Shown here: one piece after another, positions 1-64,000 of the stretch | Numbering within the stretch: position 1 is the stretch's first letter | Layout: the number at the start of each line of letters is the position of its first letter | DNA from: Eledone cirrhosa | Lineage: Eukaryota | Assembly: GCA_964016885.1 (NCBI GenBank) | Contig: OZ024743.1 | Span: 264,802,001-264,866,000 of the forward strand | Direction: 5' to 3' | Length of the DNA: 64,000 bases | The notes under the pieces: model-generated | Databases searched by the model: none | The model's input: only the letters and a program-made list of their open reading frames with translations | Told to the model about the DNA's origin: nothing | Made by a program: the position numbers and the translations under genes

Positions 1-184
1 ATGGGCGAGGGGTGGAGGTAACCTCTCGGAGTTGCCAGTCTGACTCCGGTCTCTTCCCCTGCCCCCCACTGTCCCTGGACCTGCAAGTGAGGGATCGGCC
101 TCTACAGCCACCTTCGTGCCCACGGCAGACGGGAACAACAATAAAGAAGATGTCATCATCGTTTACGATGGACAACCAAGAAGA
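1..184 (+). mobile_element. 3' end of an RTE-clade LINE (C-terminal zinc-finger remnant and 3' tail)
   Basis: Manual translation gives ...CPWTCK*GIGLYSHLRAH, matching the C..C...SRIGL.SH.R.H end of RTE/BovB ORF2; followed by a short tail and (TA)n. Confidence 0.65.
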
Positions 185-403
185 TATATATATATATATA
201 TATATACATATGCCTGTGTAGTATGTGTATGTATATTTGTATATATGTGTATATATGTATACTAGCTTCCCATTGGTGTTACTAGATTCATGAAATGTAT
301 ATTTACCAACGTCTCTCCAAAGACGTGCGTTGCTGTCCCCCATTACAACCAACTATATATATATATATATGCTTTAATGTAGAAGACCTTCCACTGGGCT
401 AGA

Positions 404-782
404 GGACAAAATGAAGACATACAGACACACACATCCAAACTAACAAAACAAATTAGACAAACACAGATGGAACAAACAACCAACTAGTGACAAATAAATA
501 AACACATACATAAATAAAACACACACACACACGGATGTAAAGCATTCGCAATCTAAGCACACAACGCACAACACAAACAATCGTGTAGGACAGAACAAAG
601 GAGAGACATACAAAATAAAAAACCTAGTCCATGAGGAGTTCACATAATGTGTAACGAAAGAGCTTTCACAATATATAAACAACTTTCCGGTTATCTAACC
701 AACCGGAAGTTTATCATAAATTGAAGTGAAAACCAACAGGTGCGTGTGTTTTTATTGGCAACATGGTTTTCCAAAAGTATAA
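404..782 (+). mobile_element. PLE 3' terminal-repeat fragment (same family as 9722-10360 and 42640-43245)
   Basis: Reverse complement of 9722-10109; similar to 42650-43020, which adjoins a GIY-YIG C-terminal remnant. Confidence 0.7.
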
Positions 783-2012
783 CTATATATATATAAAGTT
801 GTAGTTCTTGTCTGTTTGTTTGTTTGTTCACGAAATCCTCCTATGGTTTTGGAGATAGACCCCATAACTATATATATTCTGAAACTACATTGCCCAGGGT
901 ACTTGGTTAAGAATATTTCATTTTAATCAAAAGGTTCCCCAGGGGCACAAACCTCCGCTGAAAATCTTTTCTCTTCGATTTATATAAGATGTAAACCATA
1001 TAACAAAATATGATACCGATTTACAAAATTTCAGCAAATTTCAATAATATTAAGACACCCTAATGGCGATTAAACTCCCTATAATGAATGTTTTGGCCAA
1101 TAAATGGAACAAGATGTGTTGTAACAAGATTGCATGAGAACTTGATTGAAGCAACCATTATATTCGGGGCTTAAAAAGGTTAAGCTCTTCTCATTCCGAG
1201 GATTCCACTTATACCAAGTGATAGCGAGTTGCCTTTTACATTTAAGAGGCAGCAGTTCCCATTGAGGCCATGCTTTGCCAAGGTCAAACTTTCAAAATTA
1301 TTGGTATAGATCTGACAAACACATGTTTCAGTCATGGCATGTTTTATGTGGCTGTGTCAAGGACTGGAACTTCGAAAATTCTCTATATTTTAGAAAATAA
1401 TTACAATAAATGTTTTTTACCATGAAGTTCTTCATTAGCACAAAGTATGAAATATATTTTCATGTATTTAGTATCTTAAAAAAATAAATAATTAAACTTT
1501 GAATTTCTAATTTTACATATAATATTTTACAAATAATATTTTACACAAAAAAGAAATGATCAAGTTTTGAATTGAAATTTAAAAAAAAATAATTTGCAAG
1601 AAACAAAATAAGAATAAGATTTAATAATGTAATTTTGATTTGATATATTACAAACAATAATTGTTTCAACGTTTGGCACAAGGCATGACTGGTACTTTAT
1701 TTTATCGACCCCGTAAGGATGAAAGGCAAAGTTAACCTCGGTGGGATTTGAAATCAGAATGGTACGGGCCGTAACTCTATCCGTCAAAGCATGGCGTCCG
1801 AGCCTCTAACGATACTGCCAATCCACCGCCGATATATTACAAAAAGTAATGTTTTCCAATCTTTCATGCATTACATTTTACATTAAGTAATATTGAAATG
1901 CAGAGTTTTTCTCCATAAATTGTATCACTGATTTAATATCAATAAACATTTTCTTACAAATAAAAAAAAAGAAATGTGTGAAACGCAGCAAGGCGCGGGT
2001 AATTCGGCTACT
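783..2012 (+). mobile_element. Internally deleted Helitron with PIF1-type helicase C-terminal remnant (~1140-1390)
   Basis: Translation LLIPRIPLIPSDSELPFTFKRQQFPLRPCFA../QGQTFKIIGIDLTNTCFSHGMFYVAVSR resembles the RepHel helicase C-terminus; 5' ctatatatatataaag start; 3' GC-rich hairpin-like gcaaggcgcgggt...gctact. Confidence 0.8.
1657..1830 (-). mobile_element. tRNA-derived SINE (major family), nested in the Helitron
   Basis: A/B-box-like head (tggcagtatcg..., gttcaaatccc-like) and conserved core gcctttcatccttacggggtcgataaaataaagtaccag. Confidence 0.85.
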
Positions 2013-2013
2013 G

Positions 2014-2091
<78 letters not shown>

Positions 2092-2785
2092 TATACACAC
2101 ACAGAGGTATACACAGTAAGTTGTTGTGTCTATTCTGCATGAACAACTCGATGTAATCCATATGTTGAAAATGTTGCAGTTTAAGATAAATCTCGGAAAA
2201 CAGTAAAACATTAAAAGGAAAACAGAGTCATGATATAAGTTAATACAATGACATAAAAAATCAAGTCATTAGAGATATACTTCACTGCTTTACGATCGTT
2301 TCTAGATCATGATAATACATTGTAGCTATACTCCGTTATTGATCTATGTAAGGAAAGTTACAAAATATCAGATAAAGAGAATATTTCCCTACATGCATAT
2401 CACCAGCTGTTTTCAAAAGCAATAATAATTTTATTCAATAATAATGTCATTCAGAATTAGTAGTATGTTAATATCATGGAGGTAGTTGAAGAAGTAACGA
2501 TTAAAATTGTTTTTTTCATATGGTGTTAAGATGAAAATTACACTTTAGTTGAGGTCATGACACATTGAAAGGATTGGTTGAATGGTGTTAATAGTAGAAT
2601 TGGCATAAAAATCTATTAGAAGGAAAGGGATTGTCAAACTGATAGTTGAATGTATCTTGTATAGTGAAGTTACAAAGAATGTCAAAATAAATGGTGATTA
2701 GTGTTGTATTGAGTTTTTAGGTGAATATAAATTAAGGTTATGGTTAGGAAAGATAGTATATTAAAAGATGAAAATTATAATAAGA

Positions 2786-2969
2786 TAATTGTTTCTACTT
2801 TAGGCACAAGGCCAGAAATTACCCAGTGCATTACTAGTACTTTATTTTATCGACCCCGTAAGGATGAAAGGCAAAGTCAAACTCGGCGGGATTTGAACTC
2901 AGATCGTAAAGGGACATAACTATGGTGGAAAGCATCGCGTCCGATCCTCTACCGATACTGCCAATCCAC
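2786..2969 (-). mobile_element. tRNA-derived SINE (major family)
   Basis: Same head, core and tail as the other copies. Confidence 0.85.
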
Positions 2970-3360
2970 AATAAAATACAGTTATGCGATAATATACAAC
3001 TTAACCAACTAATAGAGTTCAGTGTGGTAAATTGCTCTTAGTATAATACAGCATATGATACGCTCTAAAATAATATCCCGTATGTTTATGCATAAATAAT
3101 CAAACTCAGATAAATACATGTTGGCATAGTTAAAACAGATAAATTTCATAGATTACAAAGTGCATATATCCATACTATATATAGAGAGTGGTACAGTTAT
3201 ATTGATATCCAACCAAAAATATACATACGCACAAATAGATGCAAACCTAAATACACATTTACATATATGCACATAATCATATACACATATATCCATACAT
3301 ATCTATATCCACACATAGAAACCTATACCCACATATATACATATATATATATACACACAT

Positions 3361-3413
<53 letters not shown>

Positions 3414-3593
3414 CAGACATACACATATATATATATGTGTGTGTGTATATACACTCCTCATACAAATACACACACTCATATATAAACACTCATACACCTA
3501 TACTCACGTATACACACACACAAACACACACATATATATATATACACACATACATACACACACATACATATACACATACATATATACACATAC

Positions 3594-3634
<41 letters not shown>

Positions 3635-3740
3635 ACAAGGTAAAAGGCAACAAGGAAAAGGCAACAAGGTACACAGCCACCCGTAATTGCAAGAGTAAAT
3701 ATATATCTATGTATGCTATGGAAATATATTTATGTGTGTG

Positions 3741-3773
<33 letters not shown>

Positions 3774-3778
<5 letters not shown>

Positions 3779-3889
3779 AGTAAGTAAGACCCCGACGGCT
3801 GAGCTCAAGCCGTTTCGACGGCTAATTGTGTACAGAATTAGCCGTCGAAACGGCTTGAGCTCAGCCGTCGGGGTCTTACTTACTCCTAT
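3774..3889. repeat. 116-bp near-perfect palindrome (54-bp arms) at the start of a short repeat also present at ~17850-17975
   Basis: ataggagtaagtaagaccccgacggctgagctcaagccgtttcgacggctaatt-gtgtacag-exact reverse complement. Confidence 0.95.
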
Positions 3890-3965
3890 TACCCACTCTA
3901 CTACCCTAAGTATTGAGTACTTTGGTGCGTAATGGTCCACCTGGTTCCTTACTACTTTTCCCTCG

Positions 3966-4020
<55 letters not shown>

Positions 4021-4071
4021 ATGGAATACTGCTAAAACAATTTCTATACCTTTCATATATATATATATATC

Positions 4072-4812
4072 AAGTAAGTATGTTTTGAAACAGTGAGCGA
4101 GTTTGAATTTAGAAAATATACAGCTTTCACCGTATTTTTGACTAAAGGAATTTTAGCTTGATAACGGGGTTTGGAACCGTCAGATAAATGGAAAAAGATG
4201 AGTATTGACGTACATAGGAGTCGAACCCACATCTGTGGTTATCGCGACCACTGTGCTACTATTACACCCATATATTTCCATTCAAAATAGAAACTACATT
4301 CTTAGCGAGTTTAAATGGCAAGTAAGTATGTTTTGAAACAGTGAGCGAGTTTGAAATTAGAAAATATATAGCTTTCACCGTATTTTTGACTAAAGAAATT
4401 TTAGCTTGATAACGGTGTTTAGAACCCTCAGATAAATGGTAAAAGATGAGTATTGACGTACATGAGAGTCGAACCCACATCTGTGGTTATCGCCCCGTTA
4501 TCAAGCTAACATTTCTTTAGTCAAAAATACGGTGAATGCTATATATTTTCTAATTTCAAACTCGCTCACTGTTTCAAAACATACTTACTTGCCATTTAAA
4601 CTCGCTAAGAATGTAGTTTCTAATTTGGATGGAAAGAGATGGGTGATGTGTTGGTGTAATGGTAGCACAGTGGTCGCGATAACCACAGATGTGAGTTCGA
4701 TTACAATGTACGTCAATACTCATCTTTTTCCATTTATCTGAGGGTTCTAAACCCCGTTATCAAGCTAAAATTCCTTTAGTCAAAAATACGGTGAAAGCTA
4801 TATATTTTCTAA
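4072..4812. repeat. ~247-bp unit containing a tRNA-like segment; ~1.7 tandem copies followed by ~1.3 inverted copies
   Basis: Units start at 4072 and ~4320; inversion point ~4493; tRNA-like tggtgtaatggtagcac...gttcga(c/t)t A/B boxes. Confidence 0.8.
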
Positions 4813-4829
4813 TTATATATATATATATT

Positions 4830-6237
4830 TATATTTATATACACACACATAAATATATTTCCATAGCATACATAAATATATATTCACTCTTGCAATTACG
4901 GGTGATTGTGTACCTTGTTGCCTTTAGTCATTAACATATAAACCTAAGGAAGCTAAAACATTAAAAGGTAAAAAATAAGCATGAATGCATGTAATTAGGG
5001 GAAAGGTGTACTCATAAATGTTACTCTATATAGAATTATAGTGAGTTGCTATTTAGAATATTTAATTAGGTTTATAGTATTTAAATGTTCTTCGTATACT
5101 GTGATTACAAACTATGATCAGTTCCTGCCTTTTATTTAATAAATGGTACTTAGATTTAGTAATTTCCAAGATCTCCCCTGAACATAATCTCCATTCCCTA
5201 CTGTTCCCAAGATATGGAGTTCTTTGTAGAAGAAGGTGTTCCGCGATAACTTGAAATCTATTTTTTTCTTTTTAGAATTATTTACCGCTTCAGATAAAGA
5301 TGTGGTGATAGCTAGTTTAGTATTGTTGAAACTACTAGAGTGTGCGTAAAATACTTTCTTAAATGTGTTTGATGTAGATCCTATATATGTTTTGTTGGAG
5401 TCTGTAGTAGACACAGTGCATTTATATATTACATTATTAATCAAACATTTGCCATTTAAGTGGCAAATGCTTCTATTTCTGCAAATACAGCCATACGTAA
5501 GATGGTTGTTGGGGGTGCCCATACTATATGATTAATCCTGGAGCTATTCCTATTGTAATTAATGATAGCAGGAGAATGAAGGTTGCTTTTTGGGTGGTTT
5601 GGTGCTAGCGTTGTATTGTGATTTTGTGTTCTGTTGTTTTTGTGTTGGTGATTTGGGTATTTGTGTTTTCTAGGTTTTCTAGGTTGTATTATTTGCCTTT
5701 TTAAAAGGTGCAGTCCTATTTAAATTATGTTGTGTTGGTGTAGTCATATTATTTTTAATTTTATAAATGTTGTAGTTGCTTATTTTATGCTGGAGATTGC
5801 TTGATGTAGAGTATGAGAATTTAACAGTATATTTGTTAAATATGAGCAGAGTCCATGGATCCCATCGTAATATCGAATAAGTTGTTATATGTGTTTCTCG
5901 TCCAGTATTCTTCTTGTAAGTTTAGTAAAGTTTTTCTAGGGTGAGTTACGATGTTGATTTCCTCAGTAGATAAATCCGATCTATTTCTGGTAAAGATCAG
6001 TGCTTTATTTAAAAGAATTGGAGAAATCGAAGAATACTAAGAATCGATGTCGAATTAAATGAATGAAGCTGAGTTTTTATTCCCAATGCTAGTGAAGCAT
6101 TCAATAACTTGGGAAGTGTTATCCCATATTGGAAGTGTTACACATTTTCTAATTTGCGGAATGATACGATCAATAATCTTTTTGCTGATATTACAGATAT
6201 CAGATTTTGATGGGCATATCAGTCTAATAGATGGGTT
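4830..6237 (-). mobile_element. Decayed Penelope-like element: RT N-terminal fragment, deletion, GIY-YIG endonuclease, 3' UTR
   Basis: ORF 6055-6381 has NPSIRLICPSKSDICNISKKIIDRI...WDNTSQVI...SFI (PLE RT); ORF 5136-5522 has NNVIYKCTV...TYIGSTSNTFKK..YAH (GIY-YIG). Confidence 0.85.
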
Positions 6238-6912
6238 CAACCATCTTACGTATGGCTGTAATTGCTGAAATAGAAGCATTTGCTCCTTAAATAGCAACAG
6301 TTTTTTTAATAATGTAATATATAAATGCACTGTGTCTACTACAGACTCCAACAAAACATATATAGGATCTACATCAAACACATTTAAGAAAAGATTTTAC
6401 GCACACGCTAGTAGTATCAACAATACTAAACTAGCTAACACCACATCTTTAGCTGAAGCGGTAAGTAATTATAAAAAGAAAAAAATAGATTTCAAGTTAT
6501 CGTGGAACACCATTCTACAAAGAACTCCATATCTTGGGAACAGGAGGGAATGCAGATTATGATCAGGGCAGATCTTGGAAATTAATAAATCTAAGGACGA
6601 TTTATTAAATAAAATGCAGGAACTGATCATAGTTTGTAATCACCGTATACGAAGAACATTTAAATACTATAAACCTAATTAAATACTATAAACCTAATTA
6701 AATATTTTAAATAGCAACTCACTATAATTCTATATAGAGTAACATTTATTAGTACCCCCTTTCCCCTAATTATATGCATTCATGCTTATTTTTAACCTTT
6801 CAATGTTTTAGCTTCCTTAGGTTTATGCGTTAATGACAAAAGGCAACAAGGTACACAACCACCCGTAATTGCATGAGTAAATATATATCTATGTATGATA
6901 TAGAAATATATT

Positions 6913-6920
<8 letters not shown>
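6238..6920 (+). mobile_element. Inverted partial copy of the same PLE (GIY-YIG and 3' UTR)
   Basis: ORF 6332-6562 TYIGSTSNTFKKRFYAH; reverse complement of 4830-5508. Confidence 0.85.
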
Positions 6921-6981
<61 letters not shown>

Positions 6982-7646
6982 GTATGTCTGTATATATATA
7001 TGTGTGTGTTTGTGTGCGTGTATATGTGAGTGTAGGTGTACGAGTGTCTATATATGAGTGTGTGTACATGTATGAGGAGTGTACATACACACACACATAT
7101 ATATATATATATATATGTGTGTATATATATATATATATATGTATAAGTATATATATATATATATATGTGTGTGTATGTATATGTGTGTATATATATATAT
7201 ATATGTATAAGTATATATATATATATATATGTGTGTGTGTATGTATATGTGTGTATATATATATATATATGTGTGGGTATAGCTGTGTATGTGGGGATAT
7301 AGATATGTATGGATATGTGTGTATATGATTATGTGCATATGTGTAAATGTGTATTTAGGTTTGCATCTATTTGTGCGTATGTATATTATTGGTTGGATAT
7401 CAATATAACTGTACCTCTCTATATATATAGTGTGGATATATGCACTTTGTAATCTATGAAATTTATGTGTTTTAACTATTGCAACACGTATTTATCTGAG
7501 TTTGATTATTTATGCATAAACATACTTGATAGTAGTTTATCAATGTATTTATTACTTGATAGTATCTTATCATATGCTGTATTATACTAAGTGCAATTTA
7601 CCACACCGTACTATATCGTGTTAGTTAAGTTGTATATTATCGCATT

Positions 7647-7823
7647 TGGCAGTATCGGTAGAGGGTCGGACGCCATGCTTTGAGCATAGAGTTACTACCC
7701 TTGCCATTCTGAGTTCAAATCCCGCCAAGGTTAACTTTGCCTTCCATCCTTACTGGGTCGATAAAATAAAGTACCAGTAATACACTGGTAATTGCTGGCC
7801 TTGTGCCAAAAGTAGCAACAATA
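7647..7823 (+). mobile_element. tRNA-derived SINE (mirror of 2786-2969)
   Basis: Family head, core and tail. Confidence 0.85.
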
Positions 7824-8524
7824 ATCTTTTTATAATTTTCATCTTTTAATATACTATCTTTCCTAGCCATAACCTTAATTTATATTCACCTAAAAACTCA
7901 ATACAACACTAATCACCATTTATTTTGTCATTCTTTGTAACTTCACTATACCAGATACATTCAACTATCAGTTTGACAATCCCTTTCCTCCTAATAGATT
8001 TTCATGCCAATTCTACTATTAACACCATTCAACCAATCCTTTCAATGTGTCATGACCTCAACTAAAGTGTAATTTTCATCTTAACACCATATGAAAAAAA
8101 CAATTTTAATCGTTACTTCTTCAACTACCTCCATGATATTAACATACTACTAATTCTGAATTACATTATTATTGAATAAAATTATTATTGCTTTTGAAAA
8201 CAGCTGGTGATATGCATGTAGGTAAATATTCTCTTCATCTGATATTTTGTAACTGTCCTTACATAGATCAATAACGGAGTATATCTACAATGTATTATCA
8301 TCAACTAGAAACGATCGTAAAGCAGTGAAGTATATCTCTAATGACTTGATTTTTTATTTCATTGTTTTAACTTATATCATGATCTCTTTTCCTTTTAATG
8401 TTTTATTGTTTTCCGAGATATATCTTAACCTACAACATTTTCAACATATGGATTGCATCGAATTCTTCATGCAGAATAGACACCACAACTTACTGTGGAT
8501 ACTTCTGTGTATATATATATATAT

Positions 8525-9720
8525 TTCTTTTTTTTTATTTGTAAGAAAATGATTATTGATTTCAAATCAGTGTTACAATTTATGGAGAAAAAACTCTGCA
8601 TTTCAATATTACTTAATGTAAAATGTAATGCATGAAAGATTGGAAAACATTATTTTTCGTAATATATCGGCGGTGGATTGGCAGTATCGGTAGAGTGTCG
8701 GACGCTATGCTTTGACGGATAGAGTTACGGCCCTTGCCATTCTGAGTTCAAATCCCGCCGAGGTTAACTTTGCCTTTCATCCTTACGGGGTCGATAAAAT
8801 AAATTACCAGTAATTCACTGGGATAATTGCTGGCCTTGTGCCAAAAGTTGAAACAATTATTGTTTGTAATATATCAAATCAAAATTACATTATTAAATCT
8901 TATTCTTATTTTGTTTCTTGTATATTATTTTTTTTTAAATATCAATTCAAAACTTGATCATTTCTTTTTTATGTAAAATATTATTTTCAAATTAGAAATT
9001 CAAAGTTTAATTATTTATTTTTTAACATAATAAATATATGAAAATATATTTCATACTTTGTCCTAATGAAGAACTTCAGGGTAAACAACATTTCTTGTAA
9101 TTATTTTCTAAATTATAGAGATTTTTCGAAGTTCCAGTCCTTGACACAGCCACATAAAACAAGCCATGACTGAAACATATGTTTGTCAGATCTATACCAA
9201 TAGTTTTGAAAGTTTGACCTTGGCAAAGCATGGCCTCGCTGAGAACTGCAGCCTCTTAAATGTAAAAGGCAACTCGCTATCACTTGGTATAAGTGGAATC
9301 CTTGGAATGAGAAGAGCTTAACCTTTGTAAGCCCCGAATATAATGGTTGCTTCAATCAAGTTCTCATGCAATCTTGTTACAACACATCTTGTTACATTTA
9401 TTGGCCAAAACTTTCACTATAAGGAGTTTAATCGCCATTAGGGTGTCTTAATATTATTGAAATTTGCTGAAATTTTGTAAATCGGCATCATATTTTGTTA
9501 TATGGTTTACATCTTATATAAATCGAAGAGAAAAGATTTTCAGCGGAGGTTTGTGCCCCTGGGGAACCTTTTGATTAAAATGAAATATTATTAACCAAGT
9601 ACCCTGGGCAATGTAGTTTCAGAATATATATAGTTATGGGGTCTATCTCCAAAACCATAGGAGGAGTTCGTGAACAAACAAACAAACATACAGGAACTAC
9701 AAATTTATTTATATATATAT
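8525..9720 (-). mobile_element. Mirror copy of the Helitron remnant (helicase fragment ~9110-9360); the 3' hairpin end is missing
   Basis: Reverse complement of ~783-1975. Confidence 0.8.
8669..8858 (+). mobile_element. tRNA-derived SINE, full length
   Basis: ggcggtggattggcagtatcggtagag...gagttcaaatcccgccgagg...ggccttgtgccaaaagttgaaacaatt. Confidence 0.9.
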
Positions 9721-9721
9721 G

Positions 9722-10360
9722 TATACTTTGGGAGAACCATGTTGCAAATAAAAACACACGCACCTGTTGGTTTTCACTTCAACTTATGATAAACTTCCGG
9801 TTGGTTCGATAACCGGAAGGTTGTTTATATATTGTGAAAGCTTTTTCGTTACACATTATGTGACCTCCTCAGGGACTAGGTTTTTATTTTGTATGTCTCT
9901 CCTTTGTTCTGTCCTACACGATTGTTTGTGTTGTGTGTTGTGTTCTTAGTTTGCGCATGCGTTACATCCGTGTGTGTGTGTGTGTGTGTGTTTTATTTAT
10001 GTATGTGTTTATTTATTCGTCACTAGTTGGTTGTTTGTTCTATCTGTGTGTGTCTAATTTGTTTTGTTAGTTTTGTTTTTGTGTGTGTCTGTATGTCTTC
10101 ATTTTGTCCCTTATTACTAGCTGTGATATTGCCATTCCACTCATGATTTCTGTTTAACTTTGATAGGAGTTCGTTTATAAGTGAACATTAGTAAGAAATC
10201 CAGGATGGGAAAACTCATCAGTACTCCATCAACATGCCAAAATAGAACATAGTGGCACATTAAAGAACATAGAGATAAAAATTATATCCACACACAGAAA
10301 AGAAGCAATGCTCAGGCAAATGACAGAGGCAACGGATATAAATGAACTCCAACCAAAATT
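9722..10360 (-). mobile_element. PLE 3' end with inverted 5' segment (GIY-YIG C-terminus on + strand, ~10190-10360)
   Basis: Plus-strand translation SVLHQHAKIEHSGTLKNIEIKII...AMLRQMTEATDINELQPK; minus part matches 42650-43100; HHR-like motif at ~9833-9876 (-). Confidence 0.75.
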
Positions 10361-12339
10361 TATTTCTTTATTTGTATTTATATCCGTTAATTTTGTTTTT
10401 GTTTATAACGGTTTTTTTCCTATAATGCTCAAGATAGGAGCGTCCGTTGAATTCTAGGCCCGTGTTTGACATTCTATATGCTTGTTTGTGTTTTTGATGG
10501 TCGTCCACAGATTTGATGTAATTTTTGTTGTGTTAACAATGATGTGAAGATCAGGCGGTTTGGAGTCTGGCCTTGAGGTGCCATCCCAGATCAGGATTCA
10601 GCTGCCTGGGGAATATTTGTGAACAGGATTAAGGAATAAAAATACACGTACCTGTTGGATTTCACTACAATTTATTAGAAATTTCCAGTTGTTTGGTTGG
10701 TTGGTTCAATAACCGGATGATTGTTTATATATTGTCAAAGCTTAATTTGCACCTCTCCTTTCTTCTGTCGTAAACCATCAAGTGCTTTGACATTTTATAA
10801 ACAACCATCCGGTTATTGAACCAACCAAGCGGAAATTTATAATAAATTGAAATGAAAATCAACAGATGCGTATGAGTTTGTTGGCAGCATGACTCCCAAA
10901 TTATTACAATATGTATATATACATGTGTGTGTGCGTGCGTCTGTGTGTGTATGTGTGTGCCTCTGTGTCTGTGCGCACTTCAAATTAAAGGATAATTGAG
11001 AAGCTTAATCATCTTACATATTATTTGTTATGATACATTCACATAGTGTATAATTGCTATACATTCTTATTCGGTTGAATTTCTTAAACTGTGACAAGTA
11101 TTTCGCATCTCCTTCAAGCGCATAAGACGTTCAGTTCTATTTGTATTTGCCCAGACAGTTGACATATTTTTTTAAACCCATGCAGTGTCGATTTTAACGA
11201 CAGATATAAATTGTTTTGTATAATCTATGGGACATATCTGAAGACGATTCTTCAGACAATTAGTTTTTCGTTTTCTGTAGTTCTACCAAAATCGATAGTT
11301 GGTAAAGCTAAATCAGTGGGACGAAACGAAATCAATGTTATGGAGAAACGGCGGATAATTGTTTACCTAACCTCGTAGGTATGTTTAGACACACACACGC
11401 ACACACATATATATATATTCAAATATTCGAGGTCCGTGGGTCATGCACTGACTGGACAGGACGGTAAATAGGGCAGTCACAAGGCGTAAGTAACTATACT
11501 GTTTCGAAATATAAAGATTGCCGCGTAAGCGTGGAAAATATAGTTCAAGACAACAAACATAGGTACAATAGATACATTAGTTTCACTCCTCTTTCCAATA
11601 TAGAGCGTGAAAATAATAAGACTTTGTGTACCTCTGTTTGTTGTCTCCTTGAATTATACATATATACATATACATGTATATATATATATACACACATATT
11701 CAATGGAAAATTTCTGTCCATATTTTTAAAATAAAATATATATGTTTACGTTCTATCGATATAACCTGATTTGTAAAATACCGTGTATGCGTATATCAAT
11801 ATATAGAAGCATATGCGTACAGCATTATTCGTATTGTTCTGTATATGTGTGCTTCCTGTTTCATCAACCTCACCGTGTGGTTTTAAACCAATGTTCTCAC
11901 CAATGTTTGGTTATTTTATATAGAAAAAGAATTTTTTCAATATTCTGACAGCAATAGAAGAGTGTCCGTTTTCTCCTCAAATTTATTGAAGCCACTTGGA
12001 TGGCATAAGAACTGGAGAAAGGCGAAATTTATAAGACACACTCAATTGATAGCTGATAGTGAAAATATAAAGACATCTTATTATTTATAGCAGATGTTTT
12101 CAATCGATAGTTTTGAAGGAGGAGCTGCGAAGGTTAAAGTAGACAAACTTTTTACCGCCTTTAAAACACTTAAATAGATATTTACAGAGTTATATCTCGG
12201 GAAAATATCGATACGAATGATAGTTGCCTATAGTTTAAAAGCTTTTTTTAAACATATATCAAGAGGTCAAATGTGACTTAGACGCATTCATATATCATTT
12301 CGTAATTATGTATGTATGTGTGCCTGTATGTATGCATGT

Positions 12340-12890
12340 ATGTTTGTTTTCTCTTTCTCTTAATTTCGAGTATATTTTTTTGACCGGCCACCTTCCTGGT
12401 GGCAAGGTTGTAAAAGAAAAGAAATTGTCATCCCTTGAATCGCAAGAATGTTTTGCATATTTTGAAGGTGCCAGCTATCGCAGCCATTTGTAGACTATGA
12501 ATTAGGGAGCTGCGCTTTTTGTCCGCAAATCCAAGTTCGATCATACTTTGTATGTATGTATGTATGCCTGTATGTATGCATGTATGTATGTATGTATGTA
12601 TGTTATATCTCTTTCTCTTAATTTCGAGTATATTTTTTTGACCGGCCACCTTCCTGGTGGCAAGGCTGTAAAAGAAAAGAAATTGTCATCCCTTGAATCG
12701 CAAGAATGTTTTGCAAATTTTGAAGGTGCCAGCTATTGCAGCCATTTGTAGACTATGAATTAGGGAGCTGCGCTTTTTGTCCGCAAATCCAAGTTCAGTC
12801 ATACTTTGGTCCAAGCGGGTTGGTATATAACCCGTAGCTCCAATAATGATGGGTATGAAGCTAATGGTGTATCTTGGATACTGGATTTGT
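12340..12890 (-). mobile_element. Two tandem 5'-truncated 3' ends of an RLE-type non-LTR retrotransposon embedded in (TATG/CATA)n
   Basis: ORF 12686-13024 [13 protein letters not shown]...LGF...LQMAAIAGTFKICKTFL resembles an RLE C-terminus; ~12345-12550 repeats at ~12605-12808; (TATG)n on all sides. Confidence 0.7.
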
Positions 12891-13247
12891 ATGTATGTAT
12901 GTATGTATGTATGTATGTATGTATGTATGTATGTATGTATGTATGTATGTATGTATGTATGTATGCCTGTATGTATGTATGTATGTATGTATGTATGCAT
13001 GTATGTAAGTATATATGTATGCAATTTGTGTGTGTGCTTGTGTGTGTATTGTTCCTGGCTTTAAAATATTAGTTTGATTTCTAATAAATAAATAAAATTT
13101 CATGTTTGAAATTTTGAAAAGAAATGCAAGGAAGTCAGTTTCAGTTTCAGGAAAGGGGGTCTTCATAATTTCGCTCTTCCACATACAGAGTTCATATGCA
13201 ATAGCCACCACCTATTCATGTATATAAGTATATATATATACACACAA

Positions 13248-13291
<44 letters not shown>

Positions 13292-13292
13292 G

Positions 13293-13378
<86 letters not shown>

Positions 13379-13389
13379 ATATATATATA

Positions 13390-13527
13390 ATAAGGAGTTG
13401 ACGGACCCAGCATATTTATCAATGCCAGGACCGGTTGTATCTCACCGTACGCAATAGGTAATGTAGGATAGGTTCCCAGAATATACACATAGATATTCAC
13501 TTCAATACAACACACGTAGAACGGGTG

Positions 13528-13532
<5 letters not shown>
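13390..13532 (-). repeat. 3' fragment of the repeat family at 60420-60680 and 61262-61522
   Basis: Reverse complement matches ataggcacccgttt...tgctgggtccgtcaactcctta. Confidence 0.8.
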
Positions 13533-13578
<46 letters not shown>

Positions 13579-14095
13579 GTATGTGCAGTGGCGGACTGGC
13601 CAGGTTGCCAGGTCGCACAATGGCAAGTGGGCCCAGGGTGGCCACGGTAGCATTGCAGTTGCCCACAGTAGCATTGGAGGGCTCACTGTATTATTTTAGG
13701 GGCCGATGCTTTGCTTTCAAAAAATATCTTAAATCTAAGAGTAAGAAAAAAATTGTTTAAAAATAAATTAAATGATTAAGCAAAGCATTTGGTCAACCAA
13801 TTCCGCACGGAATTAATAGAAACTAAAATATATGATAGAGCAAATAGCTGGAATCAGTAGTTGTACATTCTACTAAATCTAAGGCTTTGTGTATTCATTC
13901 ATGCATGCAAACATACATATATTGACACACACAAGCATATGTCTATATGAAATTTCGTTTCATTCTTTTCCATTTATCGTTTTCGGTGCGCCCGGCCGAC
14001 TAACTCACTCGATATGCAAATTAGGCTGCTCAGCCGTTAATATGAATAAGCAAAGTATATACTTTCAGACGTTCAATCATGTGGCAAGGAAGTAT

Positions 14096-14138
14096 ACGAT
14101 GCTGACGATGGGTAATAAGCTTGAAACTAGTACATCGT
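14096..14138 (+). ncRNA. Type I hammerhead ribozyme motif (family A)
   Basis: acgatg-CTGACGA-tgggtaataagctt-GAAA-ctag-TA-catcgt: 6-bp stem I, intact core, palindromic stem III; stem II weakened. Confidence 0.8.
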
Positions 14139-14283
14139 TCCTGTGTCAGTGTTGAACAAAAAGGTGAAGATGGTTGCCTGAACACTGTACGACATATGTA
14201 TATATGAAATTTCGTTTCATTCTTTTCCATTTACAAGCATATGTATACACTTTCAGAGGTTCAATCAACTGGCAAGAAGGTAT

Positions 14284-14326
14284 ACGGTGCTGACGATAGC
14301 TAATAAGCTTGAAACTAGTACATCGT
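14284..14326 (+). ncRNA. Type I hammerhead ribozyme motif (family A)
   Basis: acggtg-CTGACGA-t-agc-taataa-gct-t-GAAA-ctag-TA-catcgt. Confidence 0.85.
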
Positions 14327-14676
14327 TCCGTTGTCAGTGTTGAACAAAAGGGCAACGATGGTTGCTAAACACTGTACGGCTTAATTCAAGATGTTTGTTT
14401 ACAAACAAACCGAGCATTATAATAAATGTTTGATAAATCCATACGTACATATACATATGTGTGCATGTATGTATATATATACATACTACTGTACGCCTGT
14501 ATACATATATGTATGTACGTATACATACTTATATTTAAGTAACAGCCGTACTAACAGTGAGAAATGAAATTTCTTTTCACTTTTTCGATCTATATATATA
14601 TATAAAGAAAAAGAGATGGAATCGAAAATGCAACTGGAGTCTTATTTTTTTTTTAAATATATATATTTATTTGGTT

Positions 14677-14714
14677 CCTTTACCGGTTTCGCAGTTCTTC
14701 TGCTTTTCAAAAGG
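14677..14714 (-). ncRNA. Type I hammerhead motif, U3-A8 core variant (family B)
   Basis: Reverse complement of 14776-14813. Confidence 0.75.
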
Positions 14715-14775
14715 TGAGTTGAGATGGAGGGTCTGTGGTTTTTCTGAAAAACCACAGACCCTACATCTCAACTCA

Positions 14776-14813
14776 CCTTTTGAAAAGCAGAAGAACTGCG
14801 AAACCGGTAAAGG
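14776..14813 (+). ncRNA. Type I hammerhead motif, U3-A8 core variant (family B)
   Basis: cctt-TTGAAAA-gcag-aagaa-ctgc-GAAA-ccgg-TA-aagg. Confidence 0.8.
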
Positions 14814-14945
14814 AACCAAATAAATATATATATTTTAAAAAAAAATAAGACTCCAGTTGCATTTTCGATTCCATCTCTTTTTTTTTATACTTTCACTCGT
14901 GTAGGACACCTCGGTTATTTTTCATTTTGTTAAAAAAAACCTCAC

Positions 14946-15059
<114 letters not shown>

Positions 15060-15470
15060 ACGCAAACATTCACACGAACTACTGACCAAATAATGTTTGG
15101 GATCAATGGGTTAATACATCTGTCAAATCAATTAGTGGTGAAGGTGGTGTATATATATATTTTATATAAATATATATATATATATATATATACACCCCTG
15201 ACACATATATATATTATATATATATATTGATTAAGTGGGAAAGACCAAAGTTCATTATTGAAAGTCTTTTTATTTCGCAAAATATATCATATTTTTAATT
15301 GGTGAAGGTAAGATATTTTTCTAAAAAAATTTGATTGCACTGGTTTCTTTCCACCTATGTATTTTTTGAAAATGTTATGTATTCATTATAAAAATTAGAT
15401 TATAGCATTCTATATGTAGGTGGGCCGCCTTCATCTCCTAGCAACCAATAATTTTAGATCCAGTCCTCCA

Positions 15471-15661
<191 letters not shown>

Positions 15662-16249
15662 GGCAATCATTGTAAGTTTGTATTTTACTGACACGCAAAT
15701 ATATATATATATATTTGAATAAGGTAAGCCCAAATCATAGCATATTCAAACATCACAGAGTGAAATAGAGAGAGAGAGGTGGAGAGAAATGAGGTGCAAC
15801 AGAAATGAAGAATGAATGTATGTATAGTATATTTGGCAATATACCGTATGTTTAATTAAAAACATTTAGTACATTCATGTATACATCGCTATTTCAGAGC
15901 ACCAATCCTAATACCTAATTTTTGCTGGACCGGCAATCGCTCTGTATAGTCAGCTCCTGATTATTACTGAAATTCTATAAGAATCCAGCTTCTATAATTT
16001 TTGGCGAAGGCAGGGGCGTACGTGGCTCTGATGAACGCCAAGCAGCATGAAACCAACTGTCAGCTGGTCTACCTTCTTTCACCGAAAAGAAGTAAGTGCC
16101 AGATTCACTACTTTAAAATTGATAGCGTATGGTCTTCTAAATGTTTATTATTACAAATACGGTATATTGCCAAATATACTATACATATATTCAATGTAAT
16201 GATTATTTAAAAAGACTATACATATATATATATATATATATATATAAAC

Positions 16250-16942
16250 AGATTTCGCTTCAAGCATAGCGTTATACAAAATGTATAGACATTTCGTATT
16301 TCTAAAGAAACACGGTTTTAGGAAGCCATAGCTATGCAAACACCAGGGATAACGCCCTATGGTGGTGTCGAGCAGACACAAGGGGGACAACCGTCGATGC
16401 ACTTCACGCTTGACTGGGATTCTTCGGGACGGTCCCTCCCACTGCTTGCAACTGGTGGACTTAAAAACAGTCGAGAAAATATAGTTTCTCGTCTGTGTAA
16501 TTGAGATGATTAAACTCATTTACATATGAAGCTGTATAAGTTGGCTCAAGTTATAATAGAAGAGAATAGGATTACGCTTCAAGCATAACGTTATACAAAC
16601 ATGTAAAGAAATTTCGTATTTCTAAACAAACACGGCATGTTTACAGATACACATTTAGAAGGCTGTAGCTATGCAAAAAAACACCTGGGCTAACGCCCTC
16701 TAGTGGTGTCCAGCAGCAGCAAGGGGGACAATCATCGATGCTCGACTGTTTTCAAGTCCAGCAGTCGCAAGTGTGGGACGGATCGTCCTGATGATGGTTG
16801 TCCCCCTTGCTTCTGCTGGACACCACCAGAGGGTGATAGTAACCGGGTTTTGGGGGGATGGCTACGGCTTTCTAAATGTTTCTTTAGATATACGAAATGC
16901 TGTATACATATCTGTATAGGGCTGTGCCTGAAGCGAAATTCT
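16250..16942. repeat. Two direct copies plus one inverted copy of a ~200-bp repeat with a degenerate hammerhead (16390-16433, - strand)
   Basis: Copies at ~16250-16475, ~16570-16740 and inverted ~16741-16942; minus strand accgtc-CCGAAGA-...-GAAG-tgca-TC-gacggt; the third copy shows atcgtc-CTGATGA. Confidence 0.7.
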
Positions 16943-17206
16943 AATTATATATATCTATATAATTTCAATCATAGTAAATTTGAATCTGACATGCAAAAAC
17001 ATATATATATGAAGAAAGTAACCCCGAATCATAGTAGATTCAAATATCACAGAGAGAAAGAGGGGGTAAATGAGGTGCAACACAAATGGATTACAGGTTA
17101 AAATATAATCTAGATAGATGAGCAAAAAAAAACGAGGATGCATTTCATAGAACACCCAAATGAATTAGAAGTCAACGTTAAGTAGGAGCAATAACATTAA
17201 GAATGA

Positions 17207-17552
17207 CATGAACGAAACCAGATCATTTTTAAAATGTTTGAAAGTAGGTTTATAAATATGAATTTTCACAAATTTTTTCTTAGTCTCTGTGGCCTAGCGG
17301 TCTGCACTAAAGGCGGTGGAGATTCTGGCCATGTGTTCAATCCCGGTCAAGGTGTAATATTATTTAGTTTTTGTTTCACATTCCATACAAAAAAAAACTG
17401 AAAAGGTTTACCAGGAACCTTACTCCCGACCAGGATCGAGCTTCAGACCAGGATCACCACCTGCTATGATTCCTCCAACTAGGCCGCCGAGATAGTTACG
17501 AAAATTAATAATTGTAAACCTACTTTCAAAATCAAATTTAAAACGTTATGGA
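17207..17552. repeat. Fold-back element with inverted ends and two convergent tRNA-like segments (copy 1)
   Basis: tttgaaagtaggttta / taaacctactttcaaa inverted ends; gtggcctagcggt...gttcaatcccgg on +, and a related segment on -. Confidence 0.65.
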
Positions 17553-17689
17553 TTTCCTAGAGCTATTAGTCATATTTAGGGTCGACTTCTCAATATTCTG
17601 GTTCTTTAGTGACAACCTTTTTATTCCTATGTGTGTTTAACTGTTGAATTAATTAAATTTGACTATTGTAACAAACAAATAATCTCCCC

Positions 17690-17734
<45 letters not shown>

Positions 17735-17783
17735 ACTCTCTCTAACTCTCTCTCTCTCTAACTCTCTCTCTCTCACTCTCTCA

Positions 17784-17843
<60 letters not shown>

Positions 17844-17849
17844 CAAAGG

Positions 17850-17975
17850 AATTGTGGTAAGGAACCAGATGGACCATAACGCACCAGAGTACTCAATACT
17901 TAGGGTAGTAGAGTGGGAAATAGGAAAAAGTATGACCCCGACGGCAGAGCTAAAGCCGTTTCGACGGCTATTTCT
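17850..17975 (-). repeat. Unfolded copy of the repeat that forms the 3774 palindrome
   Basis: Reverse complement matches 3836-3955. Confidence 0.8.
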
Positions 17976-18665
17976 GGACTAAATAGGAATGTTTAGCCTG
18001 GTGAATAATAGCCAAACTTGTCAAGGGCGTACTTCCTTATATGAAAGATTGTAGTTGTCTAGGGGATTGGTTAAAATTTGTTGTAAACACAAATAAGTCT
18101 ATCATGGCATTTGGTGGGAGGTAGGGTGGCTGAACTTGCCTGTAGAACAATAGGGGAGTGAGTGGAGCGGTCAAGCGTTGAAATGATATGTATACAGCAG
18201 ATTCTAAGGATAGTGTATGAAATGGAGGGGGGAGGTTATAGAATAGGTAATTCGAATGAGAGTAGGAGACAATAAAAGATAATAGAAATAAATAAAAAAA
18301 TATATAAAATTAGATAGTGAGAAATGAATAAAAAAAATCACAATGCTATCTTACAATTACAGGTTAATAAGTTGAGAGTAGAAATTGAGTAGTAACAAAA
18401 CTGATACAAAATTAAAGGGTTCTAACACATCTTCTATAAGTAATTAGTAAAACGTTTTCGGCCAATTCTATCTTAAAATTACAGGGGTGGGGACTGATGC
18501 TAAAGAGACCCGATGGGATGCATCGGGGTAGGCGAAAAGGGAAAAGCAGACGAGGAAGAAAATAGGGGGTGGAAGGAAGTGATAGGATGAGACAGGGGGA
18601 AGAAGAAGACAAAGAGGAAAAGAAAAGAGATACATCTATAGTAGTAGAAATAACATTAAGAAAGA

Positions 18666-19011
18666 CATGAACGACACCACATCATTTTGTTTTGAAAATT
18701 TTGAAAGTAGGTTTATAATATGAATTTTCATTGTCTCTGTGGCCTAGGGATTGGTAATAGAGACGGTGGAGATCCTGGTCTTGGTTTCAATCCTTGTCAC
18801 GAGGTACATGTAAACTTTATCAGTTTTTATTTTACAACCCATAGAAAAAAAAACTGAAATGGTTTACTGGGAACTCTACTCCCGACCACGATCATCACCG
18901 TCAATGATTCCTCCAACTAGGCCGCCGAGACAGTTACAAAAGTATAATGAAAATAAATAATTATAAACCTACTTTCAAAATCAAAGTTAAAAGTTTGTGG
19001 TGTCGTTCATG
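18666..19011. repeat. Fold-back element with two convergent tRNA-like segments (copy 2)
   Basis: catgaacgacaccac...gtggtgtcgttcatg terminal inverted repeat; direct repeat of 17207-17552. Confidence 0.7.
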
Positions 19012-19074
19012 GCTCTCCTGGCAAAAGTTTTATTGCACTGTTTTGTTTCCACTTATGTATTTTTTGAAAATGTT

Positions 19075-20235
<1,161 letters not shown>

Positions 20236-20241
20236 TAACTA

Positions 20242-20408
20242 TTTCTACTTTAGACACAAGGCCAGCAATTACCCAGTGCCTTACTGGTACTTTATTTTAT
20301 CGACCCTGTAAGGATGAAAGGCAAAGTCAACCTCGGAGAGTCGTAAAGGGACGTAACTATGCTGGAAAGCATGGTTTCTGACCCTCTACCGATACTGCCA
20401 ATCCACCG
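20242..20408 (-). mobile_element. tRNA-derived SINE
   Basis: Family core; internal deletion at the B box. Confidence 0.8.
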
Positions 20409-20413
20409 ATAAC

Positions 20414-20800
<387 letters not shown>

Positions 20801-21322
20801 CATATATATATATATATACAAGATCATGCTTCTGCCTGCTACTGGTATCATATAACCAAGTACAGTCTGCGAATTTTCGGCGACCGAACCAGCTCCCCGG
20901 CAGACCCTGGTCTGGTAAGGAAGATTTGAGAAACCCCAGGAGCATAACAAAAACAAGACCTTTTAAAAGGGCGAATGAAGTCCTGAGAGCCAACGGCCAT
21001 CGTCCAGAACTATGGGTTAAATAACCTCAATTGGCCAAACGTTGACAGTAGGGCTATACCCCTGACATGACCAAAACCGTACAGAAATTGGCGGTGGTTA
21101 ACCAGGGAAGGGTTCCTTTTACAGGAGTGAGAAGGCTCTGTATTGGATTGGATATATATATACATATATAGATAGATACACACAAAAATATATGCAGACA
21201 GGCTCATAGATATGTATCTACATACATGCATAAACAAATACATACATACATACATATATAAACAGATGCATACATATACATTTTATTCAGTCCTTAAATC
21301 AGTTTCTGAGAGTGACATTTAT

Positions 21323-21418
<96 letters not shown>

Positions 21419-21696
21419 AGGGCATGAGATCTGATATATAAGTTTTTGCAAATAATATATATTTTTGTCATGTTTATTTACATACAAGTCAAATATATTT
21501 TCCTTCCGTCCCGTAACATCTGGTAAACACAATTGGTTACTCTACTTAAATACGGCGATTTGGGGCATTTTATTTAAAACTCGAAATATATCTCCATACA
21601 TTTTATAATAATTCACATATTCCACTTCATATGCTGATTCCTTTTGATGAAAAAAAAATATTCATATACCAGCCTATTATATGTATTATTACATAA

Positions 21697-21888
21697 TAAT
21701 TGTTTCTACGTTTGGTACAAGGCTCGCAATTACCCCAGTGCATTGCTGGTGCTTTATTTTATCGACCCCGTAAGGATGAAAGGTAAAGTTAACGGCGGTG
21801 GGATTTGAACTCAGACCATAAAGTGAAGTAACTCTATGCTGCAAATCATGGCGTCAGACCCTCTCCCGATACTGACAATCCACCGCCC
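21697..21888 (-). mobile_element. tRNA-derived SINE
   Basis: Family head, core and tail. Confidence 0.85.
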
Positions 21889-22396
21889 TATTACATAATA
21901 ATAGGTGAACATCACGGCCTCAGCCGACTAACCACACTTTTTTCCCGCTATGTTTTTCCACCAAGACATAATGCATTATTCAGTACTAGAGTATGATGCG
22001 TTAGATGCAATATGTATGTATAAGAGTCTGAAAGGTCCAGGACGCAATGTTTTATGACACATTTTAATCGAAAAAGAGATAAACATCGCAACAACTAAAT
22101 AATATTAAAAGTGTTACTCACTCTGACATCTCTATATGTTACTAAAATTTGTTTATAGAAAAAAGAAATCACAACAATTATACAAACAACAGAAAATAAG
22201 AGCAAAATTACAACAAAAATAACAAACTCTACCATAAATGTAAACAACACGTGCCACAATTTCTCCTAAAAAATCAGTCTCATCAATCAAAAAAAAAAAA
22301 AAAAGTGGAATTAATATTCATTCTATATAAGAATAATTTTGTATGGTATTATATATGGTATTATATATATATATATACACATAGATATATATATAA

Positions 22397-22555
<159 letters not shown>

Positions 22556-23628
22556 TGTGTGTGAGTGTGTGGGTGTGAGATTTAGCGGATCTTGGTAATT
22601 GCAATTTAGAAAACGTGAGAATGCAAGCGCAGAAAATATCTGTAAGAACAGTCAGTTACTATAAATAATCATTTTAGAAAATTGCTTAAAATATCCTAAG
22701 GGAAAGAAACAATTTGCATCGGAGAAACGAATTCCGTATCTCCGGTGCATTTAAACAGATCACTGGACAGATTTTACGGGCAAACCCAACTAGCAGGACA
22801 CCCATGACACAACTAATGAAGTAGCTCGGACCGAGTCAAGGAAACAATGAGTGATGGGGTGCCAAAAATTAAAAGCATTCTTATCAAAAGGATCCGAAAT
22901 TGAAAAGCTATAAAAAGATGTGCAGGAAACTCATTTATCTTTTGCTTACTCCTATATCGTCATCGTTAAAATAAGTAGTAGTAAAAAAAATAAAACATAC
23001 ATGCATGCAAATTAAAAAGACAAGTGTTACCCTCTACCTCACTTTCATTTAACGATCGAGTAATATATTTCTATGCTTAAGTACCCATAGATCACTTAGT
23101 TAATATGTGTGGACCCCATATTTAAAAAAAATTATTTTTAATATGAAAAATTGACGTTGGAAAGTCATATTCTATGCGCCAATAGAATTTAAATTGCACT
23201 TAAATATATGCATTTTATTTATAAATTTCACATCAGTAAACCATTATGTATCTTGAGAGAGAGAGAGGGAAAGGGAGGGAGCGATAATGAGAGAGAAATG
23301 TGGGTGCTTAGGATGGAGTCCGAATGTGGCGGCGGCTGTGGTGGAGGTGGCGGCGGCTGTGGTGGTGTTGGTGGTGAAATTATTTGGATGTTGTTTGCTT
23401 CCATTTGTGACCATTTGTAACCATTTTCATTTTTGACTATAAAATTCCTGATAAAAATTAAATATTAAATATTGAGCCCTATGCCATAATTTTATGCGTT
23501 GTCACTTCCTGAGAGTAAAAAACTGGTATCTTATTGTTTTAAATATGTAAAACATCAAAAACTTACGGCAGCGATTCCATAACAATCTATCCACCATGTG
23601 CGTATCTTCACTATTATTATTATTTCAC

Positions 23629-24699
23629 AGTTCGCCTGGTACGTTTTCCGACAGCTCGTCTCCTTGACGGAGCTGCAGTCCTGGGTCAGGAAAAGACCGA
23701 GGGATAGCGCTTGGAAACTGGAATGTCTCCATGTGTTCACTGCCCTTTGCCAGCTGGGCACCAGTATCGGTGGAACATCCATCTCGGCGTTCTATAGAGG
23801 ACTAGTGGAGAGGAAGAGCGACAACGTTCTCGGAGAGATCCGAGGCGTCGAAGAAGATCAGCTGTTTACTCTCTTCTGGAGAACTTTCAGCCCAGGGCCT
23901 ATGGATAAATACCCAAAACCCTGGCCTAACAGTGCTACCGAGGAGCCTTGCCAGTTCGAGATTAGCTCTACAGGCACGGAAGTGCCGTCAGCCGAGCCTG
24001 TCCGAGATGCGCGCAGAGCGATAAAATCGTCGTGCAAGCACTCGTTCAGTGCCCGAGCATTACTGACTTGTGGAAATATGTTGAACAGTTGCTGTCGCGT
24101 GTAGGACTGATCCGGTTATCGACTGAGTTCATTGTGCAGATGGTCTCGCCGTCTTCCTTCCAGGAGGAAGGGCAGGCAGTTTTCATCTGCCGTTGGCCAT
24201 GGCGAAAGAGATTGTGTGGTGGACAAGGTTGAAAGATTTAAAGACAGACACTTTCCTTTTCGAAGTTTAACTTGAAGAGGAAAATCAGGGTGGGGAGAAA
24301 AGTGCTGCCTTCTAGCAAGTTTGTTGAAAGGTGGGTGAATGTAGCGAGAATGGTCCGAATGAACGGGACCGCTCTGAATATACGCTTGTAGTTTGAGAAA
24401 TGGAAAAGTTGAGAGAGGGCGCTTGCACTGGTGGTCGTGGTGGCCGTGGTCTTTTGTGTGCTTTTCGCCACGAGTAAACCTCGGAAGTTTCGCCCCTATT
24501 GGGGAATTTTTCATTGTTTCAATTTTCATTTTTATTGTTTATATATATATATATATGTTGCTATGTCTTTTTTTTCTTTTCTTATATAAATAATAAAAAT
24601 CTTTACATGCACAAAACCCACATCGTACCGTCCTGTACCTCCCTGTGCCGTCTGTAAAGTTTTTTCTTGATGACAGCCCTTGTGGCAAATAAAGAAATC
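23629..24699 (+). mobile_element. 5'-truncated, decayed Tx1/L1-clade LINE (ORF2 3' end and 3' UTR)
   Basis: QLVSLTELQSWVRKRPRDSAWKLECLH matches the ORF2 at ~29600; ends aataaagaaatc(att)n. Confidence 0.9.
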
Positions 24700-24927
24700 A
24701 TTATTATTATTATTATTGGCGACCTACGTAGTAAATCGTATCATCGTGAGCTCCGCAAAGGTTTGTTATTTCCGTTTGTTAAAAATTGCCAATTATGGAA
24801 AATGTTTATTGTTAACCATATATAAGCGCACATACATTGTTTTCCGAAAAGGACAACCAAAAAGATTGGGGCCTTGTGCCCAAAATTTTAACTTTTATTA
24901 TTATCAAAAAATTTCTTTGAAAAATAA

Positions 24928-26924
24928 ATGGCTAATTCACCTCTGCACCAAACAGCTGAAAGCCTTCTTCACAAATTAACACCTCACACCGACACCACCA
25001 TTGTAAATGTTACTACGTTTGCCAACTCTAAAAAAAATATAAGCACTAGCAATATTTTAAATTTGTCTCAGGCAGACATTCATTTCCCGCCATTACCAAT
25101 GACTGCAGGTGTTAAAGCCTCCACCGCCACCACCACCGCGACAACCACCACCCCCACCACCACTGCGACAACAGAAACAAAAGAAGAAAAAAATAAATTA
25201 ACTCGTGATGTCGAAATGAAATCAAGCAAAATGGACTCTTCCCCACCAAAGACGACTGACGTCACCACAACCACAACTGAAACTAAAATTAATATTAACA
25301 CAAATAACGATAGCAACAACAACAACAATGACATTATAAAATCGACCCTCAGTTTCGCCAGATTAGCAAAACAGTTCGAAGCATTTACGGTAACTCAGGA
25401 GGGTTTAGAAAATGCCAAACAAATGGTAAAGAAAGATGGGTACAGGGTCAGCCCCCCCCCCCACACACACACCTAATAAAATGGAGCATCGGCGCCTATG
25501 CACCGTGTCGTATCGAACAATAAATGTAAAATCGCGCCGATTTGAACGGGCATCCGAGTCCCAAATCCAAAAAGCTTTGGGACATGTGTGGGCAAGAAAA
25601 ACCCACATCAGACGTGGGCAGAAGTATGGAACCGTGGACGTGTTCTTTGAAACACCAGAGGAGGCTAGAGAACATTCCATGGCCCCATTAAGAAGTGACG
25701 ACTTCTCACTCGTCCCAAGCTATTGTGGCCAGAGACTCGTAATGATCAGGGTGACCCACGTTCCACCGGCCATCGAAATTCCCTTGCTAATAGCGGCCGT
25801 CCTCGCCGGCATCGAAGCCAACACAAAAATAATAGCAATAGCAAAAGAAAAGCAAGAGAACTGGTCCGGATCTGGGATGGAGCTCCTGATCCAAGCGGAC
25901 CAAAAAAGCATTGAGGAAATCCCAGAGGTAATAGACCTCACTGACGGCAGCCACCTCACGGTAATTGTCGAGGGCAGAAGACCTAGGTGTGTCGTTTGTG
26001 GTGAAGGAACCCACCTAAGGGATTTCTGCCCTCAGGCTAAAAGGTTGAGGCCACCTCTCCTACCCACCCCAGTGACACAACCATCAACACCACCAGTAGC
26101 AGAGATGGCAGCAACAACTGTAGCAGCAACAACAGAAGCAACTATAACAGCAACAACCCCAGCAACAGTAGCAAAACCAACACCACCACCACCAGCAAAA
26201 CCAACACCACCACCACCCAACGCTTCAGAACTAGCACCAGCGCCTACACCATCCACCACGCCACAACCAAAACTAACGCCTGTGGAGGATTTTCCACTCC
26301 CCGGCCTATCACAACTGGAGACAGATTGTGACGACGAGGAGTGGGAAACGATATCCGGAAAAAAAAAGAAACCAAAAAAGAAAAAAATATCTTCCTTCCC
26401 CCTCCAAAAACAAAATACAGAGGGAAACAAGTAAACTAAGAAACAAAAAAGTTAGGACAGATATACCACCATCCAGACCAGCATCACCAACCCCATCAAC
26501 CCAAACACCAACACCATCACCATCATTAACCCCAACACCACCATCACCTACACCACAAAAGTCACCAAAATGCGAAACAGAAACAAACCCACAACAAACG
26601 CAAACAAAACAAAACAACCAAAACGATACACACTACACAGCATTAAATTTGAACAACAAGCAATTATTACACTACATCCAACACAACACCAGCATCACAG
26701 AAAAAGACTACACAACAACCCCAAAATTCACACCACCTCCACACATACAAATCACTCGCATCACACAGAAAACGTACATGACACTAAAACAAAAATTCCC
26801 CAAAGACATCGGAGACATCCGACAAGCACTCTCCAGGAGGATTTATAAGGACATCCTTCCTGAGGAGGCCACAAGCAGTGAAAAGGATGGAAAAACCGTC
26901 CTTCCCCTACGAGAAGTAAGGTAA
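24928..26924 (+). CDS. LINE ORF1 (gag-like, CX2CX4HX4C zinc knuckle, Pro/Thr-rich), split by two homopolymer frameshifts
   Basis: Overlapping ORFs 24928-25476, 25436-26434 and 26328-26924 overlap at a C-run (~25452-25462) and A-runs (~26359-26388); motif CVVCGEGTHLRDFC. Confidence 0.75.
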
Positions 26925-26953
26925 GTGGTCTTTCCCATCTTTTCCTTTTCAAC

Positions 26954-29900
26954 ATGACCTCACTCAGAATAGGCAGCATAAATGCGCGTGGCTTGGGGTC
27001 GTCATGGAAGCAGGGCCACCTGCTCAACGACCTCAGGTCACTAAACATAGATGTAGTGGCCATCAGCGAGACCAGAATCTCCGAAGCACAGGCTTTCGCA
27101 CCGATCTTCGGCGGCTACGATGTGTACGCATCTCCCAGCCGTCCGGGATCGGGGGGAGGAGTTGCTGTGCGTATCGGAGAGGTTTGGATCTTGCCATACG
27201 GGCCATCTTCCTGGACCCAGAAGGTAAGTTGGTGGTGCTGGACGTGACCAGCGGAGACGGGCAAGCTTTCAGGTTAGTGGCCGTCTATGCCCCGACAGGA
27301 GCAGGGCGGCCTGATTTCTTCCGGCGTCTGGAGACCTTTCTTGGAACGTCCCGCTCTTTAGTGTTAGTGGGCGACTGGAACGGGATCTTAGATGCACGCT
27401 GGGATTGTGTGGGATTAGTGGATAGGGAAGGAGAGTGCAAGAGTCTCACCAACCTGCTCAAACGTTTTGAACTGTCTGACAGGTACCGAATGGATTTCCC
27501 GAATGTACCAATGTGGACTTGGACAAATCGCATAGGGTCATCCAGATCATATCTAGATAGAGTATTTTGTAGGGAAATAGATAGGTCTAGCATAGGCTGT
27601 CCACAATTCAAGATAGTCAGCTACACGGACCACAAATTCGTGATCTGTGTGCTTGATTTAGATAGGCTTCATAGACGAGGACCCGGCTACTGGAAGCTAA
27701 ACGCGTCCTTACCAGCGCGCAAGGCCTACAGAGACCGGATTAGCGAACTAGTTAAGCGGGCGTTGACGGGTGCCATCGTCAACAACAAGTGGTGGTTTGC
27801 TCTGAAAAGAGCAATTAGAATAGAGTCCATTAGGTTTAGTAAGACTTTAGCAATAGAGAAAAATAGAGCAGAGGGAGAATTAGTTAGAAAATTAGATGAG
27901 GCGCTTAGCAAAGGCATCGCGACCGACGTACTTGCGGCGAAATTGGCCCTTGACCAATTCTTCAATACAAAGCACGAAGGCTGCGTTGTCAGAGCTAGGG
28001 TGCGTGCTCTCAGACACGAGGGGACGAAAGCCGTTCAATGGGCCCGAGTGGCGGAGGCGCGTCGTGGCAACAAAGCCACGATCCGGTCTTTGGTGGACCA
28101 CGACGGGCGCATGCTACTCGATCCCGGGCAAATGTGTGAAGCTTTTCAGCGACACTTCGCTCAACTGTTCGGGGGCAGTGGCGGGCCGGATCGAGGGATG
28201 GACTTTAGTGTCTACCTCGACGGACTGCCGCGGCTTTCGGCCACTGAGGCGGAGTGTTGCGAAAAGCCGATAACAACCGCTGAAGTACGGGATGCAATGA
28301 CTAGTTGCACAAGGGGCAAATCGCCTGGTTTGGATGGTCTGCCCTATGAACTTTACGTACAAATGCCAAACTTGTTCGGAGGCCTCTTGGCGGACGTCTA
28401 CTGCAACTGGCAACAGAACGGGAGAATTCCCAGTTCTGTGAGCCGAGGAGCGGTGGCGCTGCTGAGAAAGGATCCGAACAAGGGGGATAACATAGATCAT
28501 TTTAGGCCCATAACTCTGCTAAACACAGAGTTCAAGATTTTGGCCAAGGTGCTAGCAAAGAGGTTGGCGCTTGTCGTTGGTGGTCTGGTGGGAGAGGCAC
28601 AGACATGCGCCATTCCCGACAGATCCATCCACGACAACCTCCACCTCATGCGATACATCGTAGAGAGGGTAGCTAGGGAACCTGGCACGGGTGGGTCTTT
28701 GATCAATTTAGATCAGTCGAAAGCCTTTGATAGGGTCGACCATCGTTACCTAGCGGCAGTCCTGAGGGCGGCTGGCTTTGGGCCCGTCTTCAGAGGCTGG
28801 ATCGCTGCCATGCACAGCGACATCTGCTCTGTAGTGAGAGTGAACGGTCACCTTTCGGAACCGTTCAACATCATGCGCTCGGTCCGCCAAGGATGTCCCC
28901 TCTCGTCCCTATTGTACGTATTGACTCTCGAGCCATTACTGCACAAACTGGAGACGTTGAGGGGGGTCCCGCGCGAACTAGGATGCGGAAGATCCGTGTC
29001 AGCATATGCCGACGATGTCACCGTAGTGGTGTCGAACGTCAAACACATCGAGGCGATCGGCACTACACTAAGAGAATACGAAGCGGTGACAGGAGCAATG
29101 ATCAACCAGGAAAAGTCAGTGGGCCTGCAGCTCGGCACCTGGAGAGGCAGGTCCATGCCGTCCAACAGCGTCGTCGGGCGCTGGACGGACGGACCGGTTA
29201 AATTGCTAGGGGTCTGGTTCGGTCCAGACCTCCAGACGGACAAAAACTGGGACGAGGTGACGAGCAGGGTGGCTTCTCTCACCCAGAAATGGGCGGAGAG
29301 GAAGCTATCCCTGAAAGGTCGAGCAGAGGTGGCGAATGCGTACATCGCATCCGTCATCTACTACCGCCTGACCGTCGTACCTTGTCCTAAGCCCCGCCTG
29401 ACTGCGCTGGAGCGTTTGCTCTTTCGCTTCTTGTGGAAGGGACGCGCTCCGATGGTCAGGCGGTCCATCTGCTGTCAACACCCGCTACGTGGAGGGCTGG
29501 GCATGCCGTGGCTGATGATGCGCAGACACGCGCTCAGGCTACGACATCTCCACCTCTTCCTCGACGGTGATCAGGTGTGGTCGCCGTTTGCAAGGCACGT
29601 TTTTCCCCAGCTCGTCTCCTTGACGGAGCTGCAGTCCTGGGTCAAGCGAAGACCGAGAGGGAGCGCCTGGAGACTGGAATGTCTTCACGCGCTCACAGCC
29701 CTCGACCAATCGGGCAATGTGATCGGTGGAAACTCCACCTTGGCGTTCTATAGGGGATTAGTGGAGGGGAAGAGCGACGACGTACTTGGAGAAACTCTAG
29801 GCGTCGACGAAAATCAACTAGCCAATCTCTTCGGAAGGACTTTCGGGCCGGGGCCTATGGACAACTTCCAGAAATCCCTGGCCTGGCAGTGCTACCGAGG

Positions 29901-30372
29901 AGCTTTGCCAGTTCTGGATAAACTCTACAGGCACGGAGGTGCCGTCAGCCGGGCATGTCCGAGATGCGCGCAGGGCGACGAAACCGTCCTGCACGCACTC
30001 GTCCAGTGTCCGAGCATTGCTGACTTGTGGGTTTATGTCGAACACCTGCTGTCACGTGTAGGTCCTATCCGGCTATCAGCTGAGTCCATCGTGAGGATTG
30101 CCCCGCCCCCTTCCTTTATCCTGGAAGGGCAGGCAGTTTTTATTTGTCTGGTGGCCATGGCGAAAGAGATAGTATGGTGGACACGTTTGAAAGGGCTGAA
30201 GACGAGCACTTACCTCTTCGGTGATGCCCTGATTAACTTTTTCAAATTTCATTTGAAAAGGAAAATCAGGGTAGAGAGGGAAGTGCTCTCTTCCCAGCAT
30301 TTTGTTGAAAGATGGGTGAGAGAAGCAAGTATGGCCCGAATGAATGGGCCTTCTCTGAGTATGTGTCTGTAA
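26954..30372 (+). CDS. LINE ORF2: apurinic-like endonuclease, reverse transcriptase, C-terminal Zn motif; one frameshift at ~27170
   Basis: SINARGL, ISET, LVGDWN, YLDRVF, YTDH (APE); KSPGLDGL, FRPITLLN, LDQSKAFDRV, RQGCPLS, YADD (RT); CPRC...ETVLHALVQC. Confidence 0.93.
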
Positions 30373-30657
30373 ATTAAAGGTGGAAAACTGGGAGAAGGCA
30401 CTTGCCCTGGTGGTCAGGGCCACTGTGGTCTTTTAATGGGCTTTCTCCACAAATGTCCCTTGGAAGTCTCCCCCCTATTGGGGAATTTTTCTTTGTTATT
30501 TTATTTCAACCTCTGTTTTTTTACACGCAGAAATGCCCATTTGTACCGTCCTGTATTGTCCTGTACTGTCCTTAATGTCTACTTTATGTGAACCCTTGTG
30601 GTTAATAAAGAAAACATTATTATCACTACTATTATTATTATTATTATTATTATTATA

Positions 30658-32612
30658 GTTGCATTTATCTTGCTTTATGTTCATACGAGTTATCACCAAG
30701 TCACAACCAGTGACCTCAAGAGACAACAAGCTCCGCCATGTTCGAGAAAGAACATACATACTCACACATGCATCTTTAGTGTTTAGACTTGTGATGTACT
30801 TATATTGACAGAATCTTCCTTAGTATATGGGCAGTTCCCATTAGTACTATCTTTTGTATTTCTCCTATACGCGGGTTTCCTGAGATTTGCGATAAGTAAT
30901 CATTAGACCCCTTAGGTATCATTCCCAGAGCGCCTACAACCACTGGTATTGTTTTAGTTCTCAATTTCCACATTTTTCCAATTTCTATCTCCCAGGTCCT
31001 TATACTTGCTCAATTTTTCAAATGTTTTTATAGATACATTCTTGTCTATTGGAACAGACATATCAATTAGCAGGCATATCCTCTTTTGAAAGTCTTTCAA
31101 TATTATATCAGGTCTGTTTGCATCTATTTTTCGGTCTGTTTGGATGCTAAAGTTCCACAAGATTGAGATGTGATATTTTTCAAGTATGGGAGGTGGTTGA
31201 TGCTCCCACCAATTCTTTTGATGGGGCAGGTCAAAATGCTTACACATTATCCAATGTATGTATTGTGCAGCTCTGTCATGCCTGTTTAGGTATTCGGTTG
31301 GAGCTATAGGACTGCACATTGAAATTATATGGTCTCTGGTTGTTTTTTTGCATACACGGCATAATGGGCTGCACCCATTTTTTATTATGTTGGCTTGGTA
31401 ATTTTTTGTTGGCAGACACTGATCTTGTGCCGATATAATCAGTCCTTCAGTCTCCGATTTCAGTCCAGAGGATGCCAACCACTGATGGGTTAAAGTTTTG
31501 TCAACATCGGGATTGTTAGCTCGTTCTGGGTATTTTCCATACAGAGGCTTTTCTTGCCATTTCTTAGCCAGTTTCTGTAGCAGTTCTTTCTTTGCAGTTA
31601 CTTTTACCTGCTTTGCTTTCTCTGTGTTTTCCATTTCAGCAGTAAATGGGACTTCTGAAATGTGTAGTCCATTACTGTATCTTTGTGCATCTTTTGTAAT
31701 GGAATATGATCCTTTGATGCTTTCGTGTTTCAAAACGAGTTTGATCATCCAATCATGTGATTCCCTTAGATATGTAGATAATCCAATTGTTGCAGTTTTC
31801 AAAGCAATGTCTAACTGGATTAACCCACGTCCTCCTTCTTTCCTAGGGAGAGATATTCTATCTGTATCTGCCTTTGGGTGATGCATTCTGTGCATGTTTA
31901 AGAATTTTCGAATTTTTGTATCGAGCCTACGGATCTCTGTGCTTGACCAGTTGATGACATTGTAACTGTAGGTTACTACTGGTATGGCAAGCGTGTTTAT
32001 GGCATCGATCCTATTCCTTGCATTCAATTCCGTCCTTAAGATTGCTCTTACTCTGCGGAACATTCCTTCCTTATCCTTTCCCTCATTGTCGAGTGCTTGA
32101 TTCCGTCTCCTTCACAAACACCTAGATATTTGTAAGTTGTTTCTTGATCAAGTTCTCTTATCACGTTCCCCCGATCAAGGTTAATGTCTGAACTCTTCAG
32201 CAGCTTTCCTCTGGTGAACGTTCCTTTGGCGCATTTATCTAGTCCAAACTCCATTTTAATGTCATCACTGAACTGCTCCACAGTGGATAATAGCCCTTGC
32301 AATTGTTCATCATTTTTTGCAAATAGTTTCAGGTCATCCATGTAGTACAAGTGATTAATGGTTTTGTCATAGACTTTATATCCATGTTTTGTTTCATTGA
32401 GCATTTTACTTGATGGTATAAGTGCGATGCAGAATAAAAGCGGTGATAAAGAGTCACCCTGAAAAATTCCACAATTAATATTAACTTCTCCAGCTTCCAG
32501 TGATTTTGTTTAACTATTCAAAAGGAGTGTCGTTTCCCATGTCTTCATACTGAATGACAAAAACCTCCTGACAACGGGGGATATTTTGAAAATCTCTAAA
32601 CATTTTTCAATT
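30658..32612 (-). mobile_element. 5'-truncated R4/Dong-like RLE retrotransposon (RT C-terminal half, CCHC, restriction-like endonuclease), frameshifted
   Basis: GIFQGDSLSP, INHLYYMDDLKLFAK, YKYLG, CRVC...HIISMC, YLNRHD, NRPDII...LIDMSVP...KY; flanked by (TAA)n. Confidence 0.9.
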
Positions 32613-32616
32613 ATTA

Positions 32617-32647
<31 letters not shown>

Positions 32648-32662
32648 CATTATTATTATTAT

Positions 32663-33828
32663 TCCTTGAATCTCAGTCATTGATGTTGGTTAACTGGTAA
32701 GTCCGTTGGAATGAATATCAAGTCACTACCTGCAGCCTCAGATATTCACGACGTATCGGAGGGTTCTTGCTGTTCCCAGCAAGCATGCCTTTTAAAGCGT
32801 TCCAAACAGCGTGAGGGGGCCGATTTTCTTTAACCATCCCTGGAAACTTTTGGAGATAGTCCCCAGTGCGCCTATGACAATCGGGATCACTTTGACTTCA
32901 TGGCAGTTCCAAATCCTTTTTACCTCCCACTTTAAGTCCTGGTATCGGTTAATTTTCTCCCTCTCCTTCTCTTGCACTCTCGTGTCGAATGGGCAGGCCA
33001 CATCCACAATCAGACACGCTCTTTTTTCTTTGTCCACAACCACCAGGTCAGGTCTATTGTAGTCCAGTTTCTTGTCCGTCTGTATCCTAAAATCCCACAG
33101 CACCTTCACCTGATCGTTCTCCATCACCGCCTCTGGCCTATGCTCATACCATTTCTCAGAATGTGGTAAATTGTTTACTTTGCACAGGTGCCAGTGGATC
33201 ACCCTGCCCATCACATCATGTCTCCAGCCCTTATAGTGGGTCTGGGCTAGGCGTTTACACTCGGACACAATGTGAGCCACAGTCTCCTCTCTCTCTCCAC
33301 ATATCCTGCACAGTGGGCTAGCCTCCTCCTTGTAAATATGGTGTTTCACACATTCCTTTTTGAGGGCCTGCTCCTGCGCAACCATTAACATTCCTTCTGT
33401 AGCCTTTTTGAGGTCTCCTCTTCTCAACCAGTTCCATGTCTGTGGATCTCTAAATTCAGTTTTCTCAAAGAAGGTACTATGAAGGGATTTTCTCTGAAGG
33501 CTGCTCTTTCTCCTTGTTGTTATTTACTCCTTGGACATCCCCTGGCCTACTGTCCCCTCCTTCAGTACAGTTCTGAGCATTGGCTCCTTACTATCAGTCA
33601 CGTATTTGTATAGGTTGTTTTTCTCCATCTGAACACAGTCCTCTATGCTGATAAGACCTCTTCCACCCTCAGATCTCCTCAGGTATAGTCTATCGACATC
33701 ACTCCTCTTGTGGAACATGTTGTAGATAGTCAATAGCTTCCTTGTCTTCCTATCCATTTCTTTTTGTTCAGCAACATTCCATCTCAGAATTTCCGCACTG
33801 TACCTAATAATAGACACAGCTCGGGAAT
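32663..33828 (-). mobile_element. Second 5'-truncated R4/Dong-like element (different family)
   Basis: DRLYLRRSEGGRGL, CRICGEREETVAHIVSEC, WRHD, NRPDLVV...VDVACPFD...IVIGALG; (TAA)n on both sides. Confidence 0.9.
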
Positions 33829-33869
33829 TTATTATTATTATTATTATTATTATGATTATTATTATTATT

Positions 33870-34410
33870 GGAGTCATTGATTTTATTTAACTGGAAAGTT
33901 TGTTCACATGAACATCAAGCCGTTACCTGCTGCGTCAGATATTCAGGACGTATCGGATGGTTCTTGCTGTACCCAGCAAGTATGCCTTTTGAAGTGTTCC
34001 AAAAAAGGGGGTTTGACTATTGTTTTTTTAACCATCATTGAAAACTCTTCGAGATAGTATCTAGTCCTCCTATAACCATCGTGACAGCGCCAAATCCTTT
34101 TTAATTCACACTTTAAATCATGGTATCTGTTAATTTTCCCCTCCTTTTCTTGCACTCTTGTGTCAAACGGGCAGACTACCTCTACAATCAGGTACGACCT
34201 TTTTTCCATGCCAAAACCTACCAGGTCAGGCCCATTTGTGTTCTAATGTATTGTCTGTCTGTATCCTAAAATCCCATAGCACCTTCACTTGATCTTTTTT
34301 CTATTATCCACTCTGGCTTATGTTCATACAGTTCCTCAGAATGTGGTAAATGATTTAGTTTGCATAAATGCCAGTGAATCACCTTTCCAATTATATCATG
34401 CCTCCAACCT
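33870..34410 (-). mobile_element. Third, more decayed R4/Dong-like 3' fragment (same family as 32663-33828)
   Basis: GWRHDIIGKVIHWHLCK, VVCPFDTRVQEKE; same 3' UTR. Confidence 0.85.
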
Positions 34411-34434
34411 TTATTACTACTATTATATATATAA

Positions 34435-34623
34435 GGGCGGTGGATTGGCAGTATCGGTAGAGGGTCGGACGCCATGCTTTCCAGCATAGTTACGTCCCTT
34501 TACGATCTGAGTTCAAATCCCGCCGAGGTTAATTTTGCCTTTCATTCTTACGGGGTCGATAAAATAAAGTACCAGTAATGCACTGAGTAATTGCTGGCCT
34601 TGTGCCAAAAAGTAGAAACAATT
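34435..34623 (+). mobile_element. tRNA-derived SINE, full length
   Basis: Family head, core and tail. Confidence 0.9.
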
Positions 34624-35557
34624 ATATATATATATATATTATCATGTCCCAATTAATAGGGGGAGGGGTATAACTAGTTTGTTTTGATTTTTTAAAATGA
34701 CAATTAATCGTTTAGTTTACATTATGAGGCCATAAAACATCTTTTTTTTTAATATAACTTATGAGATTTCTTGTAATGTAAGTTTGTGTCACGTATAATG
34801 TTTCGTAACGCCTAAAGAGAATTAATTGTTGCAGGAACGCGACCACTCAACTTCCACAGGTTTTCAGAACCAGATATCCGATGCTTTCGCAGTACGTTCA
34901 CTCAAGTAACTTGGTGTCACTGACGTGGTGTTTCTATTCAATTCCAGCAAATCCTCTGCTATTTTTCTTTTATTTGTGAAAACGTTCAAGCTATTTGTAA
35001 CCATGCAAGTTGATATGCCATTGCGAGGTACAGAGCACACAATGAAGAAGTAGAAATATCTCTCTGGTTTACAGCATTTTAAAAGTTTATAATTTCAGAC
35101 AACGTTCCACAAACATTTACATTAATAACCGTGCCCTCAGAAAAACCTTTCAGAATACTCCGAAATGTTCCAGTGAACCGAACCATCTCCAATGTTTTAC
35201 GCCCACCCACCAGCATCGACTCTGAGCATTATGGAAAATGCTCTTTTGAGCTAGTACGAATTCGTAGCCCGTTGTTAGCAATTCTAAGTAAATACTTCCC
35301 AGAAAAGATCATGTCAGCCTTGACACGTCCCTTATGAATACTTGATTGGGATTCCGGAAGTGCATCACAGGTATTCAACATAAGCAACAATACAATAGAA
35401 TCCCGCACACAAAACCTTGCCTGTCAGGGAGGGCAAATATATACATTTATATACATATATGATGGTTTATATACATATATGATGGCTTCCCCCTCGTTAT
35501 CGAGTATGGTCATAAATATATATACATATATACATACATACATACATACACACACAC

Positions 35558-35621
<64 letters not shown>

Positions 35622-36504
35622 TAACGCAAACAGAAATTATTAGAAATTGCCATGTTGTGGAGGAGTGACACATGCAAATAAGATTTAGTAAATAGATCTA
35701 ACCTACCAACAATTACGGGTTATCAAAGAAAAAAAAACCAAAGGAAAAGAAAATTTGATATTACAATAGTAAGTTGGCAAAATGGGTGCAGCCCCATAAT
35801 GAAATATTCAGTTGAGTGGTAGTCTCATGTAACTATATCACGCCATTTTTGTACCAAACACAGGAATAGGAAATACAAGAAAATAGAGCTTTTAAGCAAT
35901 CAATCAAAATGAAATTATTTACGAAGTATAGAATGTATAGAATATAACATGATATGATATATCTGTATATATATATATATATATATTTAGAGAACGAGAG
36001 TGATATAGGTTTATATATATATATATGTGTGTGTGTGTGTATGTGTTTTTGCGTGTGGGTGTAGGTGTGTGTTTGTAGGAGTGTGATTGTGAGTATGTGT
36101 ACTTCTGTATCTCTGTGTGTGCGTGATGACGATATTTAGAATATAGGTTTATCTTTATGTGTATATATATATAGATGTATGCATGCATGAAACTTTCTTA
36201 AGTATACTAGTTAGACTTTCATTGATTTGATTATTTGATAGGGAGGGTCTCACGTTCTATCAGTGGAGCTTGCTTGGACGTCCAAAACATGTAATTAATA
36301 TGTAAATGTATTCCGTGTAGAAAGTAGATAATGCTTCAAAATGACGGAACAGTAGATTTAGTATTAATCTAAAAAATAATTACATTGACAACATAAAGAA
36401 ATAAAACCTACTCTATATATATATGTGCGTGTGTGCGTATGTGGGTGTGGATGTGGATGTGCGTGCGTGTGTGTGTGTGTATGTGTCTACTATTATTAAT
36501 ATTA

Positions 36505-38810
36505 TTGGCATCCGTCGGTCTTGTAACACCATGGATCTGCGCCTGAAGAATGTTTCGTCAGCTGCTGATGGCAATGCAGTGTCTGCTGTGGCTATGCTGG
36601 CCCACACGGGAGTGGCAACTGTATATGCAGCGAATTCGTTTGTAGATGCACTCTATGTTGTTGTTTTTCGAGCACGCTTCGTGGTCCATCACCTTGCGCA
36701 GTACTCGTCTTCATAGTGGGTGGACATTAGCTACCTCCTCCCATCTCTAGGTGTCCAGGTTTATTGACTCCATATCCCTTCTGCAGATGTGTTTGAAATT
36801 AAGATGAAGTCGTCCTCTTGCTCTTGTGCCGGAGGCCAGTTCCCCATACATTAGGTCTTTTGGAATCCTCCTATCCGGCATGCGATTTACGAGACCCAGC
36901 CAGCATAGATGGCGCTGTCTGAGCAGGGTATATATGCTCGGTATATTGCCGTGGTTGAGAACTTCAATGTTTGTGACCCGGTCAGTCCACTTGATATCCA
37001 AAATGCGTCTCAGGATATGACCGTGGAAGTCATTGAGACGCTACTCTGCGGTACAGTGGTGATATGAGGACGCACACCTTGTAGGCTGCAATCTATTTGT
37101 AGTAAGTTTTCTGTTCTCCCAGACTCTCTTCGTCAGCATGGCAAATGTGAAGGTTGCACGTTTAATTCTCCTGCTGATCTCGGGGTCCAGGTTGAGGTTA
37201 TCAGTGATGGTGGAGTCAAGGTACATGAATTCGGCTACCATCCCCAACTCGTAGGTTTTGCTGATAATAGTGGTGTTGTGCTTGAGATTTTGGCCTAGTA
37301 TGTTGGTTTTATTGAGTCTAATTGTCAGGCTTAATTCCTGGCAGACCCACGAGAATGTGCTTATGAGATGCTGCATTTCTCTTCAGGTAGCGCGGCCAAT
37401 GCCTCGTCATCTGCAAACAGCATTTCTCTGATGTGTACGTCGTGAAGCCTGGATTACACTTTCAGCCTTGACAGACTAAACAGCCTCTCGTCTGATCTGG
37501 TGTTGGAGTAGACAACCTCGGTTGACTTATGTCCCCTTTGTGTATGTTTTATAATTGTTTCCACATTTGGCACAAGGCCAGCAATTACCCAGTGTATTAC
37601 TGGTACTTTATTTTATCGACCCTGTAAGGATTAAAGGCAAAGTTAACCTCGGTGGGATTTGAACTCAGAATGGCAAGGGCCGTAACTCTATACGTCAAAA
37701 TGACAGCGAAAAAGATGCCAAACAGACTAGGGGCTAGCGCACATGCCTGATTCACACCATAGCACATGTTAATCGTCTCGAAACAAGAGCCATCAAATTG
37801 AACATCTTTCATATCTACATGAAACAACTGGACTATCCTAAGAAGTCTTAGAGGAGAACCAATTTTGGCAAGGATTTTGAACAGGCCGTCTCTAATCACT
37901 AGATCGAATGCCTCCTGTCGCTATTGAAGGGAAAAGATCATGTTGATCGTATAGCGTGCTGCTTTGAAACCACACTGAGATTCGGGGTATACCCACTCAG
38001 CAATTCTCTGTAATCTTATCAAGACCACGGGGTACAAAGACCTTCCCCACGATGCTTAATATCAAGATGCCTCACTAGCAATTGCAGACGCTTTTTGCCG
38101 ATTTGTTCTTTTACAGGGTGACTATGTTGCAGTCTCTCGTGTCTTGTGGGATAGTTCCCTCGTCCTAGCACTGACACAGTAGTTACAACAAGTGGCTAAG
38201 TAGCACTCCATTTGCACACCTGATGACCTCTGGGGCTGCCGTCACATCCTGGTGCCTTTCCAGCAGGTAAGCCATCAATGGGGCTGCACGATTCTTCAGC
38301 ATTCGGCAATGTATCTAGCTCCTCTATGACGGGTAAGTATTCCACGGTGTTTAGCGTATTCTCTGAGATGCTTTAGAGTTTGGAATAATGTTTCATCTCT
38401 CCAACTGCTCTCTTTTGCCTTCGATGACCATACCTGTTCTGGCTTTGAGTCGAGCGGTCTTGTTCGTGGTTGGGCCGATGGCTTTCTTGATGCCCTCATA
38501 CATTCCCCGAATGTTACCTGTGTCAAATGACAGCTGGATGCCTTCGCCTAGCAGTAACAAGAGTTATTTGCATAGAGTCTCGCATACTTTTTCTGTGCTG
38601 TTCCACGGTGATTACAATGCGCTTAGTGTAGCATTGGTGGGTTGGTGTTTGTGCTTTAAAATGGCAGCGCTCTTCTCCTCCGTCATCTCATTGAGCTCAT
38701 TCGCACTCTCCTGAAACCAGTCAGTTGCAGCTCTTCGCTTCTTCCCGGAGGCCATCAATGCAGTGCCATGAATGATGTCTCTGAGAGAATCCCCCTTCAC
38801 CTTCCAAAAT
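36505..38810 (-). mobile_element. Decayed RTE-clade (BovB-like) LINE, 5'-truncated and interrupted by a SINE
   Basis: DIKWTDRVTNIEVL...WLGLVNRMPDRRIPKDLMYGELASGTRARGR; LFADD; ALAPSLFGIFF; DWFQES. Confidence 0.88.
37553..37690 (-). mobile_element. Partial tRNA-derived SINE inserted in the RTE
   Basis: Family core and tail; head truncated. Confidence 0.85.
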
Positions 38811-38821
38811 CATAATATATA

Positions 38822-38863
<42 letters not shown>

Positions 38864-41289
38864 GTATATGCATGGGGAGGAACGAGGGCACACGTGTGCA
38901 CTCCTTTTAATGTGTAACTCATCGTTCAGTAACGTATATATATTTGGGAATATTCGTGTATATTTACATGTTTATGTAAATACATACTCTTACTTGAAAC
39001 GCATGCTGTTTGTGGTCAGTGACCTTGTTGCTTTGTTTCCTGTTGTGGCAAGGGTACCGGCTTCAACCATTTATATATTTGGTCTCGTATTGTAAAAGCG
39101 TTTCTCACGATATAATCGGATGAGTAAGCATTTTCGTATCGGTTATTTCTACCTACCATCTCAACCAGAGCAAGTGAGACACCACATATAAATGATAGAT
39201 ATTTTCAGAAGCGATTGGAGTTCCACGTGCTTCTGCAACAATAGAATACCTCTATAAGCATTGTTCCGTCACTGGGATGGTGCACTTTATGTGAAAACAA
39301 TCCCATTTCTTCGGTCCCTAAATATGATGGGTCCTATATTGAAACCCATGATAGGGAGGGACTGCCTATTTAAATAGAATAAGAACTGGGTGAAACGATG
39401 GCCAAACTCGATAAGATATAAATAACAACTGCAATAAACAGTACAAGCTATCATATTTTGGGGGCATGATCCGCTTCAAGCTTGCTCGGAGGGGAATGTA
39501 TGTTTGGACAACATGTGCCATAAAAAGCAACCTCCACCAGAAGACGGACGAATTCCGGAAAGTCAACGGTCATCCAATAGTGTGTAATAGAATGGATAGA
39601 CAAAGCACATTGCTTAAGAATCTGTCTAGAATAAATAATAATCTGATTTCAAACCCGGGGTAGAAGGGACTCCTTAGTCACCTTGGTGACAACTTTTCAA
39701 GTAGCCAACGGCTTCTTTCTGGTAATGAAAACACATGAGCTGCGGCTGAATAGTCAGCTTCCAATATCTTGTCGGATGAGTATCCGGGACTCAATGGCTT
39801 GAATTAGTGGTGGAGCTATTTTCGGTGGTCCCCAAACCTCCGCCCTGAGAATGTGAAGACAGCAGACCAATAGAAATTGTGAAGAATGTTAGTAACACCA
39901 ATGATAATGATGATGATTATTATGTGAATAATTAATACGTGTGTTAATAGCCACGATGAGAAAAAGCATGAATAACTAGAGAGAAAATATGAAGGTAAAG
40001 ACGACAAATAAAAATAAGATAAAGAAACTGATGAAGTGAGAAGTTGCGGAGAGTTCATTAGCTTTCATGTCTTTATACATTATAATAAACCACGAGTCTT
40101 AAACACGCAGCCCGAGTGTCCCATGCATCATGCAAACTACTTTCCAAGCCTGCGGCAGAACAAATTACGTAACCAATTAAGAACAATTTTAAATGGAACA
40201 TTTGTCCCCTTATAGTTTGTACTAATTTACATATTCTAATTAGTATTATACGCGTATTCATTTTGAATAATATTGCGACCCCTGCAATATACCTTGAATT
40301 CACTATGCAAATATCATTTCCTCTCAGACATAAATAGATTGAGTTTACAGTTTATTCCATTAGAATTAAAATAGATAGATATATTGATAGGTAGTAGTTG
40401 TCAGACAAAATAACCAGTATTAAGAGGTTAAATATATTTACATTTACTATGACAAACTGGGTATATCGTGTGAGAGCCTGTTCAAAGTTAACTTTCGTGT
40501 CAGTTTTGATCCTGGTTTTGGATTGTAAAATCTTGATTACAATGGCGTGATAGTATTTGTTGAATATATGAAGAGATAGCCAAACTTTTGTTTGTAACAG
40601 CTCTGATTATTATCAGCTCTCTTCTTTTGATGCATGTATTTTGTTTATTTTTAGCTTTTCTTTTCATTATGTGTTTGTTTCTTTTTAACTCTTGTTTGGT
40701 TCTAATTTTTACATCATTTTGGTTTATATTATTATATGTTGCACATTGTGAACTTCACACATATATGTATGCATGTATGTAAATGTTGCTCTTCTAAATT
40801 TGCGTGGGTGAGCAGAACAAGTTAATGCTCGTAAATATGAGGGAAAATAAGAAAGAAATACAGCCTGTAAGGAAATATGAAATTAATGGAATGTTTTCTA
40901 TTTATAGGTTTTGACAAAATATGTATGTCCAAGGCTGGACTTTAATCTTATATAAGAGTACAGGGTAGCGCACTTCCCCCTGACTACAAAACATACATAC
41001 TACTTCACCCTTATTAATGCCACATATACCGTAAGATTTGCAAATCTGGAGGAAGTATAAAGAGCTATTTCAAAGTTAATCAGGATCAGACAACACAGGC
41101 AGTTCAAGATGCACCAAAACTAATGTCCAATTTATGAGAATATTTTTTAGAAGAACGTCTAGTCTAAAAATCCTTGCTAGAACTGAGCACCATGTGCACT
41201 GAAGTGATCACGCTTTGTATTCAGCAATTTACCTGTACGTGTATATGTGTGTATGTGCATATATTGTTCTTGTGACGCGAAACTCCGCC

Positions 41290-41455
41290 AGTTGCAGACT
41301 GCGCATCAACATGTCATATCTTTCTCCACAAAGCTCGATCACTAGCAGAGTTCAAAGAGCAAAGATCAAGTCCAGTCCATAAGTTGACATTGTCAAGCCA
41401 TCTTTTTTGGGTGCCGGCCTCTGCTTCTCTTACCAGCCAACCTTCCTTCCAGGCA
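41290..41455 (-). mobile_element. Short RTE-type LINE 3' fragment
   Basis: Minus-strand translation GRLAGKRSRGRHPK(R)WLDNVNLWTGL. Confidence 0.5.
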
Positions 41456-41462
41456 TAAACTA

Positions 41463-41610
<148 letters not shown>

Positions 41611-42398
41611 CGTGTGTGTGAGTGTGTGTGTATGTGTGTGTGTGTGTATGTGTGCGAGTCATGTCGCTCTTCAGTGTTACGAATAACATGTAACCCAGTA
41701 GAACTTAAGCGCAGTCGGTGATAACGCCGACAACACCACCAAGACTGCTGGGTGAGGAGGGTGACTTTGGACACTGTGAAATGAAAACCGACCCGTCAAA
41801 GGGAGGAGGAACACAGGGGAGTCAACGGCCATCCAACAAAATATGTACATATGTATATATGATTTTCCTTAATGTATATATTTTTAGTTATAAATATATT
41901 TTAATCAATTTCATCTTTTAACTTTTTTTATGTCGAGGTGCAGTGCAGTGATCGATTCGTTCTCTTCATTAAGACATCTATCTAGCAAAAGGTTACTCTC
42001 ATGTAAAACCTGTGACTTCGTTTACATCCGAAGATGTTGACCAGTTCTACTTTTCGGGGTAAATGCATTCGATGTTCAGAGAGTAGGATTGGAATAAGCT
42101 TCAAGTACAGGTATCGCTTGATAGGTGACAGGTTTCCGCGTTGCATGGCATGGTTGGACGTAGATAAAAAAAGCAATAGCATATAATGCTGAGATCTAAT
42201 AACTTTCAGGCCAATGCTAATAAGAGACCCGTAACGGCTAGTGAAACAGTTTGGCCTGGCAGGTGTTCCAGGGCACTGAGGCTGGGTCCAGTCTGCCATG
42301 TAGGTCTTCCACATACAAAGCAAACACTCCAACCCCGTATATATATATATATATATATATATAGAACACTGGAAGGTAATATCCGTAGTGGCAGAGTA

Positions 42399-42442
42399 CT
42401 CAGTCGTAATGGACATGGTTAACCATGTCCATTACGACTGAG
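42399..42442. repeat. 44-bp perfect palindrome overlapping a hammerhead-like motif
   Basis: ctcagtcgtaatggacatggtt|aaccatgtccattacgactgag. Confidence 0.95.
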
Positions 42443-42471
42443 GATCCACTAAGGTGAAACAATTGTTCTCG
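42435..42471 (+). ncRNA. Type I hammerhead-like motif (family D)
   Basis: cga-CTGAGGA-t-cc-actaa-gg-t-GAAA-caattg-TT-c-tcg; palindromic stem III; one extra base at the cleavage site. Confidence 0.6.
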
Positions 42472-42574
42472 GTATGGTGAACTAACTGTTGTGTAACCAC
42501 TCCTATATATATATATATATATACGTATATGAGTGTCGGTTGAAAAGTTCATAAGCTGGCAATGAAGGATGATG

Positions 42575-42613
<39 letters not shown>

Positions 42614-42639
42614 GGGGGGGGGGTATATGTGTGTGTATA

Positions 42640-43245
42640 AATATATTCTTATACTTTGGGAGATCCATACTGCTAATACAAAAACACACACACCGGTTGG
42701 TTCTCACTTCAATTTATTATAAATTTCCGGTTGGTTGGTTTAATACAGGATGTGTGTTTATATATTGTCAAAGCTCGTTCGCCTCACATTCTGTGAACTC
42801 CTCAGTGACTTATTTCTTATTTTCTGTCTTTGTTCCATCCTACACCATCTTAGTTTTGTGTGTTCTGTGCTGTGTAATCTGCGCATGCGTTATATCCAGT
42901 GTGTTTTTTTTATTATTATTTATGTTTATTTCCTTATCCCTAGTTGGTTGTTTGTTCTATATGTGTGTGTCTGGTTTGTTTTATTAGTTCGGCTCTTGTG
43001 TGAATATGTATGTCTTCATCCTGTACTTTTTTACTAGTTGTGATGTTGATGCTATTCCACTCATGTTTTCTATTTAATTCTGGTTGGAGTTCGTTAATGT
43101 TTATCACTTCTGTAATTTGTCGAAGCAATGCGTCTTTTTTGTGTGTGATTATAATTGTTATCTCTATGTTCTCTAATGTGCCCCTATATTCTATTTTCGC
43201 ATGTTGGTAGAGTACTGATTAGTTTTTCCCATCTTGGAGTTCTAT
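42640..43245 (-). mobile_element. PLE 3' end: GIY-YIG C-terminus, 3' UTR, degenerate HHR (42767-42809; family C)
   Basis: ORF 42940-43128 LRQITEVININELQPELNRKHEW; gtca-CTGAGGA-gttcacagaatgtgaggc-GAAC-gagc-TT-tgac. Confidence 0.75.
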
Positions 43246-43264
43246 AAATATAGATAGATATGTA

Positions 43265-43831
43265 CACGGGTTGGAAAAAATAATGGAAACACCTAGGATC
43301 ATAGTATCATCATTTTGAAATATCTATAAAACCGTCAAAAGCTTGTTTATTTTTATTGTTCTCGAGGTGGTCATTAAGCTCTGCAGTAATTTTGGGAGCT
43401 GTACTTTTGTGATCCTTTCTAACAATTCGCGTAAGAGTCCGACGGTCCCTATCTGAAAGTTTTGGTTTTCTTCCGGAGTTTTGTTTCGAGGAGGAGGTTT
43501 TTCCCTCTTTCTCAAAGGCTGACATTACTTTCAAGTCAGTACCTCTTGATACACCAAACATTCCGGCTGTTTTCGTTACGCTAGCGCCTGCCATACGAGC
43601 ATCAACAATTTGATCTCTTTGAAAGTCCGATGGATCTGTCATTTTAATGAATTTTAATTACCTTTTTCTGATGATATCTGAAAAGAAACAGCAATTTTAA
43701 CAAAACATATTAAGCAACACTAATAATAAATAAAAAAACATAAAAATAAACAAGCTTTTGACGGTTTTAAAGATATTTCAAAATTATGATGCTATGATGC
43801 TAGGTGTTTCCATTATTTTGTCTAACCCCTG
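43265..43831 (-). mobile_element. Internally deleted Tc1-family DNA transposon (transposase N-terminal HTH only)
   Basis: ~90-bp TIRs (ca(c/g)gggttggaaaaaataatggaaacaccta...), TA at left end; ORF 43310-43642 SDFQRDQIV...FGVSRGT...SGRKPKLSDRDRRTL. Confidence 0.9.
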
Positions 43832-43887
43832 TGTATGTGTGTGTATGTGTGTGTGTATGTGTGTGTGTATGTCTTTGTGTGCATGAG

Positions 43888-43952
<65 letters not shown>

Positions 43953-44744
43953 GCGCGCGTGGGTGTGTGTTTCTTTATGTACGTGTGCATGTGATCTCAT
44001 GTATGAGCACATCGGATAAAAAAATAGTCGATATAACAATACACCGAAGAAAAATACTTTGTGTTATATATTCCGCACGATGAAGTTGCACAGACATCAT
44101 TTCATCATACGCACCATCAGAAATACAGTGAATTGGCCTGTTGCCAACCTATAACCAAAGATGTTATTTAAATGAAAATATGTATCATCTAAAGTAAATA
44201 ATGGGAAAATGTTTCTCTTTCTTTTTCTTCGTCACACCGCTTCACCGAATATTGAGCAAATGTTTGAGAGATAGATAAAATCCCATTGCCTCACATACTT
44301 CCGATCTTAATAAATCGACGACCAGTCTAGAATGGAGCGTTTGCAAAAGTGTTAGAACTTCAGGCATGTGACTTGTGTTAAACGTTCCGGATCTTTCCGT
44401 TCCGAGTCTAAAACACACCAAATTAACGATAACGGGAGGTTGTTACGCTTTCACTTGTGCAACCTATTCATTCGGAAATTAGTTAACATACAGGTAGGTT
44501 AATAATCATCATAAATGATCCAAGAATGAGGACACGATATCCATTGAAAAGAAGGGAAACAGACACGATGTTGACGAACCTACAATTATACCAATTTCAA
44601 GGTCTTGCACGTGTACCATCATTTAGAATCTGTAAAATGTCCAAAACAGTTTACACACGCATATATATAAATATGTCTACATACATACACGCAGATACAT
44701 GCATACACGCAGATACATACATACACACAGACACATACATACAC

Positions 44745-44854
<110 letters not shown>

Positions 44855-44918
44855 GTTTTTAAAAAGTATACAGAGAACAAAAAACAGAAAAACGAAGAGC
44901 AGTACAAATGATATTATT

Positions 44919-45105
44919 GGTGGTTTGGCTGCATCGGTAGAGGGTCGGACAACAGGCTTTGTAGCACATAGTTACGCCCCTTTCTTATCTGAGTTCAAAT
45001 CCTGCAAAGGGTAACTTTGCCTTTCATCCTTACAGGGTCAATAAAATAAAGTACCAGTAATGCACTGGCATAATTGCTGGCCTTGTGCCAAAAGTAGAAA
45101 CAATT
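44919..45105 (+). mobile_element. tRNA-derived SINE
   Basis: Family head, core and tail. Confidence 0.85.
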
Positions 45106-45109
45106 ATTA

Positions 45110-46144
45110 GTTTCACGCTTGAGAGTGGGGCATGGGGGAGCGACGTTTCGGGCATATCATAATCTATAACGCTCAGTGTGCGGTCATGCTCCTTCGTTAT
45201 AGAAATCTACGATATAGAATTTCTTCAATTGAAATTTACAATTCAGTATCCGAAATAGTTTCGATCGCGTCTTGACGCAGATAATTTTTTCAATTTCACC
45301 CACAATTACGCAAAAAATAGATAAAACTCAATATTCTACGATTTTTCTCTCTCATTTAAACTGCTGAAACCTTTCTACTACCATTCAAAATCTATACAAC
45401 TTCATACTTTCTGCTACTTTCTCTTTCCAAGCTTGATGGTGATACTGTCCGTTCACACCACTCCCTACTGTCTTAAATTTAGAAAACACATATCCTCTAT
45501 GAGGTTACTAAACCTGCTAGAAACAGCAGCTAACTCTCCCCCATATCACACCCCTCCCACTGTCTTAAAATTAGAAAACATATCCTCTATGAGGTCACTA
45601 AACCTGCTAGAAACAGTAGCTAACTCTCCCCCATATCACACCACTCCCTACTGTCTTAAATTTAGAAAACACATATCCTCTATGAGGTCACTAAACCTGC
45701 TAGAAACAGCAGCTAACTCTCCCCCATATCACACCACTCCCTACTGTCTTAAATTTAGAAAACACATATCCTCTATGAGGTAACTAAACCTGTTAGAAAC
45801 ACCAGCTAACTCTCCCTCATATCACAACCCTCCATACTGTCTTAAATTTAGAAAACACACAGACAACCATGCATAACAACTCCATCGCAGCTCTGTTGTT
45901 CGGGTGGCATCGTCTACGCGCGTGTTGCGCAAGTACTGTGAAACAATAAATTTCAACACTTTTTTGCACAGAGATAATATCCATAGGCGAAACTACAATT
46001 GTCACTGCTGGCGCAGCTCATGCTTCCAGGTCTGCAATTCATTCACCCAGTGCCTGGCAGACAAAAAAGTGCGGCCATAAAATGGGTGGTGAAACCTAAC
46101 TTTGGTAACTTAATGACCTCGAGCAACGCCGGGCTTTAATGCTA

Positions 46145-46146
<2 letters not shown>
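45110..46146 (+). mobile_element. Probable non-autonomous Helitron containing the minisatellite (5' end uncertain)
   Basis: Helitron-type 3' end ctcgagcaacgccgggc...gCTAG|t at 46118-46146. Confidence 0.5.
45454..45859. repeat. Minisatellite, ~93-bp unit x ~4.4
   Basis: Units start at 45454, 45547, 45637, 45730 and 45823. Confidence 0.92.
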
Positions 46147-46216
<70 letters not shown>

Positions 46217-46689
46217 TGATCTGCTAGAAAGCGAGTAGCATGGTTCGGATAGCGATGCGGCCACCAGATATGATATGTTGCAATATAACCCGGCTTCTGC
46301 CGGAGGAGTAAATAATCCGAACCAACAATGGTCAGCTACCAACAAAGGGGGACACTGTTAGCTCTTCAAGAAACCTCGCACACCTCAGTTGTGTAGCTAC
46401 AAAGCGGAGCGGAAAACTACGGCTGAAATGGCCGAGACATCGCGGGTCACCTAAAAGACCCAAATTGGTGACTGGTCCGAATTAGACCACCAAAAAACTG
46501 CAATATAGCCAGAACCAGTAACATCATTCACACCGCATCGTTCTTCGCGCGAGATATAAAGGGACACATTCAGGCCTTATATGAAGATACCTGTTCGAAA
46601 AATGTACTAGTCTTCACCCAACGCTGCAAAAACTGGGCCTGTCACTAGTCAAGTAACTTACTCTAAAGAGCCATTTCGGCCGCTTGTAT

Positions 46690-47150
46690 CTGCCAGGCCC
46701 AGCTCGACATCGGGAACAAAATGGGAAGTGCTGGTAAATAAGAAAATCAGGATTAAGTATTCTGATTCTATTGTATCCAAATTCAGAGAACTTTCAGAGC
46801 AAACTGAAGACATTGAAATGACGTGTGGCCTGTTTAGTTCGGCATTTTCTACTTCAGCTATGGTGTGACATCTAGTCACAGGAGCACACATTTGGTTCGA
46901 TGAAGTGGTAAAAAATACCATAAGGGCAAAGAAAAGGATTTACAAAGCTTGGATTAGAATTAAGTCCTCCATCTTGCAGTACATGCAGGCGCAAAAAGTT
47001 GCAGCAGAGATAGTAAAATCGATCAATGATAAGAAATGGGAGATCTTTGTGTTTGAACTGGAATCCAATTTTTTATCAGCAAATTGCTCTGGTAAATTAT
47101 CCGCCGACATCATAATAAGAAAGCCTCCTCCGTCTTCTATCAGGAACGAG
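46690..47150 (+). mobile_element. Highly decayed LINE ORF2 linker fragment (RTE-like)
   Basis: WFDEVVKNTIRAKKRIYKAW...AAEIVK...WEIF..ELESNF. Confidence 0.45.
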
Positions 47151-47341
47151 CCTTGATGTTTCCTTCTTTTAGAGAGGTACACCCTCACGGGGTGGGACGA
47201 ATACGGAAATGGGGTTAAAATCTCACAGTATATAATCGGTGGAGAGATTTTCTCACAGGAACCGCTGAAAGGCGTGCTTGTCGGGTGTTCTCCGACGACC
47301 AACCGAGGTATGAGACGGCGAAGAAATGTTTATATATACAC

Positions 47342-47435
<94 letters not shown>

Positions 47436-47586
47436 GGTTCTACAATAAATTAGCAAACCATCTTCTGGTATATTTTCCAAATTTGTTGTGGATCTAACTC
47501 CATACCAAACTCGTCCTTTGGACTGAGTGGTCTATTTACTATGGATATAATCTCCCGGCTTTTTACAAATATATATATATATATAT

Positions 47587-47699
<113 letters not shown>

Positions 47700-50339
47700 C
47701 ATATATATATATGTACATATATATACGGACATTATAATTAGGGAAGCAGACAAGGGAGGTACTGTTGTCATTATGGATACTGAAAAATATAAAAATTCTA
47801 TGTTCTCTCTCTTACAAAATGCTAATTACTATGAAAGAGTAAAAAACTACCACCAATCAAAAACAATGACCAGATTAAACACACTGATTTGTTGATACCA
47901 GGAAGCCTTAACTAAAAAGGAACGCGATTATTTAACACATTTTGAATAAAAAACCAGCAGCCTTTACGGAGTTCCGAAGATCCACAAGTGTAAAATAATT
48001 AACGATGCCTGTAAACAATCCACCTCAGCCTGCGTGAACTCACAATACCCACACAGACTTGAAATTAAGACCATTTGTAGCGGGCCCACAATGTGAAACA
48101 GACAGACTGAGCAACTCTATAGACATACTACTAAAACCATTTCTCAAACACATACCAAGCCTTGTAAGAGACGATCTATACCTCTTAAACCACCTCCCCA
48201 AACATGTCAACAATGACACTATTATTGTGTCTTTCGATGTAGTGAATCTCTACACAACGATCCCACACCAATGCGGACTAGACGCAATAGGATTCCGGCT
48301 AGAGAAATATCCCAATGAGATACCTGGCAGAATAGAAAAAAGCTTCATCACCGAGGGATTAAAATTTATCTTACAGAACAACTTTTTTGATTTCAATGGC
48401 AGTACTTACAAGCAAATATCGGGGACTGCGATGGGTACAAAATCCGCTCCAACTTATGCCTACTTAGTCATGGCATACTTAGATGTCCAGATATATGAAC
48501 AGTCCAAATCAAAATATGGATTGAACTTCCACAAATATTTATCAGAGAATTGGAAACGCTACTTGGATGATTGTCTCATTATTTGATCGCCACACACTCG
48601 ACCAACTGAAGGATTTCAAAAACTTAATAAACGGCATCAATAACCACATCCAATTCACAATGGAATACAACCATGATCAACTCCCATTTCTGGACATCTT
48701 AATCTTAAAAAAAGACACAAATATTGAAACTGACATACACTACAAACCAACAGATTCCAAACAATACCTGTTATTCACCTCCAACCATCCAACGCACACG
48801 ACGACGAACATTCCTTTTAACCTAGCAAGAAGATTTTGCACAATTGTCTCCAATTATGAAACGCGAAATAAAAGACTTCAAGAATTAAAGGAAATTCTAC
48901 TCGAAAGAGAGTACCCACCATTACTAATAAATAATGGAATAGAAAGGGCTAAAGCAATAGACATTGATGAATTACGAAAACAGAAACAAATTCAAAGTAC
49001 GTCCAATATTCTATCATATATCTCAACACGCAACCCAATAAATGCGGAAGCTTACAACACTATTCACAAGAACATCTCACTACTAAAACTAGACCCAAGA
49101 ATGAAAAAAGCCCTTGAAACATACAAAATAATCAAAAGCAAAAGACAACCGAAATCACTGAAAACATTACTCACCAATGCCAAATTACGTACCACAAACC
49201 CAAAACAAACTGTCAAAAAATGTGGTCGCTTTAATTGTGGAACCTGCACTCACCTCATTGAAGGAAACACGTATATATTTAAATCAGGACAACATTTTGC
49301 TGTAAAAATTCACTTCACTTACTCATCAAAAAATCTGCTTTATGCCATTGAATGTAAAGGATGCAATGAAGATTATATAAAACAAACTAAACTCACACTC
49401 AGAAACAGAATGACAGTTCATCGCCAACAATTACGAGATCCAAACACGAGACAGATACCACTGAGCGCACATCTAGACATATGGGCAAGTAATAAGACAC
49501 CCAAATTCCAAGTCTTCCCATTTTACCTTTGCGCTGACAATACAACAGAACAAATACGAATAAATAAGGAAAATATGTTTATTCAAAAATATAGACCAGC
49601 ATTAAATATGGTTTAATATACATTATATCAACACCATAACATGCTAACCATCCAAACAGACACATACACACACACATCACACCTGCTACTTTAGAAAATA
49701 AAAACCCCGAACTAAATAAACCTTAACATACTTTTGCGCTGACAATACAACAGAACAAATACGAATAAGTAAGGAAAATATGTTCATTCAAAAATATTCC
49801 TACTAACGGAATCATTTTCCTACACACACACACAATATATGTATTTTCTCTTCATCTTAACATGCTAACCATACTCCAACAGACACATACCACCCCCACC
49901 CTCACACACACAACTCCCTCCCGCATTTCTACTAATATAATCACTTTCCTACACATATAAACACACACACAAAATATATATATTCTCTCCATCTTAACAT
50001 ACTCCCCCCCCCCACACACATAACACCCATACACACACACACACCTCCCTCCCCCATTACTACTAATAGAATCATCTTCCTATACACACACACACACACA
50101 TACACACACACATCACACAAATAAACATACATATCTTTACTTTCTTTATTTCAATAGAAAATCTGAATTCTGACACCCCAGCGAACTAACCATATTCTCT
50201 GAACCAGAACAATTCTCCCACCCCATTTCTCTTGACCATTATCTTTTGCGTGTCATAAAATTCTTTAAAAAGGCTACAGAATAAATTTCCAAATACGGGC
50301 ACGAAATTTAATAAAAACTTGTTCACGTGATAGCCATAA

Positions 50340-50580
50340 TTTCATTTATAACCAATCAAATTACGTTTATTAAAAAAAAAGCCTTCGTGAGCCCCCCTTT
50401 TTTTAAGTTAAAAGAAATTCAGACACACATATATGAAAAAACAACCTGAGCCCCCTCTCCCCTTGTTTGAAGAACTTTGTATCGCGAACTGGCGCGAAAT
50501 TTATTATAATTATTGACCAATCAATCAAATTACTTCTCTAAAATCCTGGCGTTTCGAGCCTCTTTTTTCCATATAAAACA
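50340..50580 (+). promoter_or_regulatory. Putative PLE terminal-repeat promoter: two CCAAT boxes (~50352, ~50517) and TATAAAA (50572-50578)
   Basis: Motifs seen directly; short copies elsewhere start about 35 nt downstream of the TATA. Confidence 0.45.
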
Positions 50581-50639
50581 AGTAACATTCAAAGACCAAC
50601 CAGATTTGAGAAAAACCACCGACCCTCCATCTCTACTCT

Positions 50640-50677
50640 ACTTTTGAAAAGCAGAAGAACTGCGAAACCGGTAAAGG
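50640..50677 (+). ncRNA. Type I hammerhead motif, U3-A8 variant (family B), in the PLE terminal repeat
   Basis: ctt-TTGAAAA-gcag-aagaa-ctgc-GAAA-ccgg-TA-aag. Confidence 0.75.
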
Positions 50678-50808
50678 AACCAAATAAATATATATATATT
50701 TTTTTAAATAAGACTCCAGTTGCATTTTCGATTTCATCTTTTTTTCTTTATACTTTCACTCGTGTAGGACACCTCGGTTATTTTTCATTTTGTAAAAAAA
50801 CCTCACTT

Positions 50809-50848
<40 letters not shown>

Positions 50849-51037
50849 TGTTTTTTCTCATTGATTGATTGGTGCTACATTCTGCTACTCAATGTAGGAA
50901 AAAGGAAGAGGATATAACTTACTAGGAGCTCTAGATCCTTGAATCTTTAATATTTTCTAATATATAGATCAGCTTTAGTACTCAGATGCAGTGACACACA
51001 CACACTCATGCACAGACGCATATGTATAGACGTATGC

Positions 51038-51079
<42 letters not shown>

Positions 51080-51096
51080 AAAAATATATAAATATA

Positions 51097-51180
<84 letters not shown>

Positions 51181-51266
51181 ATATACACACATATTATATA
51201 TATAATACTATATCATATATATATATATACACGAAATATATATATAGATATATATAGATATATGTG

Positions 51267-51362
<96 letters not shown>

Positions 51363-51605
51363 TATATGTATATCTGTGTGGGCATCTGTTTCAATCATAC
51401 TTGATATAAGTGATATGCAATTCCATGGTCTGTTAATATTTATACACAAACGGGAATACCCACCGACGCACACACATGCCCCCCCCCCCTCAACACACAC
51501 ACACGCACACACACACACACACATATATATATAAGTATACACATATATATTATATTATATTAAACAATATCATATGTATATATATATATATGCATGTGTG
51601 TGTAG

Positions 51606-51677
<72 letters not shown>

Positions 51678-52884
51678 ATGTATATACATCAACACGAAAT
51701 AAGAAAGCTTCAAGTTTAACGAACAATATAATCTAAATCGTGTTTTTCAACTTTCAGCTGCATTGCCACTAACCACTTAGCTCAATCTTGCAAAACTTGG
51801 ATTCAACCCAAAATCTGAATAATTTAATATGATTCAAGTAGATATTGCAAATGCAGGCAGCCGAGTGTCTGTATATCTTATGGCAATTACAAGGGAATTA
51901 TAATAGCCGTAATATATATACATATATTTGCTCCACTGAGCCTGGCAGCAGACAGCAGATATATTGAATTTGTATATTCCCCTGATATTATATACGTACA
52001 TTCCCATACATACATAGATGCATACATGCATACGTACATTAGTACGTTAGTGCGCATATACATACACTCACACTTACACATATAGTATTTCTATATTGTA
52101 TTTGTATGTGTGTATATATATACATGCGTATCCACATATATCCATATGCGTATCCACATATATATTTATATACACACACGCCATCATATATATATATATG
52201 TGTGTGTGTGTGATATATGCATGCACACATACAAACGCAAAGACACGTAATTTTTCTATAATTACTAGTTTATTTTATTTATATCTATTTTTTTCCTGTG
52301 ATATCTCTTTGAACTGGCATCCATTGATTTTGGTACTCATATCTTGGGTAGAAGTAAGAGAAAAGCTCAATTTTGGAGACAAATTGAAATAGCATATATT
52401 TATGACCGGGTGAAATCTAATGAGATTTACGTACTTAAATTGAAATTCGGATGAAATTTATTCTCAATCAGAGAATACAGCTTTCAAAATGAACATAATT
52501 TCTGTTAAAGAAAGTAGCAATGATTATAATTAAGCCGGGCAATGTATTGGTAATAACGAAGCTGTGAATGAATCTAAATAGCATGCGATCACTCGAAAGT
52601 ATTAACAGAACTGAAATAACTTTGGTAAAAGATGTTTAATGTATGTATTTGCAAACCCTTTAAAAACTGTCAACGCCCGACGATGACAACTTTAATTTTT
52701 ACTCTACTACTGACGAAAACATTGCGAAAGACTAAATGTTAGATGTATATTTAATCAGCTATGGAAGGGAACGTGATCTTGACACGCGATTAATTGAAAG
52801 ATATAAAGTGGTGTCGATATAATAAAAAAAAATTAATACAGTGCTGTGTCACAAAATGGTTGCAATCTAACAATTGGAATTATT

Positions 52885-53450
52885 TAAAAAATACACGCAT
52901 AAATAGAAACACATACGACAAGAGTCAACTTCATTGATAGCACCTTAGACAACATTTTAAAATCTGCATTTAGTAGATTTATGGGCCTAAATTTATCGAT
53001 AAAATCCTCTTTGTTCGGGTCCTTTCTTAGCAATGCCACCGCTCCTCGTCTCACAGAACAATTCATTTTCCCGTTCAGCTGCCAGTTGCTGTAGACGTCT
53101 AACAGGATGTCGACAACAAGTCATGTATGTGAATGTAATCTCGTAGGTAGACCATACACACCGGGCGATTTACCACTCATGTAGCTGGTCATTGTCTCCC
53201 ATATTTCAGCAGCTATTTTTGGATTTTCGCAACGCTCCGCCTCAGTTACATATAGCTGTGGCAGGGCGATGATATAGGCAGTGAAGTCCATTTAACGATC
53301 CCGCCCGCCGTTTCTCATCAACACTTGGGCAAAGTGGTGCTGAAAAGCCGCGCACATCTGCTTGGGATCGAGTAACGTGCGCCCCCTGATATCGCTGTGC
53401 ATAGCAGCAATCCCTCCTTTGAAAACAGGCCCAAAGCTGGCTGCTTTGAA
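52885..53450 (-). mobile_element. Decayed, rearranged fragment of the Tx1/L1 ORF2 family
   Basis: RGAVALLRKDPNK..IDKFRPINLLN; LLDPKQMCAAFQHHFAQ; FGPVFKGGIAAMHSDI. Confidence 0.85.
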
Positions 53451-53754
53451 TCTATACGATAGGATGTATCTTATGAATAATAAACATGCTATTAATGATT
53501 CTATGGTAGAGATACGCAGTAAATAAAAGATAAAGAATAAAAGATGATAAATAATAAATGGTAGCAATACTTAAATGATAAGAGAATAAAAGAATATAGA
53601 ATATAAAATAGATGAAAGATAAGAAATTAAAGATAAAAATATATTTTTAAAAATAAGTAATAAAGAAATATATATAAGGGATCAAAATAAAATTTACGTA
53701 TAAAAATGTCCAATCTAAAAGCAAAAACCATGAAAGTAAATAAATAAAAAAATG

Positions 53755-53895
53755 GTTTCTGATTTAAGCACAAGGTCAAACATTTTTGGTGGCAGGGGAA
53801 AATTGATTAATTCGACGCCAGTGGCATTTTATTTTATAGACTCCCTAAGGATAAATGGCAAGCTAACCTCGGTGCGATTTGAAATCAGTAAATTC
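53755..53895 (-). mobile_element. Diverged partial SINE
   Basis: gcacaagg...tttattttatagactccctaaggataaatggcaag...ctcggtgcgatttgaa. Confidence 0.6.
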
Positions 53896-53899
53896 TACA

Positions 53900-54190
53900 G
53901 CGGCAACCTGGCGCAGTCTGCGATTAATCCAGGCTCTGCTGCACTTCGGGTTGAGGAGGGTAAATTCTCCAAATATCGGTCGCTCTCCGACAGGTTTACG
54001 TTGGTATCCGAAGCAGTGGAGAATTCTGGTGTCCTTGGCTCTAGCACCACCTCCCTACTCACCACCATCGGCACGGAGTTGGCTACCCACGACGTGAACC
54101 TCGCGAGCTTGAATGGCTCTTCCAACGCGTCTAACTCACAATCCTCCGGTGAAAGGCCTTGTCTATTCCGTCCGCTGGGCCTGCGGGGCG
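53900..54190 (+). mobile_element. RLE C-terminal remnant of a CRE-like non-LTR retrotransposon
   Basis: PGSAALRVEEGKFSKYRSL...AVENSGVLG..TTSLLTTIG, then in another frame RELEWLFQRV*LTILRG. Confidence 0.6.
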
Positions 54191-54471
54191 GCCAACGAGT
54201 GGAACCCCTTTTGCATATAATAGTGAGAGATGGGGAGCGCGAGAGAGGCGGAGGCAGTGACAATGGAAATTTGATTCCATTATGTTCAGACCTAATATAT
54301 ATGTATATATTTATTTACCACACCCCACATACTTAACACACTTTTAAACTTAACAATTGGTTCTAAATAACTAGTTAAGTGGAAGAAATTTACTTTTAAC
54401 ACTGTCCTTGTTACCTACCTATCTACCTACAGAAATACTTAGCTTTCTAATCCGAACCTATACCAATAAAT

Positions 54472-54680
54472 AATTGTTTTTTACTTTAGACGCAAGGCCA
54501 GTTACTTGAAAGGGAGGGGAAAGTAGATTAAAATGAGTCCAGTATGTTACTATGGCTTTTTTCATCGACCACGTAAGGATGGAAGGCAAGTACCTTGGCA
54601 GGATTTGAACTCGGAGCGTAAAGACCCGCAGCTCTATGCCACAAATTATATTTCCGATGCTCTACCGACTCTGCCAATCC
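54472..54680 (-). mobile_element. Diverged tRNA-derived SINE
   Basis: Family head and core with substitutions. Confidence 0.7.
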
Positions 54681-55313
54681 AAGGAAATAGTTAAAGTTAA
54701 CGGAGAGGGAATCGAGGTGTTAGAGTGACAGTCTGAAATGACCCAGACCGTTTCCAGACATCTTTAACCTTGCCTTAATTATTTACTATGTTTGTTACAG
54801 CTGTGTCGTCGTGAAGTTTTGAGGAACTAAAGAAAGAAAGAGACAGATAGAGGGAATGGAAAGAGGTAAGGAAGAGAGGAGAGATGAAAATATAAGATTA
54901 ATTAAGTTAATAATGTTACGGGGGAAGGAGGGCAATGGGAATATGAGGAAATTATAATTATATTATGCTAAATTAAACTAAACTCGACTTACGGCATGGA
55001 AAGTTCAAATTAAATACGGCAGTAAAAACTGAGTAGCAATATACAGGAATTCAGAGTGAATTGAGAGGAGCTATACGGAAATTTAAATCATGTATAATAT
55101 AGGTAGGAGCTACCCATGTACAATAAAGTACAGTAGCATAGGATAGAACAGACAGAGACTGGGGAGCTGTTGCACAATTTACGCAATATATAACACATAA
55201 TTCATAATATATAGAATATACAGAACATAGTAATTGAATCAAAAATTAAAATACAATTAAATAAAATGCCGTTTCAATTACAGAGCATTGGTGTAAGTAA
55301 ACATGTATAACGA

Positions 55314-55495
55314 TAATTGTTTCTACTTTTGGCACAAGGCCAGCAATTAACCCAGTGCATTACTGGTACTTTATTTTATTGGCCCCGTAAGGAGGAAAGG
55401 CAAAGTTAACCTCGGCGGGATTGGAACTCAGAACGTAAAGGGACGTAACTCTATGCTACAAAGCATGGTCTCCGACCCTCTACCGATTCTGCCAA
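55314..55495 (-). mobile_element. tRNA-derived SINE
   Basis: Family head, core and tail. Confidence 0.85.
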
Positions 55496-56122
55496 TAACG
55501 ATATGTAGATATGCATGGTCTCGTCACTCTTGATAGAGTCATAGGGGCACCGTATTGATATTCGGCATTTCTTGGGCATTTTAAAGCCTAACGGAGTCCA
55601 TCCCTCTTCAGGCCATAACGATAATACTAACGGTAAAAATGGGTAATGAGTAGTGATAAAAGAAATGAATATATTAATACTATTAAAATTATTAATTTTC
55701 TTTTTTATATTCAAAAATATTAAGAGAGATTAAGAAAATTAGGGTTTATTACGAATAGTTGCGGTGAGGTTTTCACGTTGCACAGAAAATTAAAAAAATT
55801 AAACATTACTATTGAATTTAAAGGTTTAAATATGTGGGATTTAAAATAGTGCAATGATAAATTTTGAAATATAGAGACTTCATTTCTTAATACATAAATA
55901 TATAAACCCATAATTACCCAGATACTTGAATGCATTAACAAAATATACATGTAGAAACTGTGTCAGTATATACACATAGGTAGGTAAATGCATGAATAAT
56001 AAATACAAATAGAAATATACGAAAACAAGTATTCATATGAATATATTAATATACACACGTATATATATATATGTATGCATACATACATATATAATATACA
56101 TACATACATACTTATATATAAT

Positions 56123-56297
56123 GGCACAAGGCCAGTTATTACTCCAGTGTATTACTGGTACTTTATTTTATCGACCCCGTAAGGATGAAAGGCAAAGTTA
56201 ACCTCGGCGGGATTTGAACTCAGAATGGCAAGGGCCGTAACTCAATACGTCAAAGCACGGCGTCCGACCCTCTACCGATACTGCCAATCCACCGCCC
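56123..56297 (-). mobile_element. tRNA-derived SINE
   Basis: Family head and core. Confidence 0.88.
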
Positions 56298-56949
56298 TTC
56301 GAATATTAATATTAATAATCGATTTGCTTGCAATTATGCAAACAAATTATGCAAACGAGCCTCTTTTAAGCCATGTCAGTAGAACGAGCCCTTCATTATT
56401 GTTCTTGTGTTGGCATATAAACAGAACTGCAGTAACTAATATTTCTCGGTGATTAACCTTCATCAGTACAGTTCACTGTTCACTTGCCAATTGTCAGAGC
56501 TAGTGAAAATATATGATATTTTCTAAAATATACAGTGACTAATCGGCCTGATTTGCATATTAGCTGACTGGCCGATCAGTCAGATCTGCACATTAGTAGA
56601 TCCACTGATCAGCCAGATTTGCATATCAGGGAAATATTCTTCAGTTTAAGGAGACCATATTTATCATGAACTTCTACATACCAATTCCCGATCCAGCATA
56701 AATGACAAAAACAAATTACGTAATTAAATCGTTACTTGATTACTTGACTCATCATATTAGGACTACGTGATGGGCTTATAATACCGCTAGAAATAGCAAC
56801 CAAAAGACCTTCTGACAGATCAACAACTCAGGAGCAGCTTATGAATAACAATGATACATATATATGTATATATATATATGAATCTATACACACAAACACA
56901 GACACACACACACACACGCAAACACACAAACACACACACAAACACACAA

Positions 56950-57023
<74 letters not shown>

Positions 57024-57042
57024 ACACACACACACACAGACT

Positions 57043-57079
<37 letters not shown>

Positions 57080-57331
57080 CCAGCGAAACTCCAACCGTCA
57101 AGGTTGTTCTTCGGCGGGTATGTCAACATTTATAAAACACATTTTGTATTTTATCTGAACCAAAATTTGCCGTGGTTGCCCTTGAAATATATATAATAAA
57201 ATAATTATGGTCTTATAAATATAGTTTCCATTTATTAATATAATGAATATTTACTCCACCAGCTGTTGAGTGCTTTATATTAGTTATAAAATTTTAAGTT
57301 TGTTGAATTCCAACAAATTAAATACAACCTT

Positions 57332-57365
<34 letters not shown>

Positions 57366-57708
57366 CACCTATCATTCTTTTTCACTATTTTACTTTTTTT
57401 CTTCTTTTTGTTTTAACACCAACCGCCGAAACGTTGATAATATTCGTATTTCTTCGAGCGTTAAACCAATAGCGATCACACGTGTAGGCAAGCAGGTGTG
57501 TATGTATGTATGTATGTATGTATGTATGTATGTATGTATGCCCTATGCTTTGGTATGATGATGAATACCCTGCAGCAGGACTTAATTATAACATTCATTG
57601 TTGCTTGAAGCTATTTCACCTTTATGAGTTTGTGTTATGAGTTTGTTTCAGGGTAAGTATGTATATGTGTGAATGAGTGCGCGAATGTTTGTGTGTATGT
57701 ATGTGTGC

Positions 57709-57748
<40 letters not shown>

Positions 57749-58115
57749 ATGTGAGCGTGCGTGTGTCCATGTGAGTGTGCGTATGTGTATGTTATTTATT
57801 ATTTTCTTCTGAAAAATTACATACGCCCTGGTAAAAATGACATGCTGAATAACGTTCTACTTATCTCTATAATTATTTAACATAAAGAAAGAAAATAAAT
57901 AATTACATTCTAAATCATGCAGCATGAAAATGTATTCTATATTTGGATTTGTTTGTTTGTTAATCTCTGTGAAGTGAACTGTACAACCGTTTGTTTATAA
58001 TATTTCAAACGACATGACCTTTGTTTATATCAACTAACATCATATCTAGCACTCTTTCTCATTACTTCTCTTTACTCTGCTTATTCCTTCTTTTTATTTC
58101 GATAATCCTCATGTA

Positions 58116-58184
<69 letters not shown>

Positions 58185-58243
58185 GTGCGTGTGTGTGTGT
58201 GTGTGTTTGCGTGCATCGATATATATATATATATATATATACA

Positions 58244-58335
<92 letters not shown>

Positions 58336-58376
58336 CAGAGAGAGAGAGAGAGGCATACATATACATTAAAAAGAAC

Positions 58377-58826
58377 AGAAGGCCGGTCAGGAAACTTTCT
58401 TTACAATTTTAATTACGCGAATACACTACACATATCTCAATGGACCAGTTCCCTTCTCCGATCATGACGCTAGTGTTGGGCGATTTCATGAAATGTTGAT
58501 TGCAGAATTAGTTATATAAGATAATATAATATGACGACTACATGATTACGGCGAACACGAATGGGGAATAGATTTGGTTCGGGGATGGTTTGCGGTTATA
58601 ACTACCCCGACATTTCAAGCACTCAGCGAACCGATTTTAACTTTTATTCTCTGTTCTCGTACGCACTGCTCCTATTATATTATCTCGAATAACTAATTCT
58701 GCAATCAACTCCTGATGAAATCGCCTAATGTCTCATCATAATCGGATGACGTAACTGGGCCATTGAAATATGTAGATTGTTTTAGCGGGATCAACATTTT
58801 AAAGAAAATTTCCTGCCCGGCCTTCT
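58377..58826. mobile_element. MITE-like element with ~30-bp terminal inverted repeats
   Basis: agaaggccggtcaggaaactttctttacaa vs ttttaaagaaaatttcctgcccggccttct; no ORF inside. Confidence 0.6.
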
Positions 58827-58982
58827 ATTGCTATTGATGAATATTTAACTCCATTGCTGCACCAGCCACGGAAAGTACATCTACTAAGAATGATTTGCAT
58901 AACGTAGAGAGCTTTCATTTATTGCACTATCGTTTATTAACCGGAACGACCTAAACAAACTAATATAAATAGTATGTATGAT

Positions 58983-60197
<1,215 letters not shown>

Positions 60198-60202
<5 letters not shown>

Positions 60203-60310
60203 GAAAAGGCCTCTGTAGGACTAAAACTGTTTCATTCGGAGAAAATCATCATTTCGTAATGATTTTCTTCGAATGAAACGTTTCTAGTCCTGTAGTAGCC
60301 ATTTCTATAT
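60198..60310. repeat. Imperfect fold-back with a degenerate HHR-like core at the apex
   Basis: atatagaaaaggcctctgtaggactaaaactgtttcattcggagaaaatcat vs atgattttcttcgaatgaaacgtttctagtcctgtagtagccatttctatat. Confidence 0.75.
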
Positions 60311-60422
60311 CAAATATTTATACTCTGCTATGTATTGAGTACCTTACTTTCTGTGGTTACCCCCGATTAAACCCGGAATACATACACACACACACACACA
60401 CATAGATATATATGTATATATA

Positions 60423-60531
60423 CCCGCTGATGAAGCCGGATAAGCCGATTGTGTATTGTTGCATTATATATGCAGACGGATGGTGCAGTGCACCTTAGTG
60501 CTGCATCAGTGCGGCAGAAACTCGATCTGGG
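60423..60531 (+). ncRNA. Candidate hammerhead with greatly extended stem II (family E, copy 1)
   Basis: cccg-CTGATGA-agccg...[insert]...cggca-GAAA-ctcga-TC-tggg. Confidence 0.5.
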
Positions 60532-61265
60532 AACCATTATAGGCACCCGTTTTACGTGTGTTGTGTTGAGGCAAATAACTATGTGTATACTCTGGTAATG
60601 TATCTTACATTGCCCATGGAGTACACTGAGATACAACGGGTACTGACATTGATAAATATGCTGGGTCCATCAACTCATTATTATTATCTCCCAACTAGCG
60701 GACTATTTTGAATAAGTTAAACAATTTTTCACTTTTTTATTGTTTTTTGTTTGTTTGATATGCACTCTATTTTCCTGCTATTAATGTTGTCTCTCACTCT
60801 TTTAATTTGTGAAATATATTGGTTCTCTACGCACACGGCTGACACATTTCAGCTTCTACTATATTGCTCTATAATGGATAATCGCATTTAAAATCCGTTA
60901 ATGGTTCTGGGCACTAGCATTGTTACCATCGCTTTCCTCTAACCATGGGGCTTGGAGACATGTGCCGAATACTACCATTCTATTATACATCAATGTGAAC
61001 TGCTATTTCTAATAGACATCTTTTCACCTCTTAATAATTTGTGTGTGAGACACGTTGGCTGGGTGCTTTTGACGGGAACGAAATGATTGATTGTTTATCT
61101 TCCCGCCGCCACGTAAAATTTGTAAATCGGTGGCTAGTCGAGAGATAGAATCTTTTCGAGTGCCAGTTGCTAATCGCTTTACCGTGTCAGTCGTCACAAA
61201 CAGTCATGACCGGCATGGGCTGGTGTTCGGATTCTGTCGATCGATTGGTTATTGATTAGGCGATA

Positions 61266-61375
61266 CTCGCTGATGAAGCCGCATAAGCCGATTGTGCATT
61301 GTTGCCTAATATATGCAGAGGGATGGTGCAGTGCATCTTAGTGCTGCATCAGTGCGGTAGAAATTCGGGTCCAGG
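61266..61375 (+). ncRNA. Candidate hammerhead with extended stem II (family E, copy 2)
   Basis: ctcg-CTGATGA-agccgca...tgcggta-GAAA-ttcggg-TC-cagg; 61262-61522 is a direct repeat of 60420-60680. Confidence 0.45.
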
Positions 61376-61523
61376 AACAATTATAGGCACACGTTTTACG
61401 TGTGTTGTGTTGAGGCAAATAACTGTGTATACTCTGGGAATGTATCTTACATTGCCCTTAGAGTACGCTGAGATACAATGGGTACTGGCATTGATAAATT
61501 TGCTGGGTCCGTCAACTCCTTAT

Positions 61524-61708
61524 TGTGGATTGGCAGTATCGGTAGAGAGTCGGGCACCATGCTTTGAAGCATAGAATTACGTCCCTTTATGATCTGAGTT
61601 CAAATCGCACCGAGGTTAACTTTGCCTTTCATCCTTACGGGGTGCATAAAATAAAGTACCAGTAATGTACTGGGCAATTGCTGGCCTTATGCCTAAAATA
61701 GAAACAAT
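61524..61708 (+). mobile_element. tRNA-derived SINE
   Basis: Family head, core and tail. Confidence 0.85.
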
Positions 61709-61920
61709 TATATATATATATAAATGAAAAGTATAGAGATTTGTGTAGCAAGAAGCCAACAGTATTCCATAATATATAAGTGACTATAGCGTCAAAATGG
61801 AAAAATAGTTAACGTAAGATGTGGGAAAATAATTCAAACTCAATTAAAAAAAAATCAGGATATAGATTCATCCACAGAATTTTGTGAAATCCAGGGAAAA
61901 ATCAATAGAGCCTGGTGTAC

Positions 61921-61980
<60 letters not shown>

Positions 61981-62263
61981 GTATATAAAGGACTCAATAT
62001 ATACTATTTATAACATGTGGTTATACAATAGCTCTATGAGAAAATTCGAGCTAAAAATCCAAGATCTCAGGGCTTTGCACACTACCAATAAACTTTTGTC
62101 TAATTCTTTGTGGAAGTTGGAAATACTTAGACACAGAACATGTTTTATACTTACATTACCACTTAGCTTTTACTAGGTCTAAACGGTACAATTTCATGCA
62201 GTTAACATCGGCAAATGGCGACGCCAAAGGCTGCAATCATCAGTAGAAATCTTGAAATTCTAG

Positions 62264-62299
<36 letters not shown>

Positions 62300-63120
62300 A
62301 TAAAAATACATAAAAAAAGGTCAACACAAGAGAATAATACAATACGAAGATGATATCTATGTTATATGTGTATATATATATATATATATGTTATATGTAT
62401 ATGTATATATATATATATATGTGTATGTGTGTGTATGTATGTGTGCGCACGCGTGTTTGTTTGCGTTTGTTTCTGTATATGTGTGTGTGCTTTTGTATGT
62501 GTGCTTACCATGTTTCTATCCACCAAGCCCGTGTGCATGGCAGCATACTAGGTCAGTGGGACTAACTTTCAATGCCTCATTCCTTTCTCTAGACAGCAGC
62601 TTCTAATATAAATGAAAAAATTCTTCTATTTATTCATTTATATATTTATTTATTCATATATCCATTAGCATATAAATGAACTTGAGAGATACATGCATCC
62701 ACAACAGAAATTGTAGAAAAACCGTATTAATATCAAAACACATTTGCTCTTATCTGACGATCACTCACATATTCTCTCCATGTTTGAAACAAATAATCAA
62801 ATCGGAATTTTATCGATCCTGTAGAATCTCAAGTGAGGCAAATTCCTGATAAGATTTATCATATTTGGTTTTGTAATCTATCTGATATCTCTGAGGCTGC
62901 GCTTATTTTGTTTGTTAGTTGTGGCGTTGCTGTTTGTCGCGGGCAGCAGATCTTTTGCTATATTGTATATCTTATTTTACATAAACAAACAATAGTATCA
63001 ACCCTAATAATCAAAATGCATCACGGCCAGCCACACCTCCACCATTACCACCACCACCAGCACCACCACCCAAAACAAACAACAACAACAGTAACAACAA
63101 CAACATCACCACCTGAACCA

Positions 63121-63146
63121 TAATAACAATAATAATGATAATGATA

Positions 63147-63242
<96 letters not shown>

Positions 63243-63270
63243 GTGGTGATGATGATGATGTTGATAATAA
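63121..63270. repeat. (AAT)n/(GAT)n trinucleotide microsatellite
   Basis: Seen directly. Confidence 0.95.
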
Positions 63271-64000
63271 TCACCATCATCTTCCATATCCACACTGCCA
63301 ATATTCATCGTATTGTTTTAATTATATTATGAATATAGAAACGTGTATACTTATTATCATTAATAAAAATCTTTTAACCCTGAAACTAATTACCTTGTAG
63401 ATCTGATGATATAATGTTTCTGCTAATCCATAGCCGTTATTTTCCTCAATGATAATCTATATTATAGGAAGATGGCATGGGGAGAATGCGCACTTATTTA
63501 ATGTCTCAACGAGGAGGTGAACACAGTTTTGTATTGCTTATTCGGTATTTCATTTATCCTATGTGTATTTACAGACAGTGAACCATATTCTTGGAACACT
63601 TGTAAAAGTGACGCTGTCTTGCAATGAACTGAGGTTGATCTTTGCAATTTGATTTTCACATTCTAATGTCTCCATTTCTTGGGTGGGTTGAGTTTCTACT
63701 TAAGTTTTAGCAATGTCCTATTTAATTTGGTTCTATTTCTTCTATCTTCATTTCATAAGAACATTTTTATTCTCTGAAAATTCGGTGTGTACATTTGTGT
63801 GGTTGTATTTGTTTGTGTATGTGAGAGCAAGTGTGTGTGTCAGTCTTTTCTCGCTGAGATAAAGTCAGAGGCTTGAATTATTGATATAAGTTCTATATTC
63901 ATATTTGTTTAAAGATCCCTTTCTGAATCGATTTCTAGTAAGCTCTCTTTTAATTTCTGTCTCGGTACATTTTTTATTGCTGTTAAATATGTGTTATTGG

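Follow-up and report, generated by a model that had tools for sequence, protein, structure and literature searches.

A real inverted duplication around a Penelope-like element insertion in Eledone cirrhosa, possibly produced by fold-back repair

A 64-kb stretch of Eledone cirrhosa DNA (contig OZ024743.1; hereafter the window) carries, between positions 404 and 10109, an inverted duplication that is real, yet not a single clean 9.7-kb palindrome. Its best reading, with a probability of about 0.42, is that an ordinary inverted insertion of a Penelope-like element (PLE) was cut again in the adjacent (TA)n tract, that 3.2 kb of flanking DNA were then copied by fold-back DNA synthesis and that the new end was rejoined. 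The structure contains no host genes and is filled with transposons; it is a mutational scar left by a single event, with no evident function.

Alignment within the window identifies the left outer arm (404 to about 3628) as an inverted copy of the right outer arm (about 6919 to 10109). Substitutions affect 138 of 2,627 unmasked columns (5.25 +/- 0.44%). In local alignment the outer arms, taken with 4.5-kb flanks, score 4109, and 150 random controls from the rest of the window, taken with 1.5-kb flanks, reach no more than 127. Between them lie two inner arms, L (4814 to 5508) and R (6238 to 6918), which differ at 41 of 639 sites (6.4%). An earlier note on this DNA had described a 9.7-kb palindrome centred on an inverted PLE; the inverted copying and the PLE inverted repeat inside it stand, but continuity does not, since 1,185 bp between the left outer and inner arms (3629 to 4813), missed at that time, occur on the left only, and a shared centre does not either, since the outer arms are centred at about 5,260 and the PLE repeat at about 5,870, an offset of about 600 bp. 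Directly outside the inner arms, no mirrored unique sequence was found within 1.5 kb (score 24, background median 25). The left breakpoint leaves 403 nt of window beyond it, so that the arm may extend further, and a single locus is concerned.

The same note's mirrored SINEs, Helitron and other element's 3' end were all recovered, the SINEs being two in number. The Helitron fragment (790 to 2012, plus strand, mirrored at about 8524-9722 on the minus strand; approximate ends) matches residues 1365-1423 of the Helraiser transposase (7lcc, E=6.8e-11) and carries SINE A (about 1655-1833, mirrored at about 8665-8860), from whose left copy 18 nt retained by family copies are gone. About 37 nt at 1975-2012, presumably the Helitron 3' terminus, are present on the left arm and missing from the right, and the alignment contains no other insertion-sized private segment in the outer arms. 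SINE B (2785 to 2975, plus strand, mirrored at 7645-7825) holds a patch in which the arms differ at 12 of 28 positions, the left copy differing from a SINE at 34.4-34.6 kb at only 2 of 26; these differing subfamily patches probably stem from ectopic gene conversion, and outer-arm divergence without SINE B is 4.7%.

Such differences bear on whether the assembly itself could have created the structure, by joining two haplotypes of one flank head-to-head via the PLE inverted repeat or by incorporating a folded-back read. This is unlikely, with a chance that can be considered small, because the differences are symmetric and poor in indels and because the divergence lies far above octopod heterozygosity: about 5% between the arms against published values of 0.08-1.22% (PMC9795677; 10.1101/2023.05.16.540928). 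The arms are separated by 179 substitutions and 8 one-base indels, and derived changes fall on both (10:7 in PLE2, described below, with 3 ambiguous; 18:16 in the SINEs), which bears out the previous argument that scattered differences speak against a read fold-back. Changes between weak and strong bases are balanced (57:45, P=0.28), the 18 nt lost on the left, the 37 nt lacking on the right and the subfamily-specific patch swap in one SINE point in the same direction, and the join at 404 falls in unique sequence. On the other side, inverted PLE inserts are a known difficulty for assemblies (PMC8557442), and the left breakpoint is close to the window edge. The transition to transversion ratio of the arms (61:118) is also low, as random errors would give. 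It lies below that of dispersed repeat pairs (196:125, P=1e-8); the shortfall against local duplicates (29:32, P=0.07), based on partly non-independent data, is not significant.

The element inside the duplication, PLE1, is, as judged from its sequence, a defective Hydra-type PLE. L (minus strand) comprises a CxCX5C linker, the GIY-YIG endonuclease and the 3' UTR and ends in (TA)n; the spacer S (5509 to 6237, 729 bp, minus strand) holds the front part of the reverse transcriptase (RT) of a 5'-truncated PLE1, followed by linker, and continues into L; R (plus strand) is an inverted 5'-truncated copy with GIY-YIG and 3' UTR. Endonuclease and 3' UTR therefore point outward on both sides and RT sequence is confined to the spacer, as had been noted before. 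The spacer RT shows 43% identity to residues 171-303 of the full-length relative P0003 (E=2e-25) and then jumps to residue 554, so that some 250 codons are deleted internally near 5843 and the YxDD motif and thumb are missing; 1,508 relatives are found at E<=0.001. For the endonuclease, the right copy matches Pfam PF01541 (E=3.3e-5), the left inner-arm translation has no Pfam match, and translations inspected by eye present a GIY-YIG core without CCHH and with one Cys. The CxCX5C linker, intact in L and interrupted by one stop in R, occurs in 12 of the 19 relatives of at least 650 aa; a CxxC near the C-terminus (17/19) is split between the two decayed copies, and CxH (14/19) is present in both. 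The RWK / DKT region is missing from the truncated copy (relatives: DK[TS] in 17/19, R[WY][KR] in 11/19). No exact hammerhead core was found in L, R or the third tail T (see below), copies that are decayed by about 3% each and contain three one-mismatch matches, two in the coding region and one antisense; the Rfam matches listed, 150 out of 164, include no hammerhead family. The order of RT match, linker and C-terminal GIY-YIG, the CxCX5C motif, the lack of CCHH, the C-terminal CxxC and CxH and the (TA)n target agree with the description of the Hydra clade (PMC8557442). PLE1 is unlike that clade in being truncated and internally deleted, with no hammerhead core found and the N-terminal motifs missing, and its placement is by motifs.

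An inverted 5'-truncated copy at the element's 5' end is the canonical form of PLE insertion (PMC8557442, PMC3846280), and 4814-6918 has the same arrangement, R beginning at 6238, where the 5' end of S adjoins it. An internally deleted PLE derivative, to which this insert is similar, has also been described in Adineta. Canonical inserts may carry a tail of 30-40 bp at one end only; L and R share one unique 3' terminus and show no length difference in unique sequence, only a low-complexity difference of about 12 nt. The flanks of a canonical insert are unrelated or form a short target duplication. In the present case the immediate flanks are unrelated, but a mirror of 3.2 kb of the right flank stands 1.2 kb further to the left, and there is a third tail.

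A second element, PLE2, reveals which arm served as template. The left arm truncates it at 404, leaving its 3' end (404 to 782, plus strand, 76% identity to a sister copy at 42636-43027), while the right copy (9726-10182, minus strand) spans the arm boundary and has its own 5'-inverted piece (10194-10360, plus strand). Past 10109 it runs on with 58 of 73 positions identical to the sister copy (local score 72), and no such match continues left of 404 (local score 13). Because PLE2 crosses the right boundary yet is cut at 404, the right arm is the template and the left arm the inferred new copy. PLE2 is probably Penelope-like, given hammerhead-like cores in a motif scan (one mismatch at 631 in the left copy, exact at 9872-9844 in the right) and an apparent resemblance of its C-terminus to that of PLEs; a Pfam search of its translation returned no match. 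The spacer runs on into the left arm, on the opposite side from the template, and this combination disfavours both a simple cDNA fold-back and 3' transduction.

The junctions suggest a connection between the duplication and PLE1. The window holds 66 merged (TA)n tracts with n of at least 6, and the inner edges of both outer arms are such tracts, 3.3 kb apart, the right arm starting with the target tract. All three PLE1 3' ends run into (TA)n, both edge tracts belong to the three that bear a PLE1 tail, and PLE1 sequence occurs in the window only at these three ends; a link to PLE1 is plausible because both inner edges abut its tail in (TA)n and it lies nowhere else in the window. The third tail, T, of about 100 nt (3629 to 3768, tail 3657-3768, plus strand; stuttered 5' junction with a 14-nt word repeated), borders the left outer arm precisely on its inner side, its own 3' end facing L. 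It differs from the right tail at 2 of 60 positions and from the left at 4 of 65, and T, L and R have diverged to a similar extent (private substitutions 1, 4 and 3, respectively, the R tail being shorter). T is a candidate scar of the cut that began the fold-back; it could also be an independent later insertion, which would count against the re-cutting model. At the other junction, a (TA)n tract (353-372) and 31 nt (373-403) without another match in the window lie outside the left breakpoint and are a candidate for the other end of the cut target. The distance of 31 nt is suggestive only, as 4.1% of the positions outside tracts have such a tract within 35 nt on their left, the chance level for (TA)n near 404. 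Inside (TA)n, junction microhomology and target duplication are unreadable.

According to the preferred reading, a Hydra-type PLE would have inserted head-to-head in (TA)n as a longer 5'-truncated copy (S and L) plus a shorter inverted one (R), producing a 0.7-kb inverted repeat around a 0.73-kb spacer. The (TA)n beside L would then have been cut again, probably by the GIY-YIG endonuclease of PLE1's own family, and the L-side 3' end lengthened by about 100 nt of cDNA, the tail T, and left unligated. After resection the strand would fold back, aided by L-R pairing, its tip would prime anew in the (TA)n on the far side of R, from where DNA polymerase would copy 3.2 kb of flank before the new end and the opposite side of the break, where a (TA)n persists, were joined at 404. 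Later, more TA-seeking fragments would pile into the left tract and the arms drift about 5% apart. A purified PLE protein does cut and extend both strands of AT-rich DNA (PMC11167929), and in yeast, inverted repeats near a break yield fold-backs and inverted dimers (PMC6103520). The yeast case is alike in that an inverted repeat with a spacer of about 1 kb beside a break leads to palindromic duplication of the DNA beyond, and unlike in that here the repeat is supplied by a retrotransposon's insertion form and the product is a local duplication, not an inverted dimer; long spacers there favour inter-sister annealing over intra-strand fold-back, which counts against the model. With a right-arm template and a left-continuous spacer, the model needs no later flip. 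T favours it as well, abutting the new arm on the inside with its 3' end facing L, the strand that has to fold back. Further points for the model are the restriction of PLE1 to these three ends, the similar divergence of T, L and R, the (TA)n close to 404 and the make-up of the left-only block; the 31 nt at 373-403 and the low transition to transversion ratio of the arms speak against it. The re-cut, T as its mark and the repair pathway are what we infer, and so is the order of events, as the slightly higher divergence of the inner arms is not significant (6.4% versus 5.25%, P=0.25; versus 4.7% without SINE B, P=0.09).

That same lack of an age difference suits a single step at insertion, in which the flank-side end extended by PLE1 was itself duplicated and was broken or released at 404, the block 3629-4813 including T being inserted later. 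Either an unligated end was replicated and its sisters fused head-to-head, one resected by 729 nt, or the cDNA primed itself and ran into the flank. This explanation, closest to the idea of the earlier note, is improbable but has points in its favour: without the TA-flanked block a single palindrome is centred in the spacer, L and R finish at one unique 3' terminus, and replication and fusion of LINE-1 RT ends are described (10.1101/2024.12.14.628481; PMC12807874), leaving spacer orientation free. A minus-orientation 24-mer at 3580 that resembles the PLE1 tail with 1 mismatch would also suit it better than the two-step course, weakly, given four such sites in the window, one of them unrelated. 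Self-priming, however, predicts a spacer on the right, where the template is, instead of on the left as observed, and requires a later flip, whereas replication and fusion should give a whole-arm palindrome and require a second break only 3.2 kb away with rejoining to the original partner. Both routes also require a single tract to have received four more insertions afterwards, including one of the same rare family, although neither outer arm has another insertion-sized private segment. With the template right and the spacer left, the suggestion that PLE copying extended into the flank is supported as fold-back synthesis during DNA repair rather than as the element's own copying running on.

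It is rather unlikely that the PLE was a bystander, its tails present only since they target (TA)n, while two self-complementary tracts 3.3 kb apart allowed a template switch or a fold-back once the DNA had broken or a fork had stalled for unrelated reasons. The abundance of tracts, the (TA)n at both inner edges, the roughly 600-bp displacement of the outer arms from the PLE repeat and the absence of mirrored unique sequence directly outside the inner arms would all fit; however, both edge tracts are among the three of 66 with a PLE1 tail, no other tract pair in the window made mirrored kb-scale flanks, and T, L, R and the arms are of similar age. Very improbable is 3' transduction, also proposed previously, in which a read-through RNA of PLE1 plus 3.2 kb of flank would be reverse-transcribed into its own locus in opposite orientation, deleting the 5' part of the source. 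If the block is taken out, left arm, L and S do read through as a single strand, the spacer orientation agrees, and PLEs can capture host DNA between terminal repeats (PMC3846280). The copy nevertheless begins inside PLE2 antisense at 404, where neither poly(A) nor an element end is found, and a PLE RT examined in vitro starts at specific internal sites of its own repeat (PMC11167929). Re-insertion at the source and loss of its RT part would also be required; the copy is adjacent, and no RT-bearing source element lies in line with the right arm, whose PLE has no RT part in the same orientation.

Fold-back repair duplication is known for human LINE-1 and apparently new to the literature for the Penelope-like class. 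LINE-1 ends yield inverted duplications and foldbacks containing the retro-insert (10.1101/2024.12.14.628481; PMC7058536; for breakage-replication/fusion, PMC12807874), and the likeness comprises a retro-insert at the fold-back junction (here T and/or PLE1 at 4814-6918), breakpoints at the endonuclease target (here (TA)n) a few kb apart, and inverted duplication of neighbouring DNA with a kb-scale spacer. The LINE-1 cases arose in somatic cells or in experiments and depend on ORF2p, whereas the Eledone locus is an old, presumably germline copy involving a GIY-YIG PLE at (TA)n, where the spacer already contained a 0.7-kb inverted repeat and the duplication has a closed extent of 3.2 kb. Recurrent flank-mirroring at PLE ends would mean that PLE-cut ends stay unligated long enough for resection and fold-back. 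It is tentatively hypothesized, against the odds, that PLEs which enter (TA)n as inverted pairs and cut again next to their own insertions repeatedly give rise, in the germline of PLE-rich animals such as octopods, to kb-scale palindromes and inverted segmental duplications. These would then correspond, among PLEs, to the foldbacks of LINE-1, additional 3' tails at the edges of arms would be a searchable signature, and the second-strand and resolution step of PLE insertion, still undefined after priming (PMC8557442, PMC11167929), would gain a genomic test. Recurrence would provide a route to inverted duplications in genomes rich in PLEs and (TA)n tracts and, for assembly curation, would mark such palindromes as real. 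The importance of the locus is conditional on a genome-wide count, the present basis being one old, gene-free event and mirrored flanks in 1 of the 17 local inverted structures of the window.

Beyond T, the left-only block consists only of further TA-flanked repeat fragments. A short element (3774 to 3958, plus strand) folds back at its 5' end into a hairpin (centre at 3831/3832, a single mismatch in 49 pairs) and has a sister copy at 17854-17979 (12/126 differences), and it is followed by a short fragment (4018 to 4055, plus strand; sister copy at about 61710-61770). The last element (4071 to 4812) yields no tRNA call and is built from a 248-nt unit, arranged as a partial tandem and then an inverted partial tandem with a junction at 4493 and an internal divergence of 2-6%.

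The window is AT-rich animal DNA, dense in microsatellites, and its assignable long ORFs are transposon-derived; no host gene was found in 1-12000. Without masking, microsatellites swamp a BLAST of the window against itself, and period-2 tracts (7,102 of 64,000 bases) were masked before this search. Masked self-BLAST and global alignment resolve an inverted duplication running from 404 to 10109 with two separate arm pairs. Substitutions affect 138 of 2627 unmasked columns (5.25%) between the outer arms (404-3628 and 6919-10109), which also show seven one-base and six longer gaps; the inner arms (L, 4814-5508; R, 6238-6918) differ at 41 of 639 (6.4%), with three gaps. Between the arm pairs lies a 1,185-bp block (3629-4813) that is present on the left side only. 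An earlier note had described one continuous palindrome; its outer coordinates and arm contents hold, whereas the continuity is lost to the two arm pairs and the left-only block. Alignment of the outer arms (4.5-kb flanks) scored 4109, whereas none of 150 random controls with 1.5-kb flanks exceeded 127; chance is therefore excluded for these arms. Divergence is uneven along their length (P = 0.002), mainly around SINE B, one of the elements mirrored in both. The stretch 1975-2012 is read as a right-arm deletion of what we take, from the form of its terminus, to be a Helitron end, in preference to an insertion in the left arm.

The centre of the duplication is occupied by PLE1, a Penelope-like element (PLE) that is confined in the window to R, to L with the adjoining spacer (5509-6237), and to T, a third 3' tail inside the left-only block. 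On the minus strand, the spacer codes for the front portion of a PLE reverse transcriptase (RT), with 43% identity to residues 171-303 of P0003, a 769-aa relative, and 1508 relatives at E<=0.001. Past this stretch the frame resumes at the counterpart of residue 554, having lost ~250 codons including YxDD, and runs into L. The linker, GIY-YIG and 3' UTR are present in both inner arms, each of which terminates in (TA)n. Pfam recognized the GIY-YIG domain in R (E=3.3e-5) and gave no match on translations of the L endonuclease, the spacer RT, the C-terminus of PLE2 (a second element, probably a PLE) or the Helitron pieces, for which identification came from homolog and PDB searches. The homolog search returned no PLE1 protein of the same family, the best match reaching ~56% over part. 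PLE1 is classed only as Hydra-type, by its agreement with a description of that clade rather than by a tree: a CxCX5C linker, the lack of CCHH, a C-terminal CxxC plus CxH and a (TA)n target are common to both (PMC8557442). A motif scan of PLE1 found no exact hammerhead core, and the Rfam matches listed (150 of 164) were all microRNA-like or otherwise sub-threshold. The inner inverted repeat alone is unremarkable, because an ordinary PLE insertion combines a longer truncated copy with a second, shorter copy placed in inverted orientation at the 5' end of the longer one (PMC8557442, PMC3846280).

The left-only block is composed of four repeat fragments with (TA)n between them. These are T (3657-3768, plus strand), which has a stuttered 5' junction; a short element whose hairpin has 49-bp arms (its sister copy occupies 17854-17979); a fragment of 40 nt, with a sister at ~61710-61770; and a (TA)n-flanked element made of tandem and inverted copies of a 248-nt unit (4071-4812). 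The last, a partial tandem plus inversion, has a PLE-like arrangement and no other copy within the window. Since ARAGORN detected no tRNA in 1-12000, a tRNA origin for this element is unsupported. Internal divergence of the fragments (2-6%) overlaps that of the arms and thus gives no order of events.

Several properties of the arm differences bear on whether the structure is genuine. Derived changes in PLE2 number 10 on the left and 7 on the right (3 ambiguous), those in the two SINEs, relative to a consensus of eight other copies, 18 against 16, and weak/strong changes between the arms are unbiased (57:45, P=0.28). The differences comprise 179 substitutions and 8 one-base indels. Being symmetric and indel-poor, they bear out the earlier case against a simple read fold-back, which is rejected. 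SINE B (2785-2975 / 7645-7825) carries a subfamily patch (12 of 28 sites differ between the arms, but only 2 of 26 between the left copy and another SINE) that suggests ectopic gene conversion in vivo. A mis-join of haplotypes through the inverted repeat is highly unlikely in view of the derived changes on both arms, the predominance of substitutions over one-base indels, the SINE B patch, and an arm divergence (~5%) well above the published octopod heterozygosity of 0.08-1.22% (PMC9795677; 10.1101/2023.05.16.540928). What speaks for such an artefact is the transition/transversion ratio of the arms, 0.52 (61:118; 404-3330 / 7275-10109 and 4861-5508 / 6238-6897), with A-C/T-G as the largest class (68/179). 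Dispersed repeat pairs have a higher ratio, 1.57 (196:125 in 13 control pairs, P=1e-8), and local duplicates a marginally higher one (29:32, P=0.07), the latter comparison being partly non-independent. The low ratio of the arms may reflect how neutral DNA mutates in this genome.

The two outer boundaries are not equivalent. PLE2, whose sister copy occupies 42636-43243, extends across the right boundary, and 58 of the 73 sites in 10110-10182 are identical to that sister; to the left of 404 there is no such match (local score 13 vs 72 on the right). Because PLE2 crosses the right boundary only, it is the right arm that still adjoins its original neighbour, and the left arm has been cut short. 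Beyond the left breakpoint, 31 nt separate the arm from the end of a (TA)n tract; 4.1% of positions lie that near a tract. No source for these 31 nt (373-403) was found in the window by exact 11-mers and sensitive BLAST; likewise, nothing elsewhere in the window matches 1-180, and matches to 262-352 stay at chance level. With only 403 nt of the window to the left of breakpoint 404, the arm may continue beyond the window's edge. Just outside the right arm, a head-to-head pair of PLE2-family 3' ends occupies 10635-10904, and the PLE2 sister copy is adjoined at 43268-43828 by what is presumably a Tc1/mariner-like remnant with 89-bp terminal inverted repeats.

A DNA-level fold-back triggered by a PLE, taken over its two-step and one-step forms, has a probability of about two in three. 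The two-step form, to which we give tentatively somewhat less than an even chance, fits all of the geometry without an extra flip. An ordinary inverted insertion of PLE1 into (TA)n would be followed by a fresh cut in the (TA)n tract beside L; the orientation of T implies that its synthesis began on the 3' end at the L side, which belongs to the strand expected to fold back. Following resection, L would pair with R, and the tip would re-prime on (TA)n beyond R, from where 3.2 kb of flank would be copied before the end was joined to the other side of the break at 404. The slightly higher divergence of the inner arms agrees with this model in direction, yet falls short of significance (P=0.25, or P=0.09 with the 193 SINE B columns left out). 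A duplication of the PLE end in one step is doubtful: the spacer runs unbroken into the left inner arm, and simple self-priming of cDNA would require the spacer to have been flipped afterwards, because a folded-back single strand keeps its loop on the template arm. A switch from (TA)n to (TA)n with the PLE as bystander is decidedly unlikely. The earlier note had proposed that PLE copying ran on into the flank by 3' transduction or fold-back synthesis; fold-back at the PLE end, at the DNA level, is favoured, while 3' transduction is barely credible, as the junction at 404 shows neither poly(A) nor an element terminus and the copy lies adjacent to its source.

The individual activities required for PLE-triggered fold-back are documented in published work: a purified PLE protein can both cleave and extend the two strands of AT-rich sites (PMC11167929), and inverted repeats near a break lead to fold-backs or inverted dimers, with 1-kb spacers favouring inter-sister annealing (PMC6103520). 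Ends cut by LINE-1 likewise give rise to local inverted duplications and foldbacks with a retro-insert (10.1101/2024.12.14.628481, PMC7058536, PMC12807874). The process proposed for the PLE1 locus would resemble these, and two of their defining features are seen in it, a retro-insert at the fold-back junction and inner edges at the (TA)n target. Searches of largely open full texts found no account of PLE-linked mirroring of kb-scale flanks. Passages of 10.64898/2026.07.22.740005 and PMC12910113 hold no relevant precedent, and those of PMC5490193 treat palindromes without a PLE link. The PLE1 locus is real and well resolved, but represents a single old, gene-free event.

The list of local inverted structures in the window has 17 entries, several of them PLE-like in form or equipped with hammerhead-like cores, and kb-scale mirrored flanks occur at PLE1 only. 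The other 16 showed no flank mirroring above background, except for two in the left-only block that catch the T/L pair; this test used 1.5-kb flanks with hand-set edges, at which PLE1 itself is at background and 4.5 kb is needed. Whole-window BLAST revealed no other kb-scale inverted pair. Flank mirroring is thus an occasional outcome in this window, with one case. One repeat family (13947-14604 and 59067-60141), a possible non-autonomous PLE or retrozyme, is arranged in partial tandem and contains hammerhead-like cores at 14102 and 14290; in the copy at 59-60 kb, part of the sequence is inverted as well. A young TA-flanked element at 14601-14944 (sister at 20600-20797) has a 289-bp near-perfect 5' hairpin, whose inverted copy lacks the last ~55 nt, resembling PLE tail asymmetry. 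Short inverted-repeat elements at 15813-16193 and 42365-42503 contain hammerhead-like cores (16028 and 42438), and a perfect 44-nt palindrome forms the 5' end of the latter element. A frameshifted PLE-like element at 48038-49797 encodes RT and a C-terminal Cys-rich endonuclease-like region, its end being partially repeated in tandem (49729-49797). Older degenerate inverted-repeat structures with unmirrored flanks (19066-20245, 16256-16943, 58356-58847) are possibly MITE or foldback elements. RTE-like LINE coding fragments are presumably present on the minus strand at 30954-33523. Finally, a nearly intact LINE (24928-30372) carries ORF1-like frames and a 1150-aa endonuclease-RT frame, and the closest named relative of its ORF2 (region 420-820) is from Argonauta hians, with 73% identity.

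Follow-up and report, generated by a model that had tools for sequence, protein, structure and literature searches.

The window, a stretch of 64,000 nucleotides from contig OZ024743.1 of Eledone cirrhosa, carries at 13947 to ~14591 a member of a dispersed, ORF-less hammerhead repeat of ~425 nt. Since the copies of this family bear the insertion footprint of PLEs, we read it as a non-LTR retrozyme, i.e. a non-autonomous PLE, which a PLE protein targeting (TA)n probably copies in trans. The initial annotation had suggested a non-LTR retrozyme family tied to PLEs, and this suggestion is supported, more directly than that annotation could do, by the copy number, covariation, end geometry and the one-tail rule of inverted pairs. 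We document here the unit, its copy number, the covariation, the end geometry and the target of the family, which, as far as sequence can tell, agrees with non-LTR retrozymes in all features that could be tested and likely behaves as a non-autonomous PLE. Many animal genomes contain hammerhead repeats, so that in kind the find is nothing unusual; its contribution is the end geometry, namely an ORF-less family showing the two-start, one-tail footprint of PLEs. In the literature examined, the link between retrozymes and PLEs consists of co-occurrence and homology, whereas here it is an insertion footprint. No description of the family was found in literature searches made outside Repbase and Dfam; the supplement of PMC7229834 may list cephalopod repeats.

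Two type I hammerhead motifs are present on the + strand, motif 1 at 14096..14138 and motif 2 at 14284..14326, with CUGACGA cores at 14102 and 14290. Both have GAAA, a palindromic A-CUAG-U stem III, the UA end of the cut triplet and a 6-bp stem I, in agreement with the hammerhead core CUGANGA / GAAA / UH with an open stem I, and the predicted cuts fall after 14132 and 14320, at a distance of 188 nt. A strict descriptor gave 2 matches in the window, as compared to 0 in 98/100 and 1 in 2/100 of the dinucleotide shuffles. No Rfam hammerhead was found at gathering score in the whole window or at E<=5 in 13800-14700, and therefore the hammerhead call rests on the descriptor and the covariation. Rfam also gave sub-threshold miRNA matches, but these lie in the TA-rich hairpin and were dismissed as chance hits. 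Both motifs had been annotated as intact; their presence, cores, cuts and stem III are confirmed, but stem II of motif 1 is weakened by a G-G mismatch and a G-U wobble in comparison to AGCU/AGCU in the family. Motif 2 keeps all family stems, with one G-U in stem I. Folding of 92 nt around each motif gave z -3.1 for motif 2 and z -2.05 for motif 1, and the whole 331-nt dimer region gave z -0.84. Three stem I variants had also been described as keeping their pairing within the repeat. The third of these variants, acgttg/cagcgt, lies outside 13949-14580, at 59804-59846, where the core is mutated to CUGGCGA and the adjoining inverted copy has CUAACGA. This is part of a second family insertion in the window (59067..60130, subfamily b), which consists of an inverted copy without the tail and a partial tandem with the tail, has (TA)n on either side and both hammerhead cores mutated, and follows the one-tail rule of inverted pairs.

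The locus of the two motifs is composite. Family matches start at 13947 with piece 1 (13947..14191, + strand), which covers unit positions 1-245 without the 3' half and is subfamily a-like (233/243 identical to the a consensus, 228/241 to c). It is followed by a local duplicate of 13936-13976 (14193..14233, + strand, 40/41 identical), made of 11 nt of flank and the first 30 nt of the unit and stopping at the tail end of the family, and by a duplicate of the flank 13932-13945 (14234..14247, + strand, 13/14), which resembles a target duplication and is joined to piece 2. Piece 2 (14248..14591, + strand) is a 5'-truncated unit beginning from ~position 111, subfamily c-like (193/201 to c, 182/201 to a), and includes an internal TA/TACA-rich hairpin and the 3' tail, after which (TA)n comes next. 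The tail of ~60 nt, located at 14530..14591 (+ strand) between the two fixed 3' ends of the family, has predicted hairpins. Going by the subfamily consensuses, the 188-nt pair is a locus-specific mosaic of a-like and c-like pieces and is probably not a source element. The spacing most likely arose at one site, either by two insertions or by a template jump, because a duplicated flank lies between the pieces, the subfamilies differ, and elsewhere both units belong to one subfamily in 16/19 within-locus pairs.

The reading of the locus as a plain tandem repeat of 188 nt does not hold, as Tandem Repeats Finder reported no 188-nt period in 13949-14580 and no spacing near that value occurs in 14 same-strand neighbours among the first 100 matches listed, which lie 391-453 nt apart. 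It is likewise very unlikely that the 188-nt interval is a functional unit giving a 188-nt circle. A double hammerhead with all stem I and III pairs can be drawn for it, but the interval is a two-subfamily mosaic with the duplicated flank in between, stem II of motif 1 is damaged, and no such spacing is seen in the sampled neighbours. Moreover, the predicted 188-nt circle folds no better than its shuffles (z -0.9), whereas all ten natural family monomers of 422-464 nt are predicted to form structured unit-length circles (z -4.2 to -8.6; 30 shuffles each), with the TA-rich hairpin contributing part.

An exact 39-mer of the family occurs 1,916 times in the 3.0-Gb genome, a 21-mer outside the ribozyme 7,556 times, and a degenerate core pattern has 12,616 matches; the reversed control of each gave 0. 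The first 100 matches listed fall into 78 dispersed clusters with arrays of at most five, and include 8 divergent and 0 convergent neighbour pairs. The 14 same-strand neighbours among them are mostly 420-433 nt apart and, from the range of 391-453 nt, we arrive at a unit of ~425 nt. Alignment was made of 88 units from 70 loci, picked by a non-ribozyme motif (first places on one contig), of which 65 could be typed and 64 of these fall into five subfamilies. A sister family, 72% identical, was found at locus L064 and sampled in 20 loci. When two natural units were doubled, their longest ATG frames had 43 and 64 codons. The unit is hence short and ORF-less, with a type I hammerhead and both tandem and dispersed copies, as in non-LTR retrozymes. 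Three sequencing runs of one sample, contigs only and their kind not stated, contain the family at very high depth, which has no bearing on expression.

Stems I-III of the hammerhead are maintained by compensatory change. The covariation alignment has 55 rows (3 window copies, 33/52 eligible family copies and 19/20 sister copies), 53 of them distinct, in which 94.4% of the stem cells are paired in comparison to 37.8% and 41.7% after a shift by one position. Changes on both sides of a pair are seen in 3/6 pairs of stem I, 3/4 pairs of stem II, the centre of the palindrome and an outer helix, but the covariation is a handful of events between subfamilies and not 53 independent ones. Stem III reads ACUAGU in 33/36 family rows and ACAUGU in 13/19 sister rows, and since the palindrome is kept through this swap, the alignment supports folding as dimers; canonical metazoan hammerhead motifs have been described as folding as dimers (PMC4209133). 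The base of stem II departs from the Watson-Crick closure of a hammerhead. Position 10.1-11.1 is U-U in 64, C-A in 5, G-A in 1 and C-G in 3 of the 73 family copies, i.e. non-Watson-Crick in 70, and it is non-Watson-Crick in all 19 sister copies (A-A 18, A-G 1). Of the 73 covered motifs, 43 pass the intactness filter. The core is better conserved than the rest of the unit: non-CpG core sites differ from the subfamily consensus at 8/643 positions and other non-CpG sites at 394/12,519 (p 0.004), the latter figure being inflated by unseparated sub-subfamilies. Owing to this inflation, the conservation points to selection on the source copies and not on every insertion.

The ends of the copies carry the footprint of PLEs. 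We collected 206 unit ends from 129 loci, 59 loci picked by ribozyme likeness and 70 by a motif outside the ribozyme, and these comprise 75 no-tail ends, 72 tail ends and 59 read-throughs. Among 44 tail ends, 37 lie at a single base and are followed by (AT)n, while the second fixed 3' end lies ~60 nt upstream of the tail end; ~65 of the 75 no-tail ends precede (TA)n by a rough pattern. The 5' ends are scattered, with 32/88 units abutting an inverted family copy and 30 abutting the previous unit. In 35 inverted pairs the tail is one-sided in 32, on both sides in 2 and on neither in 1 (binomial p 2e-7). Thus the family displays the 5' truncation, partial tandems and inverted 5' copy of PLEs, together with their optional tail, usually on one end only and here ~60 nt in length. 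The tail and inverted arrangement has been drawn for PLEs in bioRxiv 2021.04.23.441226, and mapping has placed the PLE tail in the interval that separates two RT start sites (PMC11167929). As regards target-site duplications, which in non-LTR retrozymes exceed 4 bp where present, one 14-nt duplicate is present in the window and most family ends sit in (TA)n.

This geometry bears on two other origins. It is highly improbable that the family is a SINE-like repeat which a LINE copies and whose templated tail is (TA)n: 5' truncation with a fixed 3' end is a general mark of TPRT and an intact LINE ORF2 sequence is present in the window, but the two fixed 3' ends, head-to-tail units and one-tail rule (32/35) match PLEs, and no tRNA- or Rfam-type head was found at gathering score. 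Almost no weight can be given to a satellite that expanded from an old pLTR through unequal crossover and kept the ribozyme as a neutral relic. Such an origin has been proposed for vertebrate retrozymes (bioRxiv 2026.07.22.740005), and units within one array (identity 0.94) are no more alike than same-subfamily units elsewhere (0.948), a comparison which is uninformative as a test of rolling-circle copying. However, the dispersal into many clusters with short arrays, the precise ends and inversions, and the compensatory changes between subfamilies speak against it, and because of the end geometry a satellite origin is largely refuted.

It is also unlikely, as a third possibility, that an autonomous PLE has the unit as its pseudo-LTR and left the copies behind as truncated debris. 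Such an origin would account for the end geometry, which is the same as that of PLE insertions, and for the ribozyme, as pLTRs bear type I motifs; PLE ORF fragments are also present nearby in 15/129 loci. On the other hand, those fragments belong to several families, their orientation is mixed and most lie on the far side of (TA)n at the 3' ends of the hammerhead family, as the shared (TA)n target predicts, and the ribozyme is canonical, with a 6-bp stem I and a 4-bp stem II, not of the minimal PLE kind. No ORF-bearing member was found in 129 loci, a screen of ~0.37 Mb from which a rare parent could escape, and the screened loci lack the RT + GIY-YIG ORF between repeats that marks an autonomous PLE with pLTRs. 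Similarly, 0/88 tail junctions run into an ORF start and 44 go on into the next unit. The initial annotation had offered a PLE terminal repeat as an alternative and had asked whether the family is ever joined to a PLE ORF; neither is seen in these loci and junctions.

As a partner of the non-autonomous family, a Hydra-clade PLE is the likeliest, with roughly an even chance. A young PLE family with intact open frames of ~713 aa is present in the genome (10 loci; L186-L195, e.g. L186:1637-3778). It has two fixed ends ~90 nt apart, each into (TA)n, and its tail is one-sided in the inverted cases seen (L187, L188, L193). The protein carries the CxCX5C and DKT motifs, which are described as marks of the Hydra clade, whose families are all reported to insert in (TA)n (bioRxiv 2021.04.23.441226). 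Pfam gave no match for the 713-aa PLE; Atlas clusters gave HTH_animal/GIY-YIG/RVT_1 at 0.96-0.99. This element is a candidate only, because it shows no sequence homology to the family unit and other PLE families are present. A hammerhead-like motif occurs in the repeat of the 713-aa PLE; its core is the variant CAGAAGA, its stem II has U-U at the base, and its stem III is long. The family at L062/L066-L080 was considered as a parent PLE repeat and rejected, being separate and mostly ORF-less, with U-U in only 1/12 scored copies.

Template-switch chimeras between the family and a PLE ORF were also considered at four loci (L030, L183, L143, L166). No downstream remainder is present within ~8 kb, but three of the four stop at the no-tail 3' end of the family, before (TA)n, and are therefore explained by nesting in the shared target. 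At L166 (L206:2345-2944) the unit breaks mid-unit and a PLE endonuclease fragment follows within ~20 nt on the same strand without (TA)n in between. This case is a possible template-switch chimera.

We envisage the following route for the non-autonomous family. Tandem copies would be transcribed into multimers, in which two motifs may pair via their palindromic stem III. Cleavage would be slow, with ribozyme activity presumably damped by the mismatched basal pair of stem II, and the monomers would perhaps be ligated into circles. A PLE protein would then bind the tail region and nick (TA)n, and on each strand cDNA would be primed once, at either of two sites separated by ~60 nt; such once-per-strand priming would leave an inverted structure with the tail at one end. 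Since 78/88 units reach well upstream of the cut site (2 start within 5 nt of it), cut linear monomers were not the main template; an uncut multimer or a circle is suggested instead, the two being about equally probable. Published data advise caution on the predicted cleavage, as only 1/9 Xenopus retrozyme dimers were reported to cut in vitro (bioRxiv 2026.07.22.740005), and a PLE ribozyme was reported to need protein and to be dispensable for insertion (PMC11167929). A further idea, which we consider possible but doubtful, is that a ribozyme circle parasitises Hydra-clade PLE proteins without homology, being recognised by the tail structure alone, with the hammerhead kept deliberately weak by the conserved stem II mismatch (U-U, C-A, A-A) and the dimer-only stem III. 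If this were true, movement of retrozymes by PLE machinery would be proven directly in the genome by the 12,000+ insertions, and the family would be a ready substrate for in vitro testing. The presence in the genome of a young intact PLE with the same target makes mobilisation in trans testable at the bench.

An octamer, ATGCAAAT, is present at 14014..14021 (+ strand) as annotated initially, but it is not limited to one unit. It is kept family-wide, with 5 changes in 354 sites (p 0.06 vs the rest; other blocks are kept too), and occurs in 19/20 sister copies. Newt satellite 2, described as a hammerhead repeat which cuts as dimers, reportedly has a snRNA-type internal promoter that uses an octamer. 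In contrast to that system, the octamer is present in 0/23 U1/U2 upstream regions here. Of these regions (L081-L095, L196-L203), 22/23 carry a motif close to TTACCTCCCTT near -260 and they also share a TCAGT element near -60; the distal motif is absent from the sense strand of the unit, which resembles the -60 element only weakly, by a TCAGTG. None of 10 alignments of the unit to U1 upstream DNA was significant, and a snRNA-type internal promoter is not supported. A newt-type snRNA promoter for a hammerhead repeat is cited in PMC2220036.

In comparison to the metazoan non-LTR retrozymes of coral, mussel and axolotl described in PMC7229834, the family is similarly ORF-less with a type I hammerhead, its ~425 nt fall within their reported unit range of 150-450 bp, and both have low GC, no LTR/PBS/PPT and a structured predicted circle. 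In the axolotl HHR_Amex2 of the same report, the basal pair of stem II is likewise a U-U mismatch, and this ribozyme cuts better as a dimer. In contrast to these retrozymes, most copies of the family are monomers, inverted pairs or partial tandems, which have (TA)n as target and two fixed 3' ends, and the circles and cleavage of the family are predicted from sequence, whereas both were demonstrated there. The EN+ PLEs of the Hydra clade (bioRxiv 2021.04.23.441226) and Poseidon PAc (PMC11167929) are described with the same partial tandems, inverted 5'-truncated copy, one-end tail, two RT start sites and hammerhead in the repeat, and for Hydra also the (TA)n target. The family differs from them in lacking an ORF and in its tail of ~60 nt as compared to 30-40, and its sequence is not homologous to that of the Hydra-type family examined in this genome. 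Xenopus retrozymes, presented as PLE derivatives in bioRxiv 2026.07.22.740005, are likewise non-autonomous, hammerhead-bearing and co-occurring with PLEs; their link is reported as co-occurrence and pLTR homology, whereas our family is linked by its insertion footprint and shows no parental homology. Non-autonomous Chlamys PLEs, e.g. MRC1, are also ORF-less and head-to-tail, with pLTRs; unlike our family, they are described as having 3' sequence in common with their partners and mostly no hammerheads. Cephalopod hammerheads are on record, as 235 Rfam hammerhead loci are reported for the giant squid genome (PMC6962438).

Several other elements were seen in the window and the genome. Apart from the family described, the genome has at least four unrelated families of type I hammerheads (L016:988, L026:637, L187, L191; L021; L188/L190; L066-L080), one of them with a 47-nt stem II region. 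In the window, a frameshifted PLE at 48038-49616 (+ strand) has an RT (Pfam RVT_1, E 1.5e-5) and a GIY-YIG-like C-terminus, and an inverted pair of 5'-truncated PLE endonuclease fragments at 5136-6605 has a CxCX5C linker and a TA-rich end. A LINE at 25430-30372 (+ strand) has a stop-to-stop frame of 1150 aa with endonuclease, RT and zf-RVT, preceded by a frame of 334 aa. A 93-bp tandem array of 4.4 copies lies at 45453-45859 and a 258-bp duplication at 12313-12808. Directly past the (TA)n of the hammerhead element, a 289-bp palindrome (98%) is located at 14601-14889, with one arm again near 50600-50810; from this recurrence and its high depth in the sequencing runs, it is another repeat family.

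What the first reader, a model, noticed from the sequence alone, without database searches (positions are those of the whole stretch)
50340..50810. Short HHR-bearing copies start about 35 nt downstream of a TATA box in the parent PLE
The PLE 3' region has CCAAT, CCAAT, TATAAAA (50572), then the HHR (50640). The two independent solo copies (14746 onward; 20800 backward) begin at positions equivalent to ~50607-50610 and end at the element end. That fits a ~200-nt Pol II transcript from the terminal-repeat promoter being retrotransposed as a SINE-like mini-element with an uncleaved ribozyme, always next to (TA)n.
Basis: partly seen in the sequence, partly recalled or inferred. Interest (0 to 1): 0.8.

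Follow-up and report, generated by a model that had tools for sequence, protein, structure and literature searches.

The report
Penelope solo repeats: run-off cDNA fossils
The short ribozyme-bearing copies are detached terminal repeats of a Penelope-type jumping gene, and their matching start points likely mark where reverse transcription ran off the front end of the RNA, a testable clue to how these poorly understood elements copy themselves, rather than a separate SINE.

Summary
The observation largely holds. TATAAAA (50572), CCAAT boxes and a minimal U3-A8 hammerhead (50640-50677) lie in the 3' repeat (pLTR) of a broken, 5'-truncated Neptune-type Penelope-like element. Short copies start at positions equivalent to 50604-50610, 32-38 nt after TATA and 2-8 nt after an initiator-like A (50602).

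The 14746 copy is one arm of a head-to-head pair. Its partner ends 60 nt earlier (50752), a second family-wide 3' end seen in public contigs. An AATAAA lies upstream of both ends. The 3' ends therefore look like the two internal RT start sites known for PLEs, not like an RNA end. No Pol III box, tRNA head or poly(A) tail exists.

Best reading (about 0.5): solo pLTRs made when RT primes internally, runs off the RNA 5' end and fails to jump on. An independent SINE is less likely (about 0.15).

Limits: only two independent events were read at base level. Public DNA shows a 2-4-fold depth step at 50600-50640 in 2 of 4 runs, not one sharp end, with hints of other start points. Transcription is untested. 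Solo and inverted pLTRs are known; the strong-stop/strand-transfer reading was not found in my searches.

The parts
47730..50812 (+). 5'-truncated, broken Neptune-type Penelope-like element, between (TA)n runs (start approximate)
   Evidence: RT remnant, C-x4-C-xx-C linker, degenerate GIY-YIG; 70% identical to intact 772-aa P0001
48038..48586 (+). RT core fragment (frame broken on both sides)
   Evidence: Pfam RVT_1 E=1.5e-5, 25.3 bits, below the 29.6 cut-off
48525..49616 (+). RT thumb, Cys linker and GIY-YIG endonuclease frame
   Evidence: no Pfam hit on its own; 11 of 27 homologues listed carry PF01541
50295..50374 (+). distal promoter-like module: GC-rich motif plus CCAAT (50352)
   Evidence: direct repeats D9 and D10; CCAAT position
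50488..50543 (+). proximal promoter-like module: E2F-like site on the - strand (50492; motif name recalled) plus CCAAT (50517 here, 50521 in the family)
50572..50578 (+). TATAAAA, predicted TATA box at -30
   Evidence: none of the 40 listed substitution rows falls in it, 148 rows not shown
50600..50606 (+). initiator-like site; predicted transcription start A50602 (untested)
   Evidence: 30 nt after the TATA start; fits YYANWYY in this copy, 6 of 7 with the common 50606 G; consensus recalled
50640..50677 (+). minimal type I hammerhead, U3-A8 core variant, palindromic helix III; predicted cleavage after 50673; stem I 3 bp here, 4 bp in the short copies
   Evidence: (100 of 110 cells paired; 9 of 11 pairs change on both sides)
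50683..50688 (+). AATAAA, possible polyadenylation signal, upstream of both 3' ends
   Evidence: similar placement in 6 of 28 related hammerheads
50749..50752 (+). short (tail-less) 3' end; inferred RT start site 1
   Evidence: end of inverted arm; TA loose ends in X1 and X4
50753..50812 (+). 60-nt optional tail ending at the long 3' end; inferred RT start site 2
   Evidence: X1 depth falls from 1.28M (50744-67) to 475k (50792-815)
20593..20803 (-). solo copy B (equivalent to 50604/6-50812), with (TA)n on both sides
14746..14951 (+). solo A forward arm (equivalent to 50610-50812, with tail), (TA)n at the 3' end
14601..14745 (-). solo A inverted arm (equivalent to 50609-50752, no tail), (TA)n at the 3' end; head-to-head palindromic junction centred on 14745

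Best explanation
The short copies are detached terminal repeats (solo pLTRs) of a Neptune-type Penelope-like element, likely made when the element's reverse transcriptase primes at an internal site 150 or 210 nt from the RNA's front end and runs off that end. Steps: (1) Pol II starts at about A50602 from the CCAAT/TATA/Inr promoter in the pLTR (inferred from sequence). The template can be the full-length RNA of a tandem master, or a read-through from any promoter-bearing 3' repeat. (2) The GIY-YIG endonuclease nicks (TA)n (flanks shown; enzyme role from PLE literature). (3) RT starts internally at 50752 or 50812, giving tail-less or tailed 3' ends (the two ends are shown; their origin is inferred from Frangieh 2024). 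(4) RT copies the still-uncleaved hammerhead and stops at the RNA 5' end; 2-8 nt are lost on joining (inferred). (5) One primed strand gives a solo such as B; priming on both target strands gives two run-off cDNAs joined head to head, as in A (inferred). (6) Long copies would need a jump to the RNA's 3' end, or priming at a downstream repeat (inferred, untested). Solos lack the upstream TATA promoter and are predicted to be mostly dead ends.
For: Three 5' ends (two independent events) lie within 50604-50610, 2-8 nt past TATA+30. Two discrete 3' ends 60 nt apart are both fused to (TA)n, in the window and in public contigs. A second PLE family shows the same kind of pair, at core+78 and core+148. 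Event A has exactly the arrangement described for PLEs, inverted repeats with a tail at one end only (PMC8557442 Fig. 2 legend; PMC3846280). In vitro a PLE RT starts internally at two sites flanking the tail, extends both target strands, and does not need hammerhead cleavage (PMC11167929). The terminal segment exceeds the upstream promoter region in summed depth: X1 876k versus 215k in the adjacent upstream bin (291k the highest of 20 upstream bins); X10 893 versus 441. The short arms' stem I variant is only about 20% of X1 depth (179k), less than the terminal excess (over 500k), so short copies seem to come from more than one source type (rough). No Pol III box, tRNA or poly(A). The lone hammerhead cannot close helix III as a monomer but folds as a dimer at -21.1 kcal/mol, which explains why it is uncleaved.
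Against: Only two independent events were read at base level. The transcription start is predicted, not measured. The genome-wide step could only be placed between 50600 and about 50624 in X1, because private changes in the reference break short contigs. In X10 reads the largest step is at 50640 (415 to 873), and 142 reads have heterogeneous loose ends before 50637. None of the 6 loose ends listed for X1 or the 6 for X10 lies at 50604-50610; 449 rows were not shown. X4 and X7 show no step at 50600-50640 and rise only after about 50714; X1 rises a further 1.5-fold there, so many short copies may lack the hammerhead. TATA 33-80 nt upstream of the hammerhead is found in only 5 of 28 related elements (P=0.11) and 1 of the 8 closest. 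Short or partial copies in six other families start at core-7, -9, -52, -79, -97 and -159; with one per family, clustering is untestable. The two arms of A differ at 3 positions plus a gap, no fewer than against B.
Confidence: 0.5

Rival explanations
1. Ordinary 5' truncation: RT copying a long RNA from its downstream repeat usually aborts early, perhaps at the hammerhead structure or at AT-rich microhomologies, and the agreement at 50604-50610 and with TATA is partly chance.
For: PLE insertions are known to be heavily 5'-truncated, with inverted truncated copies (PMC8557442). Depth rises in several steps (50600-24, 50640, after 50714), and other start points are hinted at. TATA is not conserved in most relatives. 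n = 2 events.
Against: Chance of two ends within 6 nt is 0.6-6%, and of TATAAAA at that spacing about 0.3% (post hoc). CCAAT at -81, TATA at -30 and an Inr-like site line up. The short copy as a whole folds no better than shuffles (z=-0.04), so no strong structure marks 50604-50610.
Confidence: 0.25
2. One reading: a discrete ~200-nt Pol II RNA from the terminal-repeat promoter is retrotransposed in trans and forms a SINE-like family that amplifies itself.
For: 5' ends fit TATA+30. Both independent events share a variant held by about 20% of X1 depth (chance about 0.04) and are 97-98% alike, as a young sub-lineage would be. pLTRs suffice in cis for mobilisation in trans (PMC3846280). Non-autonomous PLE derivatives exist (MRC1, PMC8557442; retrozymes, bioRxiv 2026.07.22.740005).
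Against: Two alternative 3' ends with no poly(A) or terminator. The only AATAAA lies inside the copy and would end an RNA before either 3' end. No internal Pol III promoter. The TATA is not carried along. Most of the terminal excess seems to carry the other stem I type. One recently active master element explains the shared variant equally well.
Confidence: 0.15
3. Self-priming on an antisense or fold-back template (Arkhipova 2013) produces the palindromic head-to-head junction, and the common end point is a fold-back hot spot rather than an RNA 5' end.
For: Perfect palindrome at 14745; both arms share one variant absent from B and the long copy; this model was proposed for such junctions in PMC3846280.
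Against: B has the same 5' end with no inversion. The inverted arm stops at the family's own second 3' end, which points to separate priming. A 1-nt loop cannot form a priming hairpin (own knowledge).
Confidence: 0.07
4. Non-LTR retrozyme: tandem hammerhead units self-cleave to monomers or circles that are reverse-transcribed and inserted.
For: Type I dimer-dependent hammerhead, 150-210-nt unit, PLE origin (bioRxiv 2026.07.22.740005). Extra depth downstream of the cleavage site could include cleavage products (50673-50713 was skipped by the tool).
Against: No head-to-tail tandem in the window. No joint from the 3' end back to about 50604 among the 15 of 16 joints shown. Copy ends lie about 65 nt upstream of the cleavage site, not at it.
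Confidence: 0.03

Closest known systems
Neptune-clade Penelope-like elements and their pLTR, tail and inverted-pLTR insertions (Craig et al. 2021 PMC8557442; Arkhipova et al. 2013 PMC3846280)
   Same: C-terminal GIY-YIG with Cys linker, (TA)n targets, hammerhead in the pLTR, optional tail at one end, head-to-head inverted repeat with palindromic junction, solo pLTRs, TATA plus Inr-like motifs in a pLTR
   Different: Tail is 60 nt rather than 30-40. Here an insertion consists only of two pLTR arms. Those papers (passages or sections seen) ascribe solos to deletion or recombination and inversions to self-priming, not to run-off at the RNA start.
Poseidon element PAc of Anolis (Frangieh et al. 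2024 PMC11167929)
   Same: Two internal RT start sites bounding the tail; AT-rich target; uncleaved hammerhead RNA as template; both strands extended
   Different: Poseidon clade; its hammerhead and tail overlap the ORF start, whereas here no ATG lies between hammerhead core and tail end. The parts read do not describe genomic solo run-off products or strand transfer.
Minimal PLE hammerheads including the U3-A8 core variant (Cervera and de la Pena 2014 PMC4209133)
   Same: Short helix I, palindromic helix III, U3-A8 covariation, mostly found as single dispersed motifs
   Different: Helix II is 4 bp with no extra nucleotide after A9; activity of this motif is untested
Drosophila virilis Penelope promoter (Schostak et al. 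2008 PMC2377424)
   Same: Transcription start inside the pLTR; partial tandem needed for expression
   Different: Penelope's promoter is internal and TATA-less; here an upstream CCAAT/TATA promoter is predicted, which solos would lose
Hammerhead SINE-like repeats of Schistosoma and animal non-LTR retrozymes (review PMC6765202; bioRxiv 2026.07.22.740005)
   Same: Short non-coding, hammerhead-bearing, PLE-related repeats
   Different: Those are tandem units cut at the ribozyme (Pol III in Schistosoma). These copies are dispersed, end away from the cleavage site and have no Pol III boxes.
Retroviral/LTR minus-strand strong-stop DNA (R-U5); recalled, not from a call
   Same: Works like it: internal priming near the RNA 5' end, run-off, polyadenylation signal inside the repeated part
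   Different: Target-primed by a GIY-YIG nick in (TA)n, not tRNA-primed; no integrase; strand transfer not shown here

Membership tests
Penelope-like element, Neptune clade (long copy) | PLE-type RT followed by C-terminal GIY-YIG endonuclease | tested here: met
   70% identity to intact P0001; homologues with RVT_1 and, in 11 of 27, PF01541; this copy is broken
Penelope-like element, Neptune clade (long copy) | C-x2-5-C-xx-C linker before GIY-YIG | tested here: met
   C642, C647, C650 invariant in 17 homologues and present in the window frame
Penelope-like element, Neptune clade (long copy) | Placement in the Neptune clade on an RT tree (versus Nematis, which also has the linker) | not tested
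   no named reference set was fetched; the clade label rests on linker, domain order, hammerhead and TA targeting
PLE solo / inverted pLTR | Sequence equals the element's 3'-terminal repeat, with hammerhead | tested here: met
PLE solo / inverted pLTR | Optional tail (two 3' ends) | tested here: met
   50752 and 50812
PLE solo / inverted pLTR | Same segment repeated upstream of the ORF in a full-length tandem master | not testable with these tools
   no genome held; the window copy is 5'-truncated; seen in relatives L002, L013, L086
Minimal type I hammerhead | Core boxes with a 3-8 pair, stems I and II, palindromic helix III, UH cleavage site | tested here: met
   90.9% of cells paired against 29-42% when slid; rows were picked by a scan for this motif, so the pairing is partly by construction
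Minimal type I hammerhead | Rfam hammerhead family match | tested here: not met
   none at the gathering score or at E<=10; the Rfam model tried does detect canonical hammerheads elsewhere
Minimal type I hammerhead | Self-cleavage activity | not testable with these tools
   needs an in vitro assay as monomer and dimer
SINE | Internal Pol III promoter (A/B boxes) or tRNA/5S/7SL-derived head | tested here: not met
   no A or B box, no tRNA, no Rfam match
SINE | Poly(A) or simple-repeat tail templated by the RNA 3' end; target-site duplication | tested here: inconclusive
   no poly(A); (TA)n lies on both sides of B and at both ends of A, as a target would; a duplication cannot be read inside (TA)n
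SINE | Copies beget copies (own lineage) | tested here: inconclusive
   both events share a ~20% variant, but most of the terminal excess seems to carry the other type; no tree possible
Non-LTR retrozyme | Head-to-tail tandem units, each with a hammerhead | tested here: not met
   none in the window; none among 15 of 16 joints shown; not excluded genome-wide

The most novel reading that the evidence does not exclude
Neptune-type PLEs replicate like a target-primed retrovirus. The repeat is organised as U3 (CCAAT/TATA) - R (start, hammerhead, AATAAA) - U5 (RT start 1, tail, RT start 2). The polyadenylated mRNA then has RT start sites only near its 5' end, so every insertion begins as a 150/210-nt strong-stop cDNA that must jump to the RNA 3' end, and the abundant solos and head-to-head pairs are failed jumps. 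This would supply the missing mechanism for regenerating pLTRs and partial tandems. AATAAA lies 4-14 nt after the cleavage site in 6 of 28 related hammerheads (1.15 expected, P=0.001, post hoc), but 22 of 28 lack it.
Probability: 0.25. Interest if true: 0.8.

Novelty: new member of a known kind. Interest (0 to 1): 0.45.

Why it matters
How PLEs rebuild their terminal repeats and inverted ends is an open question: Schostak 2008 says there is no obvious mechanism, and Frangieh 2024 leaves the steps after priming unvalidated. If solo 5' ends mark the RNA start, any genome rich in these copies records the transcription start and both RT start sites, and the strong-stop/strand-transfer model can be tested with one census and one 5'/3' RACE. 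In practice, such 150-210-nt repeats should be annotated as PLE terminal repeats, not as new SINEs. If the ends prove scattered, this is ordinary PLE debris.

Tried and rejected
Own genome: none held, so no census of copies. RNA: no RNA holder listed; not used as evidence either way. Exact hammerhead motif in metagenome contigs: 0 matches. Relatives in viral contigs: none. Earlier findings of the scan: three look-ups, nothing. Rfam: no hammerhead hit. Whole-copy fold no better than shuffles. The sigma-70 scan is irrelevant to a Pol II promoter.

Conserved TATA across relatives: 5 of 28, P=0.11 in the first window of 33-80 nt. A narrower window of 33-50 nt chosen afterwards gave P=0.001, but it excludes this element's own spacing (72 nt), so it is not counted as support.

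Possible 99-nt intron (GT at 50671 inside helix III, AG at 50768-9 after a pyrimidine tract), by analogy with Penelope's 5' intron: donor and acceptor are not conserved in the closest relatives and no such joint is listed in DNA runs; left unsupported. Census of solo 5' ends in other PLE families from host contigs inside MAGs: at most one short copy per family, so no distribution. The WLWD records are not held as genomes. Lunse 2016 on dimer cleavage is not held. SINE and retrozyme membership rejected as in Membership tests.

Full report
WHAT IS THERE. The window is AT-rich, microsatellite-laden animal-type DNA; the host was not determined. From about 47730 to 50812 lies a 5'-truncated, frame-broken Penelope-like element between (TA)n runs. 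Its 363-aa frame is 70% identical to an intact 772-aa RT plus GIY-YIG protein and keeps the C-x4-C-xx-C linker used to recognise Neptune/Nematis elements (PMC8557442, passages). I call it Neptune-type on domain order, linker, hammerhead and TA targeting; no tree was built.

THE OBSERVATION. CCAAT (50352, 50517), TATAAAA (50572) and a minimal hammerhead (core 50644, predicted cleavage after 50673) are present. The hammerhead has a U3-A8 core, a variant described in Schistosoma PLEs (PMC4209133, parts 1-2 of 4 read). In an alignment with 8 related elements, 100 of 110 cells pair and 9 of 11 pairs change on both sides; the rows were chosen by a motif scan, so this is partly by construction. Helix III is a 6-nt palindrome that the monomer fold leaves open, while a two-molecule double hammerhead scores -21.1 kcal/mol against -22.5 for the best cofold. 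BLAST finds three other matches to the terminal region in the window. Copy B (20803 down to 20593) starts at the equivalent of 50604-50606. Event A has a forward arm starting at 50610 and an inverted arm starting at 50609, joined through a perfect palindrome centred on 14745. These starts are 32-38 nt after TATA and 2-8 nt after an initiator-like A at 50602, which is exactly TATA+30 (consensus recalled). Tested after the fact, such agreement is unlikely by chance: about 0.003 for TATAAAA in an 11-nt window, and 0.006-0.058 for two truncations within 6 nt. There are only two independent events.

First, the inverted arm ends at 50752 in (TA)n, 60 nt short of the other copies. Laying four public DNA runs on 50120-50826 shows (TA)n loose ends behind 50748 (28 contigs) and 50752 (55 contigs) in X1 and behind 50748 in X4, so this is a family-wide second 3' end. 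Another PLE family shows the same kind of pair, at core+78 and core+148. This is the PLE tail, which Frangieh 2024 traced in vitro to two RT start sites internal to the RNA; that RT extends both target strands and does not need hammerhead cleavage (PMC11167929, parts 1-2 of 4 read; supplementary Fig. S2, not seen, bears on this). The 3' ends therefore need not be RNA ends. Second, the long copy is an older sibling, not the source: 11-12 substitutions from the short arms, which differ from one another by 3-4, with private changes at 50606, 50620 and 50634. Third, with the near-fixed 50521 T>C the proximal CCAAT sits at 50521-50525, 81 nt before the predicted start, inside a duplicated module that also holds an E2F-like site (motif name recalled). 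Fourth, an AATAAA at 50683 lies upstream of both 3' ends. Among 28 related hammerheads with at least 60 nt downstream (one of 29 dropped as too short), 6 have AATAAA 4-14 nt after the cleavage site against 1.15 expected (P=0.001), including 3 of the 7 closest. The test was chosen after seeing the motif, two of the hits are related families, and 22 of 28 lack it.

GENOME-WIDE SIGNAL, FOR AND AGAINST. In X1 contigs, summed depth is 215k at 50576-99 (17k-291k over 20 upstream bins), 876k and 831k at 50624-71, and 1.29M and 1.28M at 50720-67. In X10 RAD reads it is 441, 893 (50648-71) and 1246 (50744-67). Short terminal copies thus outnumber promoter-bearing ones roughly 2-4-fold in these two runs; the tool warns that such sums are not copy numbers. 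The X1 step lies between 50600 and about 50624 but cannot be sharpened. Against a single start: X10's largest step is at 50640, and 142 reads have mixed AT-rich loose ends before 50637 (agreement 0.42). No listed loose end falls at 50604-50610 (449 rows not shown). X4 and X7 rise only after about 50714. 'Always uncleaved, one start' is therefore not established. The stem I variant in all three short arms makes up 179k of 850-927k in X1. Both events sharing it (chance about 0.04) suggests one recent source, yet it is too rare to account for the terminal excess, so short copies probably arise from several sources. In relatives, TATA upstream of the hammerhead is not general (5 of 28, P=0.11), and single short or partial copies start at core-7, -9, -52, -79, -97 and -159, one per family.

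HOW IT LIKELY WORKS. RNA starts near 50602 (inferred). The endonuclease nicks (TA)n; RT primes internally at 50752 or 50812, copies the uncleaved hammerhead and runs off the RNA 5' end after about 150 or 210 nt (inferred). One primed strand yields B; two yield A, with one tailed and one tail-less arm. Any RNA with this 5' end serves, whether full-length from a tandem master or read-through from a 3' repeat, so no special 200-nt transcript is required. Solos lose the upstream promoter and have no Pol III boxes or tRNA head, so they should rarely propagate. I put this at 0.5, ordinary truncation at 0.25, a self-propagating SINE-like RNA at 0.15, self-priming at 0.07 and a retrozyme at 0.03. If the AATAAA is used, the mRNA has RT start sites only near its 5' end and long copies must arise by strand transfer, as with retroviral strong-stop DNA (recalled analogy). 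That is the novel case, at 0.25.

WHAT IS KNOWN. Solo pLTRs, inverted pLTRs with palindromic junctions, tails at one end, and TATA plus Inr-like motifs in pLTRs are described (PMC3846280, parts 1-4 of 5 read; PMC8557442, passages). Penelope's start lies in the pLTR but its promoter is internal and TATA-less, and pLTR regeneration is called unexplained (PMC2377424, passages). Dispersed single minimal hammerheads and PLE-derived retrozymes are described (PMC4209133; bioRxiv 2026.07.22.740005, parts 1 and 3 of 5 read; review PMC6765202, passages; PMC3681739, passages, added nothing). I did not find solos explained as run-off cDNA, or strand transfer proposed for PLEs, in searches for Penelope-like with solo/pLTR/inverted/strong-stop/tail, run-off/template jump, polyadenylation signal/strand transfer, promoter/non-autonomous or PLE-derived terms; these were seen as listings, and subscription papers are mostly not held. 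No supplements were read.

VERDICT. A real feature and a new member of a known kind: solo and inverted pLTRs of a Neptune-type PLE. The link between 5' ends and the promoter is plausible and partly supported; the SINE label fails its defining tests. Interest 0.45, because a simple census and RACE would test an open mechanistic question.

Noticed in passing
window 50295-50374 and 50488-50543: Duplicated promoter-like module about 170-190 nt apart, each with a GC-rich E2F-like motif (name recalled) followed by CCAAT; X1 loose ends suggest the distal motif is also a full match in the family. This could point to expression in dividing cells.
   Followed up: partly
window 50671-50769: Possible 99-nt intron with its donor inside hammerhead helix III and an acceptor after a long pyrimidine tract; not conserved in the closest relatives.
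   Followed up: partly
window 50637-50640 (run X10) and L013, L121: A possible second class of short copies starting 7-9 nt before the hammerhead core: 142 reads with mixed loose ends before 50637, and single copies at core-9 and core-7 in two other families.
   Followed up: partly
window 49616-50140: The 3' UTR holds about 130-nt CA-rich imperfect tandem repeats, and 49729-49797 duplicates 69 nt from the ORF end (49524-49592, 96%).
   Followed up: no
window 50192-50448: A joint going back 257 nt (50448 to 50192) in X1 (depth 369) and X10 (11 reads): some family members carry a tandem duplication in the upstream promoter region.
   Followed up: no
L002, L004, L007, L008, L009: Close relatives have a very short 3' UTR, often with TGACGT motifs, and an ATG 136-170 nt after the hammerhead core that opens a reading frame before the RT frame (two-frame layout in L002).
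   Followed up: partly
window 5136-6396 (-): A second, decayed PLE of another type (Cys motif plus GIY-YIG-like frame, RT-like remnant); no Pfam hit; the hammerhead scan found none near it.
   Followed up: no
window 24928-30372 (+): Near-intact L1/Tx1-like non-LTR element with an 1150-aa endonuclease-RT-zinc finger frame and upstream frames.
   Followed up: no
window 30954-33886 (-): Fragments of further non-LTR retroelements with RT and C-terminal nuclease-like frames; the two frames tested gave no Pfam hit.
   Followed up: no
G001-G005, L081-L118: Several GTDB 'bacterial' genomes carry PLE-bearing contigs and canonical hammerheads, likely host-animal contamination.
   Followed up: no
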